Part shown: piece after piece, positions 1-64,000 of the stretch
Position numbering within the stretch: position 1 is the stretch's first letter
How the letters are laid out: each line of letters opens with the position of its first letter
Notes under the pieces: generated by a model
What the model was told of the DNA's origin: nothing
Seen by the model: only the letters and a program-made list of their open reading frames with translations
Databases searched by the model: none
Program-made: the position numbers and the translations under genes
Assembly (NCBI RefSeq): GCF_000027125.1
Contig: NC_017626.1
From: Escherichia coli 042
GTDB taxonomy: Bacteria > Pseudomonadota > Gammaproteobacteria > Enterobacterales > Enterobacteriaceae
Length of the DNA stretch: 64,000 nucleotides
Direction: 5' to 3' (one strand)

Positions 1-99
1 GCAGCAATTGCAGCAGACTGTGATGACTCACGGCTGGATTTACACCGACGCCCAGCTGTTACGCGATGATATTCAAACACTTTTCACGGCAGAACGATA

Positions 100-978
100 T
101 TGACCAAGACGTTACTTGACGGCCCCGGTCGCGTGCTGGAGTCGGTTTATTCCCGCTTTTTAGTGGATTTGGCGCAGGGCGATGATGCCCGCCTTCCACA
201 AGCCCATCAGCAGCAGTTTCGTGAACGACTGATGCAGGAACTTCTTGCGCGCGTGCAGCTTCAGGCATGGACGAACGGCGGCATGTTAAATGCGCCGCTT
301 AGCCTGCGTCTGACATTGGTGGAAAAACTGGCGTCGATGCTGGATCCCGGTCATCTGGCGCTGACGCAGATCGCGCAGCATCTGGCGCTGCTGCAAAAAA
401 TGGATCACCGCCAGCACTCTGCTTTCCCGGAGCTCCCCCAGCAAATTGCCGCCTTGTATGAGTGGTTTTCAGCCCGTTGTCGCTGGAAGGAAAAGGCGTT
501 AACGCAACGAGGCCTACTGGTGCAGGCAGGTGAACAGAGCGAGCAAATTTTTACCCGCTGGCGTGCTGGGGCGTATAACGCCTGGTCGTTGCCTGGGCGC
601 TGTTTTATCGTTCTGGAGGAGTTACGCTGGGGGGCATTTGGCGATGCCTGCCGTCTGGGAAACCCGCAAGCGGTGGCGTTGTTGCTGGGTGATTTGCGCG
701 AGAAAGCGACACAACATCTGGCAGAGAGTATCAATGCGGCACCGACCACGCGTCACTATTACCATCAGTGGTTTGCCTCTTCGACCGTTCCGACGGGCGG
801 GGAGCATGCTGATTTTTTAAGTTGGCTGGGAAAGTGGACCACGGCAGATAAACAACCCGTTTGCTGGTCAGTGACCCAACGTTGGCAAACTGTCGCGCTG
901 GGGATGCCACGACTCTGTTCAGCGCAGCGTTTGGTGGGGGCAATGGTCGAGGAAATCTTCTCTGTAAATTTGGCGTAA
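100..978 (+). CDS. yjcZ: Uncharacterised protein YjcZ-like (292 aa), apparent TTG start
   Basis: Six-frame ORF of 292 aa directly upstream of proP, as in K-12. Codon at 100-102 is TTG; an in-frame stop lies at 67-69. Identity is from synteny and recalled length only. Confidence 0.6.
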   Translation: MTKTLLDGPGRVLESVYSRFLVDLAQGDDARLPQAHQQQFRERLMQELLARVQLQAWTNGGMLNAPLSLRLTLVEKLASMLDPGHLALTQIAQHLALLQKMDHRQHSAFPELPQQIAALYEWFSARCRWKEKALTQRGLLVQAGEQSEQIFTRWRAGAYNAWSLPGRCFIVLEELRWGAFGDACRLGNPQAVALLLGDLREKATQHLAESINAAPTTRHYYHQWFASSTVPTGGEHADFLSWLGKWTTADKQPVCWSVTQRWQTVALGMPRLCSAQRLVGAMVEEIFSVNLA

Positions 979-1241
979 ATAATCAGTTACATCAATGAGT
1001 CCTAAACGAAATCCATATGTGAAGTTGATCACAAATTTAAACACTGGTAGGGTAAAAAGGTCATTAACTGCCCAATTCAGGCGTCAACTGGTTTGATTGT
1101 ACATTCCTTAACCGGAGGGTGTAAGCAAACCCGCTACGCTTGTTACAGAGATTGCATCCTGCAATTCCCGCTCCCCTTTTGCGGCCGTCGCGCTGATTTT
1201 TCTGGCGTTTGCGGAAATGGGCCAACTCTGCGAGGAAAGCT

Positions 1242-2744
1242 ATGCTGAAAAGGAAAAAAGTAAAACCAATTACCCTTCGTGATGTCACCATTATTGATGA
1301 CGGTAAACTGCGTAAAGCCATTACCGCAGCATCACTGGGTAATGCAATGGAATGGTTTGATTTTGGTGTTTATGGTTTTGTTGCTTACGCATTAGGTAAA
1401 GTTTTTTTCCCGGGGGCTGACCCCAGCGTGCAGATGGTTGCTGCACTTGCCACTTTCTCCGTTCCCTTTCTGATTCGACCGCTTGGCGGACTCTTCTTTG
1501 GTATGTTGGGCGATAAATATGGTCGCCAGAAGATCCTCGCTATCACTATTGTGATTATGTCGATCAGTACGTTCTGTATTGGCTTAATACCGTCCTACGA
1601 CACGATTGGTATTTGGGCACCGATTCTGCTGTTGATCTGTAAGATGGCACAAGGTTTCTCGGTCGGCGGTGAATATACCGGGGCGTCGATATTTGTTGCG
1701 GAATACTCCCCTGACCGTAAACGTGGATTTATGGGCAGCTGGCTGGACTTCGGTTCTATTGCCGGGTTTGTGCTGGGTGCGGGCGTGGTGGTGTTAATTT
1801 CGACCATTGTCGGCGAAGCGAACTTCCTCGACTGGGGCTGGCGTATTCCGTTCTTTATTGCTCTGCCGTTAGGGATTATCGGGCTTTACCTGCGCCATGC
1901 GCTGGAAGAGACCCCGGCGTTCCAGCAGCATGTTGATAAACTGGAGCAGGGCGACCGCGAAGGTTTGCAGGATGGCCCGAAAGTCTCGTTTAAAGAGATT
2001 GCCACCAAACACTGGCGCAGCCTGTTGACATGTATTGGTCTGGTAATTGCCACCAACGTGACTTACTACATGTTGCTGACCTATATGCCGAGTTATTTGT
2101 CGCATAACCTGCATTACTCCGAAGACCACGGGGTGCTGATTATTATCGCCATTATGATCGGTATGCTGTTTGTCCAGCCGGTGATGGGCTTGCTGAGTGA
2201 CCGTTTTGGCCGTCGTCCGTTTGTGCTGCTTGGTAGTGTTGCACTGTTTGTGTTGGCGATCCCGGCGTTTATTCTGATTAACAGTAACGTCATCGGCCTG
2301 ATTTTTGCCGGGTTACTGATGCTGGCGGTGATCCTTAACTGCTTTACGGGCGTTATGGCTTCTACCTTGCCAGCGATGTTCCCGACGCATATCCGATACA
2401 GCGCGCTGGCGGCGGCATTTAATATTTCGGTGCTGGTTGCCGGTCTGACGCCAACACTGGCGGCCTGGCTGGTCGAAAGCTCGCAGAATCTGATGATGCC
2501 TGCCTATTACCTGATGGTAGTGGCGGTGGTTGGTTTAATCACCGGCGTAACCATGAAAGAGACGGCAAATCGTCCGTTGAAAGGTGCGACACCGGCGGCG
2601 TCAGATATACAGGAAGCGAAGGAAATTCTCGTCGAGCATTACGATAATATCGAGCAGAAAATCGATGATATTGACCACGAGATTGCCGATTTGCAGGCGA
2701 AACGTACTCGCCTGGTGCAGCAACATCCGCGAATTGATGAATAA
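1242..2744 (+). CDS. proP: Proline/glycine-betaine:H+ symporter ProP (MFS)
   Basis: ORF 1209-2744; N-terminus MLKRKKVKPITLRDVTIIDDGKLRK and C-terminal coiled-coil tail match ProP. Internal Met at codon 12 gives the expected 500 aa. Confidence 0.93.
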   Translation: MLKRKKVKPITLRDVTIIDDGKLRKAITAASLGNAMEWFDFGVYGFVAYALGKVFFPGADPSVQMVAALATFSVPFLIRPLGGLFFGMLGDKYGRQKILAITIVIMSISTFCIGLIPSYDTIGIWAPILLLICKMAQGFSVGGEYTGASIFVAEYSPDRKRGFMGSWLDFGSIAGFVLGAGVVVLISTIVGEANFLDWGWRIPFFIALPLGIIGLYLRHALEETPAFQQHVDKLEQGDREGLQDGPKVSFKEIATKHWRSLLTCIGLVIATNVTYYMLLTYMPSYLSHNLHYSEDHGVLIIIAIMIGMLFVQPVMGLLSDRFGRRPFVLLGSVALFVLAIPAFILINSNVIGLIFAGLLMLAVILNCFTGVMASTLPAMFPTHIRYSALAAAFNISVLVAGLTPTLAAWLVESSQNLMMPAYYLMVVAVVGLITGVTMKETANRPLKGATPAASDIQEAKEILVEHYDNIEQKIDDIDHEIADLQAKRTRLVQQHPRIDE

Positions 2745-2756
2745 GCTGAAACGGAT

Positions 2757-2785
2757 GGCCTGATGTGACGCTGTCTTATCAGGCC
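2757..2785. repeat. REP-like palindromic unit downstream of proP
   Basis: Imperfect palindrome ggcctgatg...cttatcaggcc just after the proP stop, resembling E. coli REP/PU elements. Confidence 0.45.
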
Positions 2786-2855
2786 AATTGAAGTCTTAAG
2801 GTTCACTTAATCTCTGACGCGCATACTCTCCTCCAGGTTAACGGAGGAGAGTGCA

Positions 2856-2945
2856 ATGAAAAACCGTGTTTATGAAAGTTTAACTACCGTGTTCAGCGTG
2901 CTGGTGGTCAGCAGCTTTCTTTATATCTGGTTTGCCACGTACTGA
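2856..2945 (+). CDS. pmrR: 29-aa membrane peptide PmrR-like (not in the supplied ORF track)
   Basis: Manual translation of atg at 2856 gives MKNRVYESLTTVFSVLVVSSFLYIWFATY then TGA. Hydrophobic single-TM peptide located between proP and basS, convergently overlapping the basS 3' end; preceded by hairpin ctctcctcc-aggttaac-ggaggagag. Confidence 0.6.
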   Translation: MKNRVYESLTTVFSVLVVSSFLYIWFATY

Positions 2946-4021
2946 TCTTTCTTCAGCCGTACCCAGGCCCGCGTGCCGGAAGTCTCTTGCCGGTTTTGCA
3001 GGAAAAACTGCCCGTGATGCAACTGTGTAATGCGGCTGACAATACTTAACCCCAGACCAATCCCGCCATAACGGCTGTCCATACGTACAAACGCTTTACT
3101 CAACTCCCCGCATTTACTCTCATCAATACCCGGTCCTTCATCTTCAACGGCCATGACCGCTCCGCCATCTTCTTGCAGCTTAATCATAATGTTGCTGCCT
3201 TGCGGGCTGTAACGATGGGCGTTTTCTACCAGGTTTCGCAATAACATCCGCAGCAGGGTTGCATCACCTTGAACGGTGATGTCGGCGGCGCTCTCTGGCA
3301 ATAGCAGGGTTTGCTGTCGCTGGTCGAGCATGGTACTGAGTTCGTCATACGAGGGGAGAATGACATCTTCCAGCAGTTTTACATGTTGATAATTACCGGA
3401 AGAAAATGACTGTCCGGCACGCGCCAGTTGCAGCAGCTGGGAGACACTCTCCATCATCTGATCAAGCCGTGCCACTAACGGTGCTACATCAATGTGATGC
3501 GTTTTCGCCAGCAGTTCCAGATGCAAACGCACCCCCGCCAGTGGCGTTCGCAGTTCGTGCGCGACGTCAGCGGTAAACAACCTTTCGTTATCCAGCGTGC
3601 TGGTCAGGCGACTGACCAGATCGTTCAACGCCGAAACCACCGCTTCGATTTCGAGGGTGGCGCTGTGAATGGCAATAGGCGTTAAGTTGTCGGCGGTGCG
3701 CGCTTCCAGCTCTTTTTGCAGCTCCGCCAGCGGCCGGGTGATGCGGCGTACCGCCTGATAGCAGATAAATAGCGTCAGGCTGACCATAAAGACGCCGGGG
3801 ACGATCAGGCTGGCGACCGCCTCGCGGATCTCACGCATGATGTGGCGATCGTTGTTGCGATTGTCGCGTAGCGCCTGCTCAAACAGCTGAATCTGCTCGG
3901 TACTTTCATGCCATAGCCAGAAGACGCTGATCAGCTCAAACACCAACAAAATGGCCCCAATGGTCAATATCAGCCGTTGGCGCAGCGATATTGGTCGGCG
4001 CAGAAAACGCATCAGATTCAA
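2921..4021 (-). CDS. basS: Sensor histidine kinase BasS/PmrB
   Basis: ORF with HisKA motif (FTADVAHELRTPLAG) and HATPase region (GGIGLGLSIV), directly downstream of basR. True start may be the Met three codons in (MRFLRRP, coordinate 4012). Confidence 0.92.
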   Translation of the reverse strand: MNLMRFLRRPISLRQRLILTIGAILLVFELISVFWLWHESTEQIQLFEQALRDNRNNDRHIMREIREAVASLIVPGVFMVSLTLFICYQAVRRITRPLAELQKELEARTADNLTPIAIHSATLEIEAVVSALNDLVSRLTSTLDNERLFTADVAHELRTPLAGVRLHLELLAKTHHIDVAPLVARLDQMMESVSQLLQLARAGQSFSSGNYQHVKLLEDVILPSYDELSTMLDQRQQTLLLPESAADITVQGDATLLRMLLRNLVENAHRYSPQGSNIMIKLQEDGGAVMAVEDEGPGIDESKCGELSKAFVRMDSRYGGIGLGLSIVSRITQLHHGQFFLQNRQETSGTRAWVRLKKDQYVANQI

Positions 4022-4690
4022 TTAGTTTTCCTCATTCGCGACCAGCATATAGCCAAATCCGCGCACGGTGCGGATACGGGCTTTGCCCACTTTGTCGCGC
4101 AGATTGTGGATATGCACTTCCAGGGTGTTGGTCGAGGGTTCATTGTCCCAGTTATAGATGTCGTTGTAGAGAATTTCCCGATGCACCGGGCTGCCTGCTT
4201 TAAGCATCAGGCGCGACAGCAGAGCATATTCTTTGGGCGTCAGAATCAGTTCTTCTCCGCTCATCCATACCTGGCGGCGACCCATATTCAGCGTCAGATT
4301 GCCAACAATCAGCTCACTTTCGCCCTGATTATTATGGCGTCGTAGCAGGGCGCGGATACGGGCGTGTAACTCTTCCAGCGCAAAAGGCTTCACCAGATAG
4401 TCATCGGCACCGACATCCAGCCCGGCGATTTTGTCGGTCAGCGTATCGCGAGCGGTGAGGATCAGTACCGGCAGGGTGTATTTTTTCTGCCGGATACGGG
4501 CGAGAAAATGCAGTCCATCTTCGTCGGGTAACCCTAAATCCAGTACCACCAGGCTGTAATGACCGGCCTCAAGGCTTTGTTCCGCCATCCGCGCGGTTGT
4601 CACGCCATCGCACGCGTAGCCTTCGGTTTGCGCCGCCAGAATCAATCCCTGCAATAACAGCGTATCGTCTTCAACAATCAGAATTTTCAT
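4022..4690 (-). CDS. basR: Response regulator BasR/PmrA (OmpR family)
   Basis: 222 aa; [16 protein letters not shown] receiver domain plus winged-helix C-terminus; operon with eptA and basS. Confidence 0.95.
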
Positions 4691-6330
4691 TCACTCACTC
4701 TCCTGCAAGTTTGCAGAATATCATCCGCAGCCTGGTAATACTTCGTCTCAACGCCAGTTAATCCCAATAGCGTGGAGAATAAATTATCTTGTGAATAGTG
4801 TTGCGTTTGCGCCTGTTTTTGCAGGCAGTTCTGGTCAACCTGATACCGTTTTTGATAATCCTCCGACAGCCACAGCAGCATCGGCACCTGTTTTTGGCTA
4901 TCCGGGGCGATGGCATAAGGCAGACCGTGCAGATAGATGCCATTTTCACCTAACGACTCACCGTGGTCAGAAAGATAAACCAGGCTGGTGGTGAATTTAT
5001 CCTGATGTTCTTTCAGCAGATTAATCGCTTTATCAACAATATAGTCGACGTAAACCAGCGTGTTGTCGTAAGTGTTCACCAGTTGCTCTTTGGTACAGGT
5101 CTGGATCTCGTTAGTGTCGCAGGTTGGGGTAAATTTCCTGAACTGCGGCGGATAGCGGTTGTAATAGGTCGGACCGTGGCTGCCGATGGTGTGTAAGACA
5201 ATCACGCCATCACCCTGCAGGTTATTGATGTACTCTTCCAGCCCGTGGAACAGCACTTCGTCATAGCATTCGCCGTTGATGCACTGACCAGGCAGATTCA
5301 GCGCGGTGACGTTCTGGTGAGGCACGCGGTCGCAGGCACCTTTACAGCCGCCATCGTTGTCATTCCACAGCACGTTGATGCCCGCTCGCTGAATGATATC
5401 CAGCACGCCTTCCTGGTGCTGTGCCAGCTCTTCTTTGTAGTGCTCACGCGGCATATCCGAGAACATGCACGGTACTGAAACTGCCGTTGCCGTGCCGCAA
5501 GATGCGGTATTAGGGAAATAGACCACGTTATCTTTTGCCAGCCGCGGGTTAGTTTCACGCGGATAGCCATTGAGGGAGAAGTTCTCCGCCCGCGAGGTTT
5601 CGCCGACAATCAGGATGGTCAAATTTTTACGTTTCTCTTTCTGCATTAATGGGTTGCGGTGCGCGTCTTCACCAATTCGCACCAGCGGCAGATTTGCCAG
5701 TCGCTGATGGGAGTACCATGACCAGCTGGCAACAATGCTGTTAGAGGGGCTTAAGGATTTCACCAGCTCTTTGTTGTTGCGGAACAATGAGGCGTAGTCT
5801 TTATAAAACAGTGCGGCGACCAGCAAAATCAGCAGTACAGACACCAGAATATTGGCTCCACGGAAAAGAACACTGCGCAGGCGCGAGGTGGCAGGTTTGA
5901 TTTTAATCCAGCAGGCAATCAGCGCAGCAAGCACGCCGCTGAATCCCAGCGTTAATAACATTTGCGGCGTCATCAACGCATAACTTTCTGCCGGAGTGGT
6001 ATCAATAATATTGGCAATCATCGAGCGGTCGATGACGATGCCGTAAGTCATTATGAAATATTGTGCAGCCGCGCCGACCAGAATAAACAGGCAGGCCAGC
6101 GGTCGATTAAGCCATAAGAAAGAGCTTAGTGTCAGGACAATATTAATCACGCTGAAGGCGACGACTGGCATCGACAAGAAAACCAGTACGTTATGCAGCG
6201 AGTCCAGCGGCAGCGCCTGCAACACCTGTTTAAAAAAGGCAATATTCAGGCAGATAGAGATATAAAAAGCGGCCAACAATAGCCAGGCGAGTAAATTCAA
6301 AGAGGGTCTTTTTAGTAGGCGCTTCAACAT
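4687..6330 (-). CDS. eptA: Lipid A phosphoethanolamine transferase EptA/PmrC
   Basis: ORF 4687-6375; internal Met ([14 protein letters not shown]) gives 547 aa. Multi-TM N-terminus plus sulfatase-like domain; 4-nt overlap with the basR start. Confidence 0.92.
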
Positions 6331-6378
6331 CACGGTGTTTCCATCGAACAAAGTGCGCATATGCTCGCAAAGCAAAAT

Positions 6379-6412
6379 TAAGCCAACCTTAAGTTCTTAA
6401 GGTTGGCTTTTA
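6379..6412 (-). terminator. Rho-independent terminator downstream of adiC
   Basis: Perfect stem agccaaccttaag/cttaaggttggct with T-run, between the adiC stop and the eptA start. Confidence 0.55.
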
Positions 6413-6433
6413 TGTTTGCTGGATTAAGGGGAA

Positions 6434-7771
6434 TTAATCTTTGCTTATTGGTGCATCTAAGGGATACGGGTTTTTATGCAGCCGGTTGTAATTCAGCGCA
6501 TACATGGCGGTGATGACCATCAGGGTGACAAATGACCACATAACCTCTTTCGCCCCGGACCCCACCACGGCCCAGATGCAGTAGAGGAAGGCAATGGTAG
6601 TAACTGCCAGATATACCGGGCGTGCTTTACCAAAGTGGCCGTGGCCGAGCAGCAGTAACGCCGCACAGGTGTAAAGATATGGCACCAGTGTAAAGATGAC
6701 CGAGACGGAAGAAACCAGACCGAACTCTTTGGTCGCGTTTGGTGAAATGCTGCTGAGCTGGAAGATGGTCATCAAAATACCGACGATAATCAGCCCCGCC
6801 ACTGGCGTACCCGCTTTATTAACACGGGCAAAAATCGGTGGGAACAGTCCGTCATCGGCAGCGGCTTTCGCCGTTTGACCCGCCAGCAACGTCCAGCCGC
6901 CCAGTGAACCTAAGCAACCCGCAGCTGCGCAGAAGGAAACAATGGCCCCGGCGGTGTCACCCAACGCCATCCGTGCGGCATCACCGAATGGCGAGGCAGA
7001 AACGCGCAGTGCGGCATTAGGGATCATCCCCATAATCGCGGTGGTGGAGAGTACATAGCAAACGGCGGCAATCAATACCCCACCAATGGTGGCGATAGGG
7101 ACGTTGCGTTTCGGGTTTTTCACCACACCTGCGGCAACGGAGGCACTTTCCACACCGATGAACGACCACAGCGTAACGTTAAGGGTACTTTGAATTGCAC
7201 CGAAGGTGCCCAGGCCGCTGACGTTCCATGCCGCCATATAGGTTTCACCACGGAACCAGAACCAGCCAAATACGGCAATCCCGACGATGGGGATCAGCGC
7301 CAGCACGGTGGCAACGGCCTGCACGCGGGTGATCATTTTCGGACCGACAATATTCAGCAGGACGAAGATCCACAGCACCACGACGCAGGTGATGGTTAAT
7401 ACCAATGGATCTTTCAGAATCGGGAAGAAGTAACTTAAATAACCTACGCCAATGACCACCATGGCGATATTGCCGATCCAGCAGGCCAGCCAGTAGAGGA
7501 CGTTGGTTTGATAACCGAGAAACGGCCCAAAGCAGCGACGGGCGTAAGCGTAAGAACCACCAGGACTTGGGTCGAGGAACGACATTTTGGCGTATACCAT
7601 CGAGAGCCCCAGCGCACCGATAATCGTCACCAACCATCCATAAATGGCAATCCCGCCAGTGGAGGCCAGGTTTGCAGGTAACAGAAAAACACCTGACCCC
7701 ATAATATTCCCCGACACCATCAGGGTGACGGGGATTAAGCCCACTTTGTGAGCATCAGCATCCGAAGACAT
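6434..7771 (-). CDS. adiC: Arginine:agmatine antiporter AdiC (APC family)
   Basis: 445 aa; [36 protein letters not shown]; 12-TM profile; synteny with adiY and adiA. Confidence 0.95.
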
Positions 7772-7907
7772 AATTAAACTCCTGCGAAGGCGAGCTTCGT
7801 GACAATAAATTACGTCATATCATACGCCTGCATTCGATAGTTGAATTATTATCGACCGGGTTATCGCTGATGCCGTTATTAATATAGCTCTTCGTTAAGG
7901 TTAAAAA

Positions 7908-8669
7908 TCAGGCGACAGTGCGTTCTCTGTGCTGACTAACATAATGCAGAGGCGTCATACCGTAGAAGTCTTTAAAGACAGAAATAAAGTACGACGTACT
8001 GTTGTAGCCGCAGGATTGTGATACCTGAGAGATATTTTTACCGTCCATCATTAATTCATTGACGGCATAACGCATGCGGCAGGTGGTGATTATTTGGCTA
8101 TAACTGGTGTTTTCGCTTTTCAGCTTTTTCTTTAACAGACTCGGGCTAAGACATAAACAACCGGCTACCATACTAAGATTCCAGTCTTTGTGGATATCGC
8201 TTTCAATAATTTGATAAACGCTGTCACTTACACAATTACGTAACATATACATCATTAATGAAAGGAATTTTTTACTGTCGAGAAAACGGGATAGCACAGT
8301 GAATAATAATGCACGTGTTCGTTCCTTTTCTGACTCAGTTTCAGCGGGCATCATGCTATGTTGCGCGGCAACGCGAAAGACGTCTGGCGTCAGGCATGGC
8401 AGGGTGAGGATGGGCGTAGCGCTACGTTGCCATACTGGTATTTGCGAGAGATCTTTATTCAGAAACCGGAGGTAATCTTTGATGATGTCGTGACTAATAT
8501 GAGCAACCAAAGTGTTATTAAGAGAGGAGACGTCGATAATATTATTTTCACAATTTAATAACGCCATATGGTTAGCTTTAAGGCTAATAGGTTCTTTCCC
8601 ATTCACCCTTATCCAGACATCTTTTTCAGTCAATAAAACAATACAAGGTTGGTCGCTGCAAATCCTCAT
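7908..8669 (-). CDS. adiY: AraC-family regulator AdiY
   Basis: 253 aa; C-terminal AraC-type HTH; lies between adiC and adiA. Confidence 0.9.
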   Translation of the reverse strand: MRICSDQPCIVLLTEKDVWIRVNGKEPISLKANHMALLNCENNIIDVSSLNNTLVAHISHDIIKDYLRFLNKDLSQIPVWQRSATPILTLPCLTPDVFRVAAQHSMMPAETESEKERTRALLFTVLSRFLDSKKFLSLMMYMLRNCVSDSVYQIIESDIHKDWNLSMVAGCLCLSPSLLKKKLKSENTSYSQIITTCRMRYAVNELMMDGKNISQVSQSCGYNSTSYFISVFKDFYGMTPLHYVSQHRERTVA

Positions 8670-9004
8670 ACATGTACTCCTGAGTGCGAATAAAAGACCA
8701 GTTCTCGCTAAAGCGAAGCGATACCGGGAAATGGTTATATAATTGTATGATGAATATAAACATGCATAAAAATAACGAGTTTTACTAATATTACAAATTT
8801 TTATAGTAATTTCTCATGTACATATTTTTTTACAGGCTAAAAAAAGGATAAATAACAGGCAAAAAAAAGCGCGGGGTGGGACCGCGCAAAAAGCATGACA
8901 TTTTTTGTTTGCAGCAATTTTTATGAAAACGTTGCCATACTTAAAAGGCCTCAAGCCAGGCGGCGTAATGTTATTTAACAATTACGCCTTCAGCGGAATA
9001 GTGG

Positions 9005-11272
9005 TTACGCTTTCACACACATAACGTGGTAAATACCGTCAATAATTTCTGTCCCTTCTGTTTCGTGTTCAAATCCAGGGAAATGATGGTCCCAGGATTG
9101 CAGCGAGCGTAAATAACTTACTTGCGGACTGTTTTTATCGCCGAAGTTTTCACCAGACAGCAGCATCGGGATTCCTGGCGGATACGGGATAACTGAGTTT
9201 GCCGCGATGCGTCCTGGCAGATTTTCAATGGATACCAGTTCGACATTGTTGTCGACAATCGCGTTGTACGCTTCACGCGGGGTGATTTCCGCCACCGGCA
9301 GGCCGGAATAGGCTTCGTTCAACCGTGCGCCAGGGTTGTTTTCTTTCAGCCAGGCAAACATGGTGTCACCCAGATCGTGAATCCCCATGTTCGCGTAAGT
9401 GTCAGGATATTGTTCAACAAGTTCCGGCATCACCTGCGCCAGCGGTGTGTTGGCGTCATAGTGGCGTTTGAAGGAGCAAAGGGTGTTAACCAGAGTCCCC
9501 CATTTCCCACGGGTTATGCCCATAGAGAACAGGAACATGATTTGGAAGTCAGTGGTGCGGGTAGGCACAATGCCGTGGCGACCAAGCCAGGCAGTGACCA
9601 GCGCCGCCGGAACACCGGTTTCTTCCAGTTCACCATCTTCACCCATTCCCGGAGCAAGGATGCTGACTTTAATCGGGTCGAGCATACTCCAGTTATCCGG
9701 AATATCTTTGAAGCCGTGCCAGCTTTCGCCCGGATGCATGACCCAGCAGTCCTGAACGGTGGTCAGCAGTTTGGTTGGTGCGTCAGCAAAGTCATAGGTT
9801 TTGCCGGTTTGTGGGTCGGTGACGACTTCTTTGTTCCACGGTTTGAAGAACCAGCTACCGTCAGCGGTGAACTCTTTATACAGCCGCGCCATCGCCTGAC
9901 GGAAATCAACCGCTTCGTCGATCACTTCCTGGGTCAGTGACAGGCCGCTGTTGCCGTCCATCATCGACACTGCCACGTCGTTGGATGCACAGATGGCATA
10001 CAGCGGGGAGGTGGTGGCATGCATCATGTAGGCCTGGTTGAAGCGGGAGAAGTTAATCGCCCCACGACCTTCACGTACATGAATATAAGAGGCCTGTGAC
10101 AGTGCATTCAGTAGTTTGTGGGTGGAGTGGGTGGCGAAAACGGTAGGACCGTTGTGATCGCCAGGTTCGCCGCGCATGGCATAGTGATCGGCATAGATCG
10201 GGTTGAAACGTGCATAGCCGTACCAGGCTTCGTCAAAGTGCAGACGATCGGAGGTTTTTTCCAGCAGATCCTGCGCTTCTTTAGCGTTATAACACACGCC
10301 GTCATAGGTACAGTTGGTCACTACGCAGTAAGACGGTTTTTGCCCGGCTTTGTCTTTAGTCAGCGGGCTTTCACTGATTTTCTTCTGCAAGGTTTCAGGT
10401 TGCATTTCCTGCGGATAGATTGGCCCGATAATGCCGTAGCGGTTGCGGCTTGGCACCATGTAGACCGGTTTCGCGCCCGTCAGCATCAAGCCTTGTTCGA
10501 TGGATTTATGGCAGTTACGGTCAACGACCACGACATCGTTATCGGTCATGCAAGCCTGCATGATGGTGCGGTTAGAGCCGGAAGTACCGACGACTACCGA
10601 CCAGGAGCGATCGGCACCAAATACGCGTGCGGCATATTTTTCGCTTTCGCCAAATGCGCCAGTATGGTCAAGCAAAGAACCGAGGGAAGTTCGTTCGATG
10701 CCCATGTCGGTGCGGAACAGATTTTCACCATAGAAGTCATGGTAGAAACGTCCGGCGGGTGTTTTGGTAAAACCAACGCCACCCTGGTGGCCTGGCGCTG
10801 CCCAGGAATATTCATGGATGTCGCTATATTTCATCAGCGCGCTGAACAGTGGCGGCAACAGTTGCTGGCGGTAGCGGGTCATCGCGGCAACGGCGCGTCC
10901 GGCGATAAAGTCGGCGGTATCTTCCAGAATCCAGGCGAATTCATCGACAAGCTCCAGCAGATCCCGGTCCATTGCGGCGAGGGCTTTTTCCCGATCGCCC
11001 AACAGGAAGACCGGCACGTTTTGTTGGCGCTCATGAAGCTTACCGATCAATTGTCTGACGTTTTGATGTTCGTCCGGATGTTCCATTTGATAGCTGAACA
11101 TCAGGCAGTCAATGGCTTCGTTTGAAGAGAGAATGGCAAAACCATCATCAAAGGAGGTGGATTTAATCACGGTAACATTTTGCTGGCTTAAAGCATCTGC
11201 CAGACGCTCAACGGCGTTACCGACCCAGGTGTCTTGATGGAGAAACTCGCTTTCAACAATTAATACTTTCAT
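9005..11272 (-). CDS. adiA: Biodegradative (acid-inducible) arginine decarboxylase AdiA
   Basis: ORF of 756 aa starting MMKVLIV; fold-type I PLP decarboxylase motifs (STHKLL); paralogous to the cadA product in this same window. Confidence 0.95.
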   Translation of the reverse strand: MKVLIVESEFLHQDTWVGNAVERLADALSQQNVTVIKSTSFDDGFAILSSNEAIDCLMFSYQMEHPDEHQNVRQLIGKLHERQQNVPVFLLGDREKALAAMDRDLLELVDEFAWILEDTADFIAGRAVAAMTRYRQQLLPPLFSALMKYSDIHEYSWAAPGHQGGVGFTKTPAGRFYHDFYGENLFRTDMGIERTSLGSLLDHTGAFGESEKYAARVFGADRSWSVVVGTSGSNRTIMQACMTDNDVVVVDRNCHKSIEQGLMLTGAKPVYMVPSRNRYGIIGPIYPQEMQPETLQKKISESPLTKDKAGQKPSYCVVTNCTYDGVCYNAKEAQDLLEKTSDRLHFDEAWYGYARFNPIYADHYAMRGEPGDHNGPTVFATHSTHKLLNALSQASYIHVREGRGAINFSRFNQAYMMHATTSPLYAICASNDVAVSMMDGNSGLSLTQEVIDEAVDFRQAMARLYKEFTADGSWFFKPWNKEVVTDPQTGKTYDFADAPTKLLTTVQDCWVMHPGESWHGFKDIPDNWSMLDPIKVSILAPGMGEDGELEETGVPAALVTAWLGRHGIVPTRTTDFQIMFLFSMGITRGKWGTLVNTLCSFKRHYDANTPLAQVMPELVEQYPDTYANMGIHDLGDTMFAWLKENNPGARLNEAYSGLPVAEITPREAYNAIVDNNVELVSIENLPGRIAANSVIPYPPGIPMLLSGENFGDKNSPQVSYLRSLQSWDHHFPGFEHETEGTEIIDGIYHVMCVKA

Positions 11273-11470
11273 CATTGCTTACCCGGTTATGAAGGAATCT
11301 TCGTTGCGGGCAAGTATCTTCCGGCCTTTTCGGGCTGTAAAGCGCGTGAAAAACAAACATTTTTGAAATATTTGTTTTTATAAACAATATGTTATGTGAT
11401 TATTTTAAATTATTTTCACTGCTTATTATCGACGGCTAAACTATTTTTTTGGCTGATACTGATATCGTCT

Positions 11471-12379
11471 TTAGCCGGGAAACGTCTGGCGGCGCTGTTG
11501 GCTAAGTTTGCGGTATTGTTGCGGCGACATGCCGACATATTTGCCGAACGTGCTGTAAAAACGACTACTTGAACGAAAGCCTGCCGTCAGGGCAATATCG
11601 AGAATACTTTTATCGGTATCGCTCAGTAACGCGCGAACGTGGTTGATGCGCATCGCGGTTATGTACTGTTTCATCGTCAATTGCATGACCCGCTGGAATA
11701 TCCCCATTGCATAGTTGGCGTTAAGTTTGACGTGCTCAGCCACATCGTTGATGGTCAGCGCCTGATCATAGTTTTCGGCAATAAAGCCCAGCATCTGGCT
11801 AACATAAAATTGCGCATGGCGCGAGACGCTGTTTTTGTGTGTGCGCGAGGTTTTATTGACCAGAATCGGTTCCCAGCCAGAGAGGCTAAATCGCTTGAGC
11901 ATCAGGCCAATTTCATCAATGGCGAGCTGGCGAATTTGCTCGTTCGGACTGTTCAATTCCTGCTGCCAGCGGCGCACTTCAAACGGGCTAAGTTGCTGTG
12001 TGGCCAGTGATTTGATCACCATGCCGTGAGTGACGTGGTTAATCAGGTCTTTATCCAGCGGCCAGGAGAGAAACAGATGCATCGGCAGATTAAAAATCGC
12101 CATGCTCTGACAGGTTCCTGTATCTGTTAGTTGGTGCGGTGTACAGGCCCAGAACAGCGTGATATGACCCTGATTGATATTCACTTTTTCATTGTTGATC
12201 AGGTATTCCACATCGCCATCGAAAGGCACATTCACTTCGACCTGGCCATGCCAGTGGCTGGTGGGCATGATATGCGGTGCGCGAAACTCAATCTCCATCC
12301 GCTGGTATTCCGAATACAGCGACAGCGGGCTGCGGGTCTGTTTTTCGTCGCTGCTGCACATAAACGTATCTGTATTCAT
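11471..12379 (-). CDS. melR: Melibiose operon regulator MelR (AraC family)
   Basis: 302 aa; N-terminus MNTDTFMCSSDEKQTRSPLSLYSEYQRMEIEF; C-terminal AraC HTH; divergent from melA. Confidence 0.93.
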   Translation of the reverse strand: MNTDTFMCSSDEKQTRSPLSLYSEYQRMEIEFRAPHIMPTSHWHGQVEVNVPFDGDVEYLINNEKVNINQGHITLFWACTPHQLTDTGTCQSMAIFNLPMHLFLSWPLDKDLINHVTHGMVIKSLATQQLSPFEVRRWQQELNSPNEQIRQLAIDEIGLMLKRFSLSGWEPILVNKTSRTHKNSVSRHAQFYVSQMLGFIAENYDQALTINDVAEHVKLNANYAMGIFQRVMQLTMKQYITAMRINHVRALLSDTDKSILDIALTAGFRSSSRFYSTFGKYVGMSPQQYRKLSQQRRQTFPG

Positions 12380-12531
12380 GGATGGCTCTCTTTCCTGGAA
12401 TATCAGAATTATGGCAGGAGTGAGGGAGGATGACTGCGAGTGGGAGCACGGTTTTCACCCTCTTCCCACAGCGGCGAGGGGAGCGTCCGAGCATCATGAG
12501 GCCGAAAACTCTGCTTTTCAGGTAACTTATT

Positions 12532-12581
12532 CCCATAAACTCAGATTTATTGATGCTTCACGTAGGATCTGAGTTTATGGG
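12532..12581. promoter_or_regulatory. melA promoter region with MelR-site-like inverted repeat
   Basis: cccataaactcagat (12532-12546) and its inverted copy atctgagtttatggg (12567-12581), ~80 bp upstream of the melA start codon. Confidence 0.5.
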
Positions 12582-12661
12582 AATGCTCAACCTGGAAGCC
12601 GGAGGTTTTCTGCAGATTCGCCTGCCATGATGAAGTTATTCAAGCAAGCCAGGAGATCTGC

Positions 12662-14017
12662 ATGATGTCTGCACCCAAAATTACATTTATCGGCGCTGGT
12701 TCGACGATTTTCGTTAAAAATATTCTTGGTGATGTGTTCCATCGCGAGGCGCTGAAAACGGCGCATATTGCCCTGATGGACATTGATCCCACCCGCCTGG
12801 AAGAGTCGCATATTGTGGTGCGCAAGCTGATGGATTCAGCAGGGGCCAGCGGCAAAATCACCTGCCACACCCAACAGAAAGAAGCCTTACAGGATGCCGA
12901 TTTTGTCGTGGTGGCATTTCAGATTGGCGGTTATGAACCTTGCACGGTGACTGATTTCGAGGTCTGTAAGCGGCATGGTCTGGAACAAACCATTGCCGAT
13001 ACGTTGGGGCCGGGCGGTATTATGCGCGCGCTACGTACCATTCCGCATCTGTGGCAAATTTGCGAGGACATGACGGAAGTCTGCCCCGATGCCACCATGC
13101 TCAACTACGTTAACCCAATGGCGATGAATACCTGGGCGATGTATGCCCGCTATCCGCATATCAAACAGGTAGGGCTGTGCCATTCGGTGCAGGGAACGGC
13201 GGAAGAGCTGGCGCGTGACCTCAATATCGACCCGGCTACGCTGCGTTACCGTTGCGCAGGTATCAACCATATGGCGTTTTACCTGGAACTGGAGCGCAAA
13301 ACCGCCGACGGCAGTTACGTGAATCTCTACCCGGAACTGCTGGCGGCTTATGAAGCAGGGCAGGCACCGAAGCCGAATATTCATGGCAATACTCGCTGCC
13401 AGAATATTGTGCGCTATGAAATGTTCAAAAAGCTGGGCTACTTCGTCACGGAATCGTCAGAACATTTTGCTGAGTACACACCGTGGTTTATTAAGCCAGG
13501 TCGTGAGGATTTGATTGAGCGTTATAAAGTACCGCTGGATGAGTACCCGAAACGCTGCGTCGAGCAGCTGGCGAACTGGCATAAAGAGCTGGAGGAGTAT
13601 AAAAACGCCTCCCGGATTGATATTAAACCGTCACGGGAATATGCCAGCACAATCATGAACGCTATCTGGACTGGCGAGCCGAGTGTGATTTACGGCAACG
13701 TCCGTAACGATGTTTTGATTGATAACCTGCCACAAGGATGTTGCGTGGAAGTAGCCTGTCTGGTTGATGCTAATGGCATTCAGCCGACCAAAGTCGGTAC
13801 GCTACCTTCGCATCTGGCCGCTCTGATGCAAACCAACATCAACGTACAGACGCTGCTGACCGAAGCCATTCTTACGGAAAATCGCGACCGTGTTTACCAC
13901 GCCGCGATGATGGACCCGCATACTGCCGCCGTGCTGGGCATTGACGAAATATATGCTCTTGTTGACGACCTGATTGCTGCCCACGGCGACTGGCTGCCAG
14001 GCTGGTTGCACCGCTAA
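12662..14017 (+). CDS. melA: Alpha-galactosidase MelA (GH4, NAD/Mn-dependent)
   Basis: 451 aa; N-terminal Rossmann motif KITFIGAGSTIF; full length as in K-12. Confidence 0.95.
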   Translation: MMSAPKITFIGAGSTIFVKNILGDVFHREALKTAHIALMDIDPTRLEESHIVVRKLMDSAGASGKITCHTQQKEALQDADFVVVAFQIGGYEPCTVTDFEVCKRHGLEQTIADTLGPGGIMRALRTIPHLWQICEDMTEVCPDATMLNYVNPMAMNTWAMYARYPHIKQVGLCHSVQGTAEELARDLNIDPATLRYRCAGINHMAFYLELERKTADGSYVNLYPELLAAYEAGQAPKPNIHGNTRCQNIVRYEMFKKLGYFVTESSEHFAEYTPWFIKPGREDLIERYKVPLDEYPKRCVEQLANWHKELEEYKNASRIDIKPSREYASTIMNAIWTGEPSVIYGNVRNDVLIDNLPQGCCVEVACLVDANGIQPTKVGTLPSHLAALMQTNINVQTLLTEAILTENRDRVYHAAMMDPHTAAVLGIDEIYALVDDLIAAHGDWLPGWLHR

Positions 14018-14664
14018 GGGGTTATCGCTTCCGGCGCTCTGGTTATCAAGCCAAAGCGCCGTAGCTGGCGGCAATGCAAGCGAGCGAGGAATATCACCGT
14101 CGTTAATGCGCCAAGCAGCGCGCAGAACATATCGGATTGCGTGTCCCACTGGTCGCCCTGGGTGCCGAGAAAATCATCCGCTCCCTGACCCATTGCCAGC
14201 GCCGCCCACCACTCGATTAATTCATACATCGCGCTTATCGCCAGCGCCACGCAACAGACCAGAAACGCCACCATTTTACGTCCGCGAACGTACATCCCGC
14301 GCACAAGGATCTCACGTGCCACCAGTGCAGGCACCAGCCCCTGGAAAAAATGCCCCAGCTTGTCATACGGATTACGGCTCAACCCCAGCCATTCCTGCAC
14401 CTCAAAACCAACGGGGACTTTCGCGTAGGTGTATTGTCCGCCGACCATCAGGATGATGGCGTGAAAGAAAATGAGCGTATAGAGCAGCGGCGTTAACGGA
14501 TAACGTCTGGCGGTGGCAAGCAGTAGCGGCACGACAATAATCACCGGTGTCACTTCCATCAGCCAGGTGAGTTTGTCATGGGCCGAAATGCCGGTATAAA
14601 TCAGGATTAACGTTAGCGCCAGTGCGCCGGTGTTAAGAATTAACGGCTTGAGTGTGCGGGTCAT
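14014..14664 (-). CDS. yjdF: Inner-membrane protein YjdF (DUF2238)
   Basis: 216-aa multi-TM ORF beginning MTRTLKPLILNTGALALTLILIY. Its stop codon overlaps the melA stop; the last ~8 codons read antisense to the sequence immediately after melA. Confidence 0.85.
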   Translation of the reverse strand: MTRTLKPLILNTGALALTLILIYTGISAHDKLTWLMEVTPVIIVVPLLLATARRYPLTPLLYTLIFFHAIILMVGGQYTYAKVPVGFEVQEWLGLSRNPYDKLGHFFQGLVPALVAREILVRGMYVRGRKMVAFLVCCVALAISAMYELIEWWAALAMGQGADDFLGTQGDQWDTQSDMFCALLGALTTVIFLARLHCRQLRRFGLITRAPEAITP

Positions 14665-14786
14665 GGTGAGTTCGCAAGTCAGGGAAAATACTGACTATTC
14701 ACCAGCAAGCGTGAAATTACAATCGTAAAAGAGGTGGCCCAGGGGGATCACCTGGCAGCATGCTGCCAGGCGCTGGGCCGAAGAGG

Positions 14787-16433
14787 TTACTTAGTGCAGT
14801 TCGCGCACTGTTTGTTGACGATTTGCTGGAAGAAGTCGTTACCTTTGTCATCGACCAGGATAAACGCCGGGAAATCTTCTACTTCGATTTTCCAGATAGC
14901 TTCCATACCCAGCTCTGGATAAGCGACGCATTCCAGATGCTTGATGCTCTGCTGCGCCAGTACCGCCGCCGGACCGCCGATGCTACCGAGGTAGAAGCCG
15001 CCGTGTTTATGACACGCGTCGGTAACCTGCTGACTGCGGTTACCTTTCGCCAGCATGATCATGCTGCCGCCGTGGGATTGCAGCAGATCCACGTAGGAGT
15101 CCATACGACCTGCGGTAGTTGGGCCAAGTGAACCTGATGGATAACCGGCAGGGGTTTTCGCCGGACCCGCGTAGTAGATCGGGTGATCTTTGATGTACTG
15201 CGGAAGTTCTTTACCGGCGTCAATCAGCTCTTTCAGCTTGGCGTGTGCAATATCTCGACCCACAATAATGGTGCCGGTGAGCGACAAACGAGTGGAAACC
15301 GGATATTGCGAAAGCTGGGCGAGGATCTCTTTCATCGGGCGGTTAAGGTCGACCTTCACCGCTTCGCCTTCACCGGCCTGACGCAGTTCTTGTGGAATGT
15401 ACTGGCCTGGATTGTGTTCCAGTTTTTCGATCCAGATACCTTCGCGGTTGATTTTCGCTTTAATGTTACGGTCAGCGGAGCAGGAGACGCCCATGCCTAC
15501 CGGGCAGGATGCGCCGTGACGTGGCAGACGGATAACGCGAATGTCGTGCGCGAAGTATTTACCGCCAAACTGCGCGCCAAGACCGAGTTTCTGGGCCTCT
15601 TCCAGCAGTTCCTGTTCCAGCTGGACATCGCGGAACGCCTGACCATGTTCGTTCCCTTCCGTCGGCAGCTCATCATAATAGTGAGCGCTTGCTAACTTGA
15701 CGGTTTTCAGGTTGGTTTCCGCAGACGTACCGCCAATCACAAACGCGATATGGTACGGCGGGCAGGCTGCCGTACCGAGGGTACGCATTTTCTCAACGAG
15801 GAAGTTTTTCAGTTTGCCGGGAGTCAGCAGAGCTTTGGTTTCCTGGTAGAGATAGGTTTTGTTGGCAGAGCCGCCGCCTTTAGCGACACAGAGGAATTTG
15901 TACTCATCGCCATCTACCGCGTACAGGTCGATTTGCGCAGGCAGGTTAGTGCCGGTGTTGACCTCTTTGTACATGTCCAGCGCCGCATTCTGTGAATAGC
16001 GCAGGTTATCTTCGATATAGGTGTTATAGACGCCTTTCGACAGCGCTTCTTCATCACCGCCGCCGGTCCACACGCGCTGACCTTTTTTACCGACGATGAT
16101 CGCGGTGCCGGTGTCCTGGCAGGTCGGCAGCACGCCTTTGGCGGCGATTTCGGAGTTTCTTAAGAATTGCAGCGCCACGTACTTGTCGTTTTCGCTGGCT
16201 TCTGGATCTTGAAGAATAGCCGCGACCTGTTTCTGGTGTGCCGGGCGGAGCATGAAAGAAGCGTCGTGAAAGGCTTGCTGCGCCAGCAGAGTCAGGGCTT
16301 CTGGTTCCACTTTCAGGATGGTTTCACCGTCGAAGTCGGCAACGCTAACGTAATCGGAAGTGAGTAGATAGTATTCGGTATTGTCTTTCCCCATCGGGAA
16401 AGGTGCCTGGTAGATAAAGGGTTTGTTTGACAT
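14787..16433 (-). CDS. fumB: Class I fumarate hydratase FumB (anaerobic, Fe-S)
   Basis: 548 aa; [31 protein letters not shown]; upstream of and co-oriented with dcuB. Confidence 0.95.
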
Positions 16434-16510
16434 AGCTTCCAGCCTGTAACTCTGTATTTGTTATTCGAAAATGGCGTGCCGCGTAGTGACGGGCGGCACG
16501 CAAAGTGCAT

Positions 16511-17851
16511 TTATAAGAACCCGTACATCGCGGCGAAGATCCAGCCGAAGACGCACGATACGCTCACACCAATCAACCCCGGCAGAATAAAGCTGTGGTT
16601 AATGACGAAGCGACCGATGTGGGTGGTGCCGGAACGGTCAAACTGAATCGCTGCCAGATCGCTCGGATAAGTCGGCAGGATGTAATAACCGTAGCAAGCC
16701 GGTGCTGAAGCCACGATGTATGCCGGATCAACGCCGATCGCCAGCGCGACCGGAACAATCGCCGCCAGCGCCGCAGCCTGAGAGTTTACAAACTTGGAAA
16801 CCAGCAGCAGAACAATGGCATAGGCCCACGGATACTCTTTCACCATTTCGCCCAGTACGCCCTGAATTTCAGACATATGTGCACCGAACATGGTTTCTGC
16901 CATCCATGCGATACCGTACACCGCCACGATGGCGATCATACCGGAACGGAAGACTTCGTTTTTTGAGATAGACGCGGGATTGGTTTTGGTCAGGATAATA
17001 ATCAGCGCCCCGGTCAGCAGCATAAACATCTGAATAACCAGTACCATCGACAGCGGTTTGCCACCGAAGGATGGACGCAGGTCCGAATCAGCACCAAGAA
17101 GGGCGACTACAGCGATTGCCCCGAGGAAAATCCACATTGCCAGCCAGTTGCTTTTCGGCAGTTTTTTATCCAGCAGCGTCGCGGTATCACCGTAAACATA
17201 CTCACGGTTTTCCGGTACGGAGATGAATTTCTGGAACTCTTCGTCTTTATCCAGATCTTTACCGCGGAACCAGCTGAAGATACCGATCGCCAGGATACCG
17301 ATTAACGTCGATGGAATGGTGATTGCCAGCAGGTCGAGGAACTCAAGATGGCGACCATCAAAGGTGACATTACCCAGCATCGCAACCAGAGACACGACTG
17401 CAACCGACACCGGACTGGCGATAATCCCCATCTGTGCACCAATAGAACTTGCCGCCATCGGACGTTCCGGACGGATATTGTTCTTAATAGCAACGTCGTA
17501 GATGATCGGCAGAATGGTGTAAACCACATGACCCGTACCGCAAAGAATGGTCAGCGTACAGGTCACAAACGGCGCGACAATTGAGACATATTTCGGGTTA
17601 CGGCGCAGCAGCTTCTCGGCAATTTGCAGCATGACATCAAGACCGCCCGAAGCTTGCAAGGTCGCCGATGCCGCCACCACCGCAATGATAACCAGCATGA
17701 CATCAACCGGTGGTTTACCTGGCTGAAGGTGGAAGACGAAGACCAGAATGACCAGACCGATACCGCCTAATAAACCCAGCGCGATACCACCCTTTCTGGC
17801 ACCATAAAACAGACATATCAGTATTATGATAAGTTGGATAGTAAATAACAT
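16511..17851 (-). CDS. dcuB: Anaerobic C4-dicarboxylate antiporter DcuB
   Basis: 446 aa polytopic membrane protein; [22 protein letters not shown]; synteny with fumB and dcuRS. Confidence 0.95.
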
Positions 17852-18421
17852 GTGTGAACCCTCGCGATAATCCTATTTAAATTTTTGCTGAATAGATCAC
17901 AGTCACGTTCTGTTTTGTATGAACTGTTTTCAGAGCCTGACTAAATATCCGTTTGGTCGTTACCGGCTTGAGCAAATACCTCACAGTGAATATTGGCTGA
18001 TTAAAGCAGCGGCAAATTTATGCACTGTGATAAGCGGCTTTTTCAGAGAGAAAGACTCTCTGGCGATGGGTTTATAGTTTGTACAACGCAGATGTTAATG
18101 TTTTGTTTGCTTCTATCTTATTGATATTTATCGGTCTGTTTTTTGTTCTCAGGGCAGATGTCATTAGGTTTATAGATTAATCTGATCTACCCATTTGTGG
18201 GTAAAAATACACATAATGCGGGTGACATAATAGTTAATTAACTTTTGTTAGCGTTTTGAAATTAAAAACACCGTTCATCTGAAGAGATATTAATTTTTAA
18301 CGATGATGGAGGGATAATTATATTTGATCTGGCACAAGTTTTACTGATGAAGAATGTAACTTGTGCCAGGAATATTTTGCATTACAGTAATAATTATTAC
18401 TTACAGATAACCAGCGATCCG

Positions 18422-19141
18422 TTATTGGCAATATTGTTTCAGCAGTGAGTAGTGTTCTGCCTGAATTCGGTAACGGTAAACCGGACGCCCCGTTACGCCA
18501 TAATGGATACTGGTGAACAAGATGTGGCAGTTGACCAGCCAGATGAGGTATTTACGGCAGGAAACACGTGAGATGTTAACCTCGTTGGCCAGCTCGTCGG
18601 TTGAAAACTCATAGTCCTGATGCGCGTCAATCCACTGGCACAGCGTGCGTAACGTCTGCGGCGTTAAGCCTTTTGGCAAGCGACGAGGATCCTGTTCGTT
18701 GGAGCTGCTGCCGTGGATTAGCTGATCAAGCTCGGCCTGGTCATAATACTGATGTTTTTCCAGCGCCATTTTCTTTTGCCGCCAGCCGGTGAGCGCCTCT
18801 TCAAAGCGGGAAGCCTGGAAGGGTTTGATCAGGTAATCCACGACACCGTAATGCAGCGAATCTTTAATGGTTGCCGCATCGGCTGCGGAGGAGATGACAA
18901 TCACATCACTTTTGCAACGCGCGTTATGCAGGACAGGCAGTAAATCGAGCCCGTTCTCTTTTTGCATATAGATATCGAGCAATATCAGGTCGATAGGCGT
19001 ATCGCTATCGAAGATAATCTCTTTGGCTTTCTCCAGCGTCGAGGCTGTTCCACAGCATTGAAAGCCCGGGATTTGTGCCACGTATCGGCGATTCAGCTCC
19101 GCGACCATTGCGTCGTCATCGATAATTAATACATTGATCAT
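18422..19141 (-). CDS. dcuR: Response regulator DcuR
   Basis: 239 aa; receiver domain MINVLIIDDDAMVAELNRRYV; 4-nt overlap with the dcuS stop. Confidence 0.93.
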   Translation of the reverse strand: MINVLIIDDDAMVAELNRRYVAQIPGFQCCGTASTLEKAKEIIFDSDTPIDLILLDIYMQKENGLDLLPVLHNARCKSDVIVISSAADAATIKDSLHYGVVDYLIKPFQASRFEEALTGWRQKKMALEKHQYYDQAELDQLIHGSSSNEQDPRRLPKGLTPQTLRTLCQWIDAHQDYEFSTDELANEVNISRVSCRKYLIWLVNCHILFTSIHYGVTGRPVYRYRIQAEHYSLLKQYCQ

Positions 19142-20769
19142 CTGTTCGACCTCTCCCCGTCCCAGGGTATCTGGACAAAAAATTGTGTGAAAATCCCGGG
19201 TTCCGATTCCACGGCGATGCTGCCGCCGAGATTTTCTACCTGTTGTTTGACAAGTGCTAAACCGACGCCTCGCTCGCTTCCTTTTGTCGAGACACCTTTG
19301 TCAAAAATGTGATCGATTTTGTCGGGTGCGATCCCCGGTCCATCATCGTTAACTTCACAGTGCAGCCAGCCGTGACGGTAGTGCAATGTTACGCTAATTT
19401 CGCCACCGGGTTCCGGCCCTAATGCTTCCAGCGCGTTTTCTATCAGATTTCCCAACGTGGTAATCAGCGTCGCGACCTGGTCTTCACTGCCGCTGTCTGG
19501 CAGCTGGCTTTCACTGTTTAAAATCAGCGTATGGCCTAAATCGGTCGCGCGGTTAATCTTGCTGATTAAAAAACCAGCGATAACCGGAGATTTGATCTTA
19601 CCCAGCAGAGAGCCAATCTCTTCCTGATAGTTATTGGCTGTTTTGAGAATGTAATCTTCCAACTGCTTATAACTCTTCAGATGCAATAATCCGAGAATCA
19701 CATGCAATTTATTCATAAATTCGTGGGACCGTTCACGAAGTGCGTCAGCATAGTTGACCAGACCGTCGAGTCGTTGCATCAGTTTACGTACTTCAGTTTT
19801 GTCCCTGAAGGTTGAAATGGCACCGATGATAACGCCATTACTGCGCACCGGAACGGTGTTGATCAGTAATAGCCGGTCTTTAATCGTAATCTCTTCGTCG
19901 CGGCGCGGGGTACCGTCGCGTAACACTTCCGAGACATCTACCACCTGTGACCACGAGTGGCTTAGCGTCGACAGTTTCTCATCGTCCTGCGACTTACGGT
20001 AATTCAGCAATTCTTGTGCGGCATCGTTGATCAGCGTGACCTCGCCGCGATCGTCCACGGCAACGACGCCTTCTTTGATAGACTGCAACATGGCCTGGCG
20101 TTGCTCAAACAGCGTGGAGATTTCGTAGGGTTCCAGGCCGAAAAGGATTTTTTTCAGTACTTTAACCAGAATGCAGGTGCCAATCAGTCCGACCAGCATG
20201 CCAAATAATACTGACCAGATAATGCTCCAGCGACTGTCATTGATCTGTTGGGTCACGCGGCTTAACTCAAGGCCGATCGCCACCACGCCAATTTGTTTAT
20301 GATTTTCATCGTAGATGGGGGTAAATACGCGTAAAGCCTGCGCCAGAAAACCGCGATTGATAGCGACATTTTCTTCGCCATTCAGCGCTTTAAGGATGTC
20401 ATCACCTTTAAATGGCTGACCAATACGCTGGGCTTCAGGATGCGAGTAGCGAAGACTTTGCATATCGGTAACGACAATAAACAGCAGATCGTTGCGTTTG
20501 CGTACGGCTTCCGCGATGGCCTGGATGCCGCTCTCCTGCGGTTTTTTCTGCAAGCCCTGACGGATTTCCGGCGAGTCGGCGAGAGTACGCGCCACTGCCA
20601 GTGCCTTGTTGGCTAGCCCGTCTCGCGTCATATCACTGATTTGCGAGAAGTAAATCAGATGCACCACCAATAGCACCGAGAACAGTACCGCGCTGACCAT
20701 TAAGATCACAGTGGTACTCAATTTCATCGGACGTTTGCGTAACATGCGGTAGGGCAATGAATGTCTCAT
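19138..20769 (-). CDS. dcuS: C4-dicarboxylate sensor histidine kinase DcuS
   Basis: 543 aa; two TM segments flanking a periplasmic domain, then PAS and kinase domains. Confidence 0.93.
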   Translation of the reverse strand: MRHSLPYRMLRKRPMKLSTTVILMVSAVLFSVLLVVHLIYFSQISDMTRDGLANKALAVARTLADSPEIRQGLQKKPQESGIQAIAEAVRKRNDLLFIVVTDMQSLRYSHPEAQRIGQPFKGDDILKALNGEENVAINRGFLAQALRVFTPIYDENHKQIGVVAIGLELSRVTQQINDSRWSIIWSVLFGMLVGLIGTCILVKVLKKILFGLEPYEISTLFEQRQAMLQSIKEGVVAVDDRGEVTLINDAAQELLNYRKSQDDEKLSTLSHSWSQVVDVSEVLRDGTPRRDEEITIKDRLLLINTVPVRSNGVIIGAISTFRDKTEVRKLMQRLDGLVNYADALRERSHEFMNKLHVILGLLHLKSYKQLEDYILKTANNYQEEIGSLLGKIKSPVIAGFLISKINRATDLGHTLILNSESQLPDSGSEDQVATLITTLGNLIENALEALGPEPGGEISVTLHYRHGWLHCEVNDDGPGIAPDKIDHIFDKGVSTKGSERGVGLALVKQQVENLGGSIAVESEPGIFTQFFVQIPWDGERSNR

Positions 20770-20949
20770 CAGCTTCCTTGTGTGACAAATTTCTTAAGCA
20801 TTATCTCTGATGAGGCGGGTAATTCAAAGGGAGTAAGAATGATTGGCTATATAGGGGAAGAGACTCTGGCAACGGAAACTGCCAGTGCTGTATGAAGATT
20901 CCAGGGCTATGCTTATAGTGAAAACCATACTGATGAGAGAGGGAAGGTC

Positions 20950-21180
20950 ATGGATCAGGCGCTACTGGACGGGGGTTATCGCTGTTATACCGGCGAAAAG
21001 ATCGATGTCTATTTCAATACTGCGATATGTCAGCATTCTGGCAATTGCGTACGTGGCAACGGCAAGTTATTTAATCTCAAACGAAAGCCGTGGATCATGC
21101 CGGATGAAGTCGACGTTGCCACTGTGGTTAAAGTGATTGATACGTGCCCGAGCGGCGCGCTGAAATACCGTCATAAATAA
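20950..21180 (+). CDS. yjdI: Small Cys-rich protein YjdI (DUF1271-like)
   Basis: 76 aa with several Cys; directly upstream of yjdJ as in K-12. Confidence 0.8.
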
Positions 21181-21191
21181 GCGAGGGTAAA

Positions 21192-21464
21192 ATGGAAATA
21201 CGCGAAGGCCACAATAAATTTTACATTAATGACGAACAGGGCAAGCAAATCGCTGAAATTGTCTTTGTGCCGACCGGAGAGAATTTAGCGATTATCGAAC
21301 ATACCGATGTCGATGAAAGCCTGAAAGGGCAAGGGATTGGTAAACAGCTGGTTGCGAAAGTCGTGGAAAAAATGCGTCGGGAAAAACGAAAAATTATCCC
21401 ACTATGCCCATTTGCGAAACACGAATTTGATAAAACGCGTGAGTATGATGATATTCGAAGTTGA
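21192..21464 (+). CDS. yjdJ: GNAT-like acyltransferase YjdJ
   Basis: 90 aa; [25 protein letters not shown]... with a GNAT-like QGIGKQLV motif. Confidence 0.8.
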
Positions 21465-21692
21465 TGGGAGAGTACAGAGTCACGATATTTTTCTTGCTCT
21501 CCGCGGTGTGATGCAGGAGAGTATCTGAAGGGTAGGGGGATGCACAAAGAATGGTCAGAGAGAGCGTTTTTTTGTCCCAAGTCATCCCCTTTACTGAGCA
21601 AAAAAAAAAGAATATCTCCTATATGAAAATCATCGATCGGGGTTAATAAGTTTTGCGTCCCCAGAGCGTTCAATATTGATAGGAGTCATATT

Positions 21693-21989
21693 ATGGAAGG
21701 TAAAAACAAGTTCAATACTTATGTTGTTTCTTTTGATTATCCATCATCTTATTCCTCAGTGTTCTTAAGGTTAAGATCATTGATGTATGATATGAATTTC
21801 TCCTCTATCGTGGCTGATGAATATGGGATACCACGACAATTGAATGAAAACTCCTTCGCAATAACGACATCGTTAGCCGCAAGTGAAATCGAAGATTTAA
21901 TCAGGCTTAAATGCTTAGACTTACCGGATATTGACTTTGACCTCAACATTATGACAGTTGATGATTATTTCCGTCAGTTTTACAAGTAG
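21693..21989 (+). CDS. ghoS: Type V antitoxin GhoS (endoribonuclease)
   Basis: 98 aa; MEGKNKFNTYVVSFDYPSSYSSVFLRL; immediately followed by a ghoT-like small ORF. Confidence 0.85.
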   Translation: MEGKNKFNTYVVSFDYPSSYSSVFLRLRSLMYDMNFSSIVADEYGIPRQLNENSFAITTSLAASEIEDLIRLKCLDLPDIDFDLNIMTVDDYFRQFYK

Positions 21990-22016
21990 CCAGGAAGGAT
22001 AAGAAGAACATAAAAA

Positions 22017-22190
22017 ATGGCACTATTCTCTAAAATATTAATTTTTTATGTGATTGGTGTGAACATATCCTTTGTCATTATCTGGTTTATCTCACATGAG
22101 AAAACACATATTCGTTTACTTAGTGCATTCCTGGTCGGAATAACCTGGCCAATGAGTCTGCCTGTGGCATTACTTTTTTCTCTCTTTTAG
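22017..22190 (+). CDS. ghoT: Membrane-lytic toxin GhoT (57 aa; not in the supplied ORF track)
   Basis: Manual translation from atg 22017: MALFSKILIFYVIGVNISFVIIWFISHEKTHIRLLSAFLVGITWPMSLPVALLFSLF then TAG; two hydrophobic helices; 27 nt downstream of ghoS. Confidence 0.8.
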   Translation: MALFSKILIFYVIGVNISFVIIWFISHEKTHIRLLSAFLVGITWPMSLPVALLFSLF

Positions 22191-22265
22191 GAGCTGTAGT
22201 TGAGTGGACCCGCTGGTTATCTTGAAACGAAGCGTCTCTCCTCATAACTGGATTTGCGGAACGAC

Positions 22266-22295
22266 GAACGAAGCAGTCGCCTGACTGCTTCGTTC
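22266..22295. terminator. Hairpin between the convergent ghoT and lysU genes (possible bidirectional terminator)
   Basis: gaacgaagcagtc-gcc-tgactgcttcgttc stem-loop with T-rich flank. Confidence 0.45.
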
Positions 22296-22308
22296 ATTTA
22301 AGTGAAAT

Positions 22309-23826
22309 TTATTTCTGTGGGCGCATCGCCGGGAAGAGAATAACGTCGCGAATAGTATGGCTGTTAGTAAACAGCATAATCATTCGGTCGATACCAATAC
22401 CCAGACCAGCGGTTGGCGGCAGACCATATTCCAGCGCAGTCACGTAATCTTCGTCATAGAACATGGCTTCGTCGTCACCTGCAGCTTTAGCGTTAACCTG
22501 TTCCTGGAAACGTTCAGCCTGATCTTCTGCGTCGTTTAATTCGCTAAAACCATTACCGATTTCACGACCACCGATGAAGAATTCAAATCGGTCGGTGATT
22601 TCCGGGTTAACATCATTACGGCGCGCCAGCGGAGACACTTCTGCCGGATATTCCGTAATAAAGGTTGGCTGAATCAGATGTGCTTCTGCCACTTCATCAA
22701 AGATCTCCGTAACAATACGTCCCAGACCCCAGCTTTTCTCTACCGTAATTCCGATAGATTCAGCTAATGCTTTAGCAGCATCAAAATTATCCAGGTCGGC
22801 CATATCGGTTTCTGGACGATATTTTTTGATTGCTTCGCGCATGGTGAGTTTTTCAAACGGTTTGCCGAAATCAAACACATGCTCGCCATAAGTGACTTTA
22901 GTGGTACCAAGAACCTCTTGTGCCAGGGTGCGGAACAGGGACTCCGTCAGTTCAATCAAATCGTGGTAATCCGCATACGCCATGTAGAGTTCCATCATTG
23001 TGAACTCAGGATTATGGCGAACAGAAATACCTTCATTACGGAAGTTACGGTTGATTTCGAATACCCGTTCAAAACCGCCTACAACCAGACGTTTCAGATA
23101 CAGCTCTGGCGCGATACGCAGGTACATATCTAAATCCAGAGCGTTATGATGGGTAATAAACGGGCGAGCAGATGCCCCACCTGGAATTACCTGCATCATC
23201 GGGGTTTCTACTTCCATAAAGCCGCGCGCGACCATGAACTGACGGATAGCGGCCAGAATTTTTGAACGGACAACAAACGTTTGACGGGATTTATCGTTAG
23301 CGATGAGGTCCAGATAACGTTGACGATAACGGACTTCCTGATCCTGCAGACCATGGAATTTATCTGGTAAAGGACGTAGTGCTTTAGTCAGCAGGCGCAG
23401 CTCAGTACAGTGAATGGAAAGCTCACCCGTTTGCGTCTTAAACAGCGTACCGCGGGCACCGATAATGTCACCCAGATCCCATTTTTTAAACTGATCGTTA
23501 TAAACACCTTCTGGCAGGCTATCTCTTGCAACGTACAGTTGAATACGGCCACCGACATCCTGCAACGTTACAAAGGAGGCTTTCCCCATGATACGACGGG
23601 TCATCATTCGGCCAGCAACCGAGACTTCAATGTTTAAGGATTCCAGTTCCTGGTTATCCTTCGCATCAAACTCTTCGTGCAACTGGTCAGAGGTATGGTC
23701 GCGGCGAAAATCATTGGGAAACGCCACACCTTGCTGACGTAGTGCCGCCAGTTTTTCGCGGCGATTTCTCAGTTCATCGTTAAAATCAATAGCCTCATTG
23801 GCTCCCCGTGTTTCTCGTTCAGACAT
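22309..23826 (-). CDS. lysU: Lysyl-tRNA synthetase, inducible isoform LysU
   Basis: ORF 22309-23853; internal Met ([33 protein letters not shown]) gives 505 aa; class II aaRS motifs; positioned next to dtpC and cadA. Confidence 0.95.
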
Positions 23827-24062
23827 TTTGGTTCCTCTAAATCCAGCTTTCAATTTAGCGTAGATAAAGAGACAGATCGGTACACTGTATTATCTGCCTC
23901 GACTATTAATAACTCAGTTTATCTTATCGAAACTAACGCTTACCTCAAGTTGATATCACTAATAAATAACCATAAAAATGGTTTAAATGACTTATTAATC
24001 TCGATTTGCTAGTGTGATAAACTGAAAGTTAATTTATTCATAACCAATTGTTTTTACGACAG

Positions 24063-25520
24063 TTAATCGTTGCTCTCCTGTATCATATTCGTCGGCGTGC
24101 TAAACAGAAAACGGGTAGCAAAGGCCAATACCACGATGATCGCGACACAAGCCAACGTCCACTCTCCCATCTGAGAAAAGAATCGCTGGTAAGCGGCAAT
24201 TGCCATACCGCTAATTTGCGACTCTGTCGTCTGCTGTGCCACGACGCCTGCCAGCCAGTTGGCGACCGCGCCTGTTGCCAGCATATAAATACCGGTTAAT
24301 ACGCCAGACATTTTCAGACGCGTGATTTGCGCAATCGCCACCGGGTCAATAAAGAGTTCAGCAAAGCCCATTAGCGCCAGCCCGGATACCATCACGCCCA
24401 TTGACGCTTGACCGCCAGCCGCTGCATGTCGGGCATCAAATGCCAGCAACATAAAGCCACAAGCCATCAGCAGTAAGCCAAAGGCAAACTTCAGCCAGAC
24501 GCGCAATGCTGAATTGCCGCGGCTTTCTGGCGACGCCAGCCAGGCCAGAACAACCCCAGCGAGCATCACCGCAATGGCATTCACCGACTGGAATAGTGCT
24601 GTAGGTACTTCAATATTGAATGCCTGACGATTCACAAAGCGATCGATAAACAAGCTGATGGTACTGCCGCCCTGTTGTGCCAGTACCCAGAACAACGTCC
24701 CGACAAACATCAACAATACAATTTGCCAAAGAGCACGGCGGTGTTCGGGGAATTTGATCATCATGCGGGCAATGATTTGTGCTGCAATGAGGCAAACGAT
24801 CGCCAGCAAATATCCGGACCAGTCGTTCTCCAGCAGCAGGGTAAAAAATACTGGGGCTAAACAGAGCATCACCACTAACCAGCTCCATACTGGTAAGGCA
24901 AATTTGACGCTAGTGAGCGCTTTCTTATCCATACTACGCGTGGACTGGAAATGACGATGACCGCTTAAGAAAATCAACAAACCGATAAACATGCCGCCAC
25001 CCGCAAGGGCAAAGCCAACATGCCATCCATACCACTGAGCAGCCAGGCCGCAGGCGATGGGGGCGGCGATAGAACCGATATTGCCTGCAGCATACAGCAG
25101 CGAAAAACCGCCATCACGTCGATGATCGTTCTCGTCGTAGAGCTCGCCAAGCAAACAGCTGATGTTTGATTTGAATAAACCGTAGCCACAAATAATGATT
25201 GCCAGCGCCAGATACAGGCTAAAGGTTGAATTTGTATCAATGCCCAGCACTACATGGCCAAGGGTCATTAACAGCGCGCCGGCAATCACTGCAGTGCGGT
25301 TGCCGAGCAGGCGGTCGGCAAGCCAGCCGCCGAGAATAGGGGTAACGTAAACCAGAGAAGCATATGCGCTGAACAGGCTGATGGCATGGTTATCATCAAA
25401 ACCAAGCTGATGGGTGAGATAGAGAATGAGTAAGGCACGCATGCCGTAAAAACTGAAGTACTCCCAGATTTGGATCGCCACGATATAGTATATCGCGCGC
25501 GGCTGTGAGGGTGTTTTCAT
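24063..25520 (-). CDS. dtpC: Dipeptide/tripeptide:H+ permease DtpC (YjdL), POT family
   Basis: 485 aa; [36 protein letters not shown], a typical POT-family start. Confidence 0.93.
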
Positions 25521-25578
25521 GTGTTCTCCTTATGAGCAAAAAAGGGAAGTGGCAAGCCACTTCCCTTGTACGAGCTAA

Positions 25579-27726
25579 TTATTTTTTGCTTTCTTCTTTC
25601 AATACCTTAACGGTATAGCGGCCATCAGCCTGACGGTATGCACCGTGAATATCGGTTTCAAAGCCCGGATAGTGAGCGCCGATTTCACACAGCATCTGCA
25701 GGAACTCCAGAACCGGACGGCTTTCTTCGGTGATCATTTCACCCGGCATTACCAGAGGAACTCCCGGCGGATACGGAAGGATCATATTGGCGTTAATACG
25801 ACCGACCATTTCGTCGAGGTAAACTTCTTCGGTCATACCGTGCAGCTCTTTCTGGAACGCAGCATACGGAGTCATTACCATTGTCGGCAGCACTTCAAAT
25901 GCGCGATACATCAGATCCGGCAGATTGTGGTGAACAATCAGTTTGTGGATATTCTGAGCCAGTTCCTGAATACGCATGTTTTCATAGAATTCAGGATCTT
26001 CACGATACAGAGACGGCAGCATGTTTTTCACACGCAGGTTCAGATCGAACGCACGTTTGAAGTCAGTCAGAGCACGCAGCAGGCTCAGTGCTTTGGTCTT
26101 ATCGATACCGATGCTGAACAGGAACAGCAGGTTATACGGACCGGTTTTCTCAACAACGATGCCATGTTCGTCGAGGTATTTCGCCACGATGCTGGCCGGA
26201 ATACCGAAGTCGCTCATGGTGCCGTCTTTTTCCATCCCCGGAGTCAGCAGGGTGACTTTGATCGGGTCAAGATACATGTGCTCGTTATCGATGTTTTTGA
26301 AGCCGTGCCAGGTGCTGTCAGAACGCAGCGGCCAGCATTCAGTCGTATCGATATGATCCGGCTGCCATACATCAAAGAACCAGCCATCAGATTCCGTTCT
26401 CAGGCGTTTGATCTCTTTACGGAATTTGATCGCACGTTCAATGGAACCGTTGATCAGACGCTTACCAGCATTACCTTTCATCATCGCCGCAGCGGTTTCA
26501 GTGGACGCCACGATACCGTAGTGCGGAGAAGTGGTGGTGTGCATCATGTAGGCTTCGTTAAAGGTTTCTTCGTTTACGTCACCTTTAACGTGGATCATGG
26601 AAGCCTGAGAGAATGCCGCCAGCAGTTTGTGAGTGGACTGGGTTTCGTAAATCACTTTCCCTTCTACACGGCCACCGCTCATACCGCATTTACCTTCGTA
26701 AATCGGTGAGAAGTTGGTGTAAGGCACCCACGCGGAGTCAAAGTGGATGGATTTGACATCCAGTGTTTTCTTGATGAAGTCGGTGTTGTACAGCAGACCA
26801 TCATAGGTAGAGTTAGTAATTACAGCATGTACCGGCCAGGTTGCGTTTGGTGTTTCTTTCACGCGCTTAGCAATGGTAGCGTGCTGGAATTCACTCTGTG
26901 GGATACCACCAAGAATACCGTAAGCGTTACGGGTCGGGCGGAAATAGATTGGCGTAACATCGCTCATCATCATCAGGTGGGTCAGCGATTTGTGGCAGTT
27001 ACGGTCAATCAGAATGGTGCTGCCTGCCGGAGCTGAGTACATACCAACAATTTTGTTCGCAGTGGAAGTACCGTTGGTCACCATGTAGCTGCGGTCTGCG
27101 TTAAAGACGCGAGCAATATACTGTTCTGCTTCTTTGTGTGGACCACTGTGATCCAGCAGAGAACCCAGTTCAGATACTGAAATGGAAATATCAGATTTCA
27201 TGGTGTTCGGACCAAAGAAATCATAGAACAGGCTACCTACCGGGCTTTTCTGGAATGCAGTACCGCCCATGTGACCAGGAGTACAGAAAGTATATTTACC
27301 TTCACGAACATATTTAAACAATGCTTTGGTCAGCGGAGGCAGAATAGTGTTGATATATTCGTCAGTGGTCTGCTTGATCTTGTTAGCAATATCTTCAGCA
27401 GCACCCAGCGCATATTCAAAGAAGCTAATCTGTAAACGCAGGTCATTCAGGCTTACATCGAGAGTGGAATACGTATTAGCGAACGCGTACAACGGCAGGT
27501 TCTCGTTCATTTTGCTAATTTCTTCGCACAGCTCGAGATTATATTTATCCCAGTCAAAAATAACGCCGCACAGACGCGCATTGTTTTCGATCAGTTTTAA
27601 TAAGTCGTCACGGTCGTTCGGGTAAACAATCTGGAAGTTCAGACGTTCAAGCGCGCGATGAAGTTCACGGATGGGTTCTTCTTTAAAATAAACCCCCATG
27701 TGATTCAATATTGCAATAACGTTCAT
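25579..27726 (-). CDS. cadA: Inducible lysine decarboxylase CadA
   Basis: ORF 25579-27765; internal Met (MNVIAILNHMGVYFKEEPIREL) gives 715 aa; PLP fold-type I; operon with cadB. Confidence 0.95.
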   Translation of the reverse strand: MNVIAILNHMGVYFKEEPIRELHRALERLNFQIVYPNDRDDLLKLIENNARLCGVIFDWDKYNLELCEEISKMNENLPLYAFANTYSTLDVSLNDLRLQISFFEYALGAAEDIANKIKQTTDEYINTILPPLTKALFKYVREGKYTFCTPGHMGGTAFQKSPVGSLFYDFFGPNTMKSDISISVSELGSLLDHSGPHKEAEQYIARVFNADRSYMVTNGTSTANKIVGMYSAPAGSTILIDRNCHKSLTHLMMMSDVTPIYFRPTRNAYGILGGIPQSEFQHATIAKRVKETPNATWPVHAVITNSTYDGLLYNTDFIKKTLDVKSIHFDSAWVPYTNFSPIYEGKCGMSGGRVEGKVIYETQSTHKLLAAFSQASMIHVKGDVNEETFNEAYMMHTTTSPHYGIVASTETAAAMMKGNAGKRLINGSIERAIKFRKEIKRLRTESDGWFFDVWQPDHIDTTECWPLRSDSTWHGFKNIDNEHMYLDPIKVTLLTPGMEKDGTMSDFGIPASIVAKYLDEHGIVVEKTGPYNLLFLFSIGIDKTKALSLLRALTDFKRAFDLNLRVKNMLPSLYREDPEFYENMRIQELAQNIHKLIVHHNLPDLMYRAFEVLPTMVMTPYAAFQKELHGMTEEVYLDEMVGRINANMILPYPPGVPLVMPGEMITEESRPVLEFLQMLCEIGAHYPGFETDIHGAYRQADGRYTVKVLKEESKK

Positions 27727-27805
27727 AGTCATATCTCCAGGTAAAAAAGGCCCCTCCCAACACATGGGACAAAATGAAAGGAGGAGCCTCGGAAAATACT
27801 TTTAA

Positions 27806-29140
27806 TTAATGTGCGTTAGACGCGGTGTGGTTATCCATTGAGTGGCTCTGGCGCTCGTGCATTTTGCGAGCGTAGAACATCAGAATAATCAGGCTGACGA
27901 TGAAGGTACCTGCCAGCTCGAAGGAGCTTGCGCCCATCAGCGCGATGAAGCAGAACACGCAACCCAGTACAGAGCAGATCAGGCTGACAAAGTTGCGGAT
28001 GTTAACGCCTTCAAAACGAATCAGGTCAACGCAAGAGTAGAAGTACGGCAGCATAGTCAGCAGTACTGCGATACCGGTCAGTTCACCGAACAGGTCAGAT
28101 GCTTTACCACCGGCAGAGTTCATCAGAGTGATGAGGATCATCAGGGCAGTCATTTTCACTGCAGCCAGCAGCAGACCTTTTTTCGGAATACCGTTGCTGT
28201 CGACTTCACCATAAACTTTCGGGAAGTTACCGTCGTTAGCGGCACGTACACCTGCCTGGCCTACCAACATCATCCAGGAGCCCAGAGAAGTCAGGCACGC
28301 AAAGGCGGTGAATGCAGAAACCAGCGGCGCAGCCCAGTTACCGAGGATAGTTGAAGCACTGATTGCAAACGGAGCACCGGAAGCTGCCATTACAGAAGAC
28401 GGATACATACCGGAAAGCACCTGAGTCGCAGCGATATAAACAATACCTGCTAAACCAGTACCCAGCATGGTTGCCAGCGGAACGGTACGTTTCGGGTTTT
28501 TAACCATACCAGTACTTACTGCTGCGGATTCAACACCCACGAAGGCCCACAGGCAGAGCAGAATACTTTTAATGATCGCATGACCATCAGTGGTATCCGC
28601 AGTATTCCAGTTAGCTGCATAAGTTGCAGCATCAAACCAATGCCAGCCAACAATAGCAGTCATCACCACAGGAATAAGAACCAGCACCAGACCAATAGTG
28701 GTTAAACGGCTTACCCAGGTACCGCCGAGCATATTTACAAAGGTAAATACCCAGACGATAGCAATACAGGCGATACCCGCCGGAACAGGATCATTTAATA
28801 CTGGGAAGAAGGTGGAAAGATAAGATACAGCGGTAATACCAATCGCCAGGTTACCAATCCAGTTAGCATGGTAATAAAGAACACCTGTCTGAAAACCAAA
28901 TGCAGGGGAAATTTCTCCGGCATAAGCAATTGGGCCACCTTGTTGCGGGTTTTTTGTTGCCAGTCGGGCATATACATACGCCAGCGACATTGCACCAATA
29001 ATAGAGATAATCCAACCCCAGATAGCAATACCACCGATACTTGCTAGGTTCGCAGGTAATAATGCAATACCGCTCCCCATCATATTACCGGCAACCACAC
29101 CGGTACAGGCAAATAGCCCGATCTTCTTGGCAGAACTCAT
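27806..29140 (-). CDS. cadB: Lysine:cadaverine antiporter CadB
   Basis: 444 aa APC-family transporter; MSSAKKIGLFACTGVVAGNMMGSG. Confidence 0.95.
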   Translation of the reverse strand: MSSAKKIGLFACTGVVAGNMMGSGIALLPANLASIGGIAIWGWIISIIGAMSLAYVYARLATKNPQQGGPIAYAGEISPAFGFQTGVLYYHANWIGNLAIGITAVSYLSTFFPVLNDPVPAGIACIAIVWVFTFVNMLGGTWVSRLTTIGLVLVLIPVVMTAIVGWHWFDAATYAANWNTADTTDGHAIIKSILLCLWAFVGVESAAVSTGMVKNPKRTVPLATMLGTGLAGIVYIAATQVLSGMYPSSVMAASGAPFAISASTILGNWAAPLVSAFTAFACLTSLGSWMMLVGQAGVRAANDGNFPKVYGEVDSNGIPKKGLLLAAVKMTALMILITLMNSAGGKASDLFGELTGIAVLLTMLPYFYSCVDLIRFEGVNIRNFVSLICSVLGCVFCFIALMGASSFELAGTFIVSLIILMFYARKMHERQSHSMDNHTASNAH

Positions 29141-29505
29141 GCTCTTCTCCTAATTTCATTTTTGAATTTGGAGTCCGGGTCATGATGTATAACTATTTCC
29201 TGACCAGACCAAACTGGCGCTAAGAATACTCACGAAAAAAGGATTAATCCTAAAGATTAGGTGAAATAACACAAAAGTTTCTGTAAGTGAGAACTTGAGG
29301 TTTTTTATTAACACATCAGGATCGCAAGTTGATATCATGAAAAGATAAACATTCAATGTTTACAATGGATTGCGGGACATTTTCTGGTTAAATTTATGTA
29401 ATAAAAATTATGCGGCAAATAAATTGCCGCAACATATTATACCAACAGAAACATACAAAAACTCAACAATAAATATTGCCGAGCATAAATCAACCCGGGA
29501 GTTAC

Positions 29506-31044
29506 TTATTCTGAAGCGAGAAATTTGTCGAGATAAGGTACAACATAAGGAACAGAAGTCTGGAATATACCATTTTCAATCCAGTAAAGGGTGTTTGCCC
29601 CTGGGCGTAAATTAAAGGCGGTGAGATATGCATCAGCTGCTTCCCGGTTCATCCCCTTCATTTCATAAACCTTGCCAAGCAACACATAATTTAGCCAGGA
29701 CATTTCAAGATCAATGCCAGTATTTATCGCCTGGTAAGACTCATCTGTTTTACCTTTTACCAGAGCACTGACCGCTTTTATTTGATATATAATGGACAGG
29801 TTATTCAATTCCGGTAGTGTAACAATGTTATCTATTTCTGTGTTCAGTGCTGCTAATTGTTTTTCATCTAAAGGATGTTGAGAATGGCGCACGATATCAA
29901 CTAATGCTTTTTCTGCTCTCGCGTAGGTAAATTCTGGGGATGATTGAACAATCTCACCTAATAATTCACTGGCACGGTTCAATGATTTATCATCGCCATG
30001 CAGTAAATAATCATGTGCCTGATAAAAATTAGTTAATAACGCACCACGATGAGGCAAAATTTGCTGGAGCATCTCCTGCATTCGTTGTGGCCACGGTTGG
30101 TTTAACGCTTTTGATAAACTCTGGAGTAAATCATTTTGAATCGCCAGCTGATTACCGTTAGTGATGACATAACGTTTATCCAGCATGGTTGAACCATCTG
30201 CATTGTCTACCAATTTTACCGACATAAAGCATTGTTGAGCACGGTATTGGCGCTGATTAACAAACGCAATAGATAATGTTTTACCGGAACTGCTCGGTTC
30301 ATCAATGTTGTAGTTGATTTTGTCATGCACCATAAAGGTGGAGAAGGTGTTAAGTGATGTCGCCACCAAATCACCCACGCCTATCGCGTAAGAGAGCTGA
30401 TACGGGGAACTCCAGCTGTTACAACTTTTATTTACCATATTAATGTCAATATCGCGTGGATTGAGCAAAATACGCGATTTGCTCATCGGAAGACGTGTAT
30501 CAAGACTTGAAAACGCTACCAGTGCTACACAGATACCTAACGACAACAGGAAAAAAAACCATACCCAAAAGGTAGTGAATCGTTTGCTTTTAACTGGGGA
30601 TTGTTCAGGTGGCGTTGCGGTGTTTTGAATGTTAAGACTGTGGGAGGGAGAATCTGTGTCAGGAACCGCCTCTGGTATAGGGGGAGGCGAAGATAGCATT
30701 ATTTCCTCTCCCTCTTCTTCGCTGTACCAGATAACCGGCACCATTAATTTATAGCCGCGCTTTGGTACAGTAGCGATATAGACAGGACTATCTTCATCAT
30801 TATCTTTTAATGACTTACGTAGTTCTGAGATACTCTGCGTCACAACGTGATTGGTGACAATACTTCTCTTCCAGACATTATCGATAAGTTCATCCCTGCT
30901 AAGTACTTCGCCACTGTGTTGAGCAAAGAAAACCAGAAGATCGATTAATCTCGGCTCAAGGGTAAGTTGACGCCCATTGCGGCTAATTTGGTTTATGGAC
31001 GGAGTAACAAGCCATTCGCCAACGCGAACTACAGGTTGTTGCAT
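29506..31044 (-). CDS. cadC: Membrane-bound transcriptional activator CadC (ToxR-like)
   Basis: 512 aa; N-terminal winged-helix (MQQPVVRVGEWLVTPSINQISRNGRQLTLEPRLIDLL), single TM, periplasmic sensor domain. Confidence 0.93.
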   Translation of the reverse strand: MQQPVVRVGEWLVTPSINQISRNGRQLTLEPRLIDLLVFFAQHSGEVLSRDELIDNVWKRSIVTNHVVTQSISELRKSLKDNDEDSPVYIATVPKRGYKLMVPVIWYSEEEGEEIMLSSPPPIPEAVPDTDSPSHSLNIQNTATPPEQSPVKSKRFTTFWVWFFFLLSLGICVALVAFSSLDTRLPMSKSRILLNPRDIDINMVNKSCNSWSSPYQLSYAIGVGDLVATSLNTFSTFMVHDKINYNIDEPSSSGKTLSIAFVNQRQYRAQQCFMSVKLVDNADGSTMLDKRYVITNGNQLAIQNDLLQSLSKALNQPWPQRMQEMLQQILPHRGALLTNFYQAHDYLLHGDDKSLNRASELLGEIVQSSPEFTYARAEKALVDIVRHSQHPLDEKQLAALNTEIDNIVTLPELNNLSIIYQIKAVSALVKGKTDESYQAINTGIDLEMSWLNYVLLGKVYEMKGMNREAADAYLTAFNLRPGANTLYWIENGIFQTSVPYVVPYLDKFLASE

Positions 31045-31624
31045 AATAGAAACTCATTCGAAAAGGGAATGATGCAATGATAATTGCCACAACCTATTTT
31101 TACCATCTATAGATGGGTTTATTTACATATTATTGGTGAATGCAAGACGTTATTTTTACCAGACATAAACTTCTTGATCACATAGTATTGAGAAAGGATT
31201 TTACTGAGAACCAGAAGTAATATTCCTTACCATCAAAATTCATCATCTTTGCCAAAGAAAAATGTTCAGAAAATAATCCATGGAAAATTGTCCGGAGCGC
31301 TTACTATTTTAATGGATTGTTAGTCTTTGCATGAGCAAGCGGACTGATACATTTCTCTTTGTTCTCATTCAGAAAATCTCATCAGTCGGCGTTCAGACCG
31401 GTGTTGTGCTTTATGGATGCGTTACGCTCCTGATGACGTCATTTGACATTCAACAGCATCACGGGGTCGCACGACATTTCACGTCAGTCAGCGCTATAGC
31501 TCAGGAACAAATTTTCCCGAATTGGGATATACCCGCAAAATGCTGGTGTTGTGGGGAGAATTTGGTTGAGTTCGGTAGAAATGATTTTTAGGCAGAACGC
31601 TTAAATTGTGGCGTCCTGAAACGA

Positions 31625-31652
31625 AAAACGGACCTCCGTGGAGGTCCGTTTA
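31625..31652 (-). terminator. Rho-independent terminator next to the tRNA-Phe remnant (likely the former pheU terminator)
   Basis: On the minus strand: cggacctccacggaggtccg stem followed by TTTTT, immediately 3' of the tRNA-Phe 3'-end remnant. Confidence 0.5.
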
Positions 31653-31660
31653 TATGAATT

Positions 31661-31682
31661 TGGTGCCGGACTCGGAATCGAA
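31661..31682 (-). repeat. att-like degenerate copy of the tRNA-Phe 3' end, marking the island boundary
   Basis: tggtgccggactcggaatcgaa matches the reverse complement of the tRNA-Phe 3' end (GGTTCGATTCCGAGTCCGGGCACCA) with one C missing; no D-arm or anticodon arm follows, so the tRNA body is not here. Confidence 0.7.
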
Positions 31683-31792
31683 AATTTCTTTTATCATATT
31701 GATATTAATATAATTTATTTGGTTTGATTAAAAATGTACCCTCAATTATACCCGCAGTCCCTTTTGATATCGAAAGGGAATCACACTCGGGA

Positions 31793-32635
31793 TCAGGCTG
31801 AGAGCACAGAAGGAAAGTACCTGGCTATTATATCGTTAATTCTGTCAATCAGTTCCAGCCTTTTGAAAGTGATGTGTGCAGATCCCTTCTTAAAGTATTT
31901 AATGATGAACATCTCGTCTTCATAGCGCTCTTTACCCTGAACGGACTGGATGTGACCATCCAGACGAATAGTGATGTTTTCCCGGTTGTCGGGGATCGGT
32001 TTGCCGCTGAACAGATGTAGCATTCTTTCCAGGTCGACGAGTCGGTCAGTCTGTTGCCCGGTGATAAGATGAAACCCCCACCGGTCCCACCTCACTAGGT
32101 TGTTGACGATAATTTTACTGCCAAATTTGCAGGGGCAATTGGTTTTGTAATTCCAGTTCAGTCCCCTGAAGACGTTGATCACCCCTCGCTCAAACACCTC
32201 ATCCTTATTCTGGTGTAGTTGTTCAAATGTGCTCAGAATGTTCGCTTCACTGATTTCCGGAAAATTATCGTGCTCCAGTGACCGGTACCATGTATCACGG
32301 GCCTGTGCATCCATTAAGGAAAGCATCCCTGAACGTTGCATCAGGTCACGCCAGATTTCGCGATCGAGATTGCGTGTGATGGCTTTCATTGCGGTTTCCG
32401 GTTTCTCCATCAGCCAGCAGCCGCAGCGAAAATCCTGTTTCATGGCCCAGTCCGGGGCGGCTTTACCGCCAATACTTTCTGTCATTGCTGATATTTCAGC
32501 CAGTTGCCGGATAAGTGTGTCGATTTGCAGCAGTGTACTCTTTCGTACAGCCAGAATGTGGCGGATACTGGTTGAGCAGATAACGTCCGTATGCCCGGTG
32601 ACCACTTCCGGACGGGAGATTGTGATGTCTGACAT
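31793..32635 (-). CDS. Conserved island protein of unknown function (280 aa)
   Basis: Long ORF at the island edge downstream of the yeeW-like gene; no recognisable catalytic motif. Family assignment is uncertain (possibly a DUF-type protein common at the ends of CP4-like islands). Confidence 0.55.
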   Translation of the reverse strand: MSDITISRPEVVTGHTDVICSTSIRHILAVRKSTLLQIDTLIRQLAEISAMTESIGGKAAPDWAMKQDFRCGCWLMEKPETAMKAITRNLDREIWRDLMQRSGMLSLMDAQARDTWYRSLEHDNFPEISEANILSTFEQLHQNKDEVFERGVINVFRGLNWNYKTNCPCKFGSKIIVNNLVRWDRWGFHLITGQQTDRLVDLERMLHLFSGKPIPDNRENITIRLDGHIQSVQGKERYEDEMFIIKYFKKGSAHITFKRLELIDRINDIIARYFPSVLSA

Positions 32636-32719
32636 TATCGGTTTCCCTTTTGGTTTATAAACGAAAACGCCAGCCCTGTTCAGGCTGACGTCAGTGGAAT
32701 GAAGTATGGTGAGTGATAT

Positions 32720-33142
32720 TTACCGGTTCTGGTGCAGAAGCTGCAGATGACGAAGAGTACGGACATCCTCCCGGGCCTGTTCGATACAGGGCAACAGTGC
32801 TACCGAATCCGTTTTATCCTCATCGTTGTCAAAGATAATTCCCGATTCGCAGTCGATATTGTCCTGCAGCCACGCAATGAGGATATCCAGCGCTGTTTCA
32901 GTGGTTAATGGCATCACGCTCTGTATCACTGTATTGTCTTCCGGCAACTGATGAGGGCTGGCAGAAGTCGCCGGTGTTTCGGTAGCGTCACGTTCATTCA
33001 CCACGCGGAGTGAATAACCGTTTTCAGCGACTTTGTTAATCAGTTCAGCGAGCTCAATACCATCGACGTCAACGACAATGCGCCCCATGTTCAGCGCCTG
33101 CGCATTAATGCTGTCGGCTTCCAGCGTCAGGGCCAGTTTCAT
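32720..33142 (-). CDS. YeeW-like protein (140 aa)
   Basis: Immediately downstream of, and overlapping by 4 nt with, the cbtA-like toxin gene, as yeeW follows yeeV in CP4-44. Confidence 0.6.
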   Translation of the reverse strand: MKLALTLEADSINAQALNMGRIVVDVDGIELAELINKVAENGYSLRVVNERDATETPATSASPHQLPEDNTVIQSVMPLTTETALDILIAWLQDNIDCESGIIFDNDEDKTDSVALLPCIEQAREDVRTLRHLQLLHQNR

Positions 33143-33516
33143 TGTTTCGCCCCCGGATGTTTACCCAGGGTAATGTTATTTACCGTTCTGTAGTTGTCGC
33201 GTGTCATCAGGCCGGTTGCCCGGCGTGCCCGGAGAATATCAATGCTGTTGATTAACTGCGACGGGGCTCCTGCGCTGAATCCCGGCTGGTCGGTACGTAC
33301 CAGCGCGTATTTTTCAACGAGAAAGTTCACCGCGTCACACAGTGAAATCCCTGCCTCAATATGCTGCTCAATCACACGTTCATCAGCGAACGGTGTGTCA
33401 TTCAGCGTGAGGCCATAGTGCTGGTCCAGCAGTCGGGTGAGCAGTGTCTGCCAGATGGTGATGGGAGACGGGCAGCCCGATGCCTCCCGTACGTGAGTGT
33501 CGGGTAATGTATTCAT
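33139..33516 (-). CDS. cbtA: Type IV toxin, CbtA/YeeV/YkfI family (cytoskeleton inhibitor)
   Basis: ORF 33139-33621; from the internal Met (MNTLPDTH...) gives ~125 aa with LLDQHYGLTLNDTPFADERVIEQHIEAGISLCDAVNFLVEKYALVRTDQPGFSA, closely matching the CbtA family. Confidence 0.85.
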   Translation of the reverse strand: MNTLPDTHVREASGCPSPITIWQTLLTRLLDQHYGLTLNDTPFADERVIEQHIEAGISLCDAVNFLVEKYALVRTDQPGFSAGAPSQLINSIDILRARRATGLMTRDNYRTVNNITLGKHPGAKQ

Positions 33517-33562
33517 CTTAAGTTCTCTGTAACAGGTGGTTATAAAGGGGAGATATCCGGTG

Positions 33563-33940
33563 TTATACGGTGGTTGCGGGCGCTGCCGGTGTCGGATAAA
33601 CAGCCAGATAAACGTAACCACAGGAGCCGAGGGTGTCGGCTTCGCAGGTCAGCCCTTTCGCATACAGTGTCACGGTATGCTGATGGCGGGGATTCAGTTC
33701 ACCACTGGTGAGCATGAGCTCCAGTTGTTTCATCAGCAGCGGAAAGGCCTGGTCCAGGTGGTATGCATCTGCATCGCTGAACCGGCCTCTGATACCGGCG
33801 CGGTCGGCAAGGTAATGCAACCGGTTACCCTTCTGCACCAGACGTGCCCCGAAACAGGGCGTCACGGTGCAGGGCAGTCCCCACCAGAGGCGGTCGTGAT
33901 TGTCGTCGGGAGGCGTTGTCCCGGGGAGTGTGTCTGACAC
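33563..33940 (-). CDS. cbeA: Type IV antitoxin, CbeA/YeeU/YfjZ family
   Basis: 125 aa beginning MSDTLPGTTPPDDNHDRLWWGLPCTVTPCFGARLVQ; sits upstream of the toxin gene. Confidence 0.85.
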   Translation of the reverse strand: MSDTLPGTTPPDDNHDRLWWGLPCTVTPCFGARLVQKGNRLHYLADRAGIRGRFSDADAYHLDQAFPLLMKQLELMLTSGELNPRHQHTVTLYAKGLTCEADTLGSCGYVYLAVYPTPAAPATTV

Positions 33941-34019
33941 GATAAAGTCCTCACAGAAAATCGGTTAAGAATGGTCCGGTAGTGGCGATAATTCTGCTCA
34001 TCAGAATTCCCTTCCAGAC

Positions 34020-34241
34020 TCAGTTCAGGGTGACGCTCATCAGCCGGACATACGGACCAAAACTGTCCTTACGGCGTTCTGCAAACACAGCCAGTACACC
34101 GGGAATATCCTGCACTTCACGGCCGGTATATGTATCCGTGCTACCGTGCCAGCGGTATTTACCGGTACAGAACGGAAAAAGACGGGATGCAGGATGCTGA
34201 CGGTGAATACGCATGGCTTCACCACGGGTGATGATTTTCAT
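34020..34241 (-). CDS. yeeT: DUF987 protein, YeeT/YpjJ family
   Basis: 73 aa; MKIITRGEAMRIHRQHPASRLFPFCTGKYRWHGSTDTYTGREVQDIPGVLAVFAERRKDSFGPYVRLMSVTLN, near-identical to recalled K-12 YeeT. Confidence 0.8.
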   Translation of the reverse strand: MKIITRGEAMRIHRQHPASRLFPFCTGKYRWHGSTDTYTGREVQDIPGVLAVFAERRKDSFGPYVRLMSVTLN

Positions 34242-34327
34242 GAGAATAGTCCTCCTGAATGTGAAAGTAAGAAACAGCTGAGAAAGAGAAACTGAAGTGA
34301 TATGAAGGTGATTGTGACGGTGACGGG

Positions 34328-34819
34328 TTAAAGCAGACCGTGTTCCGCAAAGGAGAAAACCTGGCTGCCACCGACTATCAGATGGTCCGGTACCCGGATA
34401 TCAACCAGGGCCAGTGCCTGTACCAGACGCTCAGTGATAAGGCGGTCTGCCTTGCTGGGGGGGACTTCACCGGACGGGTGATTGTGCGCCAGCACCACGG
34501 CAGCGGCATTGTGGTACAGGGCGCGTTTAATCACTTCCCGGGGATGGACTTCCGTACGGTTGATGGTGCCGGTGAAGAGGGTTTCACCGGCAATCAGCTG
34601 ATTCTGGTTGTTCAGATACAGCACCCGGAACTCTTCACGCTCCAGTCCCGCCATGTTCAGAATCAGCCATTCCCGTGCCGCATGCGTGGAGGTGAAGGCC
34701 ACGCCGGGTTCATGAAGATGGCGGTCCAGGGTTTTCAGGGCCCGCTGAATGAGGCTGCGCTCGCCGGGTGTCATCTCTCCGGGCAGAAAGGAAAGTTGTT
34801 GCATTGTGCTTCTCTCCAT
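34328..34819 (-). CDS. RadC-like JAB/MPN-domain protein (YeeS/YkfG/YfjY family)
   Basis: JAMM motif region HNHPSGEVPPSKAD; 163-aa ORF, true start possibly 5 codons in. Confidence 0.85.
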   Translation of the reverse strand: MERSTMQQLSFLPGEMTPGERSLIQRALKTLDRHLHEPGVAFTSTHAAREWLILNMAGLEREEFRVLYLNNQNQLIAGETLFTGTINRTEVHPREVIKRALYHNAAAVVLAHNHPSGEVPPSKADRLITERLVQALALVDIRVPDHLIVGGSQVFSFAEHGLL

Positions 34820-35293
34820 TCAATCGATGATGCGCATAATGGCGCTGCATTCCGGATGCTGCAGGGCGTAATCCCGCAGCCGGTAATAATGGACCGTCAT
34901 GGCATAACACTCCGTACGACAGGCATGATGACTGTACGTCATCAGACAGGCGGCAATGCCGGCGGCTTCCGGGCTCATTTCAGCGCGGTTACCGTTCATG
35001 GCATTGAACAGTACCCAGTTTTCGCCATCATCGTCATCCGGTTCGGGTGCCATAAATGCCCCGCCGTTGTTCAGGGTGTACAGATTCCAGATACCACCGC
35101 AGTAGTTTTCGCAAAGACGGTCCATCCAGCCGAAGACACGGGGCTCCAGGGTCACCCACTGTGGAATGAGGCCAAAGTGCTGCGGCCAGAAACTGATACG
35201 TTGTTCATCAGGGACGAGGCTGGCAACCAGTTGTTGCAGGTCAGTCTCCGGTGCTGAGACCGAAGAGGTGGTGTTCTGAGACAATGTTTTCAT
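34820..35293 (-). CDS. Antirestriction protein (YfjX/YafX/KlcA-ArdB-like)
   Basis: 157 aa; typical position upstream of radC in CP4-type islands; acidic DDDDGENW stretch. Confidence 0.78.
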   Translation of the reverse strand: MKTLSQNTTSSVSAPETDLQQLVASLVPDEQRISFWPQHFGLIPQWVTLEPRVFGWMDRLCENYCGGIWNLYTLNNGGAFMAPEPDDDDGENWVLFNAMNGNRAEMSPEAAGIAACLMTYSHHACRTECYAMTVHYYRLRDYALQHPECSAIMRIID

Positions 35294-35594
35294 ATGTGAA
35301 ATCCTTGTAGTGTGAATAAATGCGAGGAAGTAAAGGTCGGGTGGCTGATAACATCACGTTCATCACTGACCGTGAGACCCGGTAATATCAGGGATGAATG
35401 ATATTCGGCTGAAATTCCGGACAGCCGTACGCGTAACCGTTCCGGTCACAGACGGATGGCCTGATGCCATTGCCTGTACTCAGTCTGCACAGACTGATTT
35501 CTCCGGGACGGTAAAGCAGACGGGTATACCAGGCGCACAGGTCATCATCAGAAATGGAACGACATCCCGGCAGCGCCTTCAGGGACAGGCTGCA

Positions 35595-36413
35595 TCAGCG
35601 CAGGCTCTCCAGCAGCGTTTCCGCCATCACCCACAATGCGCGGTTGAGCTTAATATCGGTGTCGATGCTGTGAATGGCACGGGTGTGGATACGTTTTCCT
35701 CTGGCACTGCGACCGGAAATCCCGCCTTTCAGCATATTCTCCTGGATGGTCTGATAAGTACTCCACAGGTCCTTACCGTAATCCTCCCTGCGTCGCGGTG
35801 TCAGAATGTCAGCGGTGGTGACGGGCTGATGTTCGTCACCATAACGGTAAGTCAGTGCCGCCTGTGCCAGCGCCTGGCGTGCCGGTGGCGGCAGAATCAG
35901 CGACTGCATGGCATCACGCTTTTCCTCAATCCGGTCAAAAACCCCCACCACCTCGTAAGCCCCTTCAATGACTCTGTCCACCACATTTCCCCGGTGCGGA
36001 ACACGCACTTCCCCCAGAGACTGACCACAGACGCATCCGTTCTGGCAGACGAACCTGAAGTAACCCGGCAGCATCTGGTAGCTGGAGGTACCGTCATGAG
36101 AGTTGAGCAGAATAATTTCAGGGAAATGTTCTCCGTTTATCTCTCCGGCCCGCCGCAGACGCAGCATGTGTTTTGTGTATCCCCGGCGGCCCGGGTCGCG
36201 CACACGGGTCTGGCAGGCGAAGAATGGCTGAAAGCCTTCCCGCTGCAGGCTTTCCAGTACGGTGATGGTGGGGATGTACGTATAGTTCTGGCTTCGGGAC
36301 GTGTGTTTATCTTCCCCGAAAATCCCCGGCACATAGTGCATCAGTTCTTCGTGTGTCAGCGGACGGTCACGGCGTATCTGGTTCGCATAACCAAAACGAC
36401 TGGCTAGTCGCAT
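35595..36413 (-). CDS. DUF932-type protein (YafZ/YfjQ-like)
   Basis: 272 aa; conserved position in the CP4-like backbone; no catalytic motif recognised. Confidence 0.65.
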   Translation of the reverse strand: MRLASRFGYANQIRRDRPLTHEELMHYVPGIFGEDKHTSRSQNYTYIPTITVLESLQREGFQPFFACQTRVRDPGRRGYTKHMLRLRRAGEINGEHFPEIILLNSHDGTSSYQMLPGYFRFVCQNGCVCGQSLGEVRVPHRGNVVDRVIEGAYEVVGVFDRIEEKRDAMQSLILPPPARQALAQAALTYRYGDEHQPVTTADILTPRRREDYGKDLWSTYQTIQENMLKGGISGRSARGKRIHTRAIHSIDTDIKLNRALWVMAETLLESLR

Positions 36414-36512
36414 AATTTGCTCCTTATCGGTGGTTAAGATTTACTGGTGTAATAAATGAAAAAGCCACGTCTCCCGGAGAAGACGCGGCCTGATGGGTGA
36501 AATGAATGACGT

Positions 36513-36746
36513 TTATTGTCTGAGAAGACCGTCACTGGCGAGCCGCGTATTAAGCACCTTTCCGGCATCGGGTTCAGAATTCCGGCAGCGCCAGCGTCGC
36601 TGACCTTCCGCGTTGCGGATAACCCGACGGAAATGCATTCCCGGGTCATCCTGGATAAACACATTGCGGTAAGCTGTTATGACAGCAACCGCCTGCCCGT
36701 ATGAGAAAGATCCTTCAGCCAGGACATACTCTGTGTAACCCGGCAT
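36513..36746 (-). CDS. Small hypothetical protein (77 aa), possibly YkfF/YfjS-like
   Basis: Short ORF in backbone position; weak support. Confidence 0.35.
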
Positions 36747-36824
36747 ATCTGTTTTCTCCTGATAAATAAAAAGCCTCTGCCACGCGTTGTGACAGAGGCT
36801 GAAGCATGAAACTGACTTCAGGGA

Positions 36825-37280
36825 TCAGTTAACGTTTTTTCCGGAAACGGTAATTAGCAGTGGATGGTAGTCCTGGGGATCGAAAACCGATAACGGCAGA
36901 CTGACACGATGGCCGTTACTTTCTTCAGTTGCTTTAATGATTTCGGTTGTGGCGACATTTTCCACGCACTCCGTTTCCAGAAATGCGTCTGTGGTTCGCG
37001 TGGCATTACTGTCACCAAAAGCTTCCGTTTCCATTTTTCTGGTCACCAGCGTCTGACCATATTTGTCTTTGAGTTGCAGAGTGATGGTGAGGGGGCCAAA
37101 CCCTTCATCGTTTCCGCCATTATCCAGCCGGAACTGGTAAGCACAAATATTTCCCGGGAGCCATATCGTATCTGTATTGCGTATACTGATGTAACGTTGA
37201 TCCTGTGCCCGGAGTGGGGCAGACCACGTTAACCCCAGAATGAAGGCGGTAATCATGCAGGTTTTGAACAGGTGAATCAT
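36825..37280 (-). CDS. Secreted/periplasmic protein with signal peptide (151 aa), YfjT-like
   Basis: N-terminal hydrophobic signal MIHLFKTCMITAFILGLTWSAPLRA with an AQD cleavage-like site. Confidence 0.55.
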   Translation of the reverse strand: MIHLFKTCMITAFILGLTWSAPLRAQDQRYISIRNTDTIWLPGNICAYQFRLDNGGNDEGFGPLTITLQLKDKYGQTLVTRKMETEAFGDSNATRTTDAFLETECVENVATTEIIKATEESNGHRVSLPLSVFDPQDYHPLLITVSGKNVN

Positions 37281-37355
37281 GGTATTTACCTCTCTGAATC
37301 ATGACGATGACACTGACAAGTCAGGTGATAAAACGTAAAAGGTGCAGAATACTCG

Positions 37356-39878
37356 TTATGCCGGTAACTCCGGGGGTAATGCTTCTTCCAGCCGGTTAAC
37401 CATATTGCCGAGATGGGATGCATCATATTCCATGACGGGGCGTTGCCTGATGATACTGACCACCAGTGGTTTGATTAACATATTGGTCGCGGCCCGTTGT
37501 TGTATACCGGCGGCGAAAATGATCTCCAGAGCATTCTGATCGATAACACGGGCCAGATTCGCGTTCAGATTTTCTGTTTCATGTCCGGTCAGCAGGAAAC
37601 TGCCGGCAAGCCATGTCACCTGTTCCTGAATCATTGCCAGAATTTTGACGCGATCTTCTTCAACCAGCGCTCCGGCAATTTTTCCTGATACAGCGGAGGC
37701 AATCATTCCCCCCAGAACACCGCCAACCACACGCCCTGTCAGTGCACCAAATGGTCCCAGTGGACTGAACAGTATCCCGCCCGCCACTGACCCGACAGCT
37801 CCACCTGCCACACCGGAAGATGCCACGGCAAGATTCCTGATGAACTGCGTACCGGAGATCCGTCCCCGCAACATTTTGATCATGTCAGGGCCGGTTGTGA
37901 CAGCTACCAGTGCCAGAGATGTCACCAGCGTACCCTTCATCACTTTGTTCAGGGCACTGATATTTCCTGTACCGGTCCCCTTCTGAAGAGCCAGTCGGAC
38001 AGTCGGACTGGCCGTCGAAAAATCAATGTGCTTCAGCATACCCTGAACAACACTGAGCCGGTGAAGTTGCTGGGTTGTGACGTAGACAGCCAGTGTGCGG
38101 GTGAAGGTTTTTCCTGCCTGGACAGCAGCTGTCTGCAGGGCAGCATCGCGATCGCCGGTGCTGAGCCAGAAGACCGATGCCGTCAGGGCAAAACTGATCC
38201 CTCCGGCCGCCAGACTGACAACCGAACCCTCGGCAATATCATAAGTGACCGATTCGATGGTCCCGAACCGGGTGATATTACGGGCCTGGGTATAAGTCAG
38301 ATGTCCCCGACGAATCAGCCGGGACGCTTCTGCGGGATCGGTTACACCAGGTACTTTACCTTCGCGGATCTTATTCCTCATGGTTTCAACAGCGCCGGCA
38401 TACTGATCACGGGGGACTTCCAGTTGCATGGGGCCATGATTTCCCATGTAACGATACTGTCCGTTTTGTCCGTCGAATGCCGCACCGACGCTACGGGCTG
38501 CAGTTGAACAATATTTCGTCTGGATCTCTGTTCCGCTGACCAGTCTGTCTGCTCCATTTCTGGCATTATTATCACCGAGGATCCGTGCGTTTTTCAGACG
38601 GACTCTGTCGACAATATGGTTTCCCCGTTCAGCGGCAAACCCATGTCCCTGCCCTCCGGAAGCAAACATTTTCTCATTTGTACTCCAGGTTTCCGGCAGT
38701 TTCATGAGAATCAGACCATTCGCCGTTGCATCGGAAATAAAACTGTTGTAGGGGCGTTCATAAATTTCCTGACACAGTGTTTCTGTTTCGCGACAAAGAG
38801 AGGAGCAGTACCATTCCGGATCCGGCTTATGATTTTCCGGGGCATGATGTACTTCTGTCAGCCCGCAGGAGGCACAGATACGAAGCTCATCCACGTGATG
38901 GAATGATACAAAACGGCGACCTTCTGAAAAGGGATACCAGTCACCGCCGTCCAGGCAACGATCGAGAAAATCGTCATTCGCTTCCGGTGATAAATTCAGG
39001 CGGTTCCGGAAGAGGGTTTTCAGTTCATCAGGGGTAAATGACAGGCTCTCTCTCAGCTTTTCGTTGAAACCCGCCATGTTTCTTTCATACCAGGCATTGT
39101 CCAGTAGCCAGTTTCCGTCTGCCAGTTCAAATTCCCTCAGTTCTCCCCGGGAAATCCGTTGTGAAATGAGTGTCAGCCAGATGCGCTCCGTCAGCGTTTC
39201 AGGAAGGCTGTAATCGTTTTGCAAACTGCTCAGCCATGATTTACTGTTGAGCACCGGTTGTTCTTCCAGTGTCTGGCTGATGGCACTGGTCAGTCTTTTC
39301 AGCGCCTGGATCTGGCTGGCCGCCCATAGCAGCGTCACTAATGCAGCCAGCCAGTACAACAACCCGCCCCACCACATCAGTGAGGGTGAAATATCGAACT
39401 GCAATGCGATCAATGGTGCGTATGCAGAACACGCCATAAGGAAAAAGGCAGTATAAAAACAGCAGTAATACCCGTTAATTTCCTTGCTGATATCTTCAGG
39501 TGTGAGCCCGTTCTGCTGAATGGTTCTTATCTGCACGGGAAGAGCCAGCAGACCAGCGGCGAGAGCGGTGGTCAGAATAAATTTTACAGAGTCAAAAGTA
39601 TGAGCCTCCAGTGCGATATGTTTACCATCAAGTCCCCACATGAAGCTGATGATCATTCCGGCAATCGTCAGAAATACGCCTGCCAGCCAGCGAATATGGA
39701 ATAACCGGGTTATGCGTTCAGTGATATAGCCAGCCAGTAAAGCCGGACCGAACAGACACAGCAATATGAACCCTGCCAGCGCAGACGCTGTGCTGGTTAA
39801 TGCTCTGAACAAAAGGCGAAGAATGGCAAATCCTGCGATCAGCAGAATCAGCGCGCCGACTATCTGTAACATAGTCAC
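37356..39878 (-). CDS. YeeR-like inner-membrane protein (840 aa) with Gly-rich C-terminal segment
   Basis: Multiple N-terminal TM helices, Cys cluster (CASCGL...CSSLC), C-terminal Gly-zipper-like stretch GVAGGAVGSVAGGILFSPLGPFGALTGRVVGGVLGG; immediately downstream of flu as yeeR is in CP4-44. Confidence 0.7.
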   Translation of the reverse strand: MTMLQIVGALILLIAGFAILRLLFRALTSTASALAGFILLCLFGPALLAGYITERITRLFHIRWLAGVFLTIAGMIISFMWGLDGKHIALEAHTFDSVKFILTTALAAGLLALPVQIRTIQQNGLTPEDISKEINGYYCCFYTAFFLMACSAYAPLIALQFDISPSLMWWGGLLYWLAALVTLLWAASQIQALKRLTSAISQTLEEQPVLNSKSWLSSLQNDYSLPETLTERIWLTLISQRISRGELREFELADGNWLLDNAWYERNMAGFNEKLRESLSFTPDELKTLFRNRLNLSPEANDDFLDRCLDGGDWYPFSEGRRFVSFHHVDELRICASCGLTEVHHAPENHKPDPEWYCSSLCRETETLCQEIYERPYNSFISDATANGLILMKLPETWSTNEKMFASGGQGHGFAAERGNHIVDRVRLKNARILGDNNARNGADRLVSGTEIQTKYCSTAARSVGAAFDGQNGQYRYMGNHGPMQLEVPRDQYAGAVETMRNKIREGKVPGVTDPAEASRLIRRGHLTYTQARNITRFGTIESVTYDIAEGSVVSLAAGGISFALTASVFWLSTGDRDAALQTAAVQAGKTFTRTLAVYVTTQQLHRLSVVQGMLKHIDFSTASPTVRLALQKGTGTGNISALNKVMKGTLVTSLALVAVTTGPDMIKMLRGRISGTQFIRNLAVASSGVAGGAVGSVAGGILFSPLGPFGALTGRVVGGVLGGMIASAVSGKIAGALVEEDRVKILAMIQEQVTWLAGSFLLTGHETENLNANLARVIDQNALEIIFAAGIQQRAATNMLIKPLVVSIIRQRPVMEYDASHLGNMVNRLEEALPPELPA

Positions 39879-39992
39879 TCCGTGATGAATATCATGTTAT
39901 TGTGAATGCCAGTGAATGTGGCACTGAAATGTTTTCCCCCGTCCGGGTCCCGGTCATGATGACCGGAACCACAGAGAGGCAATGCAGAATTA

Positions 39993-42900
39993 TCAGAAGG
40001 TCACATTCAGCGTGGCCTGACTGTTATAACCTTCAGCGCTGCTGCCGCTGACGCTGTGGGCATAACCGGCCTGAACGCCCAGGGTGATATTTTCCCGGAC
40101 ACGGGCTTCCAGTCCGGCCTGCAGATCCAGTGAAGTGCCATTCTGTGAGGGAGAGAACGTCATCCCGCTGCCTGCGGTGGAGGTCCCCACACGCATATCA
40201 CCCCGGGAGCTGAAGGTGCGGATAACGGAAGGCTGTACCCACCAGTTCACCGGCAGTTCACGCACACTGTGTTTTGCACTGTCACGCAGGGGGGCACGGG
40301 ATGAGGTGCCTTCACCAAAGGTCATATCGTTGTGGCTGCCCAGACGGAAACCGGCACGCACATGTTGTGCACTGCCATGCCCGAACTTCACATAACCGGC
40401 GTTGTCCTTACCGTCATCCAGCGAAAGCCCCTGCCAGGTGTACTGCAGCCGTGGCTCCAGCATCAGGTTGTCAGTAATACTGAAGGGCAGACCGGTTTCC
40501 AGTGAGCCCAGCCAGCCCCAGCCCCGTGCGCGGAAGTCGTTATTGCCCGATGACGCTTTCATACTGTGGCGGGTTCCCTGTGCCACAATGTCAGCCCACA
40601 GGCCGGAGGAGGTGTGTGTCAGGTTCATATATCCGCCCAGGCTGCCGGCATCATCCCGGACCGTGCCGGCGCGGGAGCCGTCATCATCCTTAACATCAAC
40701 GGAAGAATGGCCTGCAGCACCATACACTCCTGTCGTCAGTGACATACCGGCGACCTCTGTTCTGAGCAGGTCACCCTCCAGACGGACGAAGCCATAGCTG
40801 CCGCTGCTTTCCGGCGTGGCCCCACGGGCAATACCGCCGTTGTTATCGTGACCGAGATGGCCGCCCTGAATGCTGAGACGGACGCTGTTATTTTCACCGT
40901 TTACACCGGTCTGATGGCTGCGTGAGCCTGCCAGAATCCGGTCATAGTCCATTGCCTGTGTCAGCATGGAGGCGTACAGGGGGACTTCAGCACGATAACG
41001 TTCTTCACTGCGCAGATACCAGCTCTCATCACTGTCCCGGTTGAGGGTGTAGTTAAAGGCCCCGGCCTGCAGCATATTCCCCTGGACAAAAGCCCCTTCC
41101 TCCGTGGTGGCACCGTTAATGGCCTCAACCACCTGAATACCCTTACCGGTGGTCGCCAGCCCCGTACCACTGTTGCCGGCGTTCACCAGATTCAGGATGG
41201 TTTTTCCGGTTGCCCTGCCACCGTCAATGACCAGTCTGTCAGCATTGTTCTGCGCCATATCCGGGCGTACACGCAGGCTGATGGTGCCATTCTGCCCGTT
41301 CAGGTTTTTCACCTGCAGGGTTGCCGGTACGAACTTCCCTGTGCGGGTGGAGGTGAAATGAATCTGTCCGGCATGGCTGAGGTCATCCACCACCGACTGC
41401 ACCGTGGCGTTATCAGGGATATTCCAGGTGGCACCGGATGTCAGGGTGACATTCGTGGGGTCAATGGCACCGTTCAGCACTGTGCTGCCGGTCAGCTTCA
41501 GGGCCGTGCCGCGCTGAGCGATGACATCCGTGGTGACGGTACTGTCGTTCAGCGTCAGCGTGCCTTCATTCAGGTTGACGGTTTTCTGGGTGAGTGTGGT
41601 GTTGCTGACAGTGAGTGTGCCACTTCCTGATTTTTCCACCCTGCCGTTACCGGTAAGAGCGCCTCCCTGCAGGAGTGCATCACCTTCACGGATGGTCAGG
41701 GTATCGTTATTCACCGTTTTCCCGGAAAGGGTAAGCGTGGCACCGTTATTCAGCGTGGTGGTGCCCGCCAGCGAGCCCCCTCTGGCAGTGAACAGTCCGC
41801 CATTTACCGTGGTATCCGTGGCCGTATCACCGGCGTTCAGCGTGAATGAACTGCCTTTTTCCAGCATCAGGGCATCCGCCTGACCGCCCCCGATACGGAA
41901 TGCCGTTCCGTCGCTCCGGGTACCACTGACAGCGGCCCCGGAATCGGCCAGCAGTACACCGCCATTCCCCATGGATACGGTGGTGGCGGCACCACCGTTG
42001 CGGACATCCAGCGTTCCGCCATCATCCACACGGGTATTAGTGGCTGTGTGTCCGCTCAGCACATCCAGACGTCCGCCATTTTCCAGTACGACATTATCAG
42101 CCTTACCCGCCAGAACGGAGAATGCTCCCAGGCGGTTTGTGCCGGTGACGGTTGCAGCTGTGCTGGTAACCAGTGCACCTCCCGTGTTCTGGGTGACATC
42201 AGACGCTTTACCGCCGGCATTCACCTGCAGCTTTCCTTTCTGGTTGATGGTGGTATGCGCGGTAGTTCCTCCTTCCTTAATCACCTGCCAGCCCCCCTCG
42301 TTAATTACCGTGTTCAGCGCAAGTCCGTATTTGTGCACATACTGGTTTCCTCCCTCCAGCCGGGTGTTATGTGCCTCGCCGTGTACCGTCTGGTCACCGC
42401 CGGCGTAAATGAGGGTGTCCCGTGCCATCCCCGAAGACCAGATAACCTGCCGGCCATTTTTGTTGATGGTGGTGGATTCAGCCGTCCCTCCGACCATCTG
42501 ACCGCTGGACACATTTTCAGACTCCGGACCACCTTCTGCACCGGTGTTGACGATGGTTCCGGTTGCCTGCCCGCCATGTTTAATGGTCTGGTAGCCAGAC
42601 TGGTTAATCACCGTTCCGGATGCACTGCCGCCTGCATGTATCCATTGTTCACCACCGTTAAGGACAGTACCGTAAGCCTGCCCGCGCAGATTCTGTCCTC
42701 CACCGGCACTGATAACCGTATCCGTGGCACTGCCACCTGCCATGACATCCTGCAGACCGTTTGCGGTGACCGTGGTGTTTCTGGCAGTGCCACCCCGGGC
42801 TATCTGCTGACCGCCGGTGTTGTCATCAGAGTCCGGCCCCAGCTCAAGCCCGGTACTGACAGTCACGCCATCAGCTGTTCCGGATACAAACTGGTTGTCA

Positions 42901-43112
42901 TGGTTTACCAGTGTTCCGCCATTCACTGTTTCACCCGGGTGCACAACGATGTCAGCAGCCAGCACCGGGAGTGACGTGACTGCGGCAAGAGACAGTGCAA
43001 CCGCCACACCGCCACGTTTACCCCGTGCGCGGGCCAGTTCGGAGGCAACCACGAAAGCGCCCGTAATGTGATTCCATACCAGCCTGTAGCAGGTATTCAG
43101 ATGTCGTTTCAT
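39993..43112 (-). CDS. flu: Antigen 43 (Flu) self-associating autotransporter adhesin
   Basis: ORF 39993-43118; from the third Met (MKRHLNTCYRLVWNH...) gives 1039 aa; extended signal peptide, beta-helical passenger repeats, C-terminal beta-barrel ending ...ATLNVTF. Confidence 0.93.
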   Translation of the reverse strand: MKRHLNTCYRLVWNHITGAFVVASELARARGKRGGVAVALSLAAVTSLPVLAADIVVHPGETVNGGTLVNHDNQFVSGTADGVTVSTGLELGPDSDDNTGGQQIARGGTARNTTVTANGLQDVMAGGSATDTVISAGGGQNLRGQAYGTVLNGGEQWIHAGGSASGTVINQSGYQTIKHGGQATGTIVNTGAEGGPESENVSSGQMVGGTAESTTINKNGRQVIWSSGMARDTLIYAGGDQTVHGEAHNTRLEGGNQYVHKYGLALNTVINEGGWQVIKEGGTTAHTTINQKGKLQVNAGGKASDVTQNTGGALVTSTAATVTGTNRLGAFSVLAGKADNVVLENGGRLDVLSGHTATNTRVDDGGTLDVRNGGAATTVSMGNGGVLLADSGAAVSGTRSDGTAFRIGGGQADALMLEKGSSFTLNAGDTATDTTVNGGLFTARGGSLAGTTTLNNGATLTLSGKTVNNDTLTIREGDALLQGGALTGNGRVEKSGSGTLTVSNTTLTQKTVNLNEGTLTLNDSTVTTDVIAQRGTALKLTGSTVLNGAIDPTNVTLTSGATWNIPDNATVQSVVDDLSHAGQIHFTSTRTGKFVPATLQVKNLNGQNGTISLRVRPDMAQNNADRLVIDGGRATGKTILNLVNAGNSGTGLATTGKGIQVVEAINGATTEEGAFVQGNMLQAGAFNYTLNRDSDESWYLRSEERYRAEVPLYASMLTQAMDYDRILAGSRSHQTGVNGENNSVRLSIQGGHLGHDNNGGIARGATPESSGSYGFVRLEGDLLRTEVAGMSLTTGVYGAAGHSSVDVKDDDGSRAGTVRDDAGSLGGYMNLTHTSSGLWADIVAQGTRHSMKASSGNNDFRARGWGWLGSLETGLPFSITDNLMLEPRLQYTWQGLSLDDGKDNAGYVKFGHGSAQHVRAGFRLGSHNDMTFGEGTSSRAPLRDSAKHSVRELPVNWWVQPSVIRTFSSRGDMRVGTSTAGSGMTFSPSQNGTSLDLQAGLEARVRENITLGVQAGYAHSVSGSSAEGYNSQATLNVTF

Positions 43113-43304
43113 CAGCATTTCCTTAATCAGAGTGAGGGTGAATAAAAAAGCCGGTATCCACAGATGTGGATACCGGCAGGTAAAGGGTTACAGTGCCGGA
43201 GGTCCGGCTGACGGAAGTTTCTGACGTGTGGCTCTGTTGTTCCCTGAATCTCATGTCTGTGTGTATCTGCGCACGTTGCTAACAGGAGTTATTATTAGCA
43301 TGAC

Positions 43305-43340
43305 GATCGATATAAACGATCGATAAAATAGGTATCGATC
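43305..43340. promoter_or_regulatory. Ag43 phase-variation switch: three clustered GATC sites (Dam/OxyR)
   Basis: GATC at 43305, 43318 and 43337 within gacGATCgatataaacGATCgataaaataggtatcGATCg, ~190-230 bp upstream of the flu start codon. Confidence 0.7.
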
Positions 43341-43445
43341 GTTTTATTCTATTATCAGGCTATTGCACGGACAAGAGAGACAGTAACGAAAACAGCGCTT
43401 TTGTGAGCAGACTCAGAGGCAGGGAGGACATCATCCACAACAGGT

Positions 43446-44318
43446 TCAGAAGAAGATCCAGTTCCATACCGCGCGGGCAACAGAGACCACGGTGTCACGA
43501 ACAGCGCGCAGGGCCGTACGGACAACAGAGGCAACACAGACGCTCTCCGCTGTGTCAAATATCCGGTCCACCGCACCGGTAAACTGTTCACGGGCCTGAG
43601 AGCGGACAGACTCCGTGCGCAGCTCGTCCTGCAGTCGGGTCATCAGGGGGCTGGCGGCATGGTCGGGAAGCGCTGTCATGAGCGCACTGACCAGCGTATC
43701 CAGTTCCCAGCCGGTGCGGGCCGATACGGCAACAACCGGATGTACGGGCCGGAACAGACGGAATACCGCCTCCGTTTTCTCACGAATGTTCTGTTCCTGT
43801 GCGGGAGAAGGCTGAATACCTGCCATATCCCATTCATGGCAGGGTTCCGTTTTGTCAGCCTGCGTCACCACAAACAGCACCTGCTGATGTCCGCACTGCA
43901 GGATGTGTCGCCAGAAATACTCATCCACAGACAGGGCCCGGTCATCGGCTTTAATCAGCCACAGCACCAGGTCCAGTTCAGGCAGAATGTCACGGTACAG
44001 GGCTTCATACTCTGCATCCCTGTCCCGGCTCTCGCCCACCCCGGGCAGGTCAGTGATAACCATGCTGTGACCGTGACCACTCAGACGGAAGCGCTGCACT
44101 TCCCGGGTGCCGGCGTGAACATCACTGACCGGTGTGACCTCCCCCTGAAACAGTGCATTACAGAGTGAAGATTTACCGGCCCCGCTTTTACCCATAATGC
44201 CAATCACGGGTTCGTGACTGGTGAGTTTGCGCAGATGTTCCAGGATGTGACGGGAAAGTGAGTAAGGCAGGGAGGAGAGCGGTTTTTCAATTGCCTCAAT
44301 GGCATCAGACGGATTCAT
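43446..44318 (-). CDS. YeeP/YkfA/YfjP-family GTPase
   Basis: P-loop GIMGKSGAGKSS and DxxG motif DLPG; upstream of flu as yeeP is in CP4-44. ORF 43446-44357, internal Met start assumed. Confidence 0.8.
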   Translation of the reverse strand: MNPSDAIEAIEKPLSSLPYSLSRHILEHLRKLTSHEPVIGIMGKSGAGKSSLCNALFQGEVTPVSDVHAGTREVQRFRLSGHGHSMVITDLPGVGESRDRDAEYEALYRDILPELDLVLWLIKADDRALSVDEYFWRHILQCGHQQVLFVVTQADKTEPCHEWDMAGIQPSPAQEQNIREKTEAVFRLFRPVHPVVAVSARTGWELDTLVSALMTALPDHAASPLMTRLQDELRTESVRSQAREQFTGAVDRIFDTAESVCVASVVRTALRAVRDTVVSVARAVWNWIFF

Positions 44319-44427
44319 ACATGTATTCCCGGTGAAAAAAGACAAAACCCCGCGCACCGGAAAGGTGGCGGGGGATTCACGGAGATAATATCTGTCTGAG
44401 ATTATTTAGAATGTAACAGGTAATGAA

Positions 44428-45447
44428 TTACTTCCTTCGCTTGTGTTCAAGATATTTCTCTGTAATCAGCATTTCAAAAAACTCTCCTGTTCTCAGACCG
44501 TAAACAGTTCTGAGCTCATCAAGCATTTCTTTCACATTGCTTCTTATATGTATATTAATGGCCTTTTTACCATCACTCCGATATTTGTCCTTTTGTTTTT
44601 TCTGATGCCAGGCATGATTTATTCGTGTTCTGAACAGTTCAATGGTATCAGGCGCTTCTTTCCATAAAGCAAAGGCGACAAGAGAGGCAAGATAATATTC
44701 TTTCGTTGAAGATGGTATGAACCACCGGGTCACTGGGTTATGTACTGGATGTTTTTCATCCTGTTTTTGTTTCAGTCTTGTCCAGAACCACTGACACATT
44801 TCATCATCGTCAGGAAGGAACCACTTAAACTTTTGACAAGCGCTTTTCTTTTTAAGCCACGCCTGCCTGAGTTCCTCGAGGTATATGCTTTTTGCATTTT
44901 TATTAATTAAAGAATGGCAGGAGTCAAAATATGAAATGATTACTTTTATTCGTTCGTTATGGGATGATGGATTATCCGGAAGGTTACTTTTTTTGTAAGT
45001 ATTTAACGTTTCATCGGTAACTGTTCGTATTTTCCTGACTTCAATTCCGTTTTTTATTCCTGATGAATTATGGTTTATTTTCGGGAATTTTGTATGGTCT
45101 TCCTTCGACAGATAAATAGTAGTCCAGGTAAAGAAAGTCGCAAGTTCGTCAGTTTTCAACCAGAGAAAACTCTCTTCAGGCAGTATTGCCTGCCCTGCAA
45201 TAATTTCAAGTTCATTAATTTCTTTGCTGAGAGCTTCTTCTGCAGTCGAACCAAAAACACCAAAAGAATTGTTTGAAGCTTTATAATACTTTTCTTTTAA
45301 AAACGAATTAACATTTCTGATACAGTTTTGTGGGTTGTCAGGCGCAAACTGAGGGAATTCATTGGGGTATTTGTGATTCAGATATTCGGCATAAAACCGA
45401 CATTTACGGGGATCTTTGCATTTGATAAGCATCTGTTCGTTATTCAT
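44428..45447 (-). CDS. Orphan hypothetical protein (339 aa) in AT-rich segment
   Basis: Lys/Asn-rich ORF with low-GC codon usage unlike its neighbours; no motif recognised by eye. Confidence 0.55.
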   Translation of the reverse strand: MNNEQMLIKCKDPRKCRFYAEYLNHKYPNEFPQFAPDNPQNCIRNVNSFLKEKYYKASNNSFGVFGSTAEEALSKEINELEIIAGQAILPEESFLWLKTDELATFFTWTTIYLSKEDHTKFPKINHNSSGIKNGIEVRKIRTVTDETLNTYKKSNLPDNPSSHNERIKVIISYFDSCHSLINKNAKSIYLEELRQAWLKKKSACQKFKWFLPDDDEMCQWFWTRLKQKQDEKHPVHNPVTRWFIPSSTKEYYLASLVAFALWKEAPDTIELFRTRINHAWHQKKQKDKYRSDGKKAINIHIRSNVKEMLDELRTVYGLRTGEFFEMLITEKYLEHKRRK

Positions 45448-46941
45448 TATCTCACTCCATGTCGCCTCTCTTATAACAAAATCGTCTCAATTTTATTTTG
45501 TCACTAAGTGATTATCAAATGTTTTTGTTGTGATTTGTTTATGTTTTTAAATGTCTATGTCATGTTATCAGTGTTTTTATATAAAGATACATTGATGTTT
45601 TTATGATGGTGAAAAATCATATTTTCTTTTATATTCATTTGGTTATGATTGTTTGTTCTGCATTTGGGGGATGACAGAAAAGAATGGGCTGTGTTGATCA
45701 CATGCGCCGTATGCGCTGTCCAGGTTACAGCGCACCTCAATATTCAGTGTTTTCCTGTTGACTGGCATTGTTAATCTTATGTTTTTGGTTTTGTTTTATT
45801 GTGTGGTTGTGAATGTTGTGTTTGGTTTGATGGTTGAGAAAGAAAAAAGAAGACTATGATGCACTAATCAGGAAATATTTTCGACGCCGGTTGAGTTAAA
45901 AGAACAGATAGAGTGGACAGGTGTTGTGTTAATAGTTTACGGCTGACAGCATTCTTATTTTAATAACAGGTGTTATTATTTATGGATTTATACAGACGAT
46001 ACTCCCGCTAAATAGTCAGGTGATGATGGTCGTTGAGTGGTTTTATAAGCTACGTATAGCTCTGTAAGACTTATTAATTCAACGATGACTACCGTTTATT
46101 GATATACATGTATTCGGGAAATGTCATAAAAAATGTCACGTTGTTTGCAGAATCTTTTGTTTTTTAGTTTTTGATACGCAATGACTAAGCAGGAGGACTC
46201 ACTTTGTTTGTATGCTGACCGTGATCGTCAGTGGAGATGAACAATTGACTCTTACACTGAAAAATATACTCTCTTGTTTTTTATCGTTTATCTGCATGAA
46301 ATAAATAATCTTCAGCATTTTTCATGTGAATTTCATCATCTTACCCTGAATGTTCATTTTATCAGTATGATATTCCTTTGTTTACTGATAAAATTAACCG
46401 ATAAATGTTCTTGTTAAGATTGCCAGAATGACAGTTTTTGCTGATTCCGTGCAATGGAAGAGATATTATATCATCTATTTAAGCAATAAGTTTAATACAA
46501 ATTTCAGAAGATGTGTTGGTGAGTTGATGACTAATTTTCAGAGGGGGATGGAAAAGTGTATGGAATCCCACAAAGAAAAAATCGTTATTGTTCAGTTGAC
46601 GTTTATTTCTGGGTGATGACTCCAGTCAGCAGAATATGTTTTTTTCGATGAATGACCCAATAACTTTTTCGTGAATTTCCACGGAGCATGAAAAGCAAAT
46701 CGTTTTCCGGTCCAGCCGTTTGATGTGGGAACGGGGGCAGATGGTGGTGCTCAATGCGCCGGGTAAATATCAATACGATTTGAGGAACCATTTGCTGGTT
46801 AATCTCTTTCCGATAGCATTGGATGCAGCAATCACTACATCCAACGTGAATAACCATGAATTGCACAGAAACAATATACCTGCGACCCTCTCCGGAAATT
46901 CCGGTATCACTGACTACGTACCGCCCGGGAGTGATTATGAA

Positions 46942-47541
46942 TCAACAGGCGTATAACAGGTACTCGTCAATCATCAGTTCAAGCTCGCGCTTTTCCCGTT
47001 TGCGCGCCACAGCCCAGCTTTCAAGTTCTGCGTGTGATTTATGCTTTAACTCTTCAGTCCAGGGCTGCATGGAGTGGGCGCACATCAGATCATACCAGCA
47101 CAGCCATATCAGGGTGTGGTAGAGATCGCGATCGTCAAAACGCCGGAGCAGACTGTTCAGCCTGTTTGCCAGTCGGCTTTCTCCCAGACGATGTAGTTCA
47201 CTGAGTAAAACACCACCCAGGTTAAAATGTGTAAGTAACATGATTTCATGAGTCTGAATGCTGGTCATTAACCCTTCCTGAATGGCAGGAATGAACGGTG
47301 GCGTTGCCGGGTTGACTACCTGATAGAGTCCCTGTGGTGCCACCGAGATGATGGTGCCTTTTTCCGGCAGAAAAAAGTGGGCCAGGGTCAGGCGATGATA
47401 ACCATGAAGATGCGGAGAGCCCATTCCGTGAGCGACAATAAACCGGGTTACACTTGCCATCCATTTCTGATGCTGGGTGAGCAGCAGATCACACCGGTTT
47501 TCAAGTTTTTGCATAATATTCTCTCCTTTAGCACGCAGCAA
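46942..47541 (-). CDS. Hypothetical protein (199 aa) downstream of alpA-like gene
   Basis: Co-oriented with and adjacent to the alpA-like ORF; function unknown. Confidence 0.5.
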   Translation of the reverse strand: MLRAKGENIMQKLENRCDLLLTQHQKWMASVTRFIVAHGMGSPHLHGYHRLTLAHFFLPEKGTIISVAPQGLYQVVNPATPPFIPAIQEGLMTSIQTHEIMLLTHFNLGGVLLSELHRLGESRLANRLNSLLRRFDDRDLYHTLIWLCWYDLMCAHSMQPWTEELKHKSHAELESWAVARKREKRELELMIDEYLLYAC

Positions 47542-47599
47542 AATGCCTCCGGAGGCCGGATAGTGTATTCGCTGCGGTTGAACGGGTAATGGTCAGGAA

Positions 47600-47806
47600 T
47601 TACGGACGGGATTGTGCAATACGCGCCTGCAACCAGGCTTCCACTTCACTTTTCAGCCATCGGGAGCTGCGGCCGAGTTTGATGGGGGCCGGAAAGGCAC
47701 CATCCTTGATGAGCTTGTAAAACCACTTATCGGTTAAGCCGGTCAGTTGAGTGATAAACGCCATGTCGACCATCTGGTCATCCATCAGCGAAACTGGGGT
47801 ATTCAT
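47600..47806 (-). CDS. alpA: AlpA-family phage regulatory protein (excisionase-like HTH)
   Basis: ORF 47600-47878; from the internal Met, MNTPVSLMDDQMVDMAFITQLTGLTDKWFYKLIKDGAFPAPIKLGRSSRWLKSEVEAWL matches the AlpA/Phage_AlpA HTH pattern. Confidence 0.7.
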   Translation of the reverse strand: MNTPVSLMDDQMVDMAFITQLTGLTDKWFYKLIKDGAFPAPIKLGRSSRWLKSEVEAWLQARIAQSRP

Positions 47807-48504
47807 GAAAATGTTCCTCCGGATGTTGTTAATCTCAACCGGCGTTGGTGATGAAAAACGCACCACCTTCACTGGCATAACAACCGGGGAGAAACGTAAA
47901 AAATGAGCAGGGGAATATTCCTGTCGGGAGATAAACAGGGAGCATGATGCTGGGATACCCGGTGGCTACCGCGAAACGATGTTTCTCGCGCGTACGCACG
48001 ACAGAGAAGGGATGATTTTCGGGAGGATGAGGGGAAGAACCGTCGTTCTTATAATTGCAGAGTTATTTACGGGGCGGTTACGGTGGGGCAGCTCGTGCCT
48101 TGTGGGCAGGGACAGGTATCACCGATGGGATAAGACTGTCTGATTGGTATTATAAATATATAAGAGAGATCAAACACATGAGTTCATATCTGTGAAATAA
48201 ACACTGTGAGTGTGATCAGTGGGTATGAGAACGCAGTAGCAACAGATTACGTTGTACTCACAGGGCTATCCCTGATAGCTGGCGTATAACCTGCGTATAT
48301 AAAACGTACCTGCAACACACGTGAACAGAGTGCATTAAGCATCCGTCTGAGCGGTAAACGTATCCGACCTGGTGAGTGACAGTCTGAGAGACCGGTTAAG
48401 TGGTGGTGCGGGAGTAATGAGTTTGGGGTGGGTACCAGAATGCCAGTCAGGTGCGGTATGCTGGCAGTATCACGTTAATTGCAGCATAAAGTGATGAGAG
48501 GCTA

Positions 48505-48717
48505 ATGGAAGTTAAAACCAAAGAAGACTGGCTGTATCAGTTCCGTCGTTGTTCATCCCGGGAGACGCTGGAAAAAGTGATTTCCCACACACGTTATAAA
48601 CTTACCCTTGCGGAGCTGGAAGCCTTCAACTCTGCGGTTGATCACCGACTGGCAGAACTAACCATGAACAAACTTTACGATCGCGTTCCGGCTTCTGTCT
48701 GGAAATATGTTACCTGA
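48505..48717 (+). CDS. hha: Hha/YmoA-family nucleoid-associated modulator paralogue
   Basis: 70 aa; ...[56 protein letters not shown] aligns with core Hha (RRCQTIDTLERVIEK...[25 protein letters not shown]). Confidence 0.8.
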   Translation: [70 protein letters not shown]

Positions 48718-49333
48718 ACGTTCGGTAATCACAGCGGTATTGTGCCGGGCGTTATATGCCTGTGATTCTTTTGCTCTTCTCTGGTTGCTGCAAAGCTGAA
48801 TATGTTCCTGTTGTTGGAGGCCGAGGTAATACCGGGAACGTTAAGCGGTATAGCGACAACAAAGAATTCGAAATCAAAAGGGAATGGTGTACGGAGGTGC
48901 GGGCGGTAATGGGCCGATTTTCGGGCATTACCGACCTCTGCTGAGGTTTTCTCGTATTAGCCGGGGATCCGGTGCGTTGAATATTGACGGCATAAACCGA
49001 CAGGCAGAGTCAGCACCAGCAGTGACGTCAGTAGACAGCGCCGACGATCGGTATTCCGGTAATGGGCAACATCCGTATTATGAGTAATTGCCTTACCACA
49101 ATCCCTGCACACCGTTTTGTGTATCACCATAGCTCCCTCCTCACAGTCTTATCTGTAACCGGTTTTTGGCATTAAAAAAACAACGCTGAAAATTCAGCCG
49201 TCAGTCCGGAGACGACAATCGGGTTATCACAGAGTGCCTGAGATATTGCCCGGTTGGAGGTCACTTCAGGGACTCTGCGCATTTTTTACGGCGTGGTTAT
49301 TCCGTATGAACGAAACCATACGGAGATTTAACC

Positions 49334-49903
49334 ATGACATACGAGTACAACCCCTTCTGGCAACAACGTATCCGTGAGACGGTGCTGCGCGCACTGGATG
49401 TTCATCCCCGTCTGACGGCATTGCGGATTGACCTGCGTCTCCCGGATGTACCGGCAGCAACTGACGCAGCAGTGATATCCCGCTTCATCAATGCCCTGAA
49501 AGCCCGAATCGATGCTTATCAGAAGCGTAAGCGCCGTGAAGGCAAACGCGTGCATCCCACAACCCTGCATTACGTCTGGGCCCGGGAGTTTGGGGAGTGC
49601 AAAGGTAAAAAACACTATCACCTGATGCTGCTGGTCAACCGGGATACCTGGTGTCGTGCCGGCGATTACCGCGCTCCGGGATCACTGGCCGGGATGATTA
49701 AACAGGCGTGGTGCAGTGCCCTGGGAGTGGATACCGGAGATCATACCACGCTGGCGCATTTTCCGGTCAGGCCGGCGGTGTGGCTGGAACGCGATGATGA
49801 CACCGGCTTTCAGCAGGTGCTGGAGCGTGCTGACTATCTGGCGAAGGAGAGTACCAAAGCTTACGGCACCGGTGAGCGCAACTTTGGCTGCAGTCGTGGC
49901 TGA
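49334..49903 (+). CDS. YagK/YfjJ-family protein
   Basis: 189 aa; MTYEYNPFWQQRIRETVLRALDVHPRLTALRIDLRLPD, typical of the YagK/YfjJ family found in CP4-6/CP4-57-type elements. Confidence 0.7.
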   Translation: MTYEYNPFWQQRIRETVLRALDVHPRLTALRIDLRLPDVPAATDAAVISRFINALKARIDAYQKRKRREGKRVHPTTLHYVWAREFGECKGKKHYHLMLLVNRDTWCRAGDYRAPGSLAGMIKQAWCSALGVDTGDHTTLAHFPVRPAVWLERDDDTGFQQVLERADYLAKESTKAYGTGERNFGCSRG

Positions 49904-50064
49904 GCCCGACAGACGACTTATCTGACCTTAGTGTGATGACGTGTTCACAGCGACCACACTGATTTTCCCTTCTGAGACTGAACTGAAAACCGCCATTCAC
50001 ACCCTGACCACGCTGCCCGTACCGGGACGGCTGTTGCCTGCGTGTCGTCTGGCGGCTGAGGAAT

Positions 50065-50454
50065 ATGACGATGTACGCAAAATCCTTTCTCGCACTTGAT
50101 GGCAACGGACGTCTGACCGGTGCCCGTACCGCACAGACAGCGCCATACGATCGTTACACCTGCCACCTCTGTGGCAGTGCTCTCAGATACCACCCGCAAT
50201 ACGACACTGAACGTCCCTGGTTTGAACACACTGACGACGGGCTGACTGAGCATGGTCATGAGTGCCCTTATGTCAGACCGGAGCGCAGAGAAATACTGTT
50301 GATTAAACGCTTACGGCAATTCGTACCGGACGCCTTACCCGTAGTGCGTAAAGCCAGCTGGCACTGCAGACAATGTCACCACGATTATTATGGGGAGCAG
50401 TACTGCACACACTGTCATACAGGGCGCTTCAGTGAGGAGGTGGTTGCAGAATGA
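50065..50454 (+). CDS. Cys/His-rich zinc-ribbon-like protein (129 aa)
   Basis: Motifs CHLCGSAL...WFEH...HECPY...WHCRQCHHDYYGEQYCTHCHTG. Confidence 0.5.
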   Translation: MTMYAKSFLALDGNGRLTGARTAQTAPYDRYTCHLCGSALRYHPQYDTERPWFEHTDDGLTEHGHECPYVRPERREILLIKRLRQFVPDALPVVRKASWHCRQCHHDYYGEQYCTHCHTGRFSEEVVAE

Positions 50455-50863
50455 ACGGTATAAAAACGGGGCTGGGATCACGCCGGGTGAGCACATTATC
50501 AGTGCCGATTCTGCGCTCAGCAGAAATATCCGGCATTGTTTCTGTCTTTCCTGTCGTGGCCGGTTGATTTTGCAGACAGATGCTCAGGGGGCGTGGTTTG
50601 AGCACGATTTACATGCCCTGAGCGCGCAACAGAAGGCGGCCTGCGTGGTGCTGAATCCGGAAAAATCCCATCCTTACATTGATGATATGGCGATGTTTTT
50701 ATCGCCATTACCTGTCGTGCTGGAGTGGCATTGTGTGATGTGCGGGCAGCATTTTTCCGGGAAAAAGTTCTGTGAAGCCTGTGGCACGGGGATTTATTGC
50801 AGAGCGGCATGTACGAAGTATGTTTACAGATACCAGCCAGATTTGCTCCGGGACCAGGAGTGA
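50390..50863 (+). CDS. Second zinc-ribbon-like paralogue; start unclear, possibly frameshifted
   Basis: Repeats the neighbour's pattern (CFCLSC...WFEH...WHCVMCGQHF..FCEACGTG.YC) in a different frame. The only in-frame ATG (50390) lies 65 nt inside the upstream ORF; a strong SD plus ATG at ~50450 is in a third frame. Confidence 0.4.
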   Translation: MGSSTAHTVIQGASVRRWLQNERYKNGAGITPGEHIISADSALSRNIRHCFCLSCRGRLILQTDAQGAWFEHDLHALSAQQKAACVVLNPEKSHPYIDDMAMFLSPLPVVLEWHCVMCGQHFSGKKFCEACGTGIYCRAACTKYVYRYQPDLLRDQE

Positions 50864-51135
50864 GGGAGATGCGACATAATTACTTGATCATGCCAGTCAT
50901 GCCCCTGCCGGATCCGGATGTGGTCCGGCGCTTTGTTCCGCGGACGGTGGCTCACTGGCTGTGTCTGCTGATGATCCTCTTTATGCGACATTCAGACAGG
51001 GGAGACATCGATAAACATCATCATCTGCGGGCAAATAGTTACACAGAATGATCATTGCTACCGGTTATGGCAAAACTTGGTGATGACCAGGTGAACCATC
51101 GGTGCTTCCGTTGATTCTTATGGACTGATAAAGTT

Positions 51136-51795
51136 TTGTCAGCTGAATCTTTATACGGAATGCTCTTCAGTATGCGTACACAAATTGACTATCTGGCGGA
51201 TAAATACTGTTTTACAGAACGGAACGAATCGCCCCGTCTTCGCCAGCAGTGGCAGGATGTTCTGGAGGAGTGCCGGCAGACAGAGGCCGGGCCAGAAGAA
51301 CGGCTGCGTATTGCACTGCTGAATGTGGATTACGTCACCAGTTTTGAACTGCCTTTTCGCTTGTTGCTTACCCGTACACCACAACTGATTGCTGCGCTGC
51401 GTGAAGAATGGGGAATCAGCCAGAAAAATGTGGTGTTTAACGATAAACGGTTTGGCTGCGTGTACAGCCTGAAGGCCAGCCTTTCTGGTGTGCCGGATAC
51501 ATTCCGGTATCATCTGTCTCATCGTATTCGTCGCGTGGTTGGGAATGAAAACACATCATTGCCATATCAGCAGGTTGCCCGGGAAGTGAAAGCGCCCCGT
51601 GAACGGCTGAAGTATGCACTGGAGGCGGGTTTACTGGTGACTGCACTGGACGGCCTGTTCTGGTTTGGCAGTCAGCGTATTGCGGCTGATGTTCTGAGGC
51701 TGAGAAAGGCCGGAATGCCGGTGGTGACCACGACCGTGGAGGTGCACGATAACCTGACAGGAACAACCCGCAAAGTACCGGCATACCATCTCTGA
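51136..51795 (+). CDS. Putative DNA-binding protein (219 aa), YagL/YfjR-like by position
   Basis: C-terminal HTH-like segment LPYQQVAREVKAPRERLKYALEAGLL; downstream of the yagK-like gene. Confidence 0.45.
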   Translation: MSAESLYGMLFSMRTQIDYLADKYCFTERNESPRLRQQWQDVLEECRQTEAGPEERLRIALLNVDYVTSFELPFRLLLTRTPQLIAALREEWGISQKNVVFNDKRFGCVYSLKASLSGVPDTFRYHLSHRIRRVVGNENTSLPYQQVAREVKAPRERLKYALEAGLLVTALDGLFWFGSQRIAADVLRLRKAGMPVVTTTVEVHDNLTGTTRKVPAYHL

Positions 51796-52176
51796 TACAA
51801 CCATCAGGGGGAATATTGCTCTGGCAGCAGCAGTACGACATTCTTTATACTTTATCCCCGTGCCTGAAAACATGTGCTAAGGAAACGGGAATGGCAAGGT
51901 CCGATTACGATATTATCAATCTGTCTCTGGAACATGAACTGAATGAGTGGCTGGCAGAGAGAGGTTATGCCGGACTGGTGGATAACCGGAACCGCCTGGC
52001 AGAGGTGGTTACCCGGAAATTGCAGGACAGCTTTTATATCAACGTTTCCTGGGATGCGCTGAACACAGCATACAGTGAACACCCGGAGTGGTTTTCAGGG
52101 CTTGTCTCCGGGGATGAGAATTAATAAGTGGATTATGCTGCCATCAGGCAATGTGATTGCCGGCAGGGATTTCGTT

Positions 52177-52368
52177 TTATTCTGTTTCTTCCCGGGGTTC
52201 GGGTTTGAATTTTCCCAGGAAGTTGTACATCGGTCGCATGCAGGGATGCGGATAGCCGTCCCGCATAAACACCACCCGGGTTTCCTCAACACTGGTCACG
52301 GTGACAAGCGCACCATGATCGTCTCTGTATCGCTGATTGATTTTCGGTAATGGAATATCTTCTGACAT
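52177..52368 (-). CDS. Small hypothetical protein (63 aa)
   Basis: Short ORF with plausible start, between the island regulator-like gene and the T6SS promoter; weak support. Confidence 0.3.
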   Translation of the reverse strand: MSEDIPLPKINQRYRDDHGALVTVTSVEETRVVFMRDGYPHPCMRPMYNFLGKFKPEPREETE

Positions 52369-52745
52369 AGATTTCAGAACGGTAACAGTTAACTAAATTT
52401 TCATGTGGTAGCACTGAATCAGGAGTCTCTGCCTCCTGATGTGTTTTGTTAATCTTCTGTTTTTACTAGAAATCCCCTCACTCCTTCTTTCATTGCATTT
52501 TGTTGGGCCCTTCCTCCATATCTTTCCCGCTTTCCAGAAATCACGTCAATGCTGCTGAAACTTTACTCATTGTGATTTTCAATGACTGAAATCAAGAAAA
52601 TACAGTGTTTATGTTAACTGGCTGTATCAAAAGTGTTTTGTGGAATAATTTTCTGTATTTTTACATTAACAATGGTTATAAGCTTTGAATATTCATTATT
52701 TTGCGACATTCCATAGAATAAAGTCCTGATTATTTGCATTATATC

Positions 52746-52798
52746 GATCGATGTATCTGTTATATTGAGATTTTTCAGATCTTCGTCCTATAATGATC
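52746..52798 (+). promoter_or_regulatory. T6SS promoter candidate: TATAAT -10 flanked by three GATC sites in an AT-rich Fur-box-like context
   Basis: GATC at 52746, 52778 and 52795; TATAAT at 52789-52794 abuts the third GATC; ataatgatcaaaatta resembles the Fur-box core; ~80 nt upstream of tssB. Confidence 0.6.
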
Positions 52799-52874
52799 AA
52801 AATTAAATCAGTGCACAAGGGGAGGCATCTGCGGTGATGGAACCCCTGAGATGCAGGTTTCACAGGAGAGAGCC

Positions 52875-53372
52875 ATGAGCAGTTCGTTTCAGAATGAAAT
52901 CCCGAAAGCAAGGGTAAATCTGAAATTAGACCTACATACGGGTGGTGGGCAGAAGAAAGTGGAGCTTCCGCTCAAACTTCTGGTTGCCGGTGATTTCAGT
53001 AACGGACAGGAAGAGCGTCCACTGTCAGAGCGTGTAAAAACGGATATTAATAAAAACAATTTTAATGATGTTCTGGCAGATATCTCCCCGTCTGTACATC
53101 TGAATGTGGAGAACACGCTTGCCGGTGATGGCTCTGAAGAGAGCATCAGCCTGACTTTCCGCAATATGAACGATTTCACGCCAGAGCAGGTCGCCCGACA
53201 GATTCCCCGTCTTAAAGCCATGCTGGCCATGCGTAGCCTTCTGCGGGACCTGAAAGCCAATCTGCTGGATAACGTGACTTTCCGTAAAGAGCTGGAAAAA
53301 ATTCTGCGTGACCCGGCACTGAGTCAGACGCTGCGTGATGAACTGCGTGCACTGGTGCCGGAAAAGGCGTGA
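52875..53372 (+). CDS. tssB: T6SS contractile sheath small subunit TssB
   Basis: ORF 52851-53372; from the internal Met, MSSSFQNEIPKARVNLKLDL...VELPLKLLVAGDF, a typical TssB/VipA N-terminus; RBS aggagag upstream. Confidence 0.93.
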   Translation: MSSSFQNEIPKARVNLKLDLHTGGGQKKVELPLKLLVAGDFSNGQEERPLSERVKTDINKNNFNDVLADISPSVHLNVENTLAGDGSEESISLTFRNMNDFTPEQVARQIPRLKAMLAMRSLLRDLKANLLDNVTFRKELEKILRDPALSQTLRDELRALVPEKA

Positions 53373-53393
53373 TTTAACGGATTACGAGAGAAA

Positions 53394-54938
53394 ATGCTGA
53401 TGTCTGTACAGAAAGAAAAGAACGTTGCAGAGAGCGTGGTATCTGAAGCGCATGCCGGCGACAGCGTATATGCTTCCCTGTTTGAAAAAATTAACCTGAG
53501 TCCGGTATCTGCCCTGAGTGCACTGGATATCTGGCAGGATCCACAGGCCATGTCAGAAGCATCTGCAGATGAACGTCTGACGGCAGGGATGCAGGTGTTT
53601 ATGGAGTGTCTGGCAAAAGCCGGCACGCAGGTGGAAAAACTCGATAAAGCGCTGATTGACCATCATATTGCAGAGCTTGATTATCAGATCAGCCGTCAAC
53701 TGGATGCTGTGCTTCATCATCCGGAATTTCAGAAAGTGGAGTCGCTGTGGCGGGGCGTGAAGTCCCTGGTGGATAAAACGGACTTCCGCCGTAATGTGAA
53801 AATTGAGCTGCTGGATCTGTCCAAAGACGATCTGCGTCAGGATTTTGAGGATGCGCCGGAAATTATTCAGAGCGGCCTTTATCTGCAGACCTATGTGGCT
53901 GAGTATGACACGCCGGGTGGTGAGCCCATTGCCGCCCTGGTTTCAGCCTGGGAGTTTGATGCATCTGCACAGGACGTGGCGTTGCTGAAAAATATTTCCC
54001 GGGTGGCGGCATCTGCACATATGCCGTTTATTGGTTCAGTTGGCCCGGCGTTCTTCCAGAAAGAAACCATGGAAGAGGTGGCTGCCATCAAGGATATTGG
54101 CAACCACTTTGAGCGTGCCGAGTACATCAAGTGGAATGCTTTCCGTGAGACGGACGATGCCCGCTATATTGGCCTGGTGATGCCCCGTGTACTGGGACGC
54201 CTGCCGTATGGCCCGGATACCGTACCTGTCCGCAGCTTTAACTATGTTGAAGAGGTGAAAGGACCGGACCACCATAAATATCTCTGGACGAACGCGTCTT
54301 TTGCCTTTGCAGCCAACATGGTGCGCAGTTTTGTCACCAACGGCTGGTGTGTTCAGATCCGTGGGCCTCAGGCCGGTGGTGCGGTGCAGGATTTGCCAAT
54401 CCATTTGTATGATCTGGGAACCGGTAATCAGGTCAAAATTCCGTCAGAGGTGATGATCCCGGAAACGCGGGAGTTTGAATTCGCGAATCTGGGCTTTATT
54501 CCGCTCTCTTACTACAAGAACCGGGATTATGCCTGCTTCTTCTCTGCTAACTCCGCCCAGAAACCGGCGCTGTACGATACGCCGGATGCAACGGCGAACA
54601 GTCGTATTAATGCCCGTCTTCCCTATATCTTCCTGCTGTCCCGTATTGCGCATTACCTGAAGATCATTCAGCGGGAAAATATCGGTACCACCAAAGATCG
54701 CCGTCTGCTTGAGCTGGAGCTGAATAACTGGATCCGGGGACTGGTGACGGAGATGACCGATCCGGGTGATGAACTGCAGGCCTCGCATCCGCTGCGTGAC
54801 GGAAAAGTGGTGGTGGAAGATATCGAAGACAATCCGGGATTCTTCCGCGTGAAACTCTACGCCGTACCGCATTTCCAGGTAGAAGGTATGGACGTCAGCC
54901 TGTCACTGGTTTCGCAGATGCCGAAGGCAAAAGCGTAA
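53394..54938 (+). CDS. tssC: T6SS contractile sheath large subunit TssC
   Basis: 514 aa directly after tssB; TssC/VipB-like sequence throughout. Confidence 0.95.
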   Translation: MLMSVQKEKNVAESVVSEAHAGDSVYASLFEKINLSPVSALSALDIWQDPQAMSEASADERLTAGMQVFMECLAKAGTQVEKLDKALIDHHIAELDYQISRQLDAVLHHPEFQKVESLWRGVKSLVDKTDFRRNVKIELLDLSKDDLRQDFEDAPEIIQSGLYLQTYVAEYDTPGGEPIAALVSAWEFDASAQDVALLKNISRVAASAHMPFIGSVGPAFFQKETMEEVAAIKDIGNHFERAEYIKWNAFRETDDARYIGLVMPRVLGRLPYGPDTVPVRSFNYVEEVKGPDHHKYLWTNASFAFAANMVRSFVTNGWCVQIRGPQAGGAVQDLPIHLYDLGTGNQVKIPSEVMIPETREFEFANLGFIPLSYYKNRDYACFFSANSAQKPALYDTPDATANSRINARLPYIFLLSRIAHYLKIIQRENIGTTKDRRLLELELNNWIRGLVTEMTDPGDELQASHPLRDGKVVVEDIEDNPGFFRVKLYAVPHFQVEGMDVSLSLVSQMPKAKA

Positions 54939-54953
54939 GGCAGGTGTCGGGAA

Positions 54954-56291
54954 ATGAAGATTTATCGCCCATTATGGGAAGACGGGGCTTTTCTGATGCC
55001 CCAGCAGTTTCAGCAGCAGGCTGCCTGGGATGTTCATCTGGCAGACAGCGTTGCCAGAATGGGGCTGGCGCATCCATGGGGCGTGGTGGCTGCAGAGTTT
55101 GATGACTCTCTGTTACCGCTTTCACGGTTGAATGCCACCCGTCTGATTGTTCGTTTCCCGGACGGAACGCTTATTGATACGGAACGCGCGGATAATCTGC
55201 CTCCGGTCTGTGATTTATCGACGGTTTCTGATCGTTCCCTGGTGGATATTGTGCTGGCACTACCGTTACTGAATGCTAACGGTGGCAACCTTGATAATGG
55301 CAGTGAGAGCGAGCGTCCGCGTCGCTGGAAATCAGAAAGGGTGAATGTGCAGGAGCTGGCCGGGCATGAGCAAAGCGAAGTGGCGGTATTGCGGCATAAC
55401 CTGACTCTGCGCATGGCTCATCAGGAAAATGCTGCCTGGCTGACCTGTCCCGTTACCCGTCTTGTTCGTGATGCACAGGGACAGTGGTGCAGGGACCCGC
55501 GTTTTATTCCCCCTCTGCTGACGCTGTCTGCCAGTCCTTCGCTGATGACTGAACTTGCGGAGTTGCTTCATCACCTGCAGGCGCGTCGCCAGCGACTGAT
55601 GTCCATGCGTCGGGAGAACAATGCCCGTCTTGCGGATTTTGCTGTGGCGGACGTGTCGTTGTTCTGGTTGCTGAATGCCCTGAACAGTGCGGAGCCTGTT
55701 CTGAAAGAGTTGCTTGACATGCCTTACCGCCACCCGGAACTGTTGTACAGGGAGCTTGCCCGGCTGGCAGGCTCCCTGCTCACATTCTCGCTTGAGCATA
55801 ATGTGGATGCGGTTCCGGCATACCATCATGAAACACCTGAAAATGTTTTCCCACCATTGCTTTCTTTGCTGAACCGGCTGCTGGAGGCAAGCCTGCCTTC
55901 CCGTGTGGTTTTCATTGAACTGAAACAAAAGGGTGTGATGTGGGAGGGGGCATTACATGATGCGCGTCTGCGCGAAGGGGCTGATTTCTGGCTTTCAGTG
56001 CGCTCTTCCATGCCCGGGCATGAACTGCAGACGAAGTTTCCGCAGCTATGCAAAGCCGGGAGCCCCGATGATGTGTCTGAGGTGGTGAATGTGGCGCTGA
56101 GCGGGGTCATTATCCGTCCGGTTACGCATGTACCGGCGGCCATTCCGCTCCGGCTGGAAAACCAGTATTTCGCGCTGGATTTAAGTACGGATGCGGCCCG
56201 GGCGATGCTGGACGCGGGGCGTTGTACTTTCTACACCCCGGCATCGCTGGGAGATGTGAAACTGGAACTTTTTGCGGTGCTGCGGACATGA
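54954..56291 (+). CDS. tssK: T6SS baseplate protein TssK
   Basis: 445 aa; MKIYRPLWEDGAFLMPQQFQQQ, canonical TssK N-terminus. Confidence 0.9.
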   Translation: MKIYRPLWEDGAFLMPQQFQQQAAWDVHLADSVARMGLAHPWGVVAAEFDDSLLPLSRLNATRLIVRFPDGTLIDTERADNLPPVCDLSTVSDRSLVDIVLALPLLNANGGNLDNGSESERPRRWKSERVNVQELAGHEQSEVAVLRHNLTLRMAHQENAAWLTCPVTRLVRDAQGQWCRDPRFIPPLLTLSASPSLMTELAELLHHLQARRQRLMSMRRENNARLADFAVADVSLFWLLNALNSAEPVLKELLDMPYRHPELLYRELARLAGSLLTFSLEHNVDAVPAYHHETPENVFPPLLSLLNRLLEASLPSRVVFIELKQKGVMWEGALHDARLREGADFWLSVRSSMPGHELQTKFPQLCKAGSPDDVSEVVNVALSGVIIRPVTHVPAAIPLRLENQYFALDLSTDAARAMLDAGRCTFYTPASLGDVKLELFAVLRT

Positions 56292-56941
56292 ATAAACCTG
56301 TTATCTCCCGGGCTGAACAGATTTTTTATCCCGGCTGGCTGATGGTCAGCCAGCTGCGCAGCGGGCAACCGGTTGAGGATGGTAAGGCCCTGTATCGCCG
56401 TGCCTGTCAGCTGGTGAAACAGGCGCGTGAAGAGCTGGCCGAAGCAGGATTCAGTCAGAAAAGCAGTGACATCATGTTGTATGCCTTCTGCGCCCTGCTG
56501 GACGAGAGTGTACTGAACCGCGAAAAAACAGACGATGGCTGGCGCACCTGGCAGCAGGACCCGCTGCAGGCTCATTTTTTTGGTACGCTCAATGCCGGTG
56601 AAGAGCTCTGGGAGCGTATTCGTGAACAACTGAAATTACCAGCGCCGGATGTGGCGGTACTGACATGCCTCTGCCGTACGCTTCAGCTCGGTTTTACCGG
56701 TCAGTACCGGTCGCAGGATGATGAGCGTCGCGAAGATGTAATACGCGCACTGACAGCGCGTGTTCCTGCATTTACTTTCGCACAGGATGCGCCGGTGGTG
56801 GTGCGTGCACCGGGTTACCGTGCTGGCAGAACGATGTACTGGTTGTCATGGGGGGCGGGTATTGTGACGCTGGCTGGTCTCTGGTGTGTGCTTTCTTCTG
56901 TGCTTGCAGACCAGGTGGCACGGCTTACCGGGCAGGGATAA
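56288..56941 (+). CDS. tssL: T6SS membrane-complex protein TssL (DotU-like)
   Basis: ORF 56222-56941; start taken at the ATGA overlap with the tssK stop (MNKPVISRAEQIFYPGWL...); cytoplasmic DotU domain plus single C-terminal TM helix. Confidence 0.88.
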   Translation: MNKPVISRAEQIFYPGWLMVSQLRSGQPVEDGKALYRRACQLVKQAREELAEAGFSQKSSDIMLYAFCALLDESVLNREKTDDGWRTWQQDPLQAHFFGTLNAGEELWERIREQLKLPAPDVAVLTCLCRTLQLGFTGQYRSQDDERREDVIRALTARVPAFTFAQDAPVVVRAPGYRAGRTMYWLSWGAGIVTLAGLWCVLSSVLADQVARLTGQG

Positions 56942-56943
56942 CC

Positions 56944-58674
56944 ATGCACGTACGTTCCCGTCTCTGGCTGACAATACTGAGTCTGTTCCTGACACTGTGG
57001 CTGATTTCGGGATTCCTGCCGCTGTCTGCAGTAAACCAGATAATACTGACCCTGGTTTCAGTTGTGGCGGCGGGGCTTGTGCTGTGGTACCAGTGGCGTT
57101 GTCTGTCTTCCCGTCGTGATATCCCGGAGAAGGCCGGCGATGACGGTCTGCCGCCTGAGTATTTTCAGGGACATGTGCTGCTTGTTGCCGGAAACTCAGA
57201 TGCGTGGTTCGAACCCGGTCAGGCATACCGGGAAACAGCATCGGGATGGTATCTTCGTGTGGATACGCCGGAGCAGATGAGAATACTGGCAGAACGGTTG
57301 TCGTACAGCCGTCCGGCCCTGTGTGGCCAGGTCGTGGTCATGCTGGGACTTTTACCGGAGCAGCATACCTCAGATGAAGCTTTCCTGTCGTGGTTGCGGA
57401 ACTGGCAGCGTGCAGTCATGCAGTGCCGGCAGTGGCTGAATACCACGCCACCGGTGCTGGTTACATTGATGGTTTCAGAGCCGTCACCACAAAACACATC
57501 CTTAAATAAGCACTCTACACACTGGTTTACACTGACACCGGACCTGCCGGGAATGCATATACGCCTGACGGAAGCCGGAGCAATTCCGGCAGAGGAATGG
57601 CTGCAGGCGTGTGATGCAGCGTCCAGGCTCCGGTGCGTCAGTGAACTGTTATGGCTGAATGCCATGTTGTCCTGGTACAACCGGGTTACTGATGCCCTGA
57701 CAGCTATTTGCCGGCAGGAGCACTTTTATTTCCGGCCGGTTGCCGTTGGATTCTGTCTGACGTCGGTTGCGGCCCGCCCCGGTAATCTCTGGCAACAACA
57801 ACTGACGTCCCTCACTGCATTGCCACCGCCTGCCGGCGTGTCATCACAGGTATTGCCGTTGCCGGATATTCTGCTGTCCGGTATTCCCCGTCATCGTGGA
57901 CTCAGTCACTGGCACAGACTTTGTCGCCAGACGGGGGCGATTGTCGGTGTTTTTCTTCTGCTGGCTATGCTGGCGTCTTTTATGAATAACCAGCGGCTGG
58001 TTCGCAGCGTGGGGGAACACCTGACGGCCTGGCACCGGATGCGCGGATATTCATCTGAATCGAAAACAACAGCACTGCAACGTCTTCAGGCTGACAGCCA
58101 GTTACTGAACGACTGGCAGCAACGTGGTGTGCCACAGCGTTACGGACTGGGATTGTATCAGGGAATGTGGCTGATACCGCCGGTTGAGCGTGCGACTGGT
58201 GAGTGGGTTGCACCACGGCCTCCCCGTCCGGTGATACAGAAAGTTACTCAGACGCCGAAAACGGTTCGCCTTAACAGCCTGGCACTGTTTGATGCCGGTA
58301 AATGGACGCTGAAGCCGGGCGCCACAAAATGGCTGGTGAATGCCCTGGTGGATATTAAGGCAAAAGCAGGCTGGCTGATTGTGGTCAGTGGTCACACGGA
58401 TAATACCGGTGACCCGCTGCGCAACCAGGCCTTGTCCCTGAAGCGTGCAGAGGCCGTTCGCGACTGGATGCGGGATACCGGCGATATTCCCCAAAGCTGT
58501 TTTGCCGTACAGGGATACGGTGAAAGCCGCCCTGTGGCCCCGAATGACACGGCGGAAGGCCGTGCGCGTAACCGCCGTGTTGAAATCAGTCTGGTACCGC
58601 AGGCCGATGCCTGTCGTCTGCCGGACGTTTCCCCTGCGCCGGAAGAGGGCGCATCAGAAAACATAACGGAGTAA
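56944..58674 (+). CDS. tagL: TagL-like T6SS accessory protein: polytopic membrane domain plus C-terminal OmpA/MotB-type peptidoglycan-binding domain
   Basis: ORF 56848-58674; Met at 56944 immediately after the tssL stop gives 576 aa; N-terminal TM helices; C-terminal VSGHTDNTGDPLRNQALSLKRAEAVRDWM...NRRVEI OmpA-like motif. Confidence 0.8.
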   Translation: MHVRSRLWLTILSLFLTLWLISGFLPLSAVNQIILTLVSVVAAGLVLWYQWRCLSSRRDIPEKAGDDGLPPEYFQGHVLLVAGNSDAWFEPGQAYRETASGWYLRVDTPEQMRILAERLSYSRPALCGQVVVMLGLLPEQHTSDEAFLSWLRNWQRAVMQCRQWLNTTPPVLVTLMVSEPSPQNTSLNKHSTHWFTLTPDLPGMHIRLTEAGAIPAEEWLQACDAASRLRCVSELLWLNAMLSWYNRVTDALTAICRQEHFYFRPVAVGFCLTSVAARPGNLWQQQLTSLTALPPPAGVSSQVLPLPDILLSGIPRHRGLSHWHRLCRQTGAIVGVFLLLAMLASFMNNQRLVRSVGEHLTAWHRMRGYSSESKTTALQRLQADSQLLNDWQQRGVPQRYGLGLYQGMWLIPPVERATGEWVAPRPPRPVIQKVTQTPKTVRLNSLALFDAGKWTLKPGATKWLVNALVDIKAKAGWLIVVSGHTDNTGDPLRNQALSLKRAEAVRDWMRDTGDIPQSCFAVQGYGESRPVAPNDTAEGRARNRRVEISLVPQADACRLPDVSPAPEEGASENITE

Positions 58675-58679
58675 TTTTT

Positions 58680-59171
58680 ATGGCAATTCCAGTTTATCTG
58701 TGGCTGAAAGATGATGGCGGTGCAGATATCAAAGGGTCCGTGGATGTTCAGGACCGTGAGGGCAGCATTGAGGTGGTGGCTCAGGAGCACTGCCTCTACA
58801 TCCCGACGGATAACAATACCGGTAAGCTGACCGGTACCCGTATTCACACGCCGTTTCTGTTTACCAAGGAAATTGATTCTTCCAGCCCGTACCTTTACAA
58901 GGCCGTGACCACCGGGCAGACCCTGAAGTCTGCTGAGTTTAAGTGGTACAAAATCAATGATGCCGGTCAGGAGGTGGAGTATTTCAATACGAAGCTTGAG
59001 AACGTGAAGGTGGTGAAGGTTAACCCGGTCATGCACGACATCAAGAATCCCGCTTACGAGAAGCATAACCACCTTGAGCAGGTGGAACTGCGCTACGAGA
59101 AAATCACCTGGACTTACAAGGACGGCAACATCATTCATTCCGACGCATGGAGTGAGCGTACCACCGCGTAA
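58680..59171 (+). CDS. hcp: T6SS inner tube protein Hcp (TssD)
   Basis: 163 aa; MAIPVYLWLKDDGGADIKGSVDV, classic Hcp. Confidence 0.93.
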   Translation: MAIPVYLWLKDDGGADIKGSVDVQDREGSIEVVAQEHCLYIPTDNNTGKLTGTRIHTPFLFTKEIDSSSPYLYKAVTTGQTLKSAEFKWYKINDAGQEVEYFNTKLENVKVVKVNPVMHDIKNPAYEKHNHLEQVELRYEKITWTYKDGNIIHSDAWSERTTA

Positions 59172-59330
59172 TTCTGCCGGACGGACAGGGCATCCTGTCC
59201 GTCATTTTTATTTTTTCTTCAGCATCTGTTGGCGGGTGCTGAAGAAAGAATTCTCAATCCTGAACACAGACCTGATGCGCCTGGGTTACGGCGAAGGGCG
59301 GTAGCGTGCCTGACGGTCTCCTGACAGTGA

Positions 59331-61997
59331 GTGAATAACATGGAAAATTCGGCAGCCCTGTTACGTCGTCTTAATCATTACTGTGCCCGTGCACTGGAAG
59401 GCGCAGCCTCCCTTTGCCAGACCCGGGCCCATGCGGAAATCACCCCGGAGCACTGGTTACTGAAACTGCTGGAGCAGGGGGAAGGAGACCTTACCGTGCT
59501 GGGCAGGCGTTATGACTGGGATATGGACGCGATATGGCAGTCGCTGCTCGGCTGGCTGGATAACCAGCCCCGTAGCGTACGCAGTCGCCCGCAGCTTGCG
59601 CAGTCCCTGAATGCTCTGCTGAAACAGGCCTGGATGGTGGCCTCATTACAGGGAGAAGAACATATCCGCAGCGTGCATCTGCTGGGTGCCCTGACGGAAA
59701 ATCCGCACCTGGTTCGCTGTGACGGGCTGTGGCCTCTGCTGACACTGAGTCAGAGCCAGTTGCAGCGTCTGTCCCCGCTGCTGGATGCGCAGTCTGATGA
59801 GTGTCCGGAGACGTTACAGGATGCAGAGCCTGTGCTGCCTCAGGGAGACAGTGTGACCTTTATCGGGCGCCCTGTCGGTGCGGATACGGCAGGTATACCG
59901 TCAGGTGACCTGCCGCCGGTGTTACAGGGTGCGCTGGATAAATTCACCCGGGACATCACGGCCAGCGCGAGAGAGGGGAAAATTGACCCGGTATCGGGAC
60001 GCGATACGGAAATCCGTCAGATGGTGGATATTCTCTCCCGCCGTCGCAAGAATAACCCGATTCTGGTGGGGGACCCCGGTGTGGGGAAAACGGCTCTGGT
60101 GGAAGGGCTCGCCCTGCGTATTGTGGAAGGTAACGTACCAGAATCTCTCAGACCCGTCACCCTGCGCACCCTTGACCTCGGCCTGCTGCAGGCCGGTGCC
60201 GGCGTGAAAGGTGAATTTGAACAGCGTCTGAAAAACGTGATTGATGCCGTGCAGCTGTCACCGGCTCCTGTACTGCTGTTTATAGATGAAGCCCATACCC
60301 TTATCGGTGCCGGTAATCAGGCCGGTGGCGCGGATGCGGCCAACCTGCTGAAGCCTGCGCTGGCGCGAGGCGAACTGCGCACCATTGCTGCCACCACCTG
60401 GTCTGAGTACAAACAATACCTGGAACGTGACGCGGCTCTGGAGCGGCGTTTTCAGATGGTCAAAGTGGACGAGCCGGATGATGAGACGGCCTGTCTGATG
60501 CTGCGCTCCCTGAAATCCCGTTATGCGGAACATCATAACGTGCATATCACCGATGAGGCAGTACGTGCTGCCGTCACACTCTCGCGCCGTTATCTGACAG
60601 AACGTCAGTTACCGGACAAGGCCGTTGACCTGCTTGATACTGCTGCTGCCCGTGTGCGGATGAGCCTCGACACGGTGCCGGAACAGCTGACCCGAATCCG
60701 TTCACAGCTCGCTTCCCTCGGTATGGAAAAACAGGCACTGCTGGAAGATATTGCCGTTGGTCATCAGAATCACGGCGAACGCCTGTCTGCCATTGAGCAG
60801 GAAGAGAACGTGCTGATGACAGCACGTGATGACCTGGAGCAGCAGTACGCCCGTGAGTGCGAACTCACCGGTGAGTTACTTGAAAGCCGCAGCGATATTT
60901 CCCGCCAGAGTGAGACACATCACCTGCAGCAGGCACTGCACGACATTCAGCAGAATCAGCCCCTGCTCAGTGTGGATGTTGACGTACGCACCGTTGCCGG
61001 TGTGGTCGCGGACTGGACCGGAGTGCCGTTATCCTCACTGATGAAGGATGAACAGACGGAACTGCTGCATCTGGAAAAGGATATCGGCAGACGGGTGGTC
61101 GGACAGGACGTGGCACTGGAATCCATTGCACAGCGTCTGCGTGCGGCGAAAACGGGTCTGACATCCGGTAACGGCCCCCAGGAGGTGTTCCTGCTGGTCG
61201 GCCCCAGTGGTGTGGGAAAAACCGAAACGGCACTGGCGCTGGCAGATGTGATGTACGGCGGCGAAAAATCACTGATTACCATCAATCTGTCGGAATATCA
61301 GGAGCCCCATACGGTTTCCCAGCTTAAGGGTTCACCGCCCGGGTACGTGGGATACGGTCAGGGGGGTATTCTGACGGAAGCTGTACGTAAGCGCCCTTAC
61401 AGCGTGGTGCTGCTGGATGAAGTGGAAAAGGCCCACCGGGATGTGCTGAATCTGTTCTACCAGGTGTTTGACCGGGGCTTTATGCGCGACGGTGAGGGGC
61501 GTGAAATTGACTTCCGTAATACGGTCATTCTGATGACCTCCAATCTGGGCAGTGACCTTCTGATGCAGCAACTGAGCGAAAAGCCGGAGACAACGGAATC
61601 GGAGCTGCATGAGCTTATCCGTCCACTGCTGCGCGACCACTTCCAGCCAGCACTGCTTGCCCGTTTCCAGACCGTGATTTACCGTCCGCTGACACCGTCT
61701 GCTATGCGCACCATTGTGGAGATGAAGCTTGCACAGGTCTGCGAACGCCTGCACTGCCATTATGGGCTGAGCACATCGGTTGATGAACGTGTGTACGATG
61801 CCCTGACATCCGCCTGCCTGCTGCCGGATACGGGCGCCCGGAATGTGGAGAGTCTGCTGAACCAGCAACTGCTGCCGGTACTGAGCCGGCAGTTGCTGAG
61901 CCATATGGCCGCGAAGCAGAAACCGCAGGCGCTGGCTCTGGCATGGAGTGACGAAGACGGTATGGTGATTGAGCTGCGGCAGGAATGCGCGTTATGA
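59331..61997 (+). CDS. clpV: T6SS AAA+ ATPase ClpV (TssH)
   Basis: 888 aa; two AAA+ modules with Walker A GDPGVGKT and GPSGVGKT; ClpB-like N-domain. Confidence 0.95.
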
Positions 61998-62560
61998 CCG
62001 GCTATGGCAGAAATCAGGACGCTGGCGCAGGTAAAAATCAAAGGGAAGAAGGCTCATTGCGGTTACTGACGCCGGGAGAGATTGCGCTGGCGAGGCTGGT
62101 ATTCAGGTTGACAATCCCTTATGAAAAGGTCTGGATCCACCATGACAGTTTTCTGCCTTTTGGTCTTCAGAATAAGCAAACTGCCATGCCCCCCGATGGT
62201 AAGATTTATTTCCGTGAGCACTATCGGGATGATTATTCACTCAGCGTTCCCTTTTATCAGCATATGTTTATTCATGAAATGGCGCATGTCTGGCAGCGTG
62301 AAAAGGGAATGAATGTCATCGGTCGGGGGATGTTCAGTTGGGCGGTGAATTACCGTTATGTTCTGGACGGGCGTCTGTTAAGCGAATATCCCATGGAGCA
62401 GCAGGCACAAATTATTGCTGATCATTTTACTTTGCAGGCTGAAGGATACGGGACATGGTGTGATATGAGAAGGGACGGTGATATCACACTGGACGGAAAT
62501 ATGTCTGAGTATGTTATTCGCAGCCTGTATACCAGCACGTTGCGGGGGTTCCCATGGTAA
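61994..62560 (+). CDS. HExxH-motif protein (putative Zn-metallopeptidase-like), T6SS-associated, function unknown
   Basis: ORF 61985-62560; ATGA overlap with the clpV stop suggests translational coupling; motif FIHEMAHVWQ; no signal peptide. Confidence 0.55.
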   Translation: MTGYGRNQDAGAGKNQREEGSLRLLTPGEIALARLVFRLTIPYEKVWIHHDSFLPFGLQNKQTAMPPDGKIYFREHYRDDYSLSVPFYQHMFIHEMAHVWQREKGMNVIGRGMFSWAVNYRYVLDGRLLSEYPMEQQAQIIADHFTLQAEGYGTWCDMRRDGDITLDGNMSEYVIRSLYTSTLRGFPW

Positions 62561-63096
62561 AAATAAGAGCCTTTCGTTATCGTTCTGCTTTACTGCTCTG
62601 TCTGACGTTACTGACAGGATGCCCCGGACGCGGGGATTATTATCGGTTTGATGAAACAGTAACGGTCAGCACAAGAGGCGACAATGTGTGTTTCAGTGTC
62701 CCGGAGCCAGAGGACTACCAGCCAGTCAGCGTTTCCATCGCTCCACGGGGAACCCGATTCAGGGAGCGGCAAATTACATCTGAACCCTCGCTTCGTATCG
62801 TGAACGGCCAGCTGTGCATTCCGCCTTCATTCTGTCTTTTTCCTGATAAAGGCCAGTTCATTGTCAGGTCTGTTCTGCACTCTGAGCGCGATAAGGACAC
62901 ACCGCGCATCATGGTTGCCGGCATAGAGATTGCCGACGGGTGTATTTTCGATATCCCGCTTAATGACATGGAGGTCGTGAGGCCATACGGTGAGCTGAAA
63001 AGCAGTAATGTTCAGACTGACCAGAGCGAACGTCATGGTCCCTGCAAATACCCTTTCAGAGCTGTTCGTGGAGTGATAAATCATGAATCTCACTGA
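62554..63096 (+). CDS. Predicted lipoprotein (180 aa), T6SS-associated
   Basis: Signal peptide plus lipobox LLTGC (MVKIRAFRYRSALLLCLTLLTGC); overlaps the HExxH ORF upstream and vgrG downstream. Confidence 0.55.
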   Translation: MVKIRAFRYRSALLLCLTLLTGCPGRGDYYRFDETVTVSTRGDNVCFSVPEPEDYQPVSVSIAPRGTRFRERQITSEPSLRIVNGQLCIPPSFCLFPDKGQFIVRSVLHSERDKDTPRIMVAGIEIADGCIFDIPLNDMEVVRPYGELKSSNVQTDQSERHGPCKYPFRAVRGVINHESH

Positions 63097-64000
63097 CTCC
63101 CTGCAAAATGTTTTATCCGGGGTGGGAACCCTGAACCGCTACAGACTGGATATACCTTCCTGCCCGTCATCGCTGGATGTTGAAGATTTCAGCGGAACTG
63201 AAGGCATAAGTAAGATTTACCGGTATGACATCATTTTTACCAGTACGGACAGGTATCCTGATGCTGCCTGGTTCCTGCGTAAATCCGCAACCCTGATAAT
63301 GGGAACCGGATTACTGGAAAGCCTGACTGAACAGAAAAAAGTGCACGGTGTTATTACTGATTTCAGACGTATTTCTGGCTCTGAGGACCAGGCACAATAC
63401 CGGATCACACTTAAACCTTTCATTTCCCTGCTGGATAAACAGTTCCGTACACACCGTTTTTTCGTTAATAAATCAGTGCCTGAGGTGGTGGAGCAAATCC
63501 TGACGGAACACGGGCTGAAAGGCTGGGAGTATGAGTTCAGCCTCAAAAGGACATATCCGAAGCGCGAACAGATTAACCAGTATCAGGAAAGCGATCTGAG
63601 ATTTATCCAGCGCCTGCTGGCAGAAGTGGGCATTTTTTACTTCTTTACGTTGCACCCGGATGCGCAGACAGAGGTGATCCACTTCGGTGACGTCCAGGCG
63701 GCGTTGATATTTGATAAAACACTGCCCGTTAACAGCCCGTCCGGTATGAGTGACAGTGGCACAGACTCAGTATGGGCATTGAATGTGGAGCACCGGGTGG
63801 TGGAAAGCCGTGTTATCACGAACGACTATAACCACCGCGAGGCCCAGAACATACTGATGTCCGTACCGGCGGACATGACCCGTGGAGAAGGTTACGACAC
63901 CAGTTATGGCGAGGTTTATCATTACCGGCCACGCCATACAGAAAGGGGCGATAAAATTGACCCTGCGCCGGAGACGGCTAACTTCTGGGCCCGGCTCGAT
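63083..64000 (+). CDS. vgrG: T6SS spike protein VgrG (TssI), N-terminal part; runs off the window end
   Basis: Manual translation from atg 63083: MNLTDSLQNVLSGVGTLNRYRLDIPSCPSSLDVEDFSGTEGISKIYRYDIIFTS...; open to position 64000; typical VgrG gp27-like N-terminus. Not in the ORF track because no stop is reached. Confidence 0.85.
   Translation, partial: MNLTDSLQNVLSGVGTLNRYRLDIPSCPSSLDVEDFSGTEGISKIYRYDIIFTSTDRYPDAAWFLRKSATLIMGTGLLESLTEQKKVHGVITDFRRISGSEDQAQYRITLKPFISLLDKQFRTHRFFVNKSVPEVVEQILTEHGLKGWEYEFSLKRTYPKREQINQYQESDLRFIQRLLAEVGIFYFFTLHPDAQTEVIHFGDVQAALIFDKTLPVNSPSGMSDSGTDSVWALNVEHRVVESRVITNDYNHREAQNILMSVPADMTRGEGYDTSYGEVYHYRPRHTERGDKIDPAPETANFWARLD

Follow-up and report, generated by a model that had tools for sequence, protein, structure and literature searches.

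The 29-codon reading frame that runs convergently into the 3' end of basS in the window, the whole 64-kb stretch of Escherichia coli 042 DNA analysed here, is pmrR itself and more than a PmrR-like frame. The best overall explanation of the feature, held with near certainty, is that it is pmrR, the known member of the BasS-BasR (PmrB-PmrA) regulon. The gene, its peptide, its regulation and its role in lipid A modification and in resistance to polymyxin and bile have already been published, so the finding is right and brings nothing new. Directly ahead of the start codon lies a hairpin that covers the Shine-Dalgarno (SD) sequence. Judged by the covariation of its arms, this hairpin is under selection for pairing, and it appears, from the geometry of the promoter, to lie outside the BasR-driven mRNA. 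A joint reading, tentative and given somewhat less than an even chance, holds that the stem is a promoter-selective gate through which BasR-driven mRNA would be translated and RNA from proP or uvrB silenced, that it may shape the 3' end of the eptA-basRS transcript, and that PmrR is distributed more widely than annotation indicates.

An initial annotation of this DNA had described a 29-aa, PmrA-activated membrane peptide between proP and basS, its last 25 nt overlapping the basS stop region and its SD held in a preceding hairpin, and this description is borne out throughout. The frame begins with ATG and lies between the proP stop codon at 2742-2744 and the basS stop codon at 2921-2923 (minus strand), which falls within its own last codons. 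Eleven open reading frames of at least 20 aa overlap positions 2500-3200, so a length of 29 codons alone is within chance expectation; it is the exact database match, together with conservation and purifying selection, that puts the identity of pmrR beyond doubt. Comparison with annotated pmrR, which had been suggested as a check, returns the same gene in MG1655 and in 5408 of the 5426 complete E. coli genomes, these being the genomes matched by a 301-nt query around the frame. The feature under that match is annotated "pmrR: LpxT activity modulator PmrR", lies between proP and pmrB and matches the DNA at 100%. Its MG1655 counterpart is b4703, annotated as "small regulatory membrane protein PmrR", and protein databases give the exact peptide the name PmrR (PMRR_ECOLI in UniProt). 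The NCBIfam equivalog NF033224 matches positions 1-29 of 29 at 74.2 bits against a cut-off of 30, while Pfam holds no family for the 29-aa peptide, its best match reaching 11.9 bits against a cut-off of 25. The window differs from MG1655 by 125 mismatches in 8740 nt, about 1.4% over 8.7 kb, and represents another strain of E. coli.

The peptide has the composition of a small membrane protein. The first eight residues (MKNRVYES) are polar, and the stretch 9-27 (LTTVFSVLVVSSFLYIWFA) is hydrophobic, with a mean Kyte-Doolittle hydropathy of 1.94, giving a single hydrophobic membrane segment in 29 aa that fits the PmrR size class of about 29-30 aa. Across genera the peptide alignment is gapless with F21 and W25 invariant, and the dN/dS of the frame is 0.14-0.21 in three clades. 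The coding sequence also holds a terminator-like stem, TGCTGG-tgg-TCAGCA followed by GCTTTCTTTA, at 2899-2913 (+), about 30 nt ahead of the pmrR stop codon and present in the Rfam STnc630 consensus as well. Termination at this stem would yield a non-stop mRNA, and the stem may simply reflect conserved codons.

PmrR reportedly inhibits LpxT directly, according to the work of Kato et al. in Salmonella in 2012. Translation of the frame, for which ribosome profiling had been proposed in the initial annotation, has already been followed by initiation profiling in E. coli, where Ribo-RET reads at the pmrR start site rise 5-fold in low Mg2+ (PMC11429745). In the same work, PmrR-6xHis fractionates with membranes, and a pmrR deletion lowers growth yield in low Mg2+, a defect that is complemented by a plasmid copy but not by a copy whose ATG is changed to TAA; overexpression is harmful as well (PMC11429745). 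These low-Mg2+ growth defects of deletion or overexpression are independent of lpxT, which suggests that LpxT may not be the sole target of PmrR, and reporters fused to the sequence ahead of pmrR show no low-Mg2+ response (PMC11429745). Deletion of the pmrR PmrA box in PmrA-constitutive E. coli abolishes PmrR function and renders cells polymyxin-sensitive and deoxycholate-resistant, and an added lpxT deletion restores polymyxin resistance in this mutant, an epistasis that places PmrR upstream of LpxT (PMC8129183). E. coli B adapted to Fe(III) has raised levels of pmrR mRNA, along with those of eptA, arn and basR (PMC13405929).

Table 1. Features of the pmrR locus, in window coordinates
Feature	Position	Strand	Basis or remark
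REP-like palindrome GGCCTGAT...ATCAGGCC	2757-2785	+	between proP stop codon and pmrR promoter
PmrA (BasR) box, CTTAAG-GTTCA-CTTAAT = CTTAAGGTTCACTTAAT, activator site of pmrR	2795-2811	+	exact match to YTTAAK-N5-YTTAAK
-10-like hexamer CATACT	2822-2827	+	exactly 10 bp past PmrA box; putative function
Conserved hairpin	2825-2852	+	fold, covariation and Rfam STnc630 consensus
Predicted PmrA-dependent transcription start	2834-2836	+	promoter geometry; about 7 nt past -10 hexamer
Shine-Dalgarno sequence GGAGGAG	2843-2849	+	6 nt ahead of ATG
pmrR coding sequence	2856-2945	+	ATG start, 29 aa, MKNRVYESLTTVFSVLVVSSFLYIWFATY
Published RNA 3' end (Term-seq, MG1655 4332116)	2856	+	PMC7815308, supplementary file 1
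pmrR/basS convergent reading-frame overlap, 25 nt	2921-2945	both	ORF map and MG1655 annotation
basS (pmrB), sensor kinase gene, convergent with pmrR	2921-4012	-	ORF and MG1655 annotation transferred by offset
Published Rho-dependent termination region (MG1655 4332468, Rho score 8.6)	3208	+	PMC7815308, supplementary file 2

The elements that make up the promoter are collected in Table 1. The PmrA box is perfect, and its pattern occurs twice in the window where 0.07 matches are expected. The second match, at 6377-6393 (-), belongs to the eptA promoter (6361-6393, -), in which the box CTTAAGGTTGGCTTAAT is followed after 10 bp by GAGCAT, the same spacing as at pmrR. Across 43 aligned promoters, a NANNNT-type hexamer stands 10 bp past the box in identical alignment columns, and the GAGG core of the SD is nearly invariant. 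This layout of box, 10 bp and hexamer suggests that the PmrA box lies over the -35 region and that transcription starts where Table 1 places it; with a start at about 2835, the predicted pmrR 5' UTR would be about 21 nt long. A sigma-70 consensus scan of positions 2650-3050 found no promoter, as expected for an activator-dependent promoter that is devoid of a -35 element. The Cappable-seq and SMRT-Cappable-seq supplements hold no entry near the predicted start, and a literature search returned no usable figure for the spacing between a PmrA box and its start site. Two neighbouring features may be added. The eptA promoter carries an extra half-site-like TTAAGAA directly upstream of its PmrA box. 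The REP-like palindrome folds as a hairpin in a model of the read-through RNA; it is not followed by a T-tract, and no Term-seq 3' end is listed there.

Conservation in related genomes, whose absence the initial annotation had named as part of what would refute it, was found on comparing 80 enterobacterial loci collected through BasS, since 57 of them carry a frame of 29-30 codons convergent with pmrB. The carriers include Escherichia, Citrobacter, Klebsiella, Raoultella, Kluyvera, Kosakonia, Phytobacter, Pseudocitrobacter, Trabulsiella and Enterobacter, among others; within the 80 loci, the frame is absent from seven Enterobacteriaceae loci and from all Pectobacterium, Rahnella, Rouxiella and Serratia-type loci. 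Almost every one of the 57 loci with the frame has a PmrA box 56-63 nt ahead of the start codon. The coding overlap between pmrR and pmrB spans -8 to +57 nt across genera, which marks the 25-nt overlap of the window as incidental, with no conserved regulatory feature. The pmrCAB-pmrR module adjoins proP in Escherichia and Citrobacter (loci L002-L008) and uvrB in most other Enterobacteriaceae (L010-L064), and this upstream neighbour, be it proP or uvrB, is co-directional with pmrR in every genus.

Outside the Escherichia type, the peptides score 0-22 bits against NF033224, below its cut-off of 30. Klebsiella, Raoultella, Kosakonia, Kluyvera, Phytobacter and Enterobacter nonetheless carry a 30-aa positional orthologue, such as that at 3550-3642 (-) of the K. 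pneumoniae locus L024. These Klebsiella-type orthologues share the PmrA box and the SD hairpin and are labelled "hypothetical" or "uncharacterised" in databases. Judged by position and shared promoter elements, the range of PmrR may extend well beyond its present annotation. Two further observations concern the sequence ahead of the gene. In K. pneumoniae, an intrinsic terminator of uvrB, AAGGCCGC-gtt-GCGGCCTT preceded by an A-run (L024, 3703-3721, -), abuts the PmrA box, and the box itself constitutes the T-tract. This terminator looks bidirectional and may also stop pmrCAB transcription once it has passed in antisense through the whole pmrR gene and its promoter. In the Escherichia loci L002 and L005, a single substitution places an in-frame ATG ahead of the hairpin (3658-3696, -), giving a formal 42-codon frame, MCILSSRLTEESAMK..., whose start is probably unused, as it precedes the predicted transcription start.

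The hairpin consists of a 5' arm, ACTCTCCTCC (2825-2834), complementary to the SD, an 8-nt loop (2835-2842) and a 3' arm, GGAGGAGAGT (2843-2852), that together form a 10-bp stem. The 5' arm overlaps the -10 hexamer and the discriminator, while the 3' arm contains the SD and so covers the pmrR ribosome-binding site. The 61-nt stretch 2815-2875 has a minimum free energy of -22.7 kcal/mol (z = -3.96), and just one of 200 shuffled sequences folds as well. Across 43 distinct promoters, 84% of the stem cells are paired, compared with 36-54% when the partner arm is slid, and 52 cells carry double changes against 19 in shuffles, a count reached by none of 500 shuffles. The covarying pairs flank the GAGG core, and one of the pairs is found as C-G, A-U, G-C and G-U. 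As a canonical intrinsic terminator the hairpin was ruled out on either strand, because no T-tract follows it.

Published RNA ends show that the stem is transcribed. Term-seq in LB at an OD600 of about 2.0 places a + strand 3' end at the A of the pmrR ATG (PMC7815308), 4 nt past the stem. The flanking sequence printed with this end is identical to window positions 2806-2866, and no other end is listed in the roughly 140 nt past the proP stop codon that were searched. The + strand thus gives rise to an RNA that includes the stem. The Rho-dependent region of Table 1, a strong one, is antisense to basS, about 260 nt past the pmrR stop codon, and is likely the end of transcripts that pass through pmrR. 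Neither the 3' end nor the Rho region has apparently been discussed in relation to pmrR or proP. The 5' arm lies upstream of the predicted start of BasR-driven transcription, so that this mRNA should be devoid of the arm and its SD free. The predicted structures agree in direction: RNA beginning at 2835 has a local structure of -7.6 kcal/mol compared with -23.9 kcal/mol for RNA beginning at 2825, and the mean unpaired probability of the SD is 0.41 versus 0.23, a modest gain in accessibility.

As a member of the regulon, pmrR is switched on when phospho-BasR binds the PmrA box, overlapping the -35 region; transcription would start at about 2835 to give a short leader with a strong SD. As the literature shows, PmrR is translated from this mRNA and enters the inner membrane by way of one hydrophobic segment. 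There it inhibits LpxT, which attaches a second phosphate to lipid A at position 1, an action established by genetics in E. coli and reported as direct in Salmonella. Position 1 is thereby left for phosphoethanolamine addition by EptA, the negative charge of the surface falls, polymyxin resistance rises and deoxycholate resistance drops. Under the proposed gate, RNAs reading in from proP would carry both arms and have their SD locked in a stem of about -20 kcal/mol. On such RNAs pmrR would remain untranslated, Rho would terminate transcription in the region antisense to basS, and the terminated RNA would be trimmed back to the stem, leaving a stable 3' end. Against the gate stand the modest size of the predicted gain in SD accessibility, the equal stability of the stem on the minus strand, and the canonical uvrB terminator ahead of the PmrA box in K. 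pneumoniae, which lessens the need for insulation there.

The stem pairs equally well on the other strand and may for this reason have a part in forming the 3' end of the eptA-basRS mRNA as well. Taken further, this becomes an alternative in which the hairpin acts on the minus strand, as a stem-loop in the 3' UTR of that mRNA that serves as a 3'-end or expression element, and in which the overlap with the SD is secondary. Such a role, as the main one, is less likely than not. The stem is a nearly perfect palindrome and is equally stable on the minus strand, with 25 loci favouring each strand by minimum free energy, and about 92% of its pairs are Watson-Crick, as would be expected of a stem that has to form on both strands; when wobble positions are counted symmetrically, the + strand is weakly favoured, 22 versus 12. 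Plasmid constructs speak to the same point. A pmrB insert with 86 bp of downstream sequence conferred neither colistin resistance nor lipid A modification, an insert with 103 bp conferred resistance, and the level of pmrB mRNA differed among constructs with 0, 86 and 126 bp (PMC8004244). Mapped by their primers, the 86-bp insert ends at 2834 and has neither the 5' arm nor the -10 hexamer, the 103-bp insert ends at 2817 and includes hairpin and hexamer but not the box, and the 126-bp insert ends at 2795 and includes the full box. The series thus fits the rebuilding of the pmrR promoter, first the -10 hexamer and then the PmrA box, as well as it fits a minus-strand stem, and these constructs do not discriminate between the two. 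The half-life of the mRNA was unchanged (PMC8004244), which counts against the minus-strand role, as do several features of the locus. On the minus strand the stem is not followed by a T-tract; Term-seq lists no minus-strand 3' end there, in media in which basS is poorly expressed; and in K. pneumoniae the canonical, bidirectional-looking terminator lies further downstream, past the pmrR promoter.

A second alternative keeps the hairpin on the + strand and places it inside the BasR-driven pmrR mRNA. Transcription would then start upstream of 2825, and the stem would hold PmrR at a low level, either as a brake on translation or as a stabiliser of the 5' terminus. Losing PmrR does harm, and so does having it in excess (PMC11429745), which suggests tight dosage control, and the Rfam consensus puts the stem within the modelled RNA. 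The promoter leaves little room for such a start, however: just 13 bp separate the end of the PmrA box (2811) from the start of the 5' arm (2825), and that arm shares its first bases with the conserved -10-like hexamer, so that a start upstream of the stem misfits an activator box over the -35 region. Moreover, hardly any initiation would be expected if a stem of about -20 kcal/mol covered so strong an SD, yet Ribo-RET sees initiation induced. These constraints make a hairpin inside the BasR-driven mRNA improbable, and the promoter-selective gate, with the stem carried by read-through RNA, is preferred.

That the transcript is the non-coding sRNA STnc630 and its reading frame incidental is barely credible: Rfam RF02052, "Enterobacterial sRNA STnc630", does match 2787-2952 (+) at 181.4 bits against a gathering score of 55, but the model extends over PmrA box, SD and complete frame and so describes the pmrR promoter plus its mRNA, the frame stays intact with a dN/dS of 0.14-0.21 across genera that share little nucleotide identity, and published work documents ribosomes initiating at the frame, a tagged product bound to the membrane and a phenotype that depends on the start codon (PMC11429745). 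A literature search found no mention of the name "STnc630". As the sole function of the locus, a non-coding RNA is contradicted; a second role at the RNA level is possible.

The initial annotation had called the frame unlisted. It was indeed absent from the list of open reading frames, because that list had a 60-aa minimum, but its annotation is not missing from databases. The case of pmrR illustrates how a 60-aa filter hides real, functional small genes. If true, the promoter-selective gate would explain how the dosage-sensitive PmrR stays silent while the osmotically induced proP is transcribed. The reading of the hairpin together with the promoter also offers an alternative view of the requirement for sequence 3' of pmrB in colistin resistance (PMC8004244). 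The orthologue listed as a "hypothetical protein" in Klebsiella and Enterobacter resides in clinically important genomes and is relevant to studies of polymyxin resistance.

A comparison with known systems places the gene and its hairpin separately. At the level of the gene there is no difference from PmrR of Salmonella enterica and E. coli (NF033224, PMRR_ECOLI, b4703): the gene is the same and the peptide identical, its position facing pmrB/basS is shared, and so are the PmrA box of its promoter and the one hydrophobic helix. PmrR resembles MgrB and MgtS, small regulators in the inner membrane that belong to the low-Mg2+ and envelope response, in having fewer than 50 aa and one transmembrane helix, in its induction by a two-component system and in binding a larger membrane protein (PMC11429745). 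It differs from them in its target, which is LpxT and not PhoQ or MgtA, in its regulator, BasR/PmrA, and in its sequence, and it shares no homology with either. The consensus structure of Rfam RF02052, which covers the pmrR locus, includes the SD hairpin; Rfam lists the family as an sRNA gene, but the pmrR region comprises a promoter and a protein-coding mRNA. In the transposase genes of IS10 and IS50, the ribosome-binding site pairs with sequence that lies ahead of the point where the gene's own transcription begins, and only transcripts from outside promoters are translationally silenced by this fold-back. The likeness to the pmrR stem, in which read-through RNA would pair upstream sequence with the SD, is a functional analogy only. 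Unlike these transposase genes, pmrR is chromosomal and activator-dependent, its start site is predicted, and its stem also marks an RNA 3' end.

What the first reader, a model, noticed from the sequence alone, without database searches (positions are those of the whole stretch)
14000..14030. melB is absent: melA and yjdF converge and overlap
In K-12 the order is melR-melA-melB-yjdF. Here the melA stop (14015-14017) overlaps the yjdF stop on the opposite strand (14014-14016), and no melibiose permease ORF exists. The final ~8 codons of yjdF (RAPEAITP) are read from the antisense of the sequence immediately after melA, consistent with a deletion that removed melB and fused a new C-terminus onto YjdF. 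The expected phenotype is melibiose-transport deficiency despite an intact alpha-galactosidase.
Basis: partly seen in the sequence, partly recalled or inferred. Interest (0 to 1): 0.55.

Follow-up and report, generated by a model that had tools for sequence, protein, structure and literature searches.

The report
Old, widespread melB-less mel locus allele
This E. coli lacks the melibiose permease gene melB because it carries an old deletion variant found in about a quarter of E. coli and in sister species, and a reference strain with the same variant still ferments melibiose.

Summary
The melA stop (14015-14017) overlaps the yjdF stop on the other strand (14014-16), and no melB exists in the 64-kb window. 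K-12's 1668 bp (spacer, melB, REP elements, last yjdF codon and stop) are replaced by 23 bp (14018-14040). YjdF therefore ends ...LITRAPEAITP (216 aa) instead of ...LITG (209 aa).

This is not a private deletion. The same junction occurs in 1263 of 5426 complete E. coli genomes, in E. whittamii and in two other Escherichia lineages. A stub of it survives in E. albertii and in O80:H2 E. coli. Absence of melB from phylogroup B2 was published in 2009.

Outgroups (Citrobacter, Kluyvera) carry melR-melA-melB-SemiSWEET-yjdF, so this is a deletion, but an ancient one. In this window it sits in a patch of about 400-600 bp on an otherwise ST38-like haplotype, which points to allelic exchange by recombination.

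The predicted melibiose-negative phenotype is not supported. melA and melR are under strong purifying selection in melB-less lineages (dN/dS about 0.015). ATCC 25922 has the same junction and is MEL-positive. LacY transports melibiose and is the likely entry route.

The finding is ordinary and already known. The side observations (a low-diversity melB segment, and the likely origin of "70mel") are modestly interesting.

The parts
11471..12379 (-). melR, the AraC-family activator of the mel promoter. It is intact (302 aa).
   Evidence: ORF list. NCBIfam NF007693 MelR equivalog, 636 bits against a cutoff of 253. dN/dS of 0.013-0.036 between melB-less lineages.
12662..14017 (+). melA, alpha-galactosidase. 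It is intact (451 aa), with stop TAA at 14015-14017.
   Evidence: NCBIfam NF011657, 734 bits against a cutoff of 486. dN/dS of 0.014-0.026 between melB-less lineages at dS up to 0.43. It differs by 1 aa from ATCC 25922 MelA.
14014..14017 (.). The 4-bp overlap of the convergent melA and yjdF coding sequences. The two stop codons interlock as C-TAA on one strand and TAG on the other.
   Evidence: Sequence. The same overlap is annotated in NT1F34, MS 200-1, GF43 and ATCC 25922.
14018..14040 (.). The 23-bp junction GGGGTTATCGCTTCCGGCGCTCT, which stands in place of K-12's 1668 bp (melA-melB spacer, melB, REP elements, yjdF Gly209 codon and stop). It is probably a diverged remnant of the right half of the melA-melB spacer hairpin.
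   Evidence: The best match in the whole K-12 interval is the spacer hairpin at 15/23, with P of about 0.005 within the spacer and 0.15 over the whole interval on both strands. The junction is conserved with 1-8 substitutions in B2, GF43, E. whittamii, E1V33, SCPM-O-B-8794 and E. albertii.
14017..14040 (-). Codons 209-216 of YjdF (RAPEAITP), the non-family C-terminal tail created by the deletion.
   Evidence: Translation. The NCBIfam YjdF model aligns only to residues 1-208. The tail is RAPEAITP, RAPEATTP or RAPEALNL in other Escherichia, and always gives 216 aa.
14014..14664 (-). yjdF, a DUF2238 inner-membrane protein. This is the 216-aa form.
   Evidence: dN/dS of 0.05-0.10 between lineages that carry the long form.
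14032..14061 (.). An inverted repeat (CGGCGCT...AGCGCCG plus an inner 5 bp) that spans the junction. It forms a 12-bp hairpin on either transcript with no U-tract, so it is not a canonical terminator.
   Evidence: Fold result (z-scores of -1.8 and -0.9 are not significant). No terminator-like site lies between the two genes.
13970..14359 (.). The minimal extent of a recombination patch. Within it the window matches the melB-less strain NT1F34 and differs from ST38. Outside it (12600-13867 and 14377-14726) the window is almost identical to melB+ ST38.
   Evidence: Sliding identity and SNP table.

Best explanation
The window carries a pre-existing, ancient deletion allele of the mel locus (melR-melA-yjdF). 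It is not a new mutation. In an early Escherichia lineage, DNA from just after the melA stop to the last codon of yjdF was lost. What remained was a 23-bp remnant, which is probably part of the melA-melB spacer hairpin. As a result yjdF reads 8 extra codons and stops on the melA stop codon. The allele has persisted alongside the melB+ allele across Escherichia species, and homologous recombination in the melA and yjdF flanks moves it between backgrounds. In this strain it sits as a patch of about 0.4-0.6 kb on a backbone that otherwise resembles ST38. Functionally, the MelR-controlled alpha-galactosidase is retained and used. Melibiose, and probably other alpha-galactosides, most likely enter through LacY or another permease instead of MelB. 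The expected phenotype is therefore Mel+ whenever the lac permease is functional. Shown here: the structure, the distribution, the polarity of the change, purifying selection, and one Mel+ strain with this allele. Inferred: LacY as the entry route, the origin of the 23 bp, and which way the allele moved by recombination in this lineage.
For: - Structure.
- Shared junction: it is present in 1263 of 5426 complete E. coli genomes. It is also present in E. whittamii, Escherichia sp. E1V33 and 'E. coli' SCPM-O-B-8794, whose flanks are about 92% identical to the window.
- E. albertii and 12 E. coli genomes keep the junction plus a 34-bp melA stub.
- Polarity: melR-melA-melB-SemiSWEET-yjdF is found in Citrobacter, Kluyvera and another Enterobacteriaceae genome. 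The short YjdF ending is shared with outgroups.
- No melB elsewhere: one search combined.
- Recombination patch.
- Function retained: melA and melR are intact with dN/dS of about 0.015 between melB-less lineages.
- Phenotype: ATCC 25922 has this allele and is ONPG+ and MEL+.
- LacY catalyses melibiose transport (PMC4308713).
- Published absence of melB in all B2 genomes studied (PMC2617782).
Against: - The LacY route has not been tested in any melB-less strain here. The lac locus of the window's genome is outside the window.
- The homology of the 23 bp to the spacer hairpin is only suggestive (P of 0.15 over the whole interval on both strands), and it requires a second 23-24-bp loss next to the melA stop.
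- The age of the allele is inferred from a handful of species representatives. Spread between species by recombination could make it look older than it is.
- The direction of allelic exchange in this lineage (loss of melB here versus gain in ST38) cannot be resolved.
Confidence: 0.8

Rival explanations
1. A recent, strain-specific deletion removed melB, fused a new tail onto YjdF and made the strain melibiose-negative.
For: The structure is consistent with a deletion. Whole-operon loss does give Mel- in O80:H2 (PMC11945584).
Against: The identical junction is present in 1263 complete E. coli genomes and in other Escherichia species. ATCC 25922 has the same junction and is MEL+. melA and melR are under purifying selection without melB.
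Confidence: 0.04
2. The melB-less arrangement is the ancestral state of Escherichia (or of E. coli). Under this reading, the melB segment seen in K-12-like strains was regained from a rare melB+ Escherichia donor and swept through the non-B2 phylogroups by recombination. The window would then simply retain, or have re-imported, the older state.
For: The melB-less junction is found in deep branches (an E. albertii stub, E. whittamii, other clades and B2). melB is >=99% identical to K-12 in 4127 of 4136 carriers, against 2926 of 5399 for melA and 1637 of 5413 for yjdF. dS of melB is 0.009-0.024 against 0.05-0.18 in the flanks. The valley of diversity has edges that coincide with the indel.
Against: Outgroup genera have melB at this position, so the deletion still happened in the Escherichia stem, and a melB+ lineage must have persisted throughout. 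E. coli MelB is 84-85% identical to Citrobacter and Kluyvera MelB, which gives no sign of recent import from another genus. The sliding-window analysis used only three melB+ sequences. This rival differs from the best explanation only in which allele was common in the E. coli ancestor.
Confidence: 0.3
3. An assembly or sequencing artefact collapsed the melB region.
For: None.
Against: The same junction appears in more than a thousand independently finished genomes and is annotated by PGAP. The junction has lineage-specific substitutions.
Confidence: 0.01

Closest known systems
Absence of melB in E. coli phylogroup B2 (Touchon et al. 2009, PLoS Genet, PMC2617782, table of genes absent in B2 strains)
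   Same: Same gene missing and, as shown here, the same junction. The B2 strains MS 200-1 and ATCC 25922 carry the 23-bp junction with 1 substitution and the 216-aa or frameshifted yjdF.
   Different: The window is not on a B2-type haplotype. Its flanks are 99.5-100% identical to ST38 and only about 97% to B2. The paper lists gene absence only, not the junction, the YjdF tail or the distribution outside E. coli.
E. coli K-12 melR-melAB-yjdF reference locus
   Same: melR, melA, yjdF, fumB and dcuB are orthologous and collinear. MelR and MelA pass the curated equivalog or subfamily cutoffs.
   Different: The window lacks the 102-bp melA-melB spacer, melB and the 138-bp REP region. YjdF has 216 aa, against 209 in K-12. 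melA and yjdF overlap by 4 bp with no terminator between them.
The 'mel operon deletion with 70mel insertion' of EHEC/EPEC O80:H2 (Bizot et al. 2022, cited in PMC11945584)
   Same: It affects the same locus. The O80:H2 strain 2013C-4991 retains the window's 23-bp junction and YjdF tail.
   Different: In that allele a further 2502 bp (window 11482-13983, covering melR and most of melA) are gone, and the strains are Mel-. The window keeps melR and melA intact.
melB-less mel loci in Citrobacter (C. youngae, Citrobacter spp. Cu233, wls619, MGH106)
   Same: melR and melA are kept, melB (and the SemiSWEET gene) is lost, and melA converges directly on yjdF. melA is under purifying selection.
   Different: The junction is different: a 57-67-bp spacer with a REP-like hairpin, and YjdF ends ...SAN or ...ATN. 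This is therefore an independent loss.

Membership tests
Canonical melibiose regulon (melR + melAB operon, K-12 type) | MelR activator gene divergent from melA | tested here: met
   11471-12379 (-). NF007693 at 636 bits against a cutoff of 253.
Canonical melibiose regulon (melR + melAB operon, K-12 type) | melA alpha-galactosidase, intact | tested here: met
   12662-14017 (+). NF011657 at 734 bits against a cutoff of 486. 451 aa with no internal stop.
Canonical melibiose regulon (melR + melAB operon, K-12 type) | melB Na+/melibiose symporter immediately downstream of melA | tested here: not met
   No MelB-like sequence in the 64-kb window. In aggregate, genomes with this junction lack melB anywhere.
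Escherichia melB-less allele (as in phylogroup B2) | 23-bp junction between the melA stop and yjdF codon 208 | tested here: met
   Identical to NT1F34. 1 substitution relative to B2 strains, and 4-8 relative to other Escherichia species.
Escherichia melB-less allele (as in phylogroup B2) | 216-aa YjdF whose stop interlocks with the melA stop | tested here: met
Escherichia melB-less allele (as in phylogroup B2) | B2 genomic background | tested here: not met
   The flanks are 99.5-100% identical to ST38-like melB+ genomes and about 97% to the B2 strain MS 200-1. The phylogroup itself was not typed, because the marker genes lie outside the window.
YjdF / DUF2238 family (NCBIfam NF007369) | Full-length match to the 209-position equivalog model | tested here: met
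   466 bits against a cutoff of 353. Residues 1-208 align to model positions 1-208. Residues 209-216 fall outside the model.
Whole mel-operon deletion allele (O80:H2 '70mel' / E. albertii type) | melR and melA absent, with yjdF adjacent to adiA | tested here: not met
   melR and melA are present and intact in the window.
Melibiose-negative phenotype | No fermentation of or growth on melibiose | not testable with these tools
   Indirect evidence points the other way. ATCC 25922 carries the same allele and is MEL+.

The most novel reading that the evidence does not exclude
Presence or absence of melB is a long-lived polymorphism that crosses Escherichia species boundaries. Under this reading, the melB-less junction is the older, diversified allele. 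It would date from before the E. albertii split and may have been the state of the E. coli ancestor. The melB-bearing segment of all modern E. coli is a young haplotype that recently spread by recombination into divergent backgrounds, presumably under selection for high-affinity melibiose uptake. Parallel three-state variation (melRAB, melRA only, no mel genes) has evolved independently in Citrobacter. The 'unknown-origin' 70mel marker of O80:H2 would be an E. albertii-like derivative of the melB-less allele.
Probability: 0.35. Interest if true: 0.4.

Novelty: already known. Interest (0 to 1): 0.2.

Why it matters
As submitted, the finding matters little. It is a common natural variant whose gene-content aspect was published in 2009. 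It probably does not abolish melibiose use, so it should not be read as a metabolic defect or used alone to predict a Mel- phenotype.

The wider picture has some value for three reasons:
- It warns that genome-scale metabolic models and in-silico phenotype predictions that equate 'no melB' with 'no melibiose' will be wrong when another permease such as LacY substitutes.
- It offers a clean small example of an indel allele that is passed between lineages and species by flanking homologous recombination, with a diversity valley confined to the insert.
- It suggests a simple explanation for the diagnostic '70mel' sequence used to detect EHEC O80:H2.

Tried and rejected
1. Direct search for the 23 bp in the K-12 interval with up to 7 substitutions found nothing. 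Only the MAFFT alignment and an ungapped scan later pointed to the spacer hairpin.

2. The 3' end of the Citrobacter SemiSWEET gene as source of the 23 bp. It shares TCTGGTTATCAAG with the window junction. I rejected this because 10 of those 13 bases are yjdF coding sequence that is also present in K-12. Other melB-less lineages read TCTGGTGATTAAG, and the upstream similarity is weak.

3. Search for a surviving SemiSWEET gene between melB and yjdF in E. coli. There was no DNA match in 5426 genomes.

4. An intrinsic terminator between the convergent genes. None was found, and the junction hairpin has no U-tract and a non-significant z-score.

5. Bizot et al. 2022 (PMC8769747), sought for the 70mel sequence, is not held. 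The 70mel identification therefore remains an inference.

6. Literature searches for Mel phenotypes of melB-less UPEC or Nissle strains returned nothing usable.

7. The identity of the window's strain. No complete RefSeq E. coli is closer than about 99.0-99.3%. The phylogroup was not typed.

8. The E. marmotae mel genotype was not determined, so the ONPG/MEL co-variation in that species is only a hint.

Full report
**Observation**

The window encodes adiA (9005-11275, -), melR (11471-12379, -), melA (12662-14017, +), yjdF (14014-14664, -), fumB (14787-16433, -) and dcuB (16511-17851, -). The melA stop TAA is at 14015-14017. tblastn with K-12 MelB and blastn with the whole K-12 melA-yjdF interval find nothing anywhere in the 64 kb. 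Curated NCBIfam models confirm MelA (734 bits, cutoff 486), MelR (636 bits, cutoff 253) and YjdF (466 bits, cutoff 353). The YjdF model has 209 positions and aligns to residues 1-208 only.

**Anatomy of the junction**

In K-12 (L001), the melA stop is followed by four elements:
- a 102-bp spacer containing a hairpin (GCGCCGGGGGATTTATTCCGGCGC);
- melB;
- 138 bp of REP-type palindromes;
- the end of yjdF (...GLITG, 209 aa).

In the window these 1668 bp (L001 4268-5935) are replaced by 23 bp, GGGGTTATCGCTTCCGGCGCTCT (14018-14040). K-12 homology resumes at 14041. YjdF therefore loses Gly209 and its stop, and reads RAPEAITP before stopping on the melA stop codon.

The 23 bp have no exact counterpart in K-12. 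Their best match in the whole interval is the right half of the spacer hairpin, at 15/23 including the 9-mer TTCCGGCGC. Shuffling gives P of about 0.005 within the spacer and about 0.15 over the whole interval on both strands. A remnant of the spacer is therefore likely but not proven, and it implies a second small loss right after the melA stop.

No terminator-like site separates the convergent genes. The junction forms a new 12-bp hairpin (14032-14061) without a U-tract, and its folding z-scores are not significant.

**Distribution**

A 1.3-kb probe across the junction matches contiguously in 1263 of 5426 complete E. coli genomes. In the others it splits into a melA part and a yjdF part. PGAP annotates the same 4-bp overlap and a 216-aa YjdF in NT1F34, MS 200-1 and GF43. 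In ATCC 25922 it annotates the same overlap with a frameshifted yjdF.

melB is detectable anywhere in 4136 genomes. Adding 1263 (this junction), 12 (allele 3, described below) and 13 (no locus match) gives 5424 of 5426. Genomes with this junction therefore do not carry melB elsewhere. Touchon et al. 2009 already listed melB among the genes absent from all group B2 genomes (PMC2617782).

**Outgroups and polarity**

A scan of species-representative genomes with YjdF, followed by tblastn of the neighbouring genes, gave these results:
- The same melA/yjdF junction and 216-aa YjdF occur in E. whittamii, in Escherichia sp. E1V33 and in a strain labelled E. coli (SCPM-O-B-8794) whose flanks are about 92% identical to the window.
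- E. albertii has the same YjdF tail (RAPEALNL) followed by about 34-37 bp of the melA 3' end. Beyond that, melA and melR are gone.
- Escherichia sp. MOD1-EC7003 has the K-12 arrangement.
- C. portucalensis, C. braakii, C. amalonaticus S646, Citrobacter sp. On2M, two Kluyvera species and another Enterobacteriaceae genome carry melR-melA-melB. In these an 84-codon gene follows on the same strand before the convergent yjdF. That gene is a SemiSWEET transporter, matching solved SemiSWEET structures at E = 5e-21. No complete E. coli genome has a DNA homologue of it.

melB presence is therefore ancestral for the family, and the Escherichia allele is a deletion. The short ...I(T/A)G ending of YjdF is shared by K-12, C. 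amalonaticus and, approximately, S. arizonae.

Four Citrobacter representatives also lack melB while keeping melR and melA. Their junction is different (a 57-67-bp spacer with a REP-like hairpin), so that loss is independent. Two further Citrobacter representatives lack the whole mel cluster.

**Age and movement of the allele**

The junction has accumulated lineage-specific substitutions: 1 in B2, 4 in E1V33 and E. whittamii, and 8 in E. albertii. This fits an old allele.

In the window itself, identity to the melB+ strain ST38 is 99.5-100% through melR and melA. It falls to about 97% around the junction and then recovers. At SNP resolution, the window matches ST38 up to 13867 and from 14377 onward. 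Between 13970 and 14359 it matches the melB-less strain NT1F34, apart from three private SNPs. The melB-less junction therefore sits on a short recombinant patch. Whether this lineage imported the deletion or ST38 imported melB cannot be decided.

**Function**

melA and melR are intact in every melB-less lineage examined. They evolve under strong purifying selection between those lineages (dN/dS of 0.013-0.036 at dS up to 0.43). This is hard to reconcile with a dead pathway.

I located the mel locus of ATCC 25922 by walking its chromosome. It has melR, melA, the same junction and no melB. The strain is ONPG+ and MEL+ on API 20E (PMC11546641 Table S2). LacY catalyses melibiose transport, and lacY- hosts are used when MelB-dependent fermentation is to be scored (PMC4308713).

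My inference is that melB-less strains take up melibiose through LacY (or another permease), and that MelR and MelA do the rest. In E. marmotae, the ONPG- type strain is MEL-, and 25 ONPG+ isolates are MEL+. That fits the inference, but I did not determine the mel genotype of that species. It does hold for the whole-operon deletion in O80:H2 (PMC11945584).

**Side findings**

1. A third allele, with yjdF (216 aa) 241 bp from adiA, occurs in E. albertii and in 12 complete E. coli genomes, including ML35 and the O80:H2 EHEC strain 2013C-4991. It equals the melB-less allele with a further 2502 bp removed (window 11482-13983) and 3 filler bases. About 71 bp are left non-collinear with K-12: 23 (junction) + 34 (melA stub) + 3 (filler) + 11 (melR end). 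This is very probably the '70mel' fragment described as being of unknown origin. The E. coli copies are 97-99% identical to E. albertii, against a background of about 90%, which suggests exchange between species.

2. melB is far less diverse than its neighbours:
   - melB is >=99% identical to K-12 in 4127 of 4136 carriers.
   - melA is >=99% identical in 2926 of 5399 genomes, and yjdF in 1637 of 5413.
   - dS of melB is 0.009-0.024, against 0.05-0.18 for melA, yjdF and fumB, among K-12, ST38 and MOD1-EC7003.
   - The diversity valley coincides with the segment that the melB-less allele lacks.

   The melB-bearing segment thus coalesces recently, while the melB-less junction is old. A recent spread of melB+ by recombination is possible but not proven.

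**Verdict**

The deletion interpretation is right about polarity. It is wrong about recency and, very probably, about phenotype. The feature is a known, common natural allele and its interest is low. The evolutionary side observations are modestly interesting and are listed for follow-up.

Noticed in passing
L063 4085-4353 (E. coli O80:H2 2013C-4991), L064 (ML35), L008 5620-5860 (E. albertii); corresponds to window 14063-13984 joined to 11481-11266: A third mel-locus allele with no melR, melA or melB. It is derived from the melB-less allele by a further 2502-bp deletion, and it keeps the 23-bp junction and a 34-bp melA stub. It is present in 12 complete E. coli genomes at 97-99% identity to E. 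albertii. Its roughly 71 bp that are non-collinear with K-12 probably explain the '70mel' fragment 'of unknown origin' used as an O80:H2 marker.
   Followed up: partly
L001 4370-5791 (K-12 melB) versus flanks; L061, L007: There is a valley of nucleotide diversity confined to melB. dS is 0.009-0.024 against 0.05-0.18 in melA, yjdF and fumB, and melB is >=99% identical in 4127 of 4136 carriers. The edges of the valley match the indel. This suggests a recent common origin and recombinational spread of the melB-bearing segment.
   Followed up: partly
L016 5645-5899, L017 5657-5911, L018, L019, L020 5653-5907, L052 2631-2885, L055 5697-5951 (all - strand in locus): An 84-aa SemiSWEET sugar transporter gene lies between melB and yjdF in Citrobacter, Kluyvera and another Enterobacteriaceae genome. 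It may be a third gene of the mel cluster there. No complete E. coli genome has a DNA homologue of it.
   Followed up: partly
L010, L011, L012, L015 (Citrobacter sp. Cu233, C. youngae, sp. wls619, sp. MGH106); L009, L013: Citrobacter shows the same three states as Escherichia (melRAB, melRA only, no mel genes), with a different melA-yjdF junction. melB has therefore been lost independently while melR and melA were kept (melA dN/dS of 0.086 between two melB-less species).
   Followed up: partly
L068 11547-12189 (ATCC 25922): yjdF is annotated as a frameshifted pseudogene in ATCC 25922, which suggests that YjdF is dispensable in at least this B2 strain.
   Followed up: no
window 18001-43000: This 25-kb stretch (dcuS, cadABC, an Ag43 autotransporter gene and neighbours) is contiguous in only 126 of 5426 complete E. 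coli genomes, and the best identity is 99.3%. The window therefore comes from a sparsely sampled lineage and contains a variable island with an Ag43 gene.
   Followed up: no
NZ_CP009072.1 positions 1, 1.0 Mb and 2.30 Mb (L065-L067): Gene order in the ATCC 25922 assembly implies a large inversion relative to K-12. yegT lies at position 1 in the K-12 orientation, yiaK-O are inverted at 1.0 Mb, and fdhF/mdtNOP are back in the K-12 orientation at 2.30 Mb. Recombination between rrn operons is the probable cause.
   Followed up: no

Follow-up and report, generated by a model that had tools for sequence, protein, structure and literature searches.

The ghoS-ghoT locus of Escherichia coli 042 encodes the same antitoxin and toxin proteins as K-12

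In the 64,000-nucleotide stretch of the Escherichia coli 042 chromosome that was analysed here, referred to as the window, ghoS and ghoT almost certainly make up the E. coli ghoST operon in its intact chromosomal form, a type V toxin-antitoxin system. Judged from the sequence, the identity of the two genes is beyond reasonable doubt. ghoST is the founding type V toxin-antitoxin system, and the cleavage of the toxin mRNA by the antitoxin is the property that defines this class. In K-12, GhoS and GhoT were reportedly described as a type V system by Wang et al. in 2012 (Nat Chem Biol 8:855). The GhoS and GhoT proteins found here are the pair already characterised in K-12, and the locus reveals nothing new on type V toxin-antitoxin systems.

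A preliminary description of this DNA had claimed a type V ghoS-ghoT pair, and this was borne out by protein family searches, by the comparison with K-12 and by the same RefSeq names and neighbouring genes. GhoS matched the Pfam family PF11080 (GhoS) with an E-value of 6.1e-41 and 138.8 bits (cutoff 21), covering the model positions 6-93 of 94. The 57-residue protein matched PF10753 (Toxin_GhoT_OrtT) over the entire model (positions 1-55 of 55) with an E-value of 8.9e-26 and 90.4 bits (cutoff 22.1). When both proteins were compared directly with those of E. coli K-12 MG1655, they matched residue for residue. In RefSeq, the matching K-12 genes are named 'type V toxin-antitoxin system endoribonuclease antitoxin GhoS' (WP_000398619.1) and 'type V toxin-antitoxin system toxin GhoT' (WP_001173343.1). 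GhoS was also identical at 98/98 residues to the PDB chain 2LLZ_A, which was deposited as 'Uncharacterized protein yjdK'; YjdK is the old name of GhoS. Since its sequence is identical to that of the solved 2LLZ structure, GhoS is predicted to adopt the Cas2-like ferredoxin fold. The search of the NCBIfam library gave no match for the GhoS or GhoT proteins. This blank is no evidence against their identity, because the library contains no HMM for either family and PGAP names both proteins in RefSeq.

The preliminary description had further stated that ghoT was missing from the list of open reading frames as its 57-residue product falls below a cutoff of 60 residues, and that it lies 27 nt downstream of ghoS. 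With a minimum of 20 residues, the open reading frame listing recovered both genes, so the default cutoff of 60 residues explains the absence of ghoT. The gap between the two genes is 27 nt long, as had been claimed. The coordinates are collected in Table 1. For annotation hygiene, this means that a 60-residue minimum hides genuine genes for small toxins, ghoT being one of them.

Table 1. Positions of ghoS, ghoT and the adjoining features in the window
Feature	Position	Strand	Basis
dcuS	19138..20769	-	Open reading frame list, synteny
yjdI	20950..21180	+	Fer4_19
yjdJ	21192..21464	+	GNAT
yjdJ-ghoS intergenic region, 228 nt, presumed ghoST promoter and 5' UTR	21465..21692	+	Sequence
ghoS (yjdK), 98-aa antitoxin, predicted Cas2-like endoribonuclease	21693..21989	+	ATG start; open reading frame list, PF11080, identity to K-12 and 2LLZ_A
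ghoS-ghoT spacer, 27 nt	21990..22016	+	Nucleotide-identical to K-12
ghoT (yjdO), 57-aa predicted hydrophobic membrane toxin	22017..22190	+	ATG start; open reading frame list, PF10753, identity to K-12
Perfect 13-bp hairpin GAACGAAGCAGTC-GCCT-GACTGCTTCGTTC, between convergent ghoT and lysU	22266..22295	.	Folding
lysU, convergent to ghoT	22309..23853	-	Open reading frame list, synteny

A short frame of this kind calls for some care. The 57-residue frame lies in an AT-rich region (35% GC) downstream of ghoS and might have been a chance open frame; stops are common in such DNA, yet short open reading frames are numerous in any six-frame listing. The match to the full Pfam model at 8.9e-26 speaks against a chance origin, as do the identity of its nucleotides to the experimentally characterised K-12 ghoT and its annotation as ghoT in RefSeq across thousands of genomes. 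In addition, the other ghoT alleles vary synonymously only. On these grounds the chance frame was rejected, and we give it no credence. Another candidate considered for the 57-residue frame was OrtT (YdcX), an orphan paralogue of GhoT in E. coli. It resembles GhoT in belonging to PF10753, in its length of 57 residues with two transmembrane segments, in the conserved F38 and in damaging the membrane. Its identity to GhoT is 63%, however, no antitoxin gene adjoins it, GhoS does not neutralise it, and its mRNA has two GCU sites (PMC4344625). The 100% identity to GhoT, the adjoining ghoS and the lack of any GCU site rule out OrtT, and the frame was assigned to ghoT.

The DNA of the two genes and their spacer was 99.2% identical to K-12 over 498 bp. 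Divergence disrupting the open reading frames was looked for in this alignment, and neither a frameshift nor an internal stop was found. In ghoS, 4 nucleotides differ (1.3%), all of them synonymous, in the codons of R26, L72, D81 and D91. No nucleotide differs from K-12 in the 174-nt coding sequence of ghoT or in the 27-nt spacer, and the RNA substrate of GhoS is therefore unchanged. Downstream, 4 substitutions are found in the region between ghoT and lysU. Among four other alleles, the sole amino acid change was N85S in GhoS, whereas the GhoT protein was invariant. The most divergent full-length alleles that were fetched showed 98.6-98.8% identity and carried two synonymous changes in ghoT. 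Intact open reading frames with nearly exclusively synonymous variation are typical of genes that are expressed and under purifying selection. Taken together, the likeness to the K-12 pair (YjdK/YjdO; 2LLZ) comprises both proteins, the spacer, the ghoT DNA, the flanking genes, the GCU asymmetry and the residues R28 and F38, whereas the differences consist of the synonymous ghoS changes and the substitutions upstream and downstream of the genes. To our knowledge, none of the substitutions in the ghoST region relative to K-12 has a known functional consequence.

The region upstream of ghoS is the part that differs most from K-12. It has 9 substitutions and an A run that is 2 nt longer, with ten A residues at 21600-21609 compared to eight in K-12, amounting to about 4% divergence against 1.3% in ghoS and 0% in ghoT. 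The Shine-Dalgarno sequence of ghoS, AGGAG at 21681-21685, is located 7 nt before the ATG and is unchanged from K-12. When the 228-nt region between yjdJ and ghoS was scanned for the sigma-70 consensus, no site with at least 9/12 matches was found. On the plus strand, hits were confined to the yjdJ gene (21427-21455) and the ghoS gene (21937-21965). With 5 hits overall, the count was within about one standard deviation of the shuffle mean of 3.0 ± 2.0. No promoter was therefore assigned. The failed scan says little, because the corresponding K-12 stretch is nearly identical and is also without a strong consensus.

The higher divergence of this region and its lack of a strong sigma-70 match could be taken to mean that ghoST, though present, is silent in this lineage or under a different regulation, either as a non-functional remnant or with an altered dosage of toxin and antitoxin caused by the diverged upstream region. 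We regard this as exceedingly improbable. The same upstream intergenic sequence is found in strain A10, the closest genome (99.9% over 1001 bp), and K-12 is likewise without a strong consensus promoter at this place. Moreover, neither the Shine-Dalgarno sequence nor the spacer has changed, and both frames are intact and protein-identical with synonymous changes only, in the pattern of purifying selection. Nothing suggests a regulatory effect of the upstream changes. We consider it highly improbable that the 9 substitutions and the extension of the A run from eight to ten residues, common to strain A10, affect the transcription of ghoST or shift its ratio of toxin to antitoxin compared with K-12. 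Neither the upstream change nor an old acquisition, if true, alters what the genes are, and the reading of the locus as an intact ghoST operon is the one followed below.

The spacer between the genes is purine-rich (AGGAAGGATAAGAAGAAC) and contains two candidate ribosome-binding sequences, AGGAAGGA at 21992-21999 and AAGAAGAA at 22002-22009. On the other side of ghoT, the 118-nt intergenic region up to lysU (22191-22308) folds with a minimum free energy of -38.9 kcal/mol (z = -2.97) and includes the perfect hairpin listed in Table 1. On the plus strand, an imperfect U tract, ATTTAAGTGAAATTTATTT, comes after the hairpin. A simple terminator scan of the region found nothing, as the hairpin has no canonical U run and fails the T-run rule. 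The hairpin is likely to act as the transcript end or as a stabiliser for ghoST. A scan of the whole window with Rfam found no RNA family overlapping ghoST.

Residues that are known to be important in the two proteins were then located in the sequences. In GhoS, R28 is present and flanked by L25 and M31. R28 has been reported as the residue that matters most for the endoribonuclease activity (PMC4010927). In GhoT, F38 is present, and the exchange F38R abolishes the toxicity (PMC4344625). GhoT has a GRAVY value of 1.50, and the Kyte-Doolittle profile shows hydrophobic segments at about residues 4-26 and 34-57, its maxima lying at about 7-26 and 34-57. A polar trough appears in the profile at 23-41, and the loop SHEKTHIR joins the hydrophobic segments. 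For GhoT and OrtT, two transmembrane domains have been predicted (PMC4344625), and the hydropathy profile obtained here agrees with these predicted domains. GhoS has been reported as a structural homologue of the Cas2 endoribonucleases of CRISPR-Cas systems, with conserved catalytic residues common to both (PMC4010927). It differs from Cas2 in its neighbours, which are yjdJ and ghoT with no adjoining CRISPR array or cas genes, and in that it serves as an antitoxin instead of taking part in spacer acquisition.

From the identity to the K-12 genes, the following mode of action would be expected. ghoS and ghoT would be transcribed together as a single operon. GhoT would be a 57-residue peptide of the inner membrane with two helices, and its production would damage the membrane, dissipate ATP as well as the proton motive force, and slow or stop growth; when overproduced, GhoT would lead to 'ghost' cells. 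GhoS would be a stable, Cas2-like and sequence-specific endoribonuclease. It would neutralise GhoT through cleavage of the mRNA in its ghoT part and not by binding to the protein. In stressed cells, MqsR, a type II toxin and an RNase specific for GCU, would cut the ghoS part of the mRNA and spare ghoT, and this cut would move the balance towards the synthesis of the toxin. The gene pair mqsRA is located elsewhere on the E. coli chromosome, outside of the 64-kb window. The physiological role of chromosomal toxin-antitoxin systems in persistence is debated.

The individual steps have been described for K-12. According to published reports, the K-12 GhoS protein, which is identical to the one found here, cleaves the ghoT mRNA specifically, does not bind the toxin and is not labile (PMC4344625, PMC3874152, PMC4010927). 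Published work also states that GhoT damages the membrane, lowers ATP and reduces growth (PMC4344625, PMC3874152). The cleavage of the ghoS region by MqsR and the resulting enrichment of the ghoT mRNA, a cascade in which one toxin-antitoxin system controls another, are likewise described in several papers (PMC4344625, PMC4010927, PMC4905990, PMC3874152, PMC5086665), which all refer to Wang et al. 2012 and 2013. From this literature on identical sequences, we infer the RNase activity, the toxicity and the MqsR cascade for the locus in the window. This inference is strong, because the published tests used proteins and an RNA substrate identical to those encoded here.

The MqsR step can be followed at the level of the GCU sites. 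In ghoS, GCT occurs at 3 sites (21813, 21905 and 21913), whereas none is found in the spacer and ghoT, where about 2.2 would be expected from the composition. The same pattern of 3 versus 0 sites was observed in four other alleles, those of K-12, strain A10 and two more distant ones. The ghoT mRNA has been described as belonging to the few mRNAs of E. coli that lack a 5'-GCU site, and MqsR prefers to degrade the ghoS part (PMC4344625, PMC4905990, PMC3874152). The GCU asymmetry observed here matches these published statements on MqsR and the ghoT mRNA.

The gene neighbourhood was compared with K-12 and strain A10. The order dcuR-dcuS, yjdI-yjdJ-ghoS-ghoT and lysU is common to both strains and the window. 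At the K-12 locus, the antitoxin gene is also directly upstream of the toxin gene and on the same strand. To follow the distribution within the species, positions 21400-22400 were compared by megablast with 5,426 complete E. coli genomes, and 5,355 of these gave matches. The features under a megablast match were annotated as ghoS, ghoT, lysS and yjdJ; the lysS label stands for the lysU paralogue at this locus. The 498-bp ghoST segment was found at a coverage of at least 80% in about 97% of the genomes (5272/5426), nearly always as one copy. ghoST is effectively part of the core genome in E. coli.

A genome in which the locus has been lost is that of E. coli ET220 (NZ_CP100981.1, stretch 3001-4217). 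There, an IS1B element lies 50 nt into ghoS, and an IS1-associated deletion extends as far as tRNA-Phe, with the rest of ghoS as well as ghoT, lysU, dtpC and cadABC removed. In this strain, the toxin and antitoxin genes disappeared along with the cad locus, which shows that such a loss occurs and is tolerated.

The GC content of ghoST is 35%, compared to 42% in yjdJ, 48% in lysU, 50% in dcuS and 50.5% in the whole window. The AT-richness suggests, in the sense of being compatible with it, that ghoST is an old horizontally acquired cassette.

Several other features of the window were noted. The gene melB, encoding the melibiose permease, is absent. The stop codon of melA at 14017 is followed by 20 nt and then by the 3' end of yjdF (14017-14038), whereas in strain A10 this junction is occupied by about 1.66 kb, melB among them. 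The yjdF product has 216 residues here and 209 in A10, a difference of 7 codons in the frame. The same melB-less junction was found in 1,264 of the 5,426 complete genomes of E. coli, which makes it a common polymorphism.

The homology to strain A10, which is free of the island, ends at 31682. This position belongs to a degenerate 22-nt copy of the tRNA-Phe 3' end (31661-31682). ARAGORN found no intact tRNA in the 64-kb window. A genomic island at pheU (tRNA-Phe) extends from 31683 to the end of the window and beyond it, for a length of at least 32.3 kb, and is 99.8% identical to an island at the same site in strain UPEC69. It includes genes for a DUF4942 protein, radC, an antirestriction gene, Ag43 (39993-43118, minus strand), an IS1 remnant and hha. 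From about 52875, on the plus strand, a type VI secretion cluster follows with tssB, tssC, tssK, tssL, hcp, tssH and vgrG. The island also carries a second toxin-antitoxin pair at 33139-33940 on the minus strand, consisting of a predicted CbtA-family toxin at about 33139-33516 and, at 33563-33940, the predicted type IV antitoxin CbeA. The names cbtA and cbeA are those annotated in the UPEC69 island, which is 99.8% identical, and would apply to the open reading frames of the window at the matching coordinates.

Two matches above the Rfam gathering score were obtained elsewhere in the window. The IS102 RNA (RF00124, 255.5 bits) was found at 43137-43342 on the minus strand, just upstream of the Ag43 gene of the island. 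The enterobacterial sRNA STnc630 (RF02052, 181.4 bits) was located at 2787-2952 on the plus strand, near the proP/pmrR end.

What the first reader, a model, noticed from the sequence alone, without database searches (positions are those of the whole stretch)
31625..31792. Island boundary: degenerate tRNA-Phe 3'-end repeat with retained terminator but no tRNA body or integrase
About 620 bp beyond the cadC start, where pheU sits in K-12, only a 22-nt near-copy of the tRNA-Phe 3' end is present (one C deleted), next to an intact terminator hairpin. Foreign DNA then runs for at least 32 kb. This is the signature of site-specific integration at pheU, with the intact tRNA expected at the far end of the island outside the window. 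No integrase gene is present anywhere in the window.
Basis: partly seen in the sequence, partly recalled or inferred. Interest (0 to 1): 0.6.

Follow-up and report, generated by a model that had tools for sequence, protein, structure and literature searches.

The report
Far-end scar of pheU genomic island

Summary
Window 31661-31682 is the reverse complement of the last 23 nt of tRNA-Phe minus one C. It lies 617 bp beyond the cadC start, exactly where pheU ends in K-12. An 11-bp-stem terminator sits at 31626-31651, and no tRNA is detected anywhere in the window.

An island-free genome with the same backbone matches the window up to 31682 with no mismatch apart from that one base, and has an intact pheU there. 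From 31653 to 64000 the window is 99.985% identical to the island at pheV in strain HH35. That island belongs to the 55989 GI-pheV / EAEC pheU PAI family.

Two genomes carry the same island at pheU. In both, the far end is an intact tRNA-Phe plus an intact P4-type integrase next to dicD.

The one-base-short repeat, TTCGATTCCGAGTCCGG-CACCA, is the published "23-bp imperfect attR". It is a conserved allele, not local decay.

Two refinements:
- A fossil integrase stub (K-12 yjdQ) lies at 31307-31497, on the cadC side of the repeat.
- The "retained" terminator is of the type that these islands carry themselves.

The far end of the window's own genome could not be read. Verdict: already known, low interest.

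The parts
29506..31044 (-). cadC, the last core gene before the junction
   Evidence: 512-aa ORF. Annotated as cadC in relatives. The exact protein was found in many genomes.
31307..31463 (-). Fossil P4-type integrase, C-terminal stub (K-12 yjdQ homologue). It is frameshifted and has an internal stop.
   Evidence: tblastn with the HSP60 and HH35 integrases matches residues 359-420, E 3e-8. Annotated as an integrase pseudogene in HSP60 and as yjdQ in K-12.
31480..31497 (-). Relic of integrase codons 1-6 (MALTDA in live copies). The start codon is mutated from ATG to ATA. Codons ~7-358 are deleted between this relic and the stub.
   Evidence: Alignment with the attL regions of HSP60 and HH35.
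31504..31625 (-). Fossil integrase-upstream region (P' arm) of an older island. With the terminator and core it forms a ~180-nt imperfect direct repeat of the attL side of the present island. It contains one copy of the motif TATACCCGCA (31528-31537).
   Evidence: Window 31504-31682 versus HSP60 attL: 163 of 179 aligned positions identical, plus a 12-nt indel and a 1-nt indel. Motif.
31626..31651 (-). Rho-independent terminator hairpin (11-bp stem, 4-nt loop, U-run), displaced from the tRNA by the insertion
   Evidence: (I2). The same hairpin follows the intact tRNA-Phe at attL even at pheV, where the native terminator is different.
31661..31682 (-). attR core: the last 23 nt of tRNA-Phe minus one G of the GGG run (tRNA sense TTCGATTCCGAGTCCGG-CACCA)
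   Evidence: Identical to the published imperfect attR of GI-pheV. Collinearity with K-12 and with the island-free L013 ends exactly at 31682.
31683..31792 (.). Non-coding island terminus (P arm). It carries a tandem 12-bp-period motif pair, TGTACCCTCA at 31735-31744 and TATACCCGCA at 31747-31756, which are candidate arm-type integrase sites. It also carries a 22-nt palindrome at 31758-31779.
   Evidence: Present, with the core, in 1181 of 5426 complete E. coli genomes. Motif. The arm-site function is inferred.
31793..32635 (-). DUF4942 gene, the first island gene
   Evidence: 280-aa ORF. Annotated in HSP60 and HH35.
32720..36413 (-). The 'yee' module: DUF957, DUF5983 pseudogene, CbtA/CbeA toxin-antitoxin, DUF987, RadC, antirestriction protein, DUF932
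   Evidence: ORFs. Annotation of the 99.985%-identical HH35 island, mapped with an offset of +26724.
39993..43112 (-). agn43 (Ag43 autotransporter), the 'flu' module
   Evidence: HH35 annotation mapped onto the window. Hits.
52875..64000 (+). T6SS-1 (Sci-1) cluster: tssB, tssC, tssK, tssL, an OmpA-family gene, hcp, tssH and vgrG. It runs off the end of the window.
   Evidence: HH35 annotation mapped onto the window. tle1 and tli1 follow in relatives.

Best explanation
The segment is attR, the tRNA-distal junction of a P4-integrase-type genomic island inserted into the 3' end of pheU. The island is of the EAEC pheU/pheV PAI kind and carries the yee and flu modules and the Sci-1 T6SS.

Integration recombined the island's attP core with the last ~23 nt of the tRNA gene. 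The tRNA body stayed at the other end of the island (attL). There it is completed by island DNA and followed by an island-borne terminator and the integrase gene. The old 3' flank was left here, behind a 22-nt core copy.

That old flank consists of a terminator, an integrase-upstream region and an integrase stub. It is itself the fossil attL of an earlier island of the same family, the one that K-12 retains as pheU-yjdQ.

Shown: the anatomy, the exact breakpoint, the empty-site allele, the intact tRNA and integrase at the far end in relatives, and the use of both pheU and pheV by identical integrases.

Inferred:
- The one-base-short core travels with the island, so strand exchange lies 3' of the G-run, within the terminal CACCA.
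- The GGGTA(T/C)A tandem motifs in both arms are arm-type integrase sites.
For: Breakpoint: K-12 and the window are collinear from cadC through the terminator to tRNA nt 23 from the 3' end, then diverge. Empty site: L013 has 0 mismatches and one 1-nt gap over window 26506-31682, and carries an intact pheU followed by dicD. Island identity: window 31653-64000 is 99.985% identical to the HH35 island at pheV, which is 118 kb with pic and two T6SSs. Far end at pheU: HSP60 and AF58 have tRNA-Phe plus an intact tyrosine integrase next to dicD and dsbD. The integrases have Arm-DNA-bind_3, Phage_int_M and Phage_integrase domains, and the identical proteins sit beside pheU in some genomes and beside pheV in others. 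Island-borne terminator: at pheV the intact tRNA is followed by the GGACCTCC hairpin, while the native pheV hairpin (CCCGCC...) is displaced to attR. Core allele: 10 of 11 attR copies examined lack the G, at both loci and on diverged island ends. Of 39 evenly sampled full-length hits, 37 have an ungapped 100-nt span. The same sequence is listed for 55989, APEC O1, H10407 and others in PMC11537424 Table 1. Horizontal origin: 36 of the 39 differences from HSP60 lie in the chromosomal flank and only 3 in the island.
Against: The far end of the island in the window's own genome was not seen. CM127744.1 is 100% identical to the window over 7.5 kb but is not in the readable collections, so loss of pheU or of the integrase in this strain is not excluded. 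No excision product or integrase activity was tested. The crossover position is deduced from allele distribution only. One pheV island (PEC145) has a perfect 23-nt attR, so the core allele is not strictly invariant. Independent slippage in the G-run, or selection for excision-defective attR, could contribute to the pattern.
Confidence: 0.93

Rival explanations
1. The junction is an old, inherited scar. This lineage acquired the island by homologous recombination, using flanking core DNA or a resident related island, and not by integrase action. The one-base-short attR may then be an excision-defective, 'locked' site.
For: The island end with the same short core is in 1181 of 5426 genomes, so it is mostly inherited or moved as a block. 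About 180 nt of imperfect homology (fossil P' arm) flanks the island at pheU, and the conserved yee module offers recombination substrates. PMC11537424 suggests that imperfect repeats go with stability.
Against: The same island, with identical integrase protein, lies at two different tRNA-Phe loci whose flanks share nothing beyond CACCA. Flank-based homologous recombination cannot produce that. This rival concerns the route into this strain, not what the structure is.
Confidence: 0.3
2. pheU was truncated in place by an unrelated deletion or insertion (IS-mediated or illegitimate), so the strain has simply lost pheU and no att system is involved.
For: No tRNA body and no intact integrase are present in the window. 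pheV could supply tRNA-Phe.
Against: The breakpoint coincides to the base with the published att core. The same junction recurs at pheV. Relatives have an intact pheU and integrase at the far end. No IS element abuts the junction.
Confidence: 0.02
3. The 22-nt similarity to tRNA-Phe is a chance match.
For: None beyond its short length.
Against: 0 of 100 shuffles give a match even with 3 mismatches. It sits at exactly the K-12 pheU position, after the same terminator.
Confidence: 0.001

Closest known systems
55989_GI-pheV and other intP4-type GI-pheV islands (PMC11537424, PLoS Genet 2024)
   Same: The attR is identical (TTCGATTCCGAGTCCGG-CACCA). The published end of 55989_GI-pheV, coordinate 3,450,350, is the position I derived for window 31661 from the 55989 hit. 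The yee and flu modules, the T6SS and the P4-type integrase next to the tRNA are also shared. The window's island is 99.9-100% identical to the islands of 55989, HH35 and BR1220 over 25 kb.
   Different: Here the island sits at pheU, next to cadC, rather than at pheV, next to yghD. The displaced flank is therefore a fossil attL with an integrase stub, not the native pheV terminator.
EAEC 042 / 17-2 pheU pathogenicity island (Dudley et al. 2006, as cited in PMC2808357 and PMC6730261)
   Same: It is inserted at pheU, is 117 kb in strain 042, and carries the Sci-1 and Sci-2/aai T6SS clusters. AF58, which has the window's junction, has this long form with pic and aaiC.
   Different: Strain 042 itself was not available for comparison. 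Whether the window's island is the ~75-kb form (HSP60) or the ~115-kb form (AF58) is unknown.
K-12 pheU-yjdQ-cadC locus
   Same: It has the same terminator, the same integrase-upstream region and the same integrase stub (yjdQ, b4654). Identity is 271 of 283 positions over window 31400-31682.
   Different: K-12 has the intact pheU in place of the 22-nt core, with no island. dicD follows 107 bp after pheU.
Satellite phage P4 and CP4-type cryptic prophages (for example CP4-44), and the she PAI of Shigella at pheV
   Same: All integrate through a tyrosine integrase into the 3' end of a tRNA gene, with the integrase next to the tRNA and a partial tRNA repeat at the far end. The flu/yee modules are shared with CP4-44 and with a Shigella flexneri pathogenicity island according to PMC11537424. 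My naming of the she PAI, and its location at pheV, are from my own knowledge.
   Different: The cargo differs (T6SS, Ag43). No phage structural or replication functions are seen in the window.

Membership tests
intP4-type tRNA-Phe genomic island (GI-pheV / pheU PAI): attR junction | A partial copy of the tRNA-Phe 3' end lies at the tRNA-distal boundary, abutting the former downstream flank | tested here: met
   A 22-of-23 nt copy at 31661-31682, directly after the flank shared with K-12.
intP4-type tRNA-Phe genomic island (GI-pheV / pheU PAI): attR junction | The core sequence equals the described 23-bp imperfect attR | tested here: met
   TTCGATTCCGAGTCCGG-CACCA in Table 1 of PMC11537424 equals the reverse complement of window 31661-31682.
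intP4-type tRNA-Phe genomic island (GI-pheV / pheU PAI): attR junction | The empty-site allele has an intact tRNA gene contiguous with the same flank | tested here: met
   L013 has 0 mismatches and one 1-nt gap up to 31682, with an intact 76-nt pheU followed by dicD. K-12 shows the same.
intP4-type tRNA-Phe genomic island (GI-pheV / pheU PAI): attR junction | An intact tRNA-Phe and a P4-type integrase lie at the other end (attL), tested in relatives with the same junction and island | tested here: met
   HSP60 and AF58. The exact 76-nt tRNA sequence was confirmed. The integrase domains are PF13356, PF22022 and PF00589.
intP4-type tRNA-Phe genomic island (GI-pheV / pheU PAI): attR junction | An intact tRNA-Phe and integrase lie at the other end in the window's own genome | not testable with these tools
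   The window ends inside the island. The probable source, CM127744.1, is not in the readable collections, and the integrase look-ups did not return it.
intP4-type tRNA-Phe genomic island (GI-pheV / pheU PAI): attR junction | Typical cargo modules are present (yee, flu, T6SS) | tested here: met
   Annotation of the 99.985%-identical HH35 island, and the ORFs of the window.
intP4-type tRNA-Phe genomic island (GI-pheV / pheU PAI): attR junction | Integrase-dependent excision and integration (circular attP, restored attB) | not testable with these tools
   This needs experiments or read-level data. Indirect support only: identical integrases and islands are found at both pheU and pheV.
Functional tRNA gene | A cloverleaf detected by a tRNA finder or covariance model | tested here: not met
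   ARAGORN finds 0 genes. Rfam finds no tRNA at gathering threshold or at E<=10.
Intrinsic (Rho-independent) terminator | A GC-rich hairpin followed by a U-run on the transcribed strand | tested here: met
   11-bp stem, 4-nt loop and a TTTTTCGTTT tail on the - strand. Termination activity was not tested.

The most novel reading that the evidence does not exclude
The 22 nt are not a decayed piece of the chromosomal tRNA. They are the island's own attP half-core. The same one-base-short core flanks diverged island ends at both pheU and pheV, whose flanks share only CACCA, so the IntP4-type strand exchange must occur within the last ~5 nt of tRNA-Phe. Each integration also replaces the tRNA's terminator with an island-borne one. 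The 'native' pheU terminator of K-12 would then be a fossil of such an event. Tandem GGGTA(T/C)A motifs in both arms would be the arm-type integrase sites.
Probability: 0.5. Interest if true: 0.25.

Novelty: already known. Interest (0 to 1): 0.1.

Why it matters
It delimits a virulence and competition island (T6SS, Ag43) correctly for annotation. It also shows the island is a recent horizontal arrival, because it is far more conserved than the surrounding backbone. Beyond that it adds only small mechanistic hints: where the integrase probably crosses over, and that the tRNA's terminator is swapped at each integration. These could be tested on a well-studied integrase family, but they do not open a new question.

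Tried and rejected
Source genome:
- I looked for it in the complete-genome collection. The best hits were 99.3% for the junction and 99.1% for the backbone, so it is not there.
- NC_017626.1 (strain 042) and NZ_CM127744.1 are not in the collections.
- An exact-protein look-up of CadC found CM127744.1, which is 100% identical over 7.5 kb.
- Look-ups with the two integrase proteins did not return that record, so the far end in the same genome stayed unread.

Second att copy: I looked for a second tRNA-Phe fragment or a native terminator between the integrase stub and cadC, which would mark the attR of the older island. There is no other alignment to tRNA-Phe in the window, and only a weak terminator-like hairpin at 31103-31116.

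tRNA detection: a permissive Rfam scan of 31400-31900 gave only chance-level hits and no tRNA.

Composition: the base-composition profile shows no sharp step at the junction and was not informative.

Terminator as binding site: I considered that the terminator stem might double as a core-type integrase site, because CGGACCTC resembles the inverted GAGTCCG of the tRNA. I rejected this because the spacing (~20 nt) is wrong for a tyrosine-recombinase overlap, and pheV attB lacks the sequence.

Full report
**What is in the sequence.**
- Window 31661-31682 reads TGGTGCCGGACTCGGAATCGAA. It aligns with the reverse complement of the last 23 nt of E. coli tRNA-Phe with a single 1-nt gap in the CCC run.
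- It is the only such match in the 64 kb, even at 3 mismatches, and 0 of 100 shuffles gave a match.
- Nine bases to its left lies a perfect 12/12 inverted repeat (31626-31637 / 31640-31651). On the - strand this forms an 11-bp-stem hairpin followed by a U-run.
- ARAGORN finds no tRNA in the window. Rfam finds none at gathering threshold or at E<=10 around the site.
- cadC starts at 31044, 617 bp before the repeat. K-12 has the same distance between cadC and the 3' end of pheU.

**The breakpoint.**
- K-12 and the window are collinear from cadC through the hairpin to the 23rd nucleotide from the tRNA's 3' end. They then diverge completely.
- A look-up of the window's exact CadC protein returned both occupied and empty alleles.
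- The island-free contig L013 matches window 26506-31682 with no mismatch and one 1-nt gap (the missing base). It has the intact 76-nt pheU there, followed by dicD and dsbD.
- L022 (CM127744.1) is 100% identical to window 26506-34044. It is probably the source genome or a clone-mate.

**What the foreign DNA is.**
- Window 31653-64000 is 99.985% identical to an island in strain HH35.
- From the junction inward that island carries, in order:
  - DUF4942, DUF957 and the CbtA/CbeA toxin-antitoxin pair
  - DUF987, RadC, an antirestriction protein and DUF932
  - Ag43 and a YeeP-like GTPase
  - the Sci-1 T6SS with Tle1 and Tli1
- In HH35 the island sits at pheV, next to yghD. It is 118 kb long, with a second (aai) T6SS and pic.
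- BR1220, PO06021 and 55989 also carry the 25-kb test segment at 99.9-100% identity; where it sits in BR1220 and PO06021 was not checked.
- This is the EAEC island known as the pheU PAI in strains 042 and 17-2 and as the intP4.5-type 55989_GI-pheV.

**The far end.**
- Two complete genomes have the window's cadC junction and the same island at pheU.
- In HSP60 the island ends, about 75.5 kb away, with an intact 421-aa tyrosine integrase and an intact tRNA-Phe next to dicD, dsbD and cutA.
- In AF58 it ends about 115 kb away in the same way. The AF58 integrase is the same protein accession as in the HH35 pheV island.
- Exact-protein look-ups show both integrase variants beside dsbD-dicD (pheU) in some genomes and beside speC-yqgA (pheV) in others. 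The integrases have Arm-DNA-bind_3, Phage_int_M and Phage_integrase domains.
It could not be checked in the window's own genome.

**The missing C is a family allele, not decay.**
- The same short core flanks the island at pheU (window, HSP60, 97-3250, ST131-type islands) and at pheV (HH35, an O111:H8 strain).
- It also flanks island ends that have diverged by 10-15%.
- One pheV island (PEC145) has the perfect 23 nt.
- The island terminus with its core occurs in 1181 of 5426 complete genomes. Of 39 evenly sampled full-length hits, 37 have an ungapped span.
- PMC11537424 lists exactly TTCGATTCCGAGTCCGG-CACCA as the "23-bp imperfect" attR of GI-pheV in 55989, APEC O1, S88, ED1a, H10407, 12009, CB9615 and O104:H4 strains.
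- The published end coordinate of 55989_GI-pheV (3,450,350) equals the position I computed for window 31661.

**Refinements.**
1. The window does contain an integrase remnant.
   - Residues ~359-420 of a P4-type integrase are at 31307-31463.
   - The first six codons, with ATG mutated to ATA, are at 31480-31497.
   - Both lie on the cadC side of the repeat. This is the K-12 pseudogene yjdQ.
2. The hairpin beside the repeat is island-type.
   - At pheV in HH35 the intact tRNA is followed by this same GGACCTCC hairpin and then the integrase.
   - The native pheV hairpin (CCCGCC...) is displaced to attR.
   - Window 31504-31682 is therefore a ~180-nt imperfect direct repeat of the island's attL side: 163 of 179 positions identical to HSP60.
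   - The K-12-type pheU downstream region is a fossil attL of an older island.
3. A motif TG(C/T/A)GGGTA(T/C)A occurs as a 12-bp-period pair 74 nt inside the island end (31735-31756).
   - It occurs as a pair at +124 and +136 after the tRNA in live attL sites.
   - It occurs once in the fossil arm (31528-31537).
   - The 10-mer occurs nowhere else in the window, against 0.19 expected by chance.
   - I infer that these are arm-type integrase sites. This is not tested.

**Mechanism.**

Shown: the island's attP core recombined with the tRNA's 3' end. This left tRNA, island terminator and integrase at attL, and island end, core and old flank at attR.

Inferred: the G-run allele stays with the island at two loci whose flanks share only CACCA. 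The crossover therefore lies 3' of the G-run.

Horizontal origin: 36 of the 39 differences between the window and HSP60 lie in the chromosomal flank, and only 3 lie in 4.8 kb of island. The island is therefore younger than the divergence of the two backbones.

**Rivals.**
- In-place truncation of pheU and chance similarity are both excluded by the evidence above.
- Arrival of the island in this lineage by homologous recombination, with attR now an inactive scar, remains possible. It changes the island's history, not its identity.

**Verdict.** This is a correct reading of a well-known structure. The feature is already known and of low interest.

Noticed in passing
window 14017-14038: melB is absent. 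The end of melA is joined almost directly to yjdF, whereas an ST131 relative (L043) has 1,645 bp more here, including melB.
   Followed up: partly
window 43137-43342 (-): The Rfam 'IS102' sRNA family matches at 255 bits just upstream of agn43, in the GTPase (yeeP-like)-agn43 intergenic region of the island. No transposase is annotated at this spot in the near-identical HH35 island, so it does not look like an insertion sequence.
   Followed up: no
window 2787-2952 (+): A full-length match to the enterobacterial sRNA family STnc630 (181 bits), near proP and pmrR on the core side.
   Followed up: no
window 31735-31756 and 31528-31537; L003 41268-41290: A tandem 12-bp-period motif TG(C/T/A)GGGTA(T/C)A lies in both arms of the att site. 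It is conserved in diverged island ends and is a candidate arm-type binding site for the Arm-DNA-bind_3 domain of the integrase.
   Followed up: partly
window 31758-31779: A near-perfect 22-nt palindrome (TCCCTTTTGAT/ATCGAAAGGGA) lies 14 nt after the DUF4942 stop codon, without a U-run. Its function is unknown.
   Followed up: no
L003 36824-41211 (HSP60): The HSP60 pheU island is composite. An intact integrase, a sulfatase-family phosphoethanolamine transferase and an outer-membrane protein lie next to pheU. A second, degraded integrase follows ~3 kb further in. No internal att core copy was found.
   Followed up: partly
L030 and L032 (loci): In two genomes the same integrase lies next to an AlpA / DUF6387 element instead of pheU or pheV flanks. 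This suggests tandem islands or a third insertion context.
   Followed up: no
window 46626-46770 (mapped from L002 19902-20046): An IS1 transposase remnant lies inside the island, between the Ag43 module and the hha / T6SS part.
   Followed up: no

Follow-up and report, generated by a model that had tools for sequence, protein, structure and literature searches.

Positions 32720-35293 of the 64,000-nt stretch of Escherichia coli 042 DNA analyzed here (the window) very probably carry, in intact form, the backbone cassette that is conserved at the distal end of CP4-44-type islands. Such islands are inserted at tRNA genes and carry P4-like integrases, and the same-strand genes of the cassette apparently form one transcription unit. 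The initial annotation had read this segment as a compact toxin-antitoxin, YeeT, RadC-like and antirestriction module, and six intact, co-oriented genes were confirmed on the minus strand, with each identification backed by profile searches, solved-structure matches and the RefSeq annotation of identical DNA. All six genes were full length against their Pfam models with scores far above the cutoffs, no frameshift or internal stop was found across them, and dN/dS values of 0.05-0.40 indicated purifying selection on every gene. Gene identities, intactness and order, the overlap of two genes, the selection on them and the position in the island were observed directly and are described below. Two long antisense ORFs on the plus strand (34340-35257 and 35394-36407) were rejected as shadows, because the minus-strand genes have profile matches and low dN/dS. 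Of the six cassette proteins, only the RadC-like one has a curated NCBIfam model. The cassette is ordinary and already known, with identical DNA annotated in public records; as a textbook island module that E. coli carries in multiple copies, it is of small significance and its uses are modest.

The first gene of the cluster (34820-35293, minus strand) encodes a 157-aa ArdB/KlcA-type antirestriction protein. It matched PF03230 with an E value of 8e-37 (125.8 bits against a cutoff of 25) and a PHROG anti-restriction family with an E value of 4.5e-63, and RefSeq names the product of the identical DNA "antirestriction protein". Full-length matches were also found to the solved structures of ArdB from E. 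coli CFT073 (2WJ9, E 7.5e-107) and KlcA (2KMG, E 2.3e-22). The likeness to these proteins is one of sequence, and by homology the ArdB-like protein would blunt type I restriction. Members of the ArdB family have been reported to counter type I systems in vivo but not in vitro.

The second gene (34328-34804, minus strand, 158 aa) is RadC-like, with the JAB/JAMM metalloprotease fold of the YeeS/YkfG/LfgB family. The protein matched PF04002 (E 4e-44; 150 bits against a cutoff of 22.1), TIGR00608 (147.7 bits against 133.85) and the PDB entry 2QLC (E 7e-25). The JAMM metal-binding motif (E ... HxHx7Sx2D) is intact, with TEVHPRE and HNHPSGEVPPSKAD visible in the translation, and the dN/dS of the gene was 0.05-0.08. 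The longest ORF starts at 34819 (34328-34819); the true start is likely 34804, as in RefSeq, with GGAGAG upstream. The JAB protein would be a metalloprotease-fold enzyme. Its CP4-57 paralogue LfgB, which is 71% identical, degrades the MqsA antitoxin (PMC10846083); this protease activity has been reported for LfgB only, and MqsA regulation, like MqsA cleavage, was demonstrated for the CP4-57 copy only.

The remaining genes of the segment begin with a yeeT-like DUF987 gene (34020-34241, minus strand, 73 aa; PF06174 E 3e-39, covering positions 1-65 of the 65 in the model), which has AGGAGG 8 nt upstream of its ATG and a dN/dS of 0.05-0.13. The cbeA (yeeU) antitoxin gene (33563-33940, minus strand) starts with GTG and encodes 125 aa, which matched PF06154 (E 8e-55; 184 bits against a cutoff of 27) and the solved structures 2INW (E 4.5e-84, residues 1-125) and 2H28 YeeU (E 1.6e-76). 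It lies immediately upstream of the cbtA (yeeV) toxin gene (33139-33516, minus strand, 125 aa) on the same strand, and the spacer between them is 46 nt long and unstructured. CbtA matched positions 2-112 of the 112 in PF06755 (E 5e-61; 204 bits against a cutoff of 25), while searches of solved structures returned no match for CbtA or for the yeeW-like ORF that follows it.

The mechanism of the toxin and the roles of its residues have been worked out in the K-12 paralogues (PMC5624674), for which toxicity and rescue were also shown (PMC5371832). The CbtA encoded here would bind FtsZ and usually also MreB, leading to a block of cell division and elongation, and CbeA would neutralize it in the type IV manner, by acting on the cytoskeletal targets with no sequestration of the toxin. 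Growth arrest, and rescue without toxin binding, are known only for the K-12 paralogues and are predicted for the present pair from its sequence. Phe65, an FtsZ-binding determinant conserved in CbtA, YpjF and YkfI (PMC5624674), is kept in CbtA here, where the segment DAVNFLVEKY aligns to K-12 CbtA without gaps. At position 15, the toxin alignment showed a Cys here versus an Arg in K-12 CbtA, and the N-terminal 27 residues of the two proteins differ. Arg15 is an MreB-binding determinant of K-12 CbtA, and the R15C substitution abolishes MreB binding (PMC5624674); with Cys at this position, the dual-target mechanism may therefore shrink to FtsZ only. However, YpjF naturally has Cys15 and yet binds MreB (PMC5624674). 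The toxins of both CP4-57 and CP4-6 carry Cys15 like the toxin here, and Arg15 is specific to the K-12 CbtA allele and not family-defining. With this natural Cys15 allele, one could examine whether the CbtA clade can do without MreB binding.

The assignment to a CP4-44/CP4-57-like backbone was borne out when the segment was aligned to the K-12 elements, and CP4-44 provided the closest paralogue set. K-12 CP4-44 is collinear with 32888-34780 at 86% DNA identity, and its yeeS-yeeT-cbeA-cbtA-yeeW genes share order, strand, spacing and the ATGA-type stop-start overlap of cbtA and yeeW with the cassette. The protein identities were 97% for YeeS, 93% for YeeT, 94% for CbeA, 86% for CbtA and 76% for YeeW over its 62 surviving residues. 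Upstream, collinearity with CP4-44 was also found through yeeR, flu/Ag43 and IsrC at 91% DNA identity, although CP4-44 and the island described here occupy different chromosomal sites. K-12 CP4-44 has no equivalent of 34781-38351 of the window (3.57 kb), a stretch that comprises the 3' third of yeeR, irmA, the DUF905 and DUF932 genes, the antirestriction gene and the first yeeS codons, and the cassette thus shows the state of K-12 CP4-44 before this deletion. Since CP4-44 is without the antirestriction gene, the comparison for this protein was limited to YfjX/LfgA of CP4-57 (74%) and YafX of CP4-6 (65%).

The CP4-57 set lfgA(yfjX)-lfgB(yfjY)-ypjJ-yfjZ-ypjF and the CP4-6 set yafX-ykfG-ykfH-yafW-ykfI share the five-gene architecture, antirestriction gene included, but their protein identities to the cassette were only 60-82%, and neither K-12 locus has a yeeW-like gene after the toxin. 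The toxins of both sets are toxic, are neutralized by their antitoxins and interact with FtsZ.

An overlap of 4 nt between cbtA and the yeeW-like ORF (32720-33142, minus strand, 140 aa) had also been reported, and it was found as ATGA at 33139-33142, in ...AAACAATGAAACTG..., where the cbtA stop codon TGA occupies 33141-33139 and the ATG of the next ORF occupies 33142-33140. This overlap is kept in five other loci, and translation of the yeeW-like ORF would be coupled to the stop codon of cbtA. In a single frame, the ORF contains DUF5983_N (residues 4-57; PF25638, E 7e-28, 96.5 bits against a cutoff of 27), a linker and a DUF957/ANF00264 segment (residues ~76-140). The C-terminal domain of DUF5983, PF19419, had no match in the ORF even at an E value of 10, and the corresponding segment is missing in the alignment. 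On sequence grounds the ORF is a short form, in which DUF5983_N is joined to DUF957/ANF00264, and its dN/dS was 0.14-0.30. Long-form loci (STEC435; Aec77/Aec78) likewise lie directly after cbtA with the same overlap, start with DUF5983_N and end with DUF957. However, they contain about 275 bp extra that encode the PF19419 C domain, and their DUF957 is out of frame, 11 nt past the DUF5983 stop, whereas the short form here is without PF19419 and reads straight through. An origin of the short form by simple deletion from the long form was not supported, since the ~70-nt middle aligns poorly to the long form and is common to K-12.

It could be argued that the yeeW-like ORF is not one gene: either a distinct DUF957 gene of 65 aa would come after a truncated DUF5983 pseudogene, or the second half of the ORF would be a spurious translation (AntiFam ANF00264). 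RefSeq/PGAP splits the identical DNA into a pseudogene and a DUF957 gene in strains 55989, H3 and HH35, and STEC435 has a 162-aa DUF5983 protein with both the N and C domains ahead of its separately framed DUF957. Moreover, the C-terminal half has no match in the current Pfam, and AlphaFold2 confidence was low for the whole 140-aa ORF (mean pLDDT 55.7), with values of 66.8 (pTM 0.36) for the N-domain alone and 74-83 for the C-terminal two-helix segment. We nevertheless regard either reading as unlikely. The frame is open over 140 codons. Many clusters, some with hundreds of members, retain the 140/137-aa form at 79-92% identity, and the C-terminal half showed a dN/dS of ~0.10-0.19 in the 140-aa frame. 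Single-ORF relatives (P0128, P0125 and P0130, 46-54% identity) hold both halves with different linker lengths, and the L012 locus has a 118-aa version that again overlaps cbtA. K-12 YeeW is the same short form, which a stop codon shortens to 64 aa and which carries a deletion in its DUF957 part, and a 2026 preprint holds ANF00264 to be real, confidently folding and always beside cbtA/cbeA. The 140-aa ORF is probably a real translated protein, and this natural in-frame fusion bears on the current annotation dispute over whether DUF957/ANF00264 is real or spurious. As a much more tentative proposal, the ORF may be the translated third protein of the cbeA-cbtA unit, with DUF5983_N fused to the helical segment ANF00264 (formerly DUF957), coupled to the toxin stop and modulating the pair, for instance in the role of adaptor, regulator or additional antitoxin. 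In that case, CbtA/CbeA would comprise three components, and the AntiFam entry, like many RefSeq annotations of a pseudogene plus DUF957, would be in error.

The six genes, ardB-like, radC-like JAB, yeeT, cbeA, cbtA and yeeW-like, appear to form one transcription unit. An intrinsic-terminator-like hairpin with an 11-bp stem followed by a T-rich tail (32666-32692, minus strand; fold z-score -2.4) closes the unit and is also present after K-12 yeeW. The internal spacers of the cassette are short and unstructured, and no terminator-like structure was found inside it, the first strong hairpin being the one after the last gene. The paralogous yfjXY-ypjJ-yfjZ-ypjF set has been described as one operon, lfgABCDE (PMC10846083), and has been handled as such in experiments. 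A promoter scan, whose total count was below the shuffle expectation, found no sigma-70-like site on the minus strand within the 301 nt that precede the antirestriction gene, suggesting that the transcription start may lie upstream of the neighboring DUF932 gene. This gene of the YfjQ/YafZ family (35595-36413, minus strand; PF06067 E 1e-51) has the same orientation, encodes a protein 74-75% identical to K-12 YfjQ and YafZ, and is possibly co-transcribed with the cassette; the nearest terminator-like site upstream on the minus strand is at 36491-36462. No Rfam family was detected inside the module, either at the gathering threshold over the whole window or at E<=1 over 31000-37400, and a repeat search of 31000-37400 gave nothing but short, chance-like matches.

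Several E. coli genomes (55989-like strains) have RefSeq-annotated loci that are 100% identical to the segment over all 2574 nt, which is far beyond chance. Of 5426 complete E. coli genomes, 4980 contained some version of the module; the median was 3 copies per genome and the maximum 15. The same gene order and 4-nt overlap recur in independent elements, including L012, in which CbeA and CbtA are far more diverged. Relative to the L007 copy, the dS of individual genes ranged from 0.10 to 0.39, a four-fold spread that is expected if copies exchange segments. The initial annotation had suggested the module as a marker of the island lineage, but it would serve poorly in this respect, because it is multi-copy, its dS varies four-fold and the identical island is found at a different chromosomal locus in strain 55989.

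By homology, the cassette would be expected to provide toxicity, rescue and antirestriction activity from co-transcribed genes, and it might have some role in keeping the island. The contribution to island maintenance that had been put forward for it is plausible. To our knowledge, there has been no test of island maintenance for the CbtA/CbeA family, and neither post-segregational killing nor a lower stability of CbeA relative to CbtA is known to us to have been demonstrated. A different role, doubtful but deserving consideration, is that of an establishment or anti-defence operon that acts mainly when the island (or co-mobilized DNA) enters a new cell, similar to the leading-region genes of conjugative plasmids, and not as an addiction module. 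The antirestriction, JAB and CbeA-family proteins would then guard the element as it enters, with cbtA/cbeA having only a side role; the two explanations overlap and are not mutually exclusive. The ArdB/KlcA gene comes first in the cassette, as such a role would suggest, and DNA-level relatives of the radC-like gene's JAB core occur on about 1,300 plasmids, 1,231 of the 1,347 matching plasmids being predicted to be conjugative. The whole cassette is rare on plasmids, however, with 16 records covering at least 80% of it, and none of eight proteins tested matched a defence-system family in PADLOC. In a screen of K-12 proteins, an F-like type IV secretion system translocated only 32 that are chromosomally encoded, YfjX, CbeA, YagB and YfjZ among them, but deletion of yfjX in the donor left the SOS response of the recipient unchanged (PMC11288057). 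Sequenced phages almost entirely lack the module (1 fragment record among 50,697), which is consistent with an establishment function and argues against a role in a phage life cycle, the label of cryptic prophage notwithstanding.

We also considered whether the cassette might be what is left of an old element, decaying and without function. The K-12 copies are eroded, with the 3.57-kb loss in CP4-44, the truncated yeeW and a shortened ypjJ, and a deletion in strain H3 abuts the antirestriction gene. In the present copy, however, the six ORFs are intact, full length and under purifying selection, and 100% identical copies occur in unrelated strains at two different chromosomal sites, which makes such decay highly improbable. 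The reading of an intact, conserved backbone cassette is thus preferred.

The island sits at the tRNA-Phe gene pheU, beside cadC. Its junction with the chromosome is a 22-nt direct repeat (31661-31682, minus strand) that reproduces the 3' end of tRNA-Phe (pheU/pheV) except for a 1-nt deletion and was a unique match in the window. Collinearity with K-12 (cadC, yjdQ and the pheU terminator) stops at this repeat, and identity with the 55989 island starts there, with a different flank in 55989. A search with the canonical 25-mer of the tRNA-Phe 3' end at up to 3 mismatches gave no match because of the 1-nt deletion, and the repeat was located by reading and realignment. No tRNA gene was found in the 64,000-nt window, and therefore the integrase end of the island lies beyond position 64000, while the cassette locates the distal end of this tRNA-Phe island. 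The module had been placed at the island edge. It is indeed near the edge, with the tRNA-Phe repeat ~1.06 kb away, but it does not contain the last island gene, since a DUF4942 gene (31793-32635, minus strand, 280 aa; PF13708 E 4e-66) lies between. This terminal gene is outside the module and yet belongs to the same conserved backbone, and it comes after the yeeW-like gene in the window as well as in STEC435, L011 and L012. The DUF4942 protein showed weak similarity to a PHROG DNA methyltransferase family (E 8e-15).

The six-gene module occupies 32720-35293 of the window, and every significant ORF in this interval lies on the minus strand. It encodes a 157-aa antirestriction protein (34820-35293), a RadC-like JAB protein (34328-34804), a 73-aa DUF987/YeeT protein (34020-34241), CbeA (33563-33940), the 125-aa CbtA (33139-33516) and a 140-aa yeeW-like ORF (32720-33142), and all six proteins matched Pfam over full model lengths with E values of 7e-28 to 5e-61. 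For the radC-like gene, the RefSeq start was adopted, which has GGAGAG ahead of it; the longest ORF extends to 34819. The cbeA gene starts with GTG as in K-12. A search of solved structures matched CbeA to the YeeU structures 2INW and 2H28, the JAB protein to 2QLC, and the antirestriction protein to ArdB (2WJ9, full length, E 7.5e-107) and also to KlcA. The JAMM motif HNHPSGEVPPSKAD is intact in the translated JAB protein, and no frameshift was found in any of the six genes in the window sequence. Pfam, the solved structures and RefSeq thus upheld the gene identities proposed in the initial annotation, as did the sequence ATGA at 33139-33142, shared by the cbtA stop and the start of the yeeW-like ORF, for the reported 4-nt overlap. 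The observation was confirmed and its interpretation was supported with minor corrections. The module is already known, and only two points are mildly new, namely a toxin allele with Cys15 and an in-frame short form of YeeW.

Spacers of 15, 86, 79 and 46 nt separate the first five genes, and the last junction is the 4-nt overlap. The three longer spacers were folded, with z scores of +1.1 to -0.95 that indicate no significant structure. Within the 84 nt past the last ORF is a GC-rich hairpin with an 11-bp stem and a T-rich tail (32692-32666, z -2.4), and K-12 yeeW is likewise trailed by it. The nearest upstream terminator-like site on the minus strand is at 36491-36462, ahead of a DUF932 gene. 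A scan of the 301-nt gap ahead of the antirestriction gene detected no consensus promoter. This DUF932-antirestriction spacer (35294-35594) is also 301 nt in locus L007 and about 90 nt in STEC435 and locus L009, and the extra ~210 nt contain no convincing ORF, promoter or Rfam match. The CP4-57 paralogues have been handled experimentally as a single operon, lfgABCDE, with MqsA as the repressor and LfgB (YfjY) as a protease acting on MqsA (PMC10846083).

The alignment to K-12 suggested in the initial annotation identified CP4-44 as the nearest relative (YeeS 97%, YeeT 93%, CbeA 94% and CbtA 86%), while the CP4-57 and CP4-6 paralogues are 60-82% identical to the window proteins. As a correction to the CP4-44/CP4-57-like backbone described in the initial annotation, K-12 CP4-44 has no antirestriction gene. 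DNA comparison showed that CP4-44 is collinear with 32634-34780 and 38352-43998 of the window and lacks exactly the intervening 3.57 kb (34781-38351), which contains the 3' third of an 840-aa YeeR-like gene, irmA, DUF905, DUF932, the antirestriction gene and the 5' end of radC/yeeS. Therefore, K-12 lost this content and the window carries the undeleted form, and the 510-aa YeeR and 148-aa YeeS of K-12 are deletion products. In strain H3 (24494-24544 of that locus), an island deletion abuts the antirestriction gene upstream and brings it next to a tssH that lacks its 5' part; the six-gene cassette persists there without its usual upstream region. A full-length Rfam match to the IS102/IsrC small RNA (43137-43342, minus strand, 255 bits) immediately precedes the Ag43 gene (39993-43118), an arrangement shared with K-12 CP4-44.

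Several complete E. coli genomes contain loci that match all 2574 nt of the module at 100% identity, and RefSeq labels these loci antirestriction, RadC, DUF987, CbeA and CbtA; about one position is changed in strain 55989, and identity is 99.9% in O104:H4 outbreak strains. Matches were found in 4980 of 5426 complete genomes, at a median of 3 and a maximum of 15 places per genome. The module is multi-copy and mosaic, and is therefore a weak marker of the island lineage, for which it had been considered useful. The order antirestriction-RadC-X-CbeA-CbtA-overlapped YeeW-like was found in all copies compared, and a more diverged element (L012) has the same order, with GTGA as the overlap, followed by DUF4942. 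Nei-Gojobori dN/dS was calculated between the window and three to four other copies per gene (two for the yeeW-like ORF), drawn from STEC435, two further E. coli loci and K-12. The values were 0.05-0.08 for the radC-like gene, 0.05-0.13 for DUF987/yeeT, 0.13-0.25 for cbtA, 0.14-0.30 for the yeeW-like ORF (C-terminal half ~0.10-0.19), 0.18-0.36 for the antirestriction gene and 0.19-0.40 for cbeA.

Residues 28-81 of the window CbtA, including Phe65, are the same as those of K-12 CbtA, whereas the N-terminal 27 residues are different and position 15 is Cys. The F65S mutation abolished FtsZ binding in all three K-12 toxins. R15C in K-12 CbtA specifically abolished MreB binding and changed lemon-shaped cells into filaments, although the protein was still toxic; in YpjF and YkfI, where Cys15 is the natural residue, C15R did not alter behaviour (PMC5624674). 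Because Phe65 is kept and position 15 is Cys, these mutant effects make a block of division via FtsZ the safest reading for the window CbtA, and leave MreB uncertain as its target.

RefSeq splits the yeeW-like ORF into a "DUF5983 pseudogene, missing C-terminus" and a 65-aa "DUF957" gene starting at internal Met76, but it is a single unbroken frame of 140 codons. Pfam recognized only DUF5983_N (residues 4-57) and no domain in the second half. AlphaFold gave pLDDT values of 55.7 for the whole ORF and 66.8 for the N-domain, both too weak for fold searches, with moderate confidence only in two C-terminal helices. DUF5983 was already given as the constant downstream partner of CbtA in an mBio survey (PMC10790755). 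A June 2026 preprint describes a DUF5983 whose C-terminus is incomplete and after which another protein is called separately. It argues that AntiFam ANF00264, catalogued as a spurious frameshifted phage protein, is real, with a confident dimer fold and a constant position beside cbtA/cbeA, and it proposes a programmed frameshift. From this description and the shared genomic context, we infer that the second half of the window ORF is ANF00264. In the long form (STEC435), ~275 bp of extra sequence encode a PF19419 domain and DUF957 lies in another frame, 11 nt past the stop, whereas the short form in the window needs no frameshift. Many clusters keep the short form at 140 or 137 aa (79-92% identity), and some of these clusters have hundreds of members. 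Both halves, joined by variable linkers, are also present in single-ORF relatives of 134, 121 and 118 aa (46-54% identity), one of which overlaps cbtA in L012, where PF19419 is encoded by its own gene at another place in the operon. K-12 YeeW (64 aa) is this short form, cut off by a stop codon and with part of the second half deleted. Judged from these sequences, a genuine two-part protein, produced via coupling to cbtA, is the most likely product of the short form. In L012/L013 (GCA_000496755.2), a standalone 106-aa PF19419 gene (3774-4094) occupies the usual DUF987/yeeT slot, and the short two-part form comes after cbtA.

Sequenced phages essentially lack the cassette in spite of the "cryptic prophage" label; a single 3.2-kb fragment record was the exception. 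The whole cassette was found in only 16 plasmid records, and the radC-like JAB core gave weak DNA matches on ~1,300 plasmids, most of them predicted to be conjugative. The contribution to island maintenance raised in the initial annotation is putative; the cassette may also act in establishment after transfer, beside or in place of an addiction role, since YfjX, CbeA, YagB and YfjZ were 4 of the 32 hits in a screen for translocation of K-12 proteins through an F-like conjugation system (PMC11288057).

The module was placed at the island edge, which is approximately correct. From cadC (29506-31044), the window remains collinear with K-12 across the integrase remnant yjdQ, the terminator hairpin of pheU and the final 22 nt of that gene. 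Homology ends at this pheU 3' stretch, TGGTGCCGGACTCGGAATCGAA (31661-31682), which has one base deleted and occurs once in the window. Strain 55989 (L001, ~10950-11080) has the same island end and variant repeat on another flank, adjoining yghD, and its identity with the window starts exactly at 31661, which is therefore the island junction. Going by the K-12 map, the yghD-side flank is presumably the pheV site. The module begins ~1.06 kb inside the island, and the DUF4942 gene (31793-32635), the terminal island gene, intervenes. ARAGORN found no intact tRNA in the window, which would put the integrase end past position 64000.

The same island with the same 1-nt-deleted tRNA-Phe repeat is found on the cadC/pheU side in the window and on the yghD, presumably pheV, side in 55989 and HH35, so one lineage occupies either of the identical tRNA-Phe genes. 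The integrase remnant (31304-31463) between cadC and the repeat, a pseudogene (yjdQ) in K-12 and labelled a frameshifted tyrosine recombinase in strain H3, belongs to the conserved chromosome flank, not to the island. DUF4942 follows the yeeW-like gene in all examined loci that extend far enough, and its protein weakly resembles a PHROG family annotated as DNA methyltransferase (E 8e-15). An Rfam match to the enterobacterial sRNA STnc630 (2787-2952, plus strand, 181 bits) falls within core-genome sequence of the window. The island, which corresponds to that of 55989-like enteroaggregative strains, also carries a type VI secretion cluster at ~49000-64000 on the plus strand, with tssH, tssC, tssK and an OmpA-family gene named from the annotation of 100%-identical DNA.
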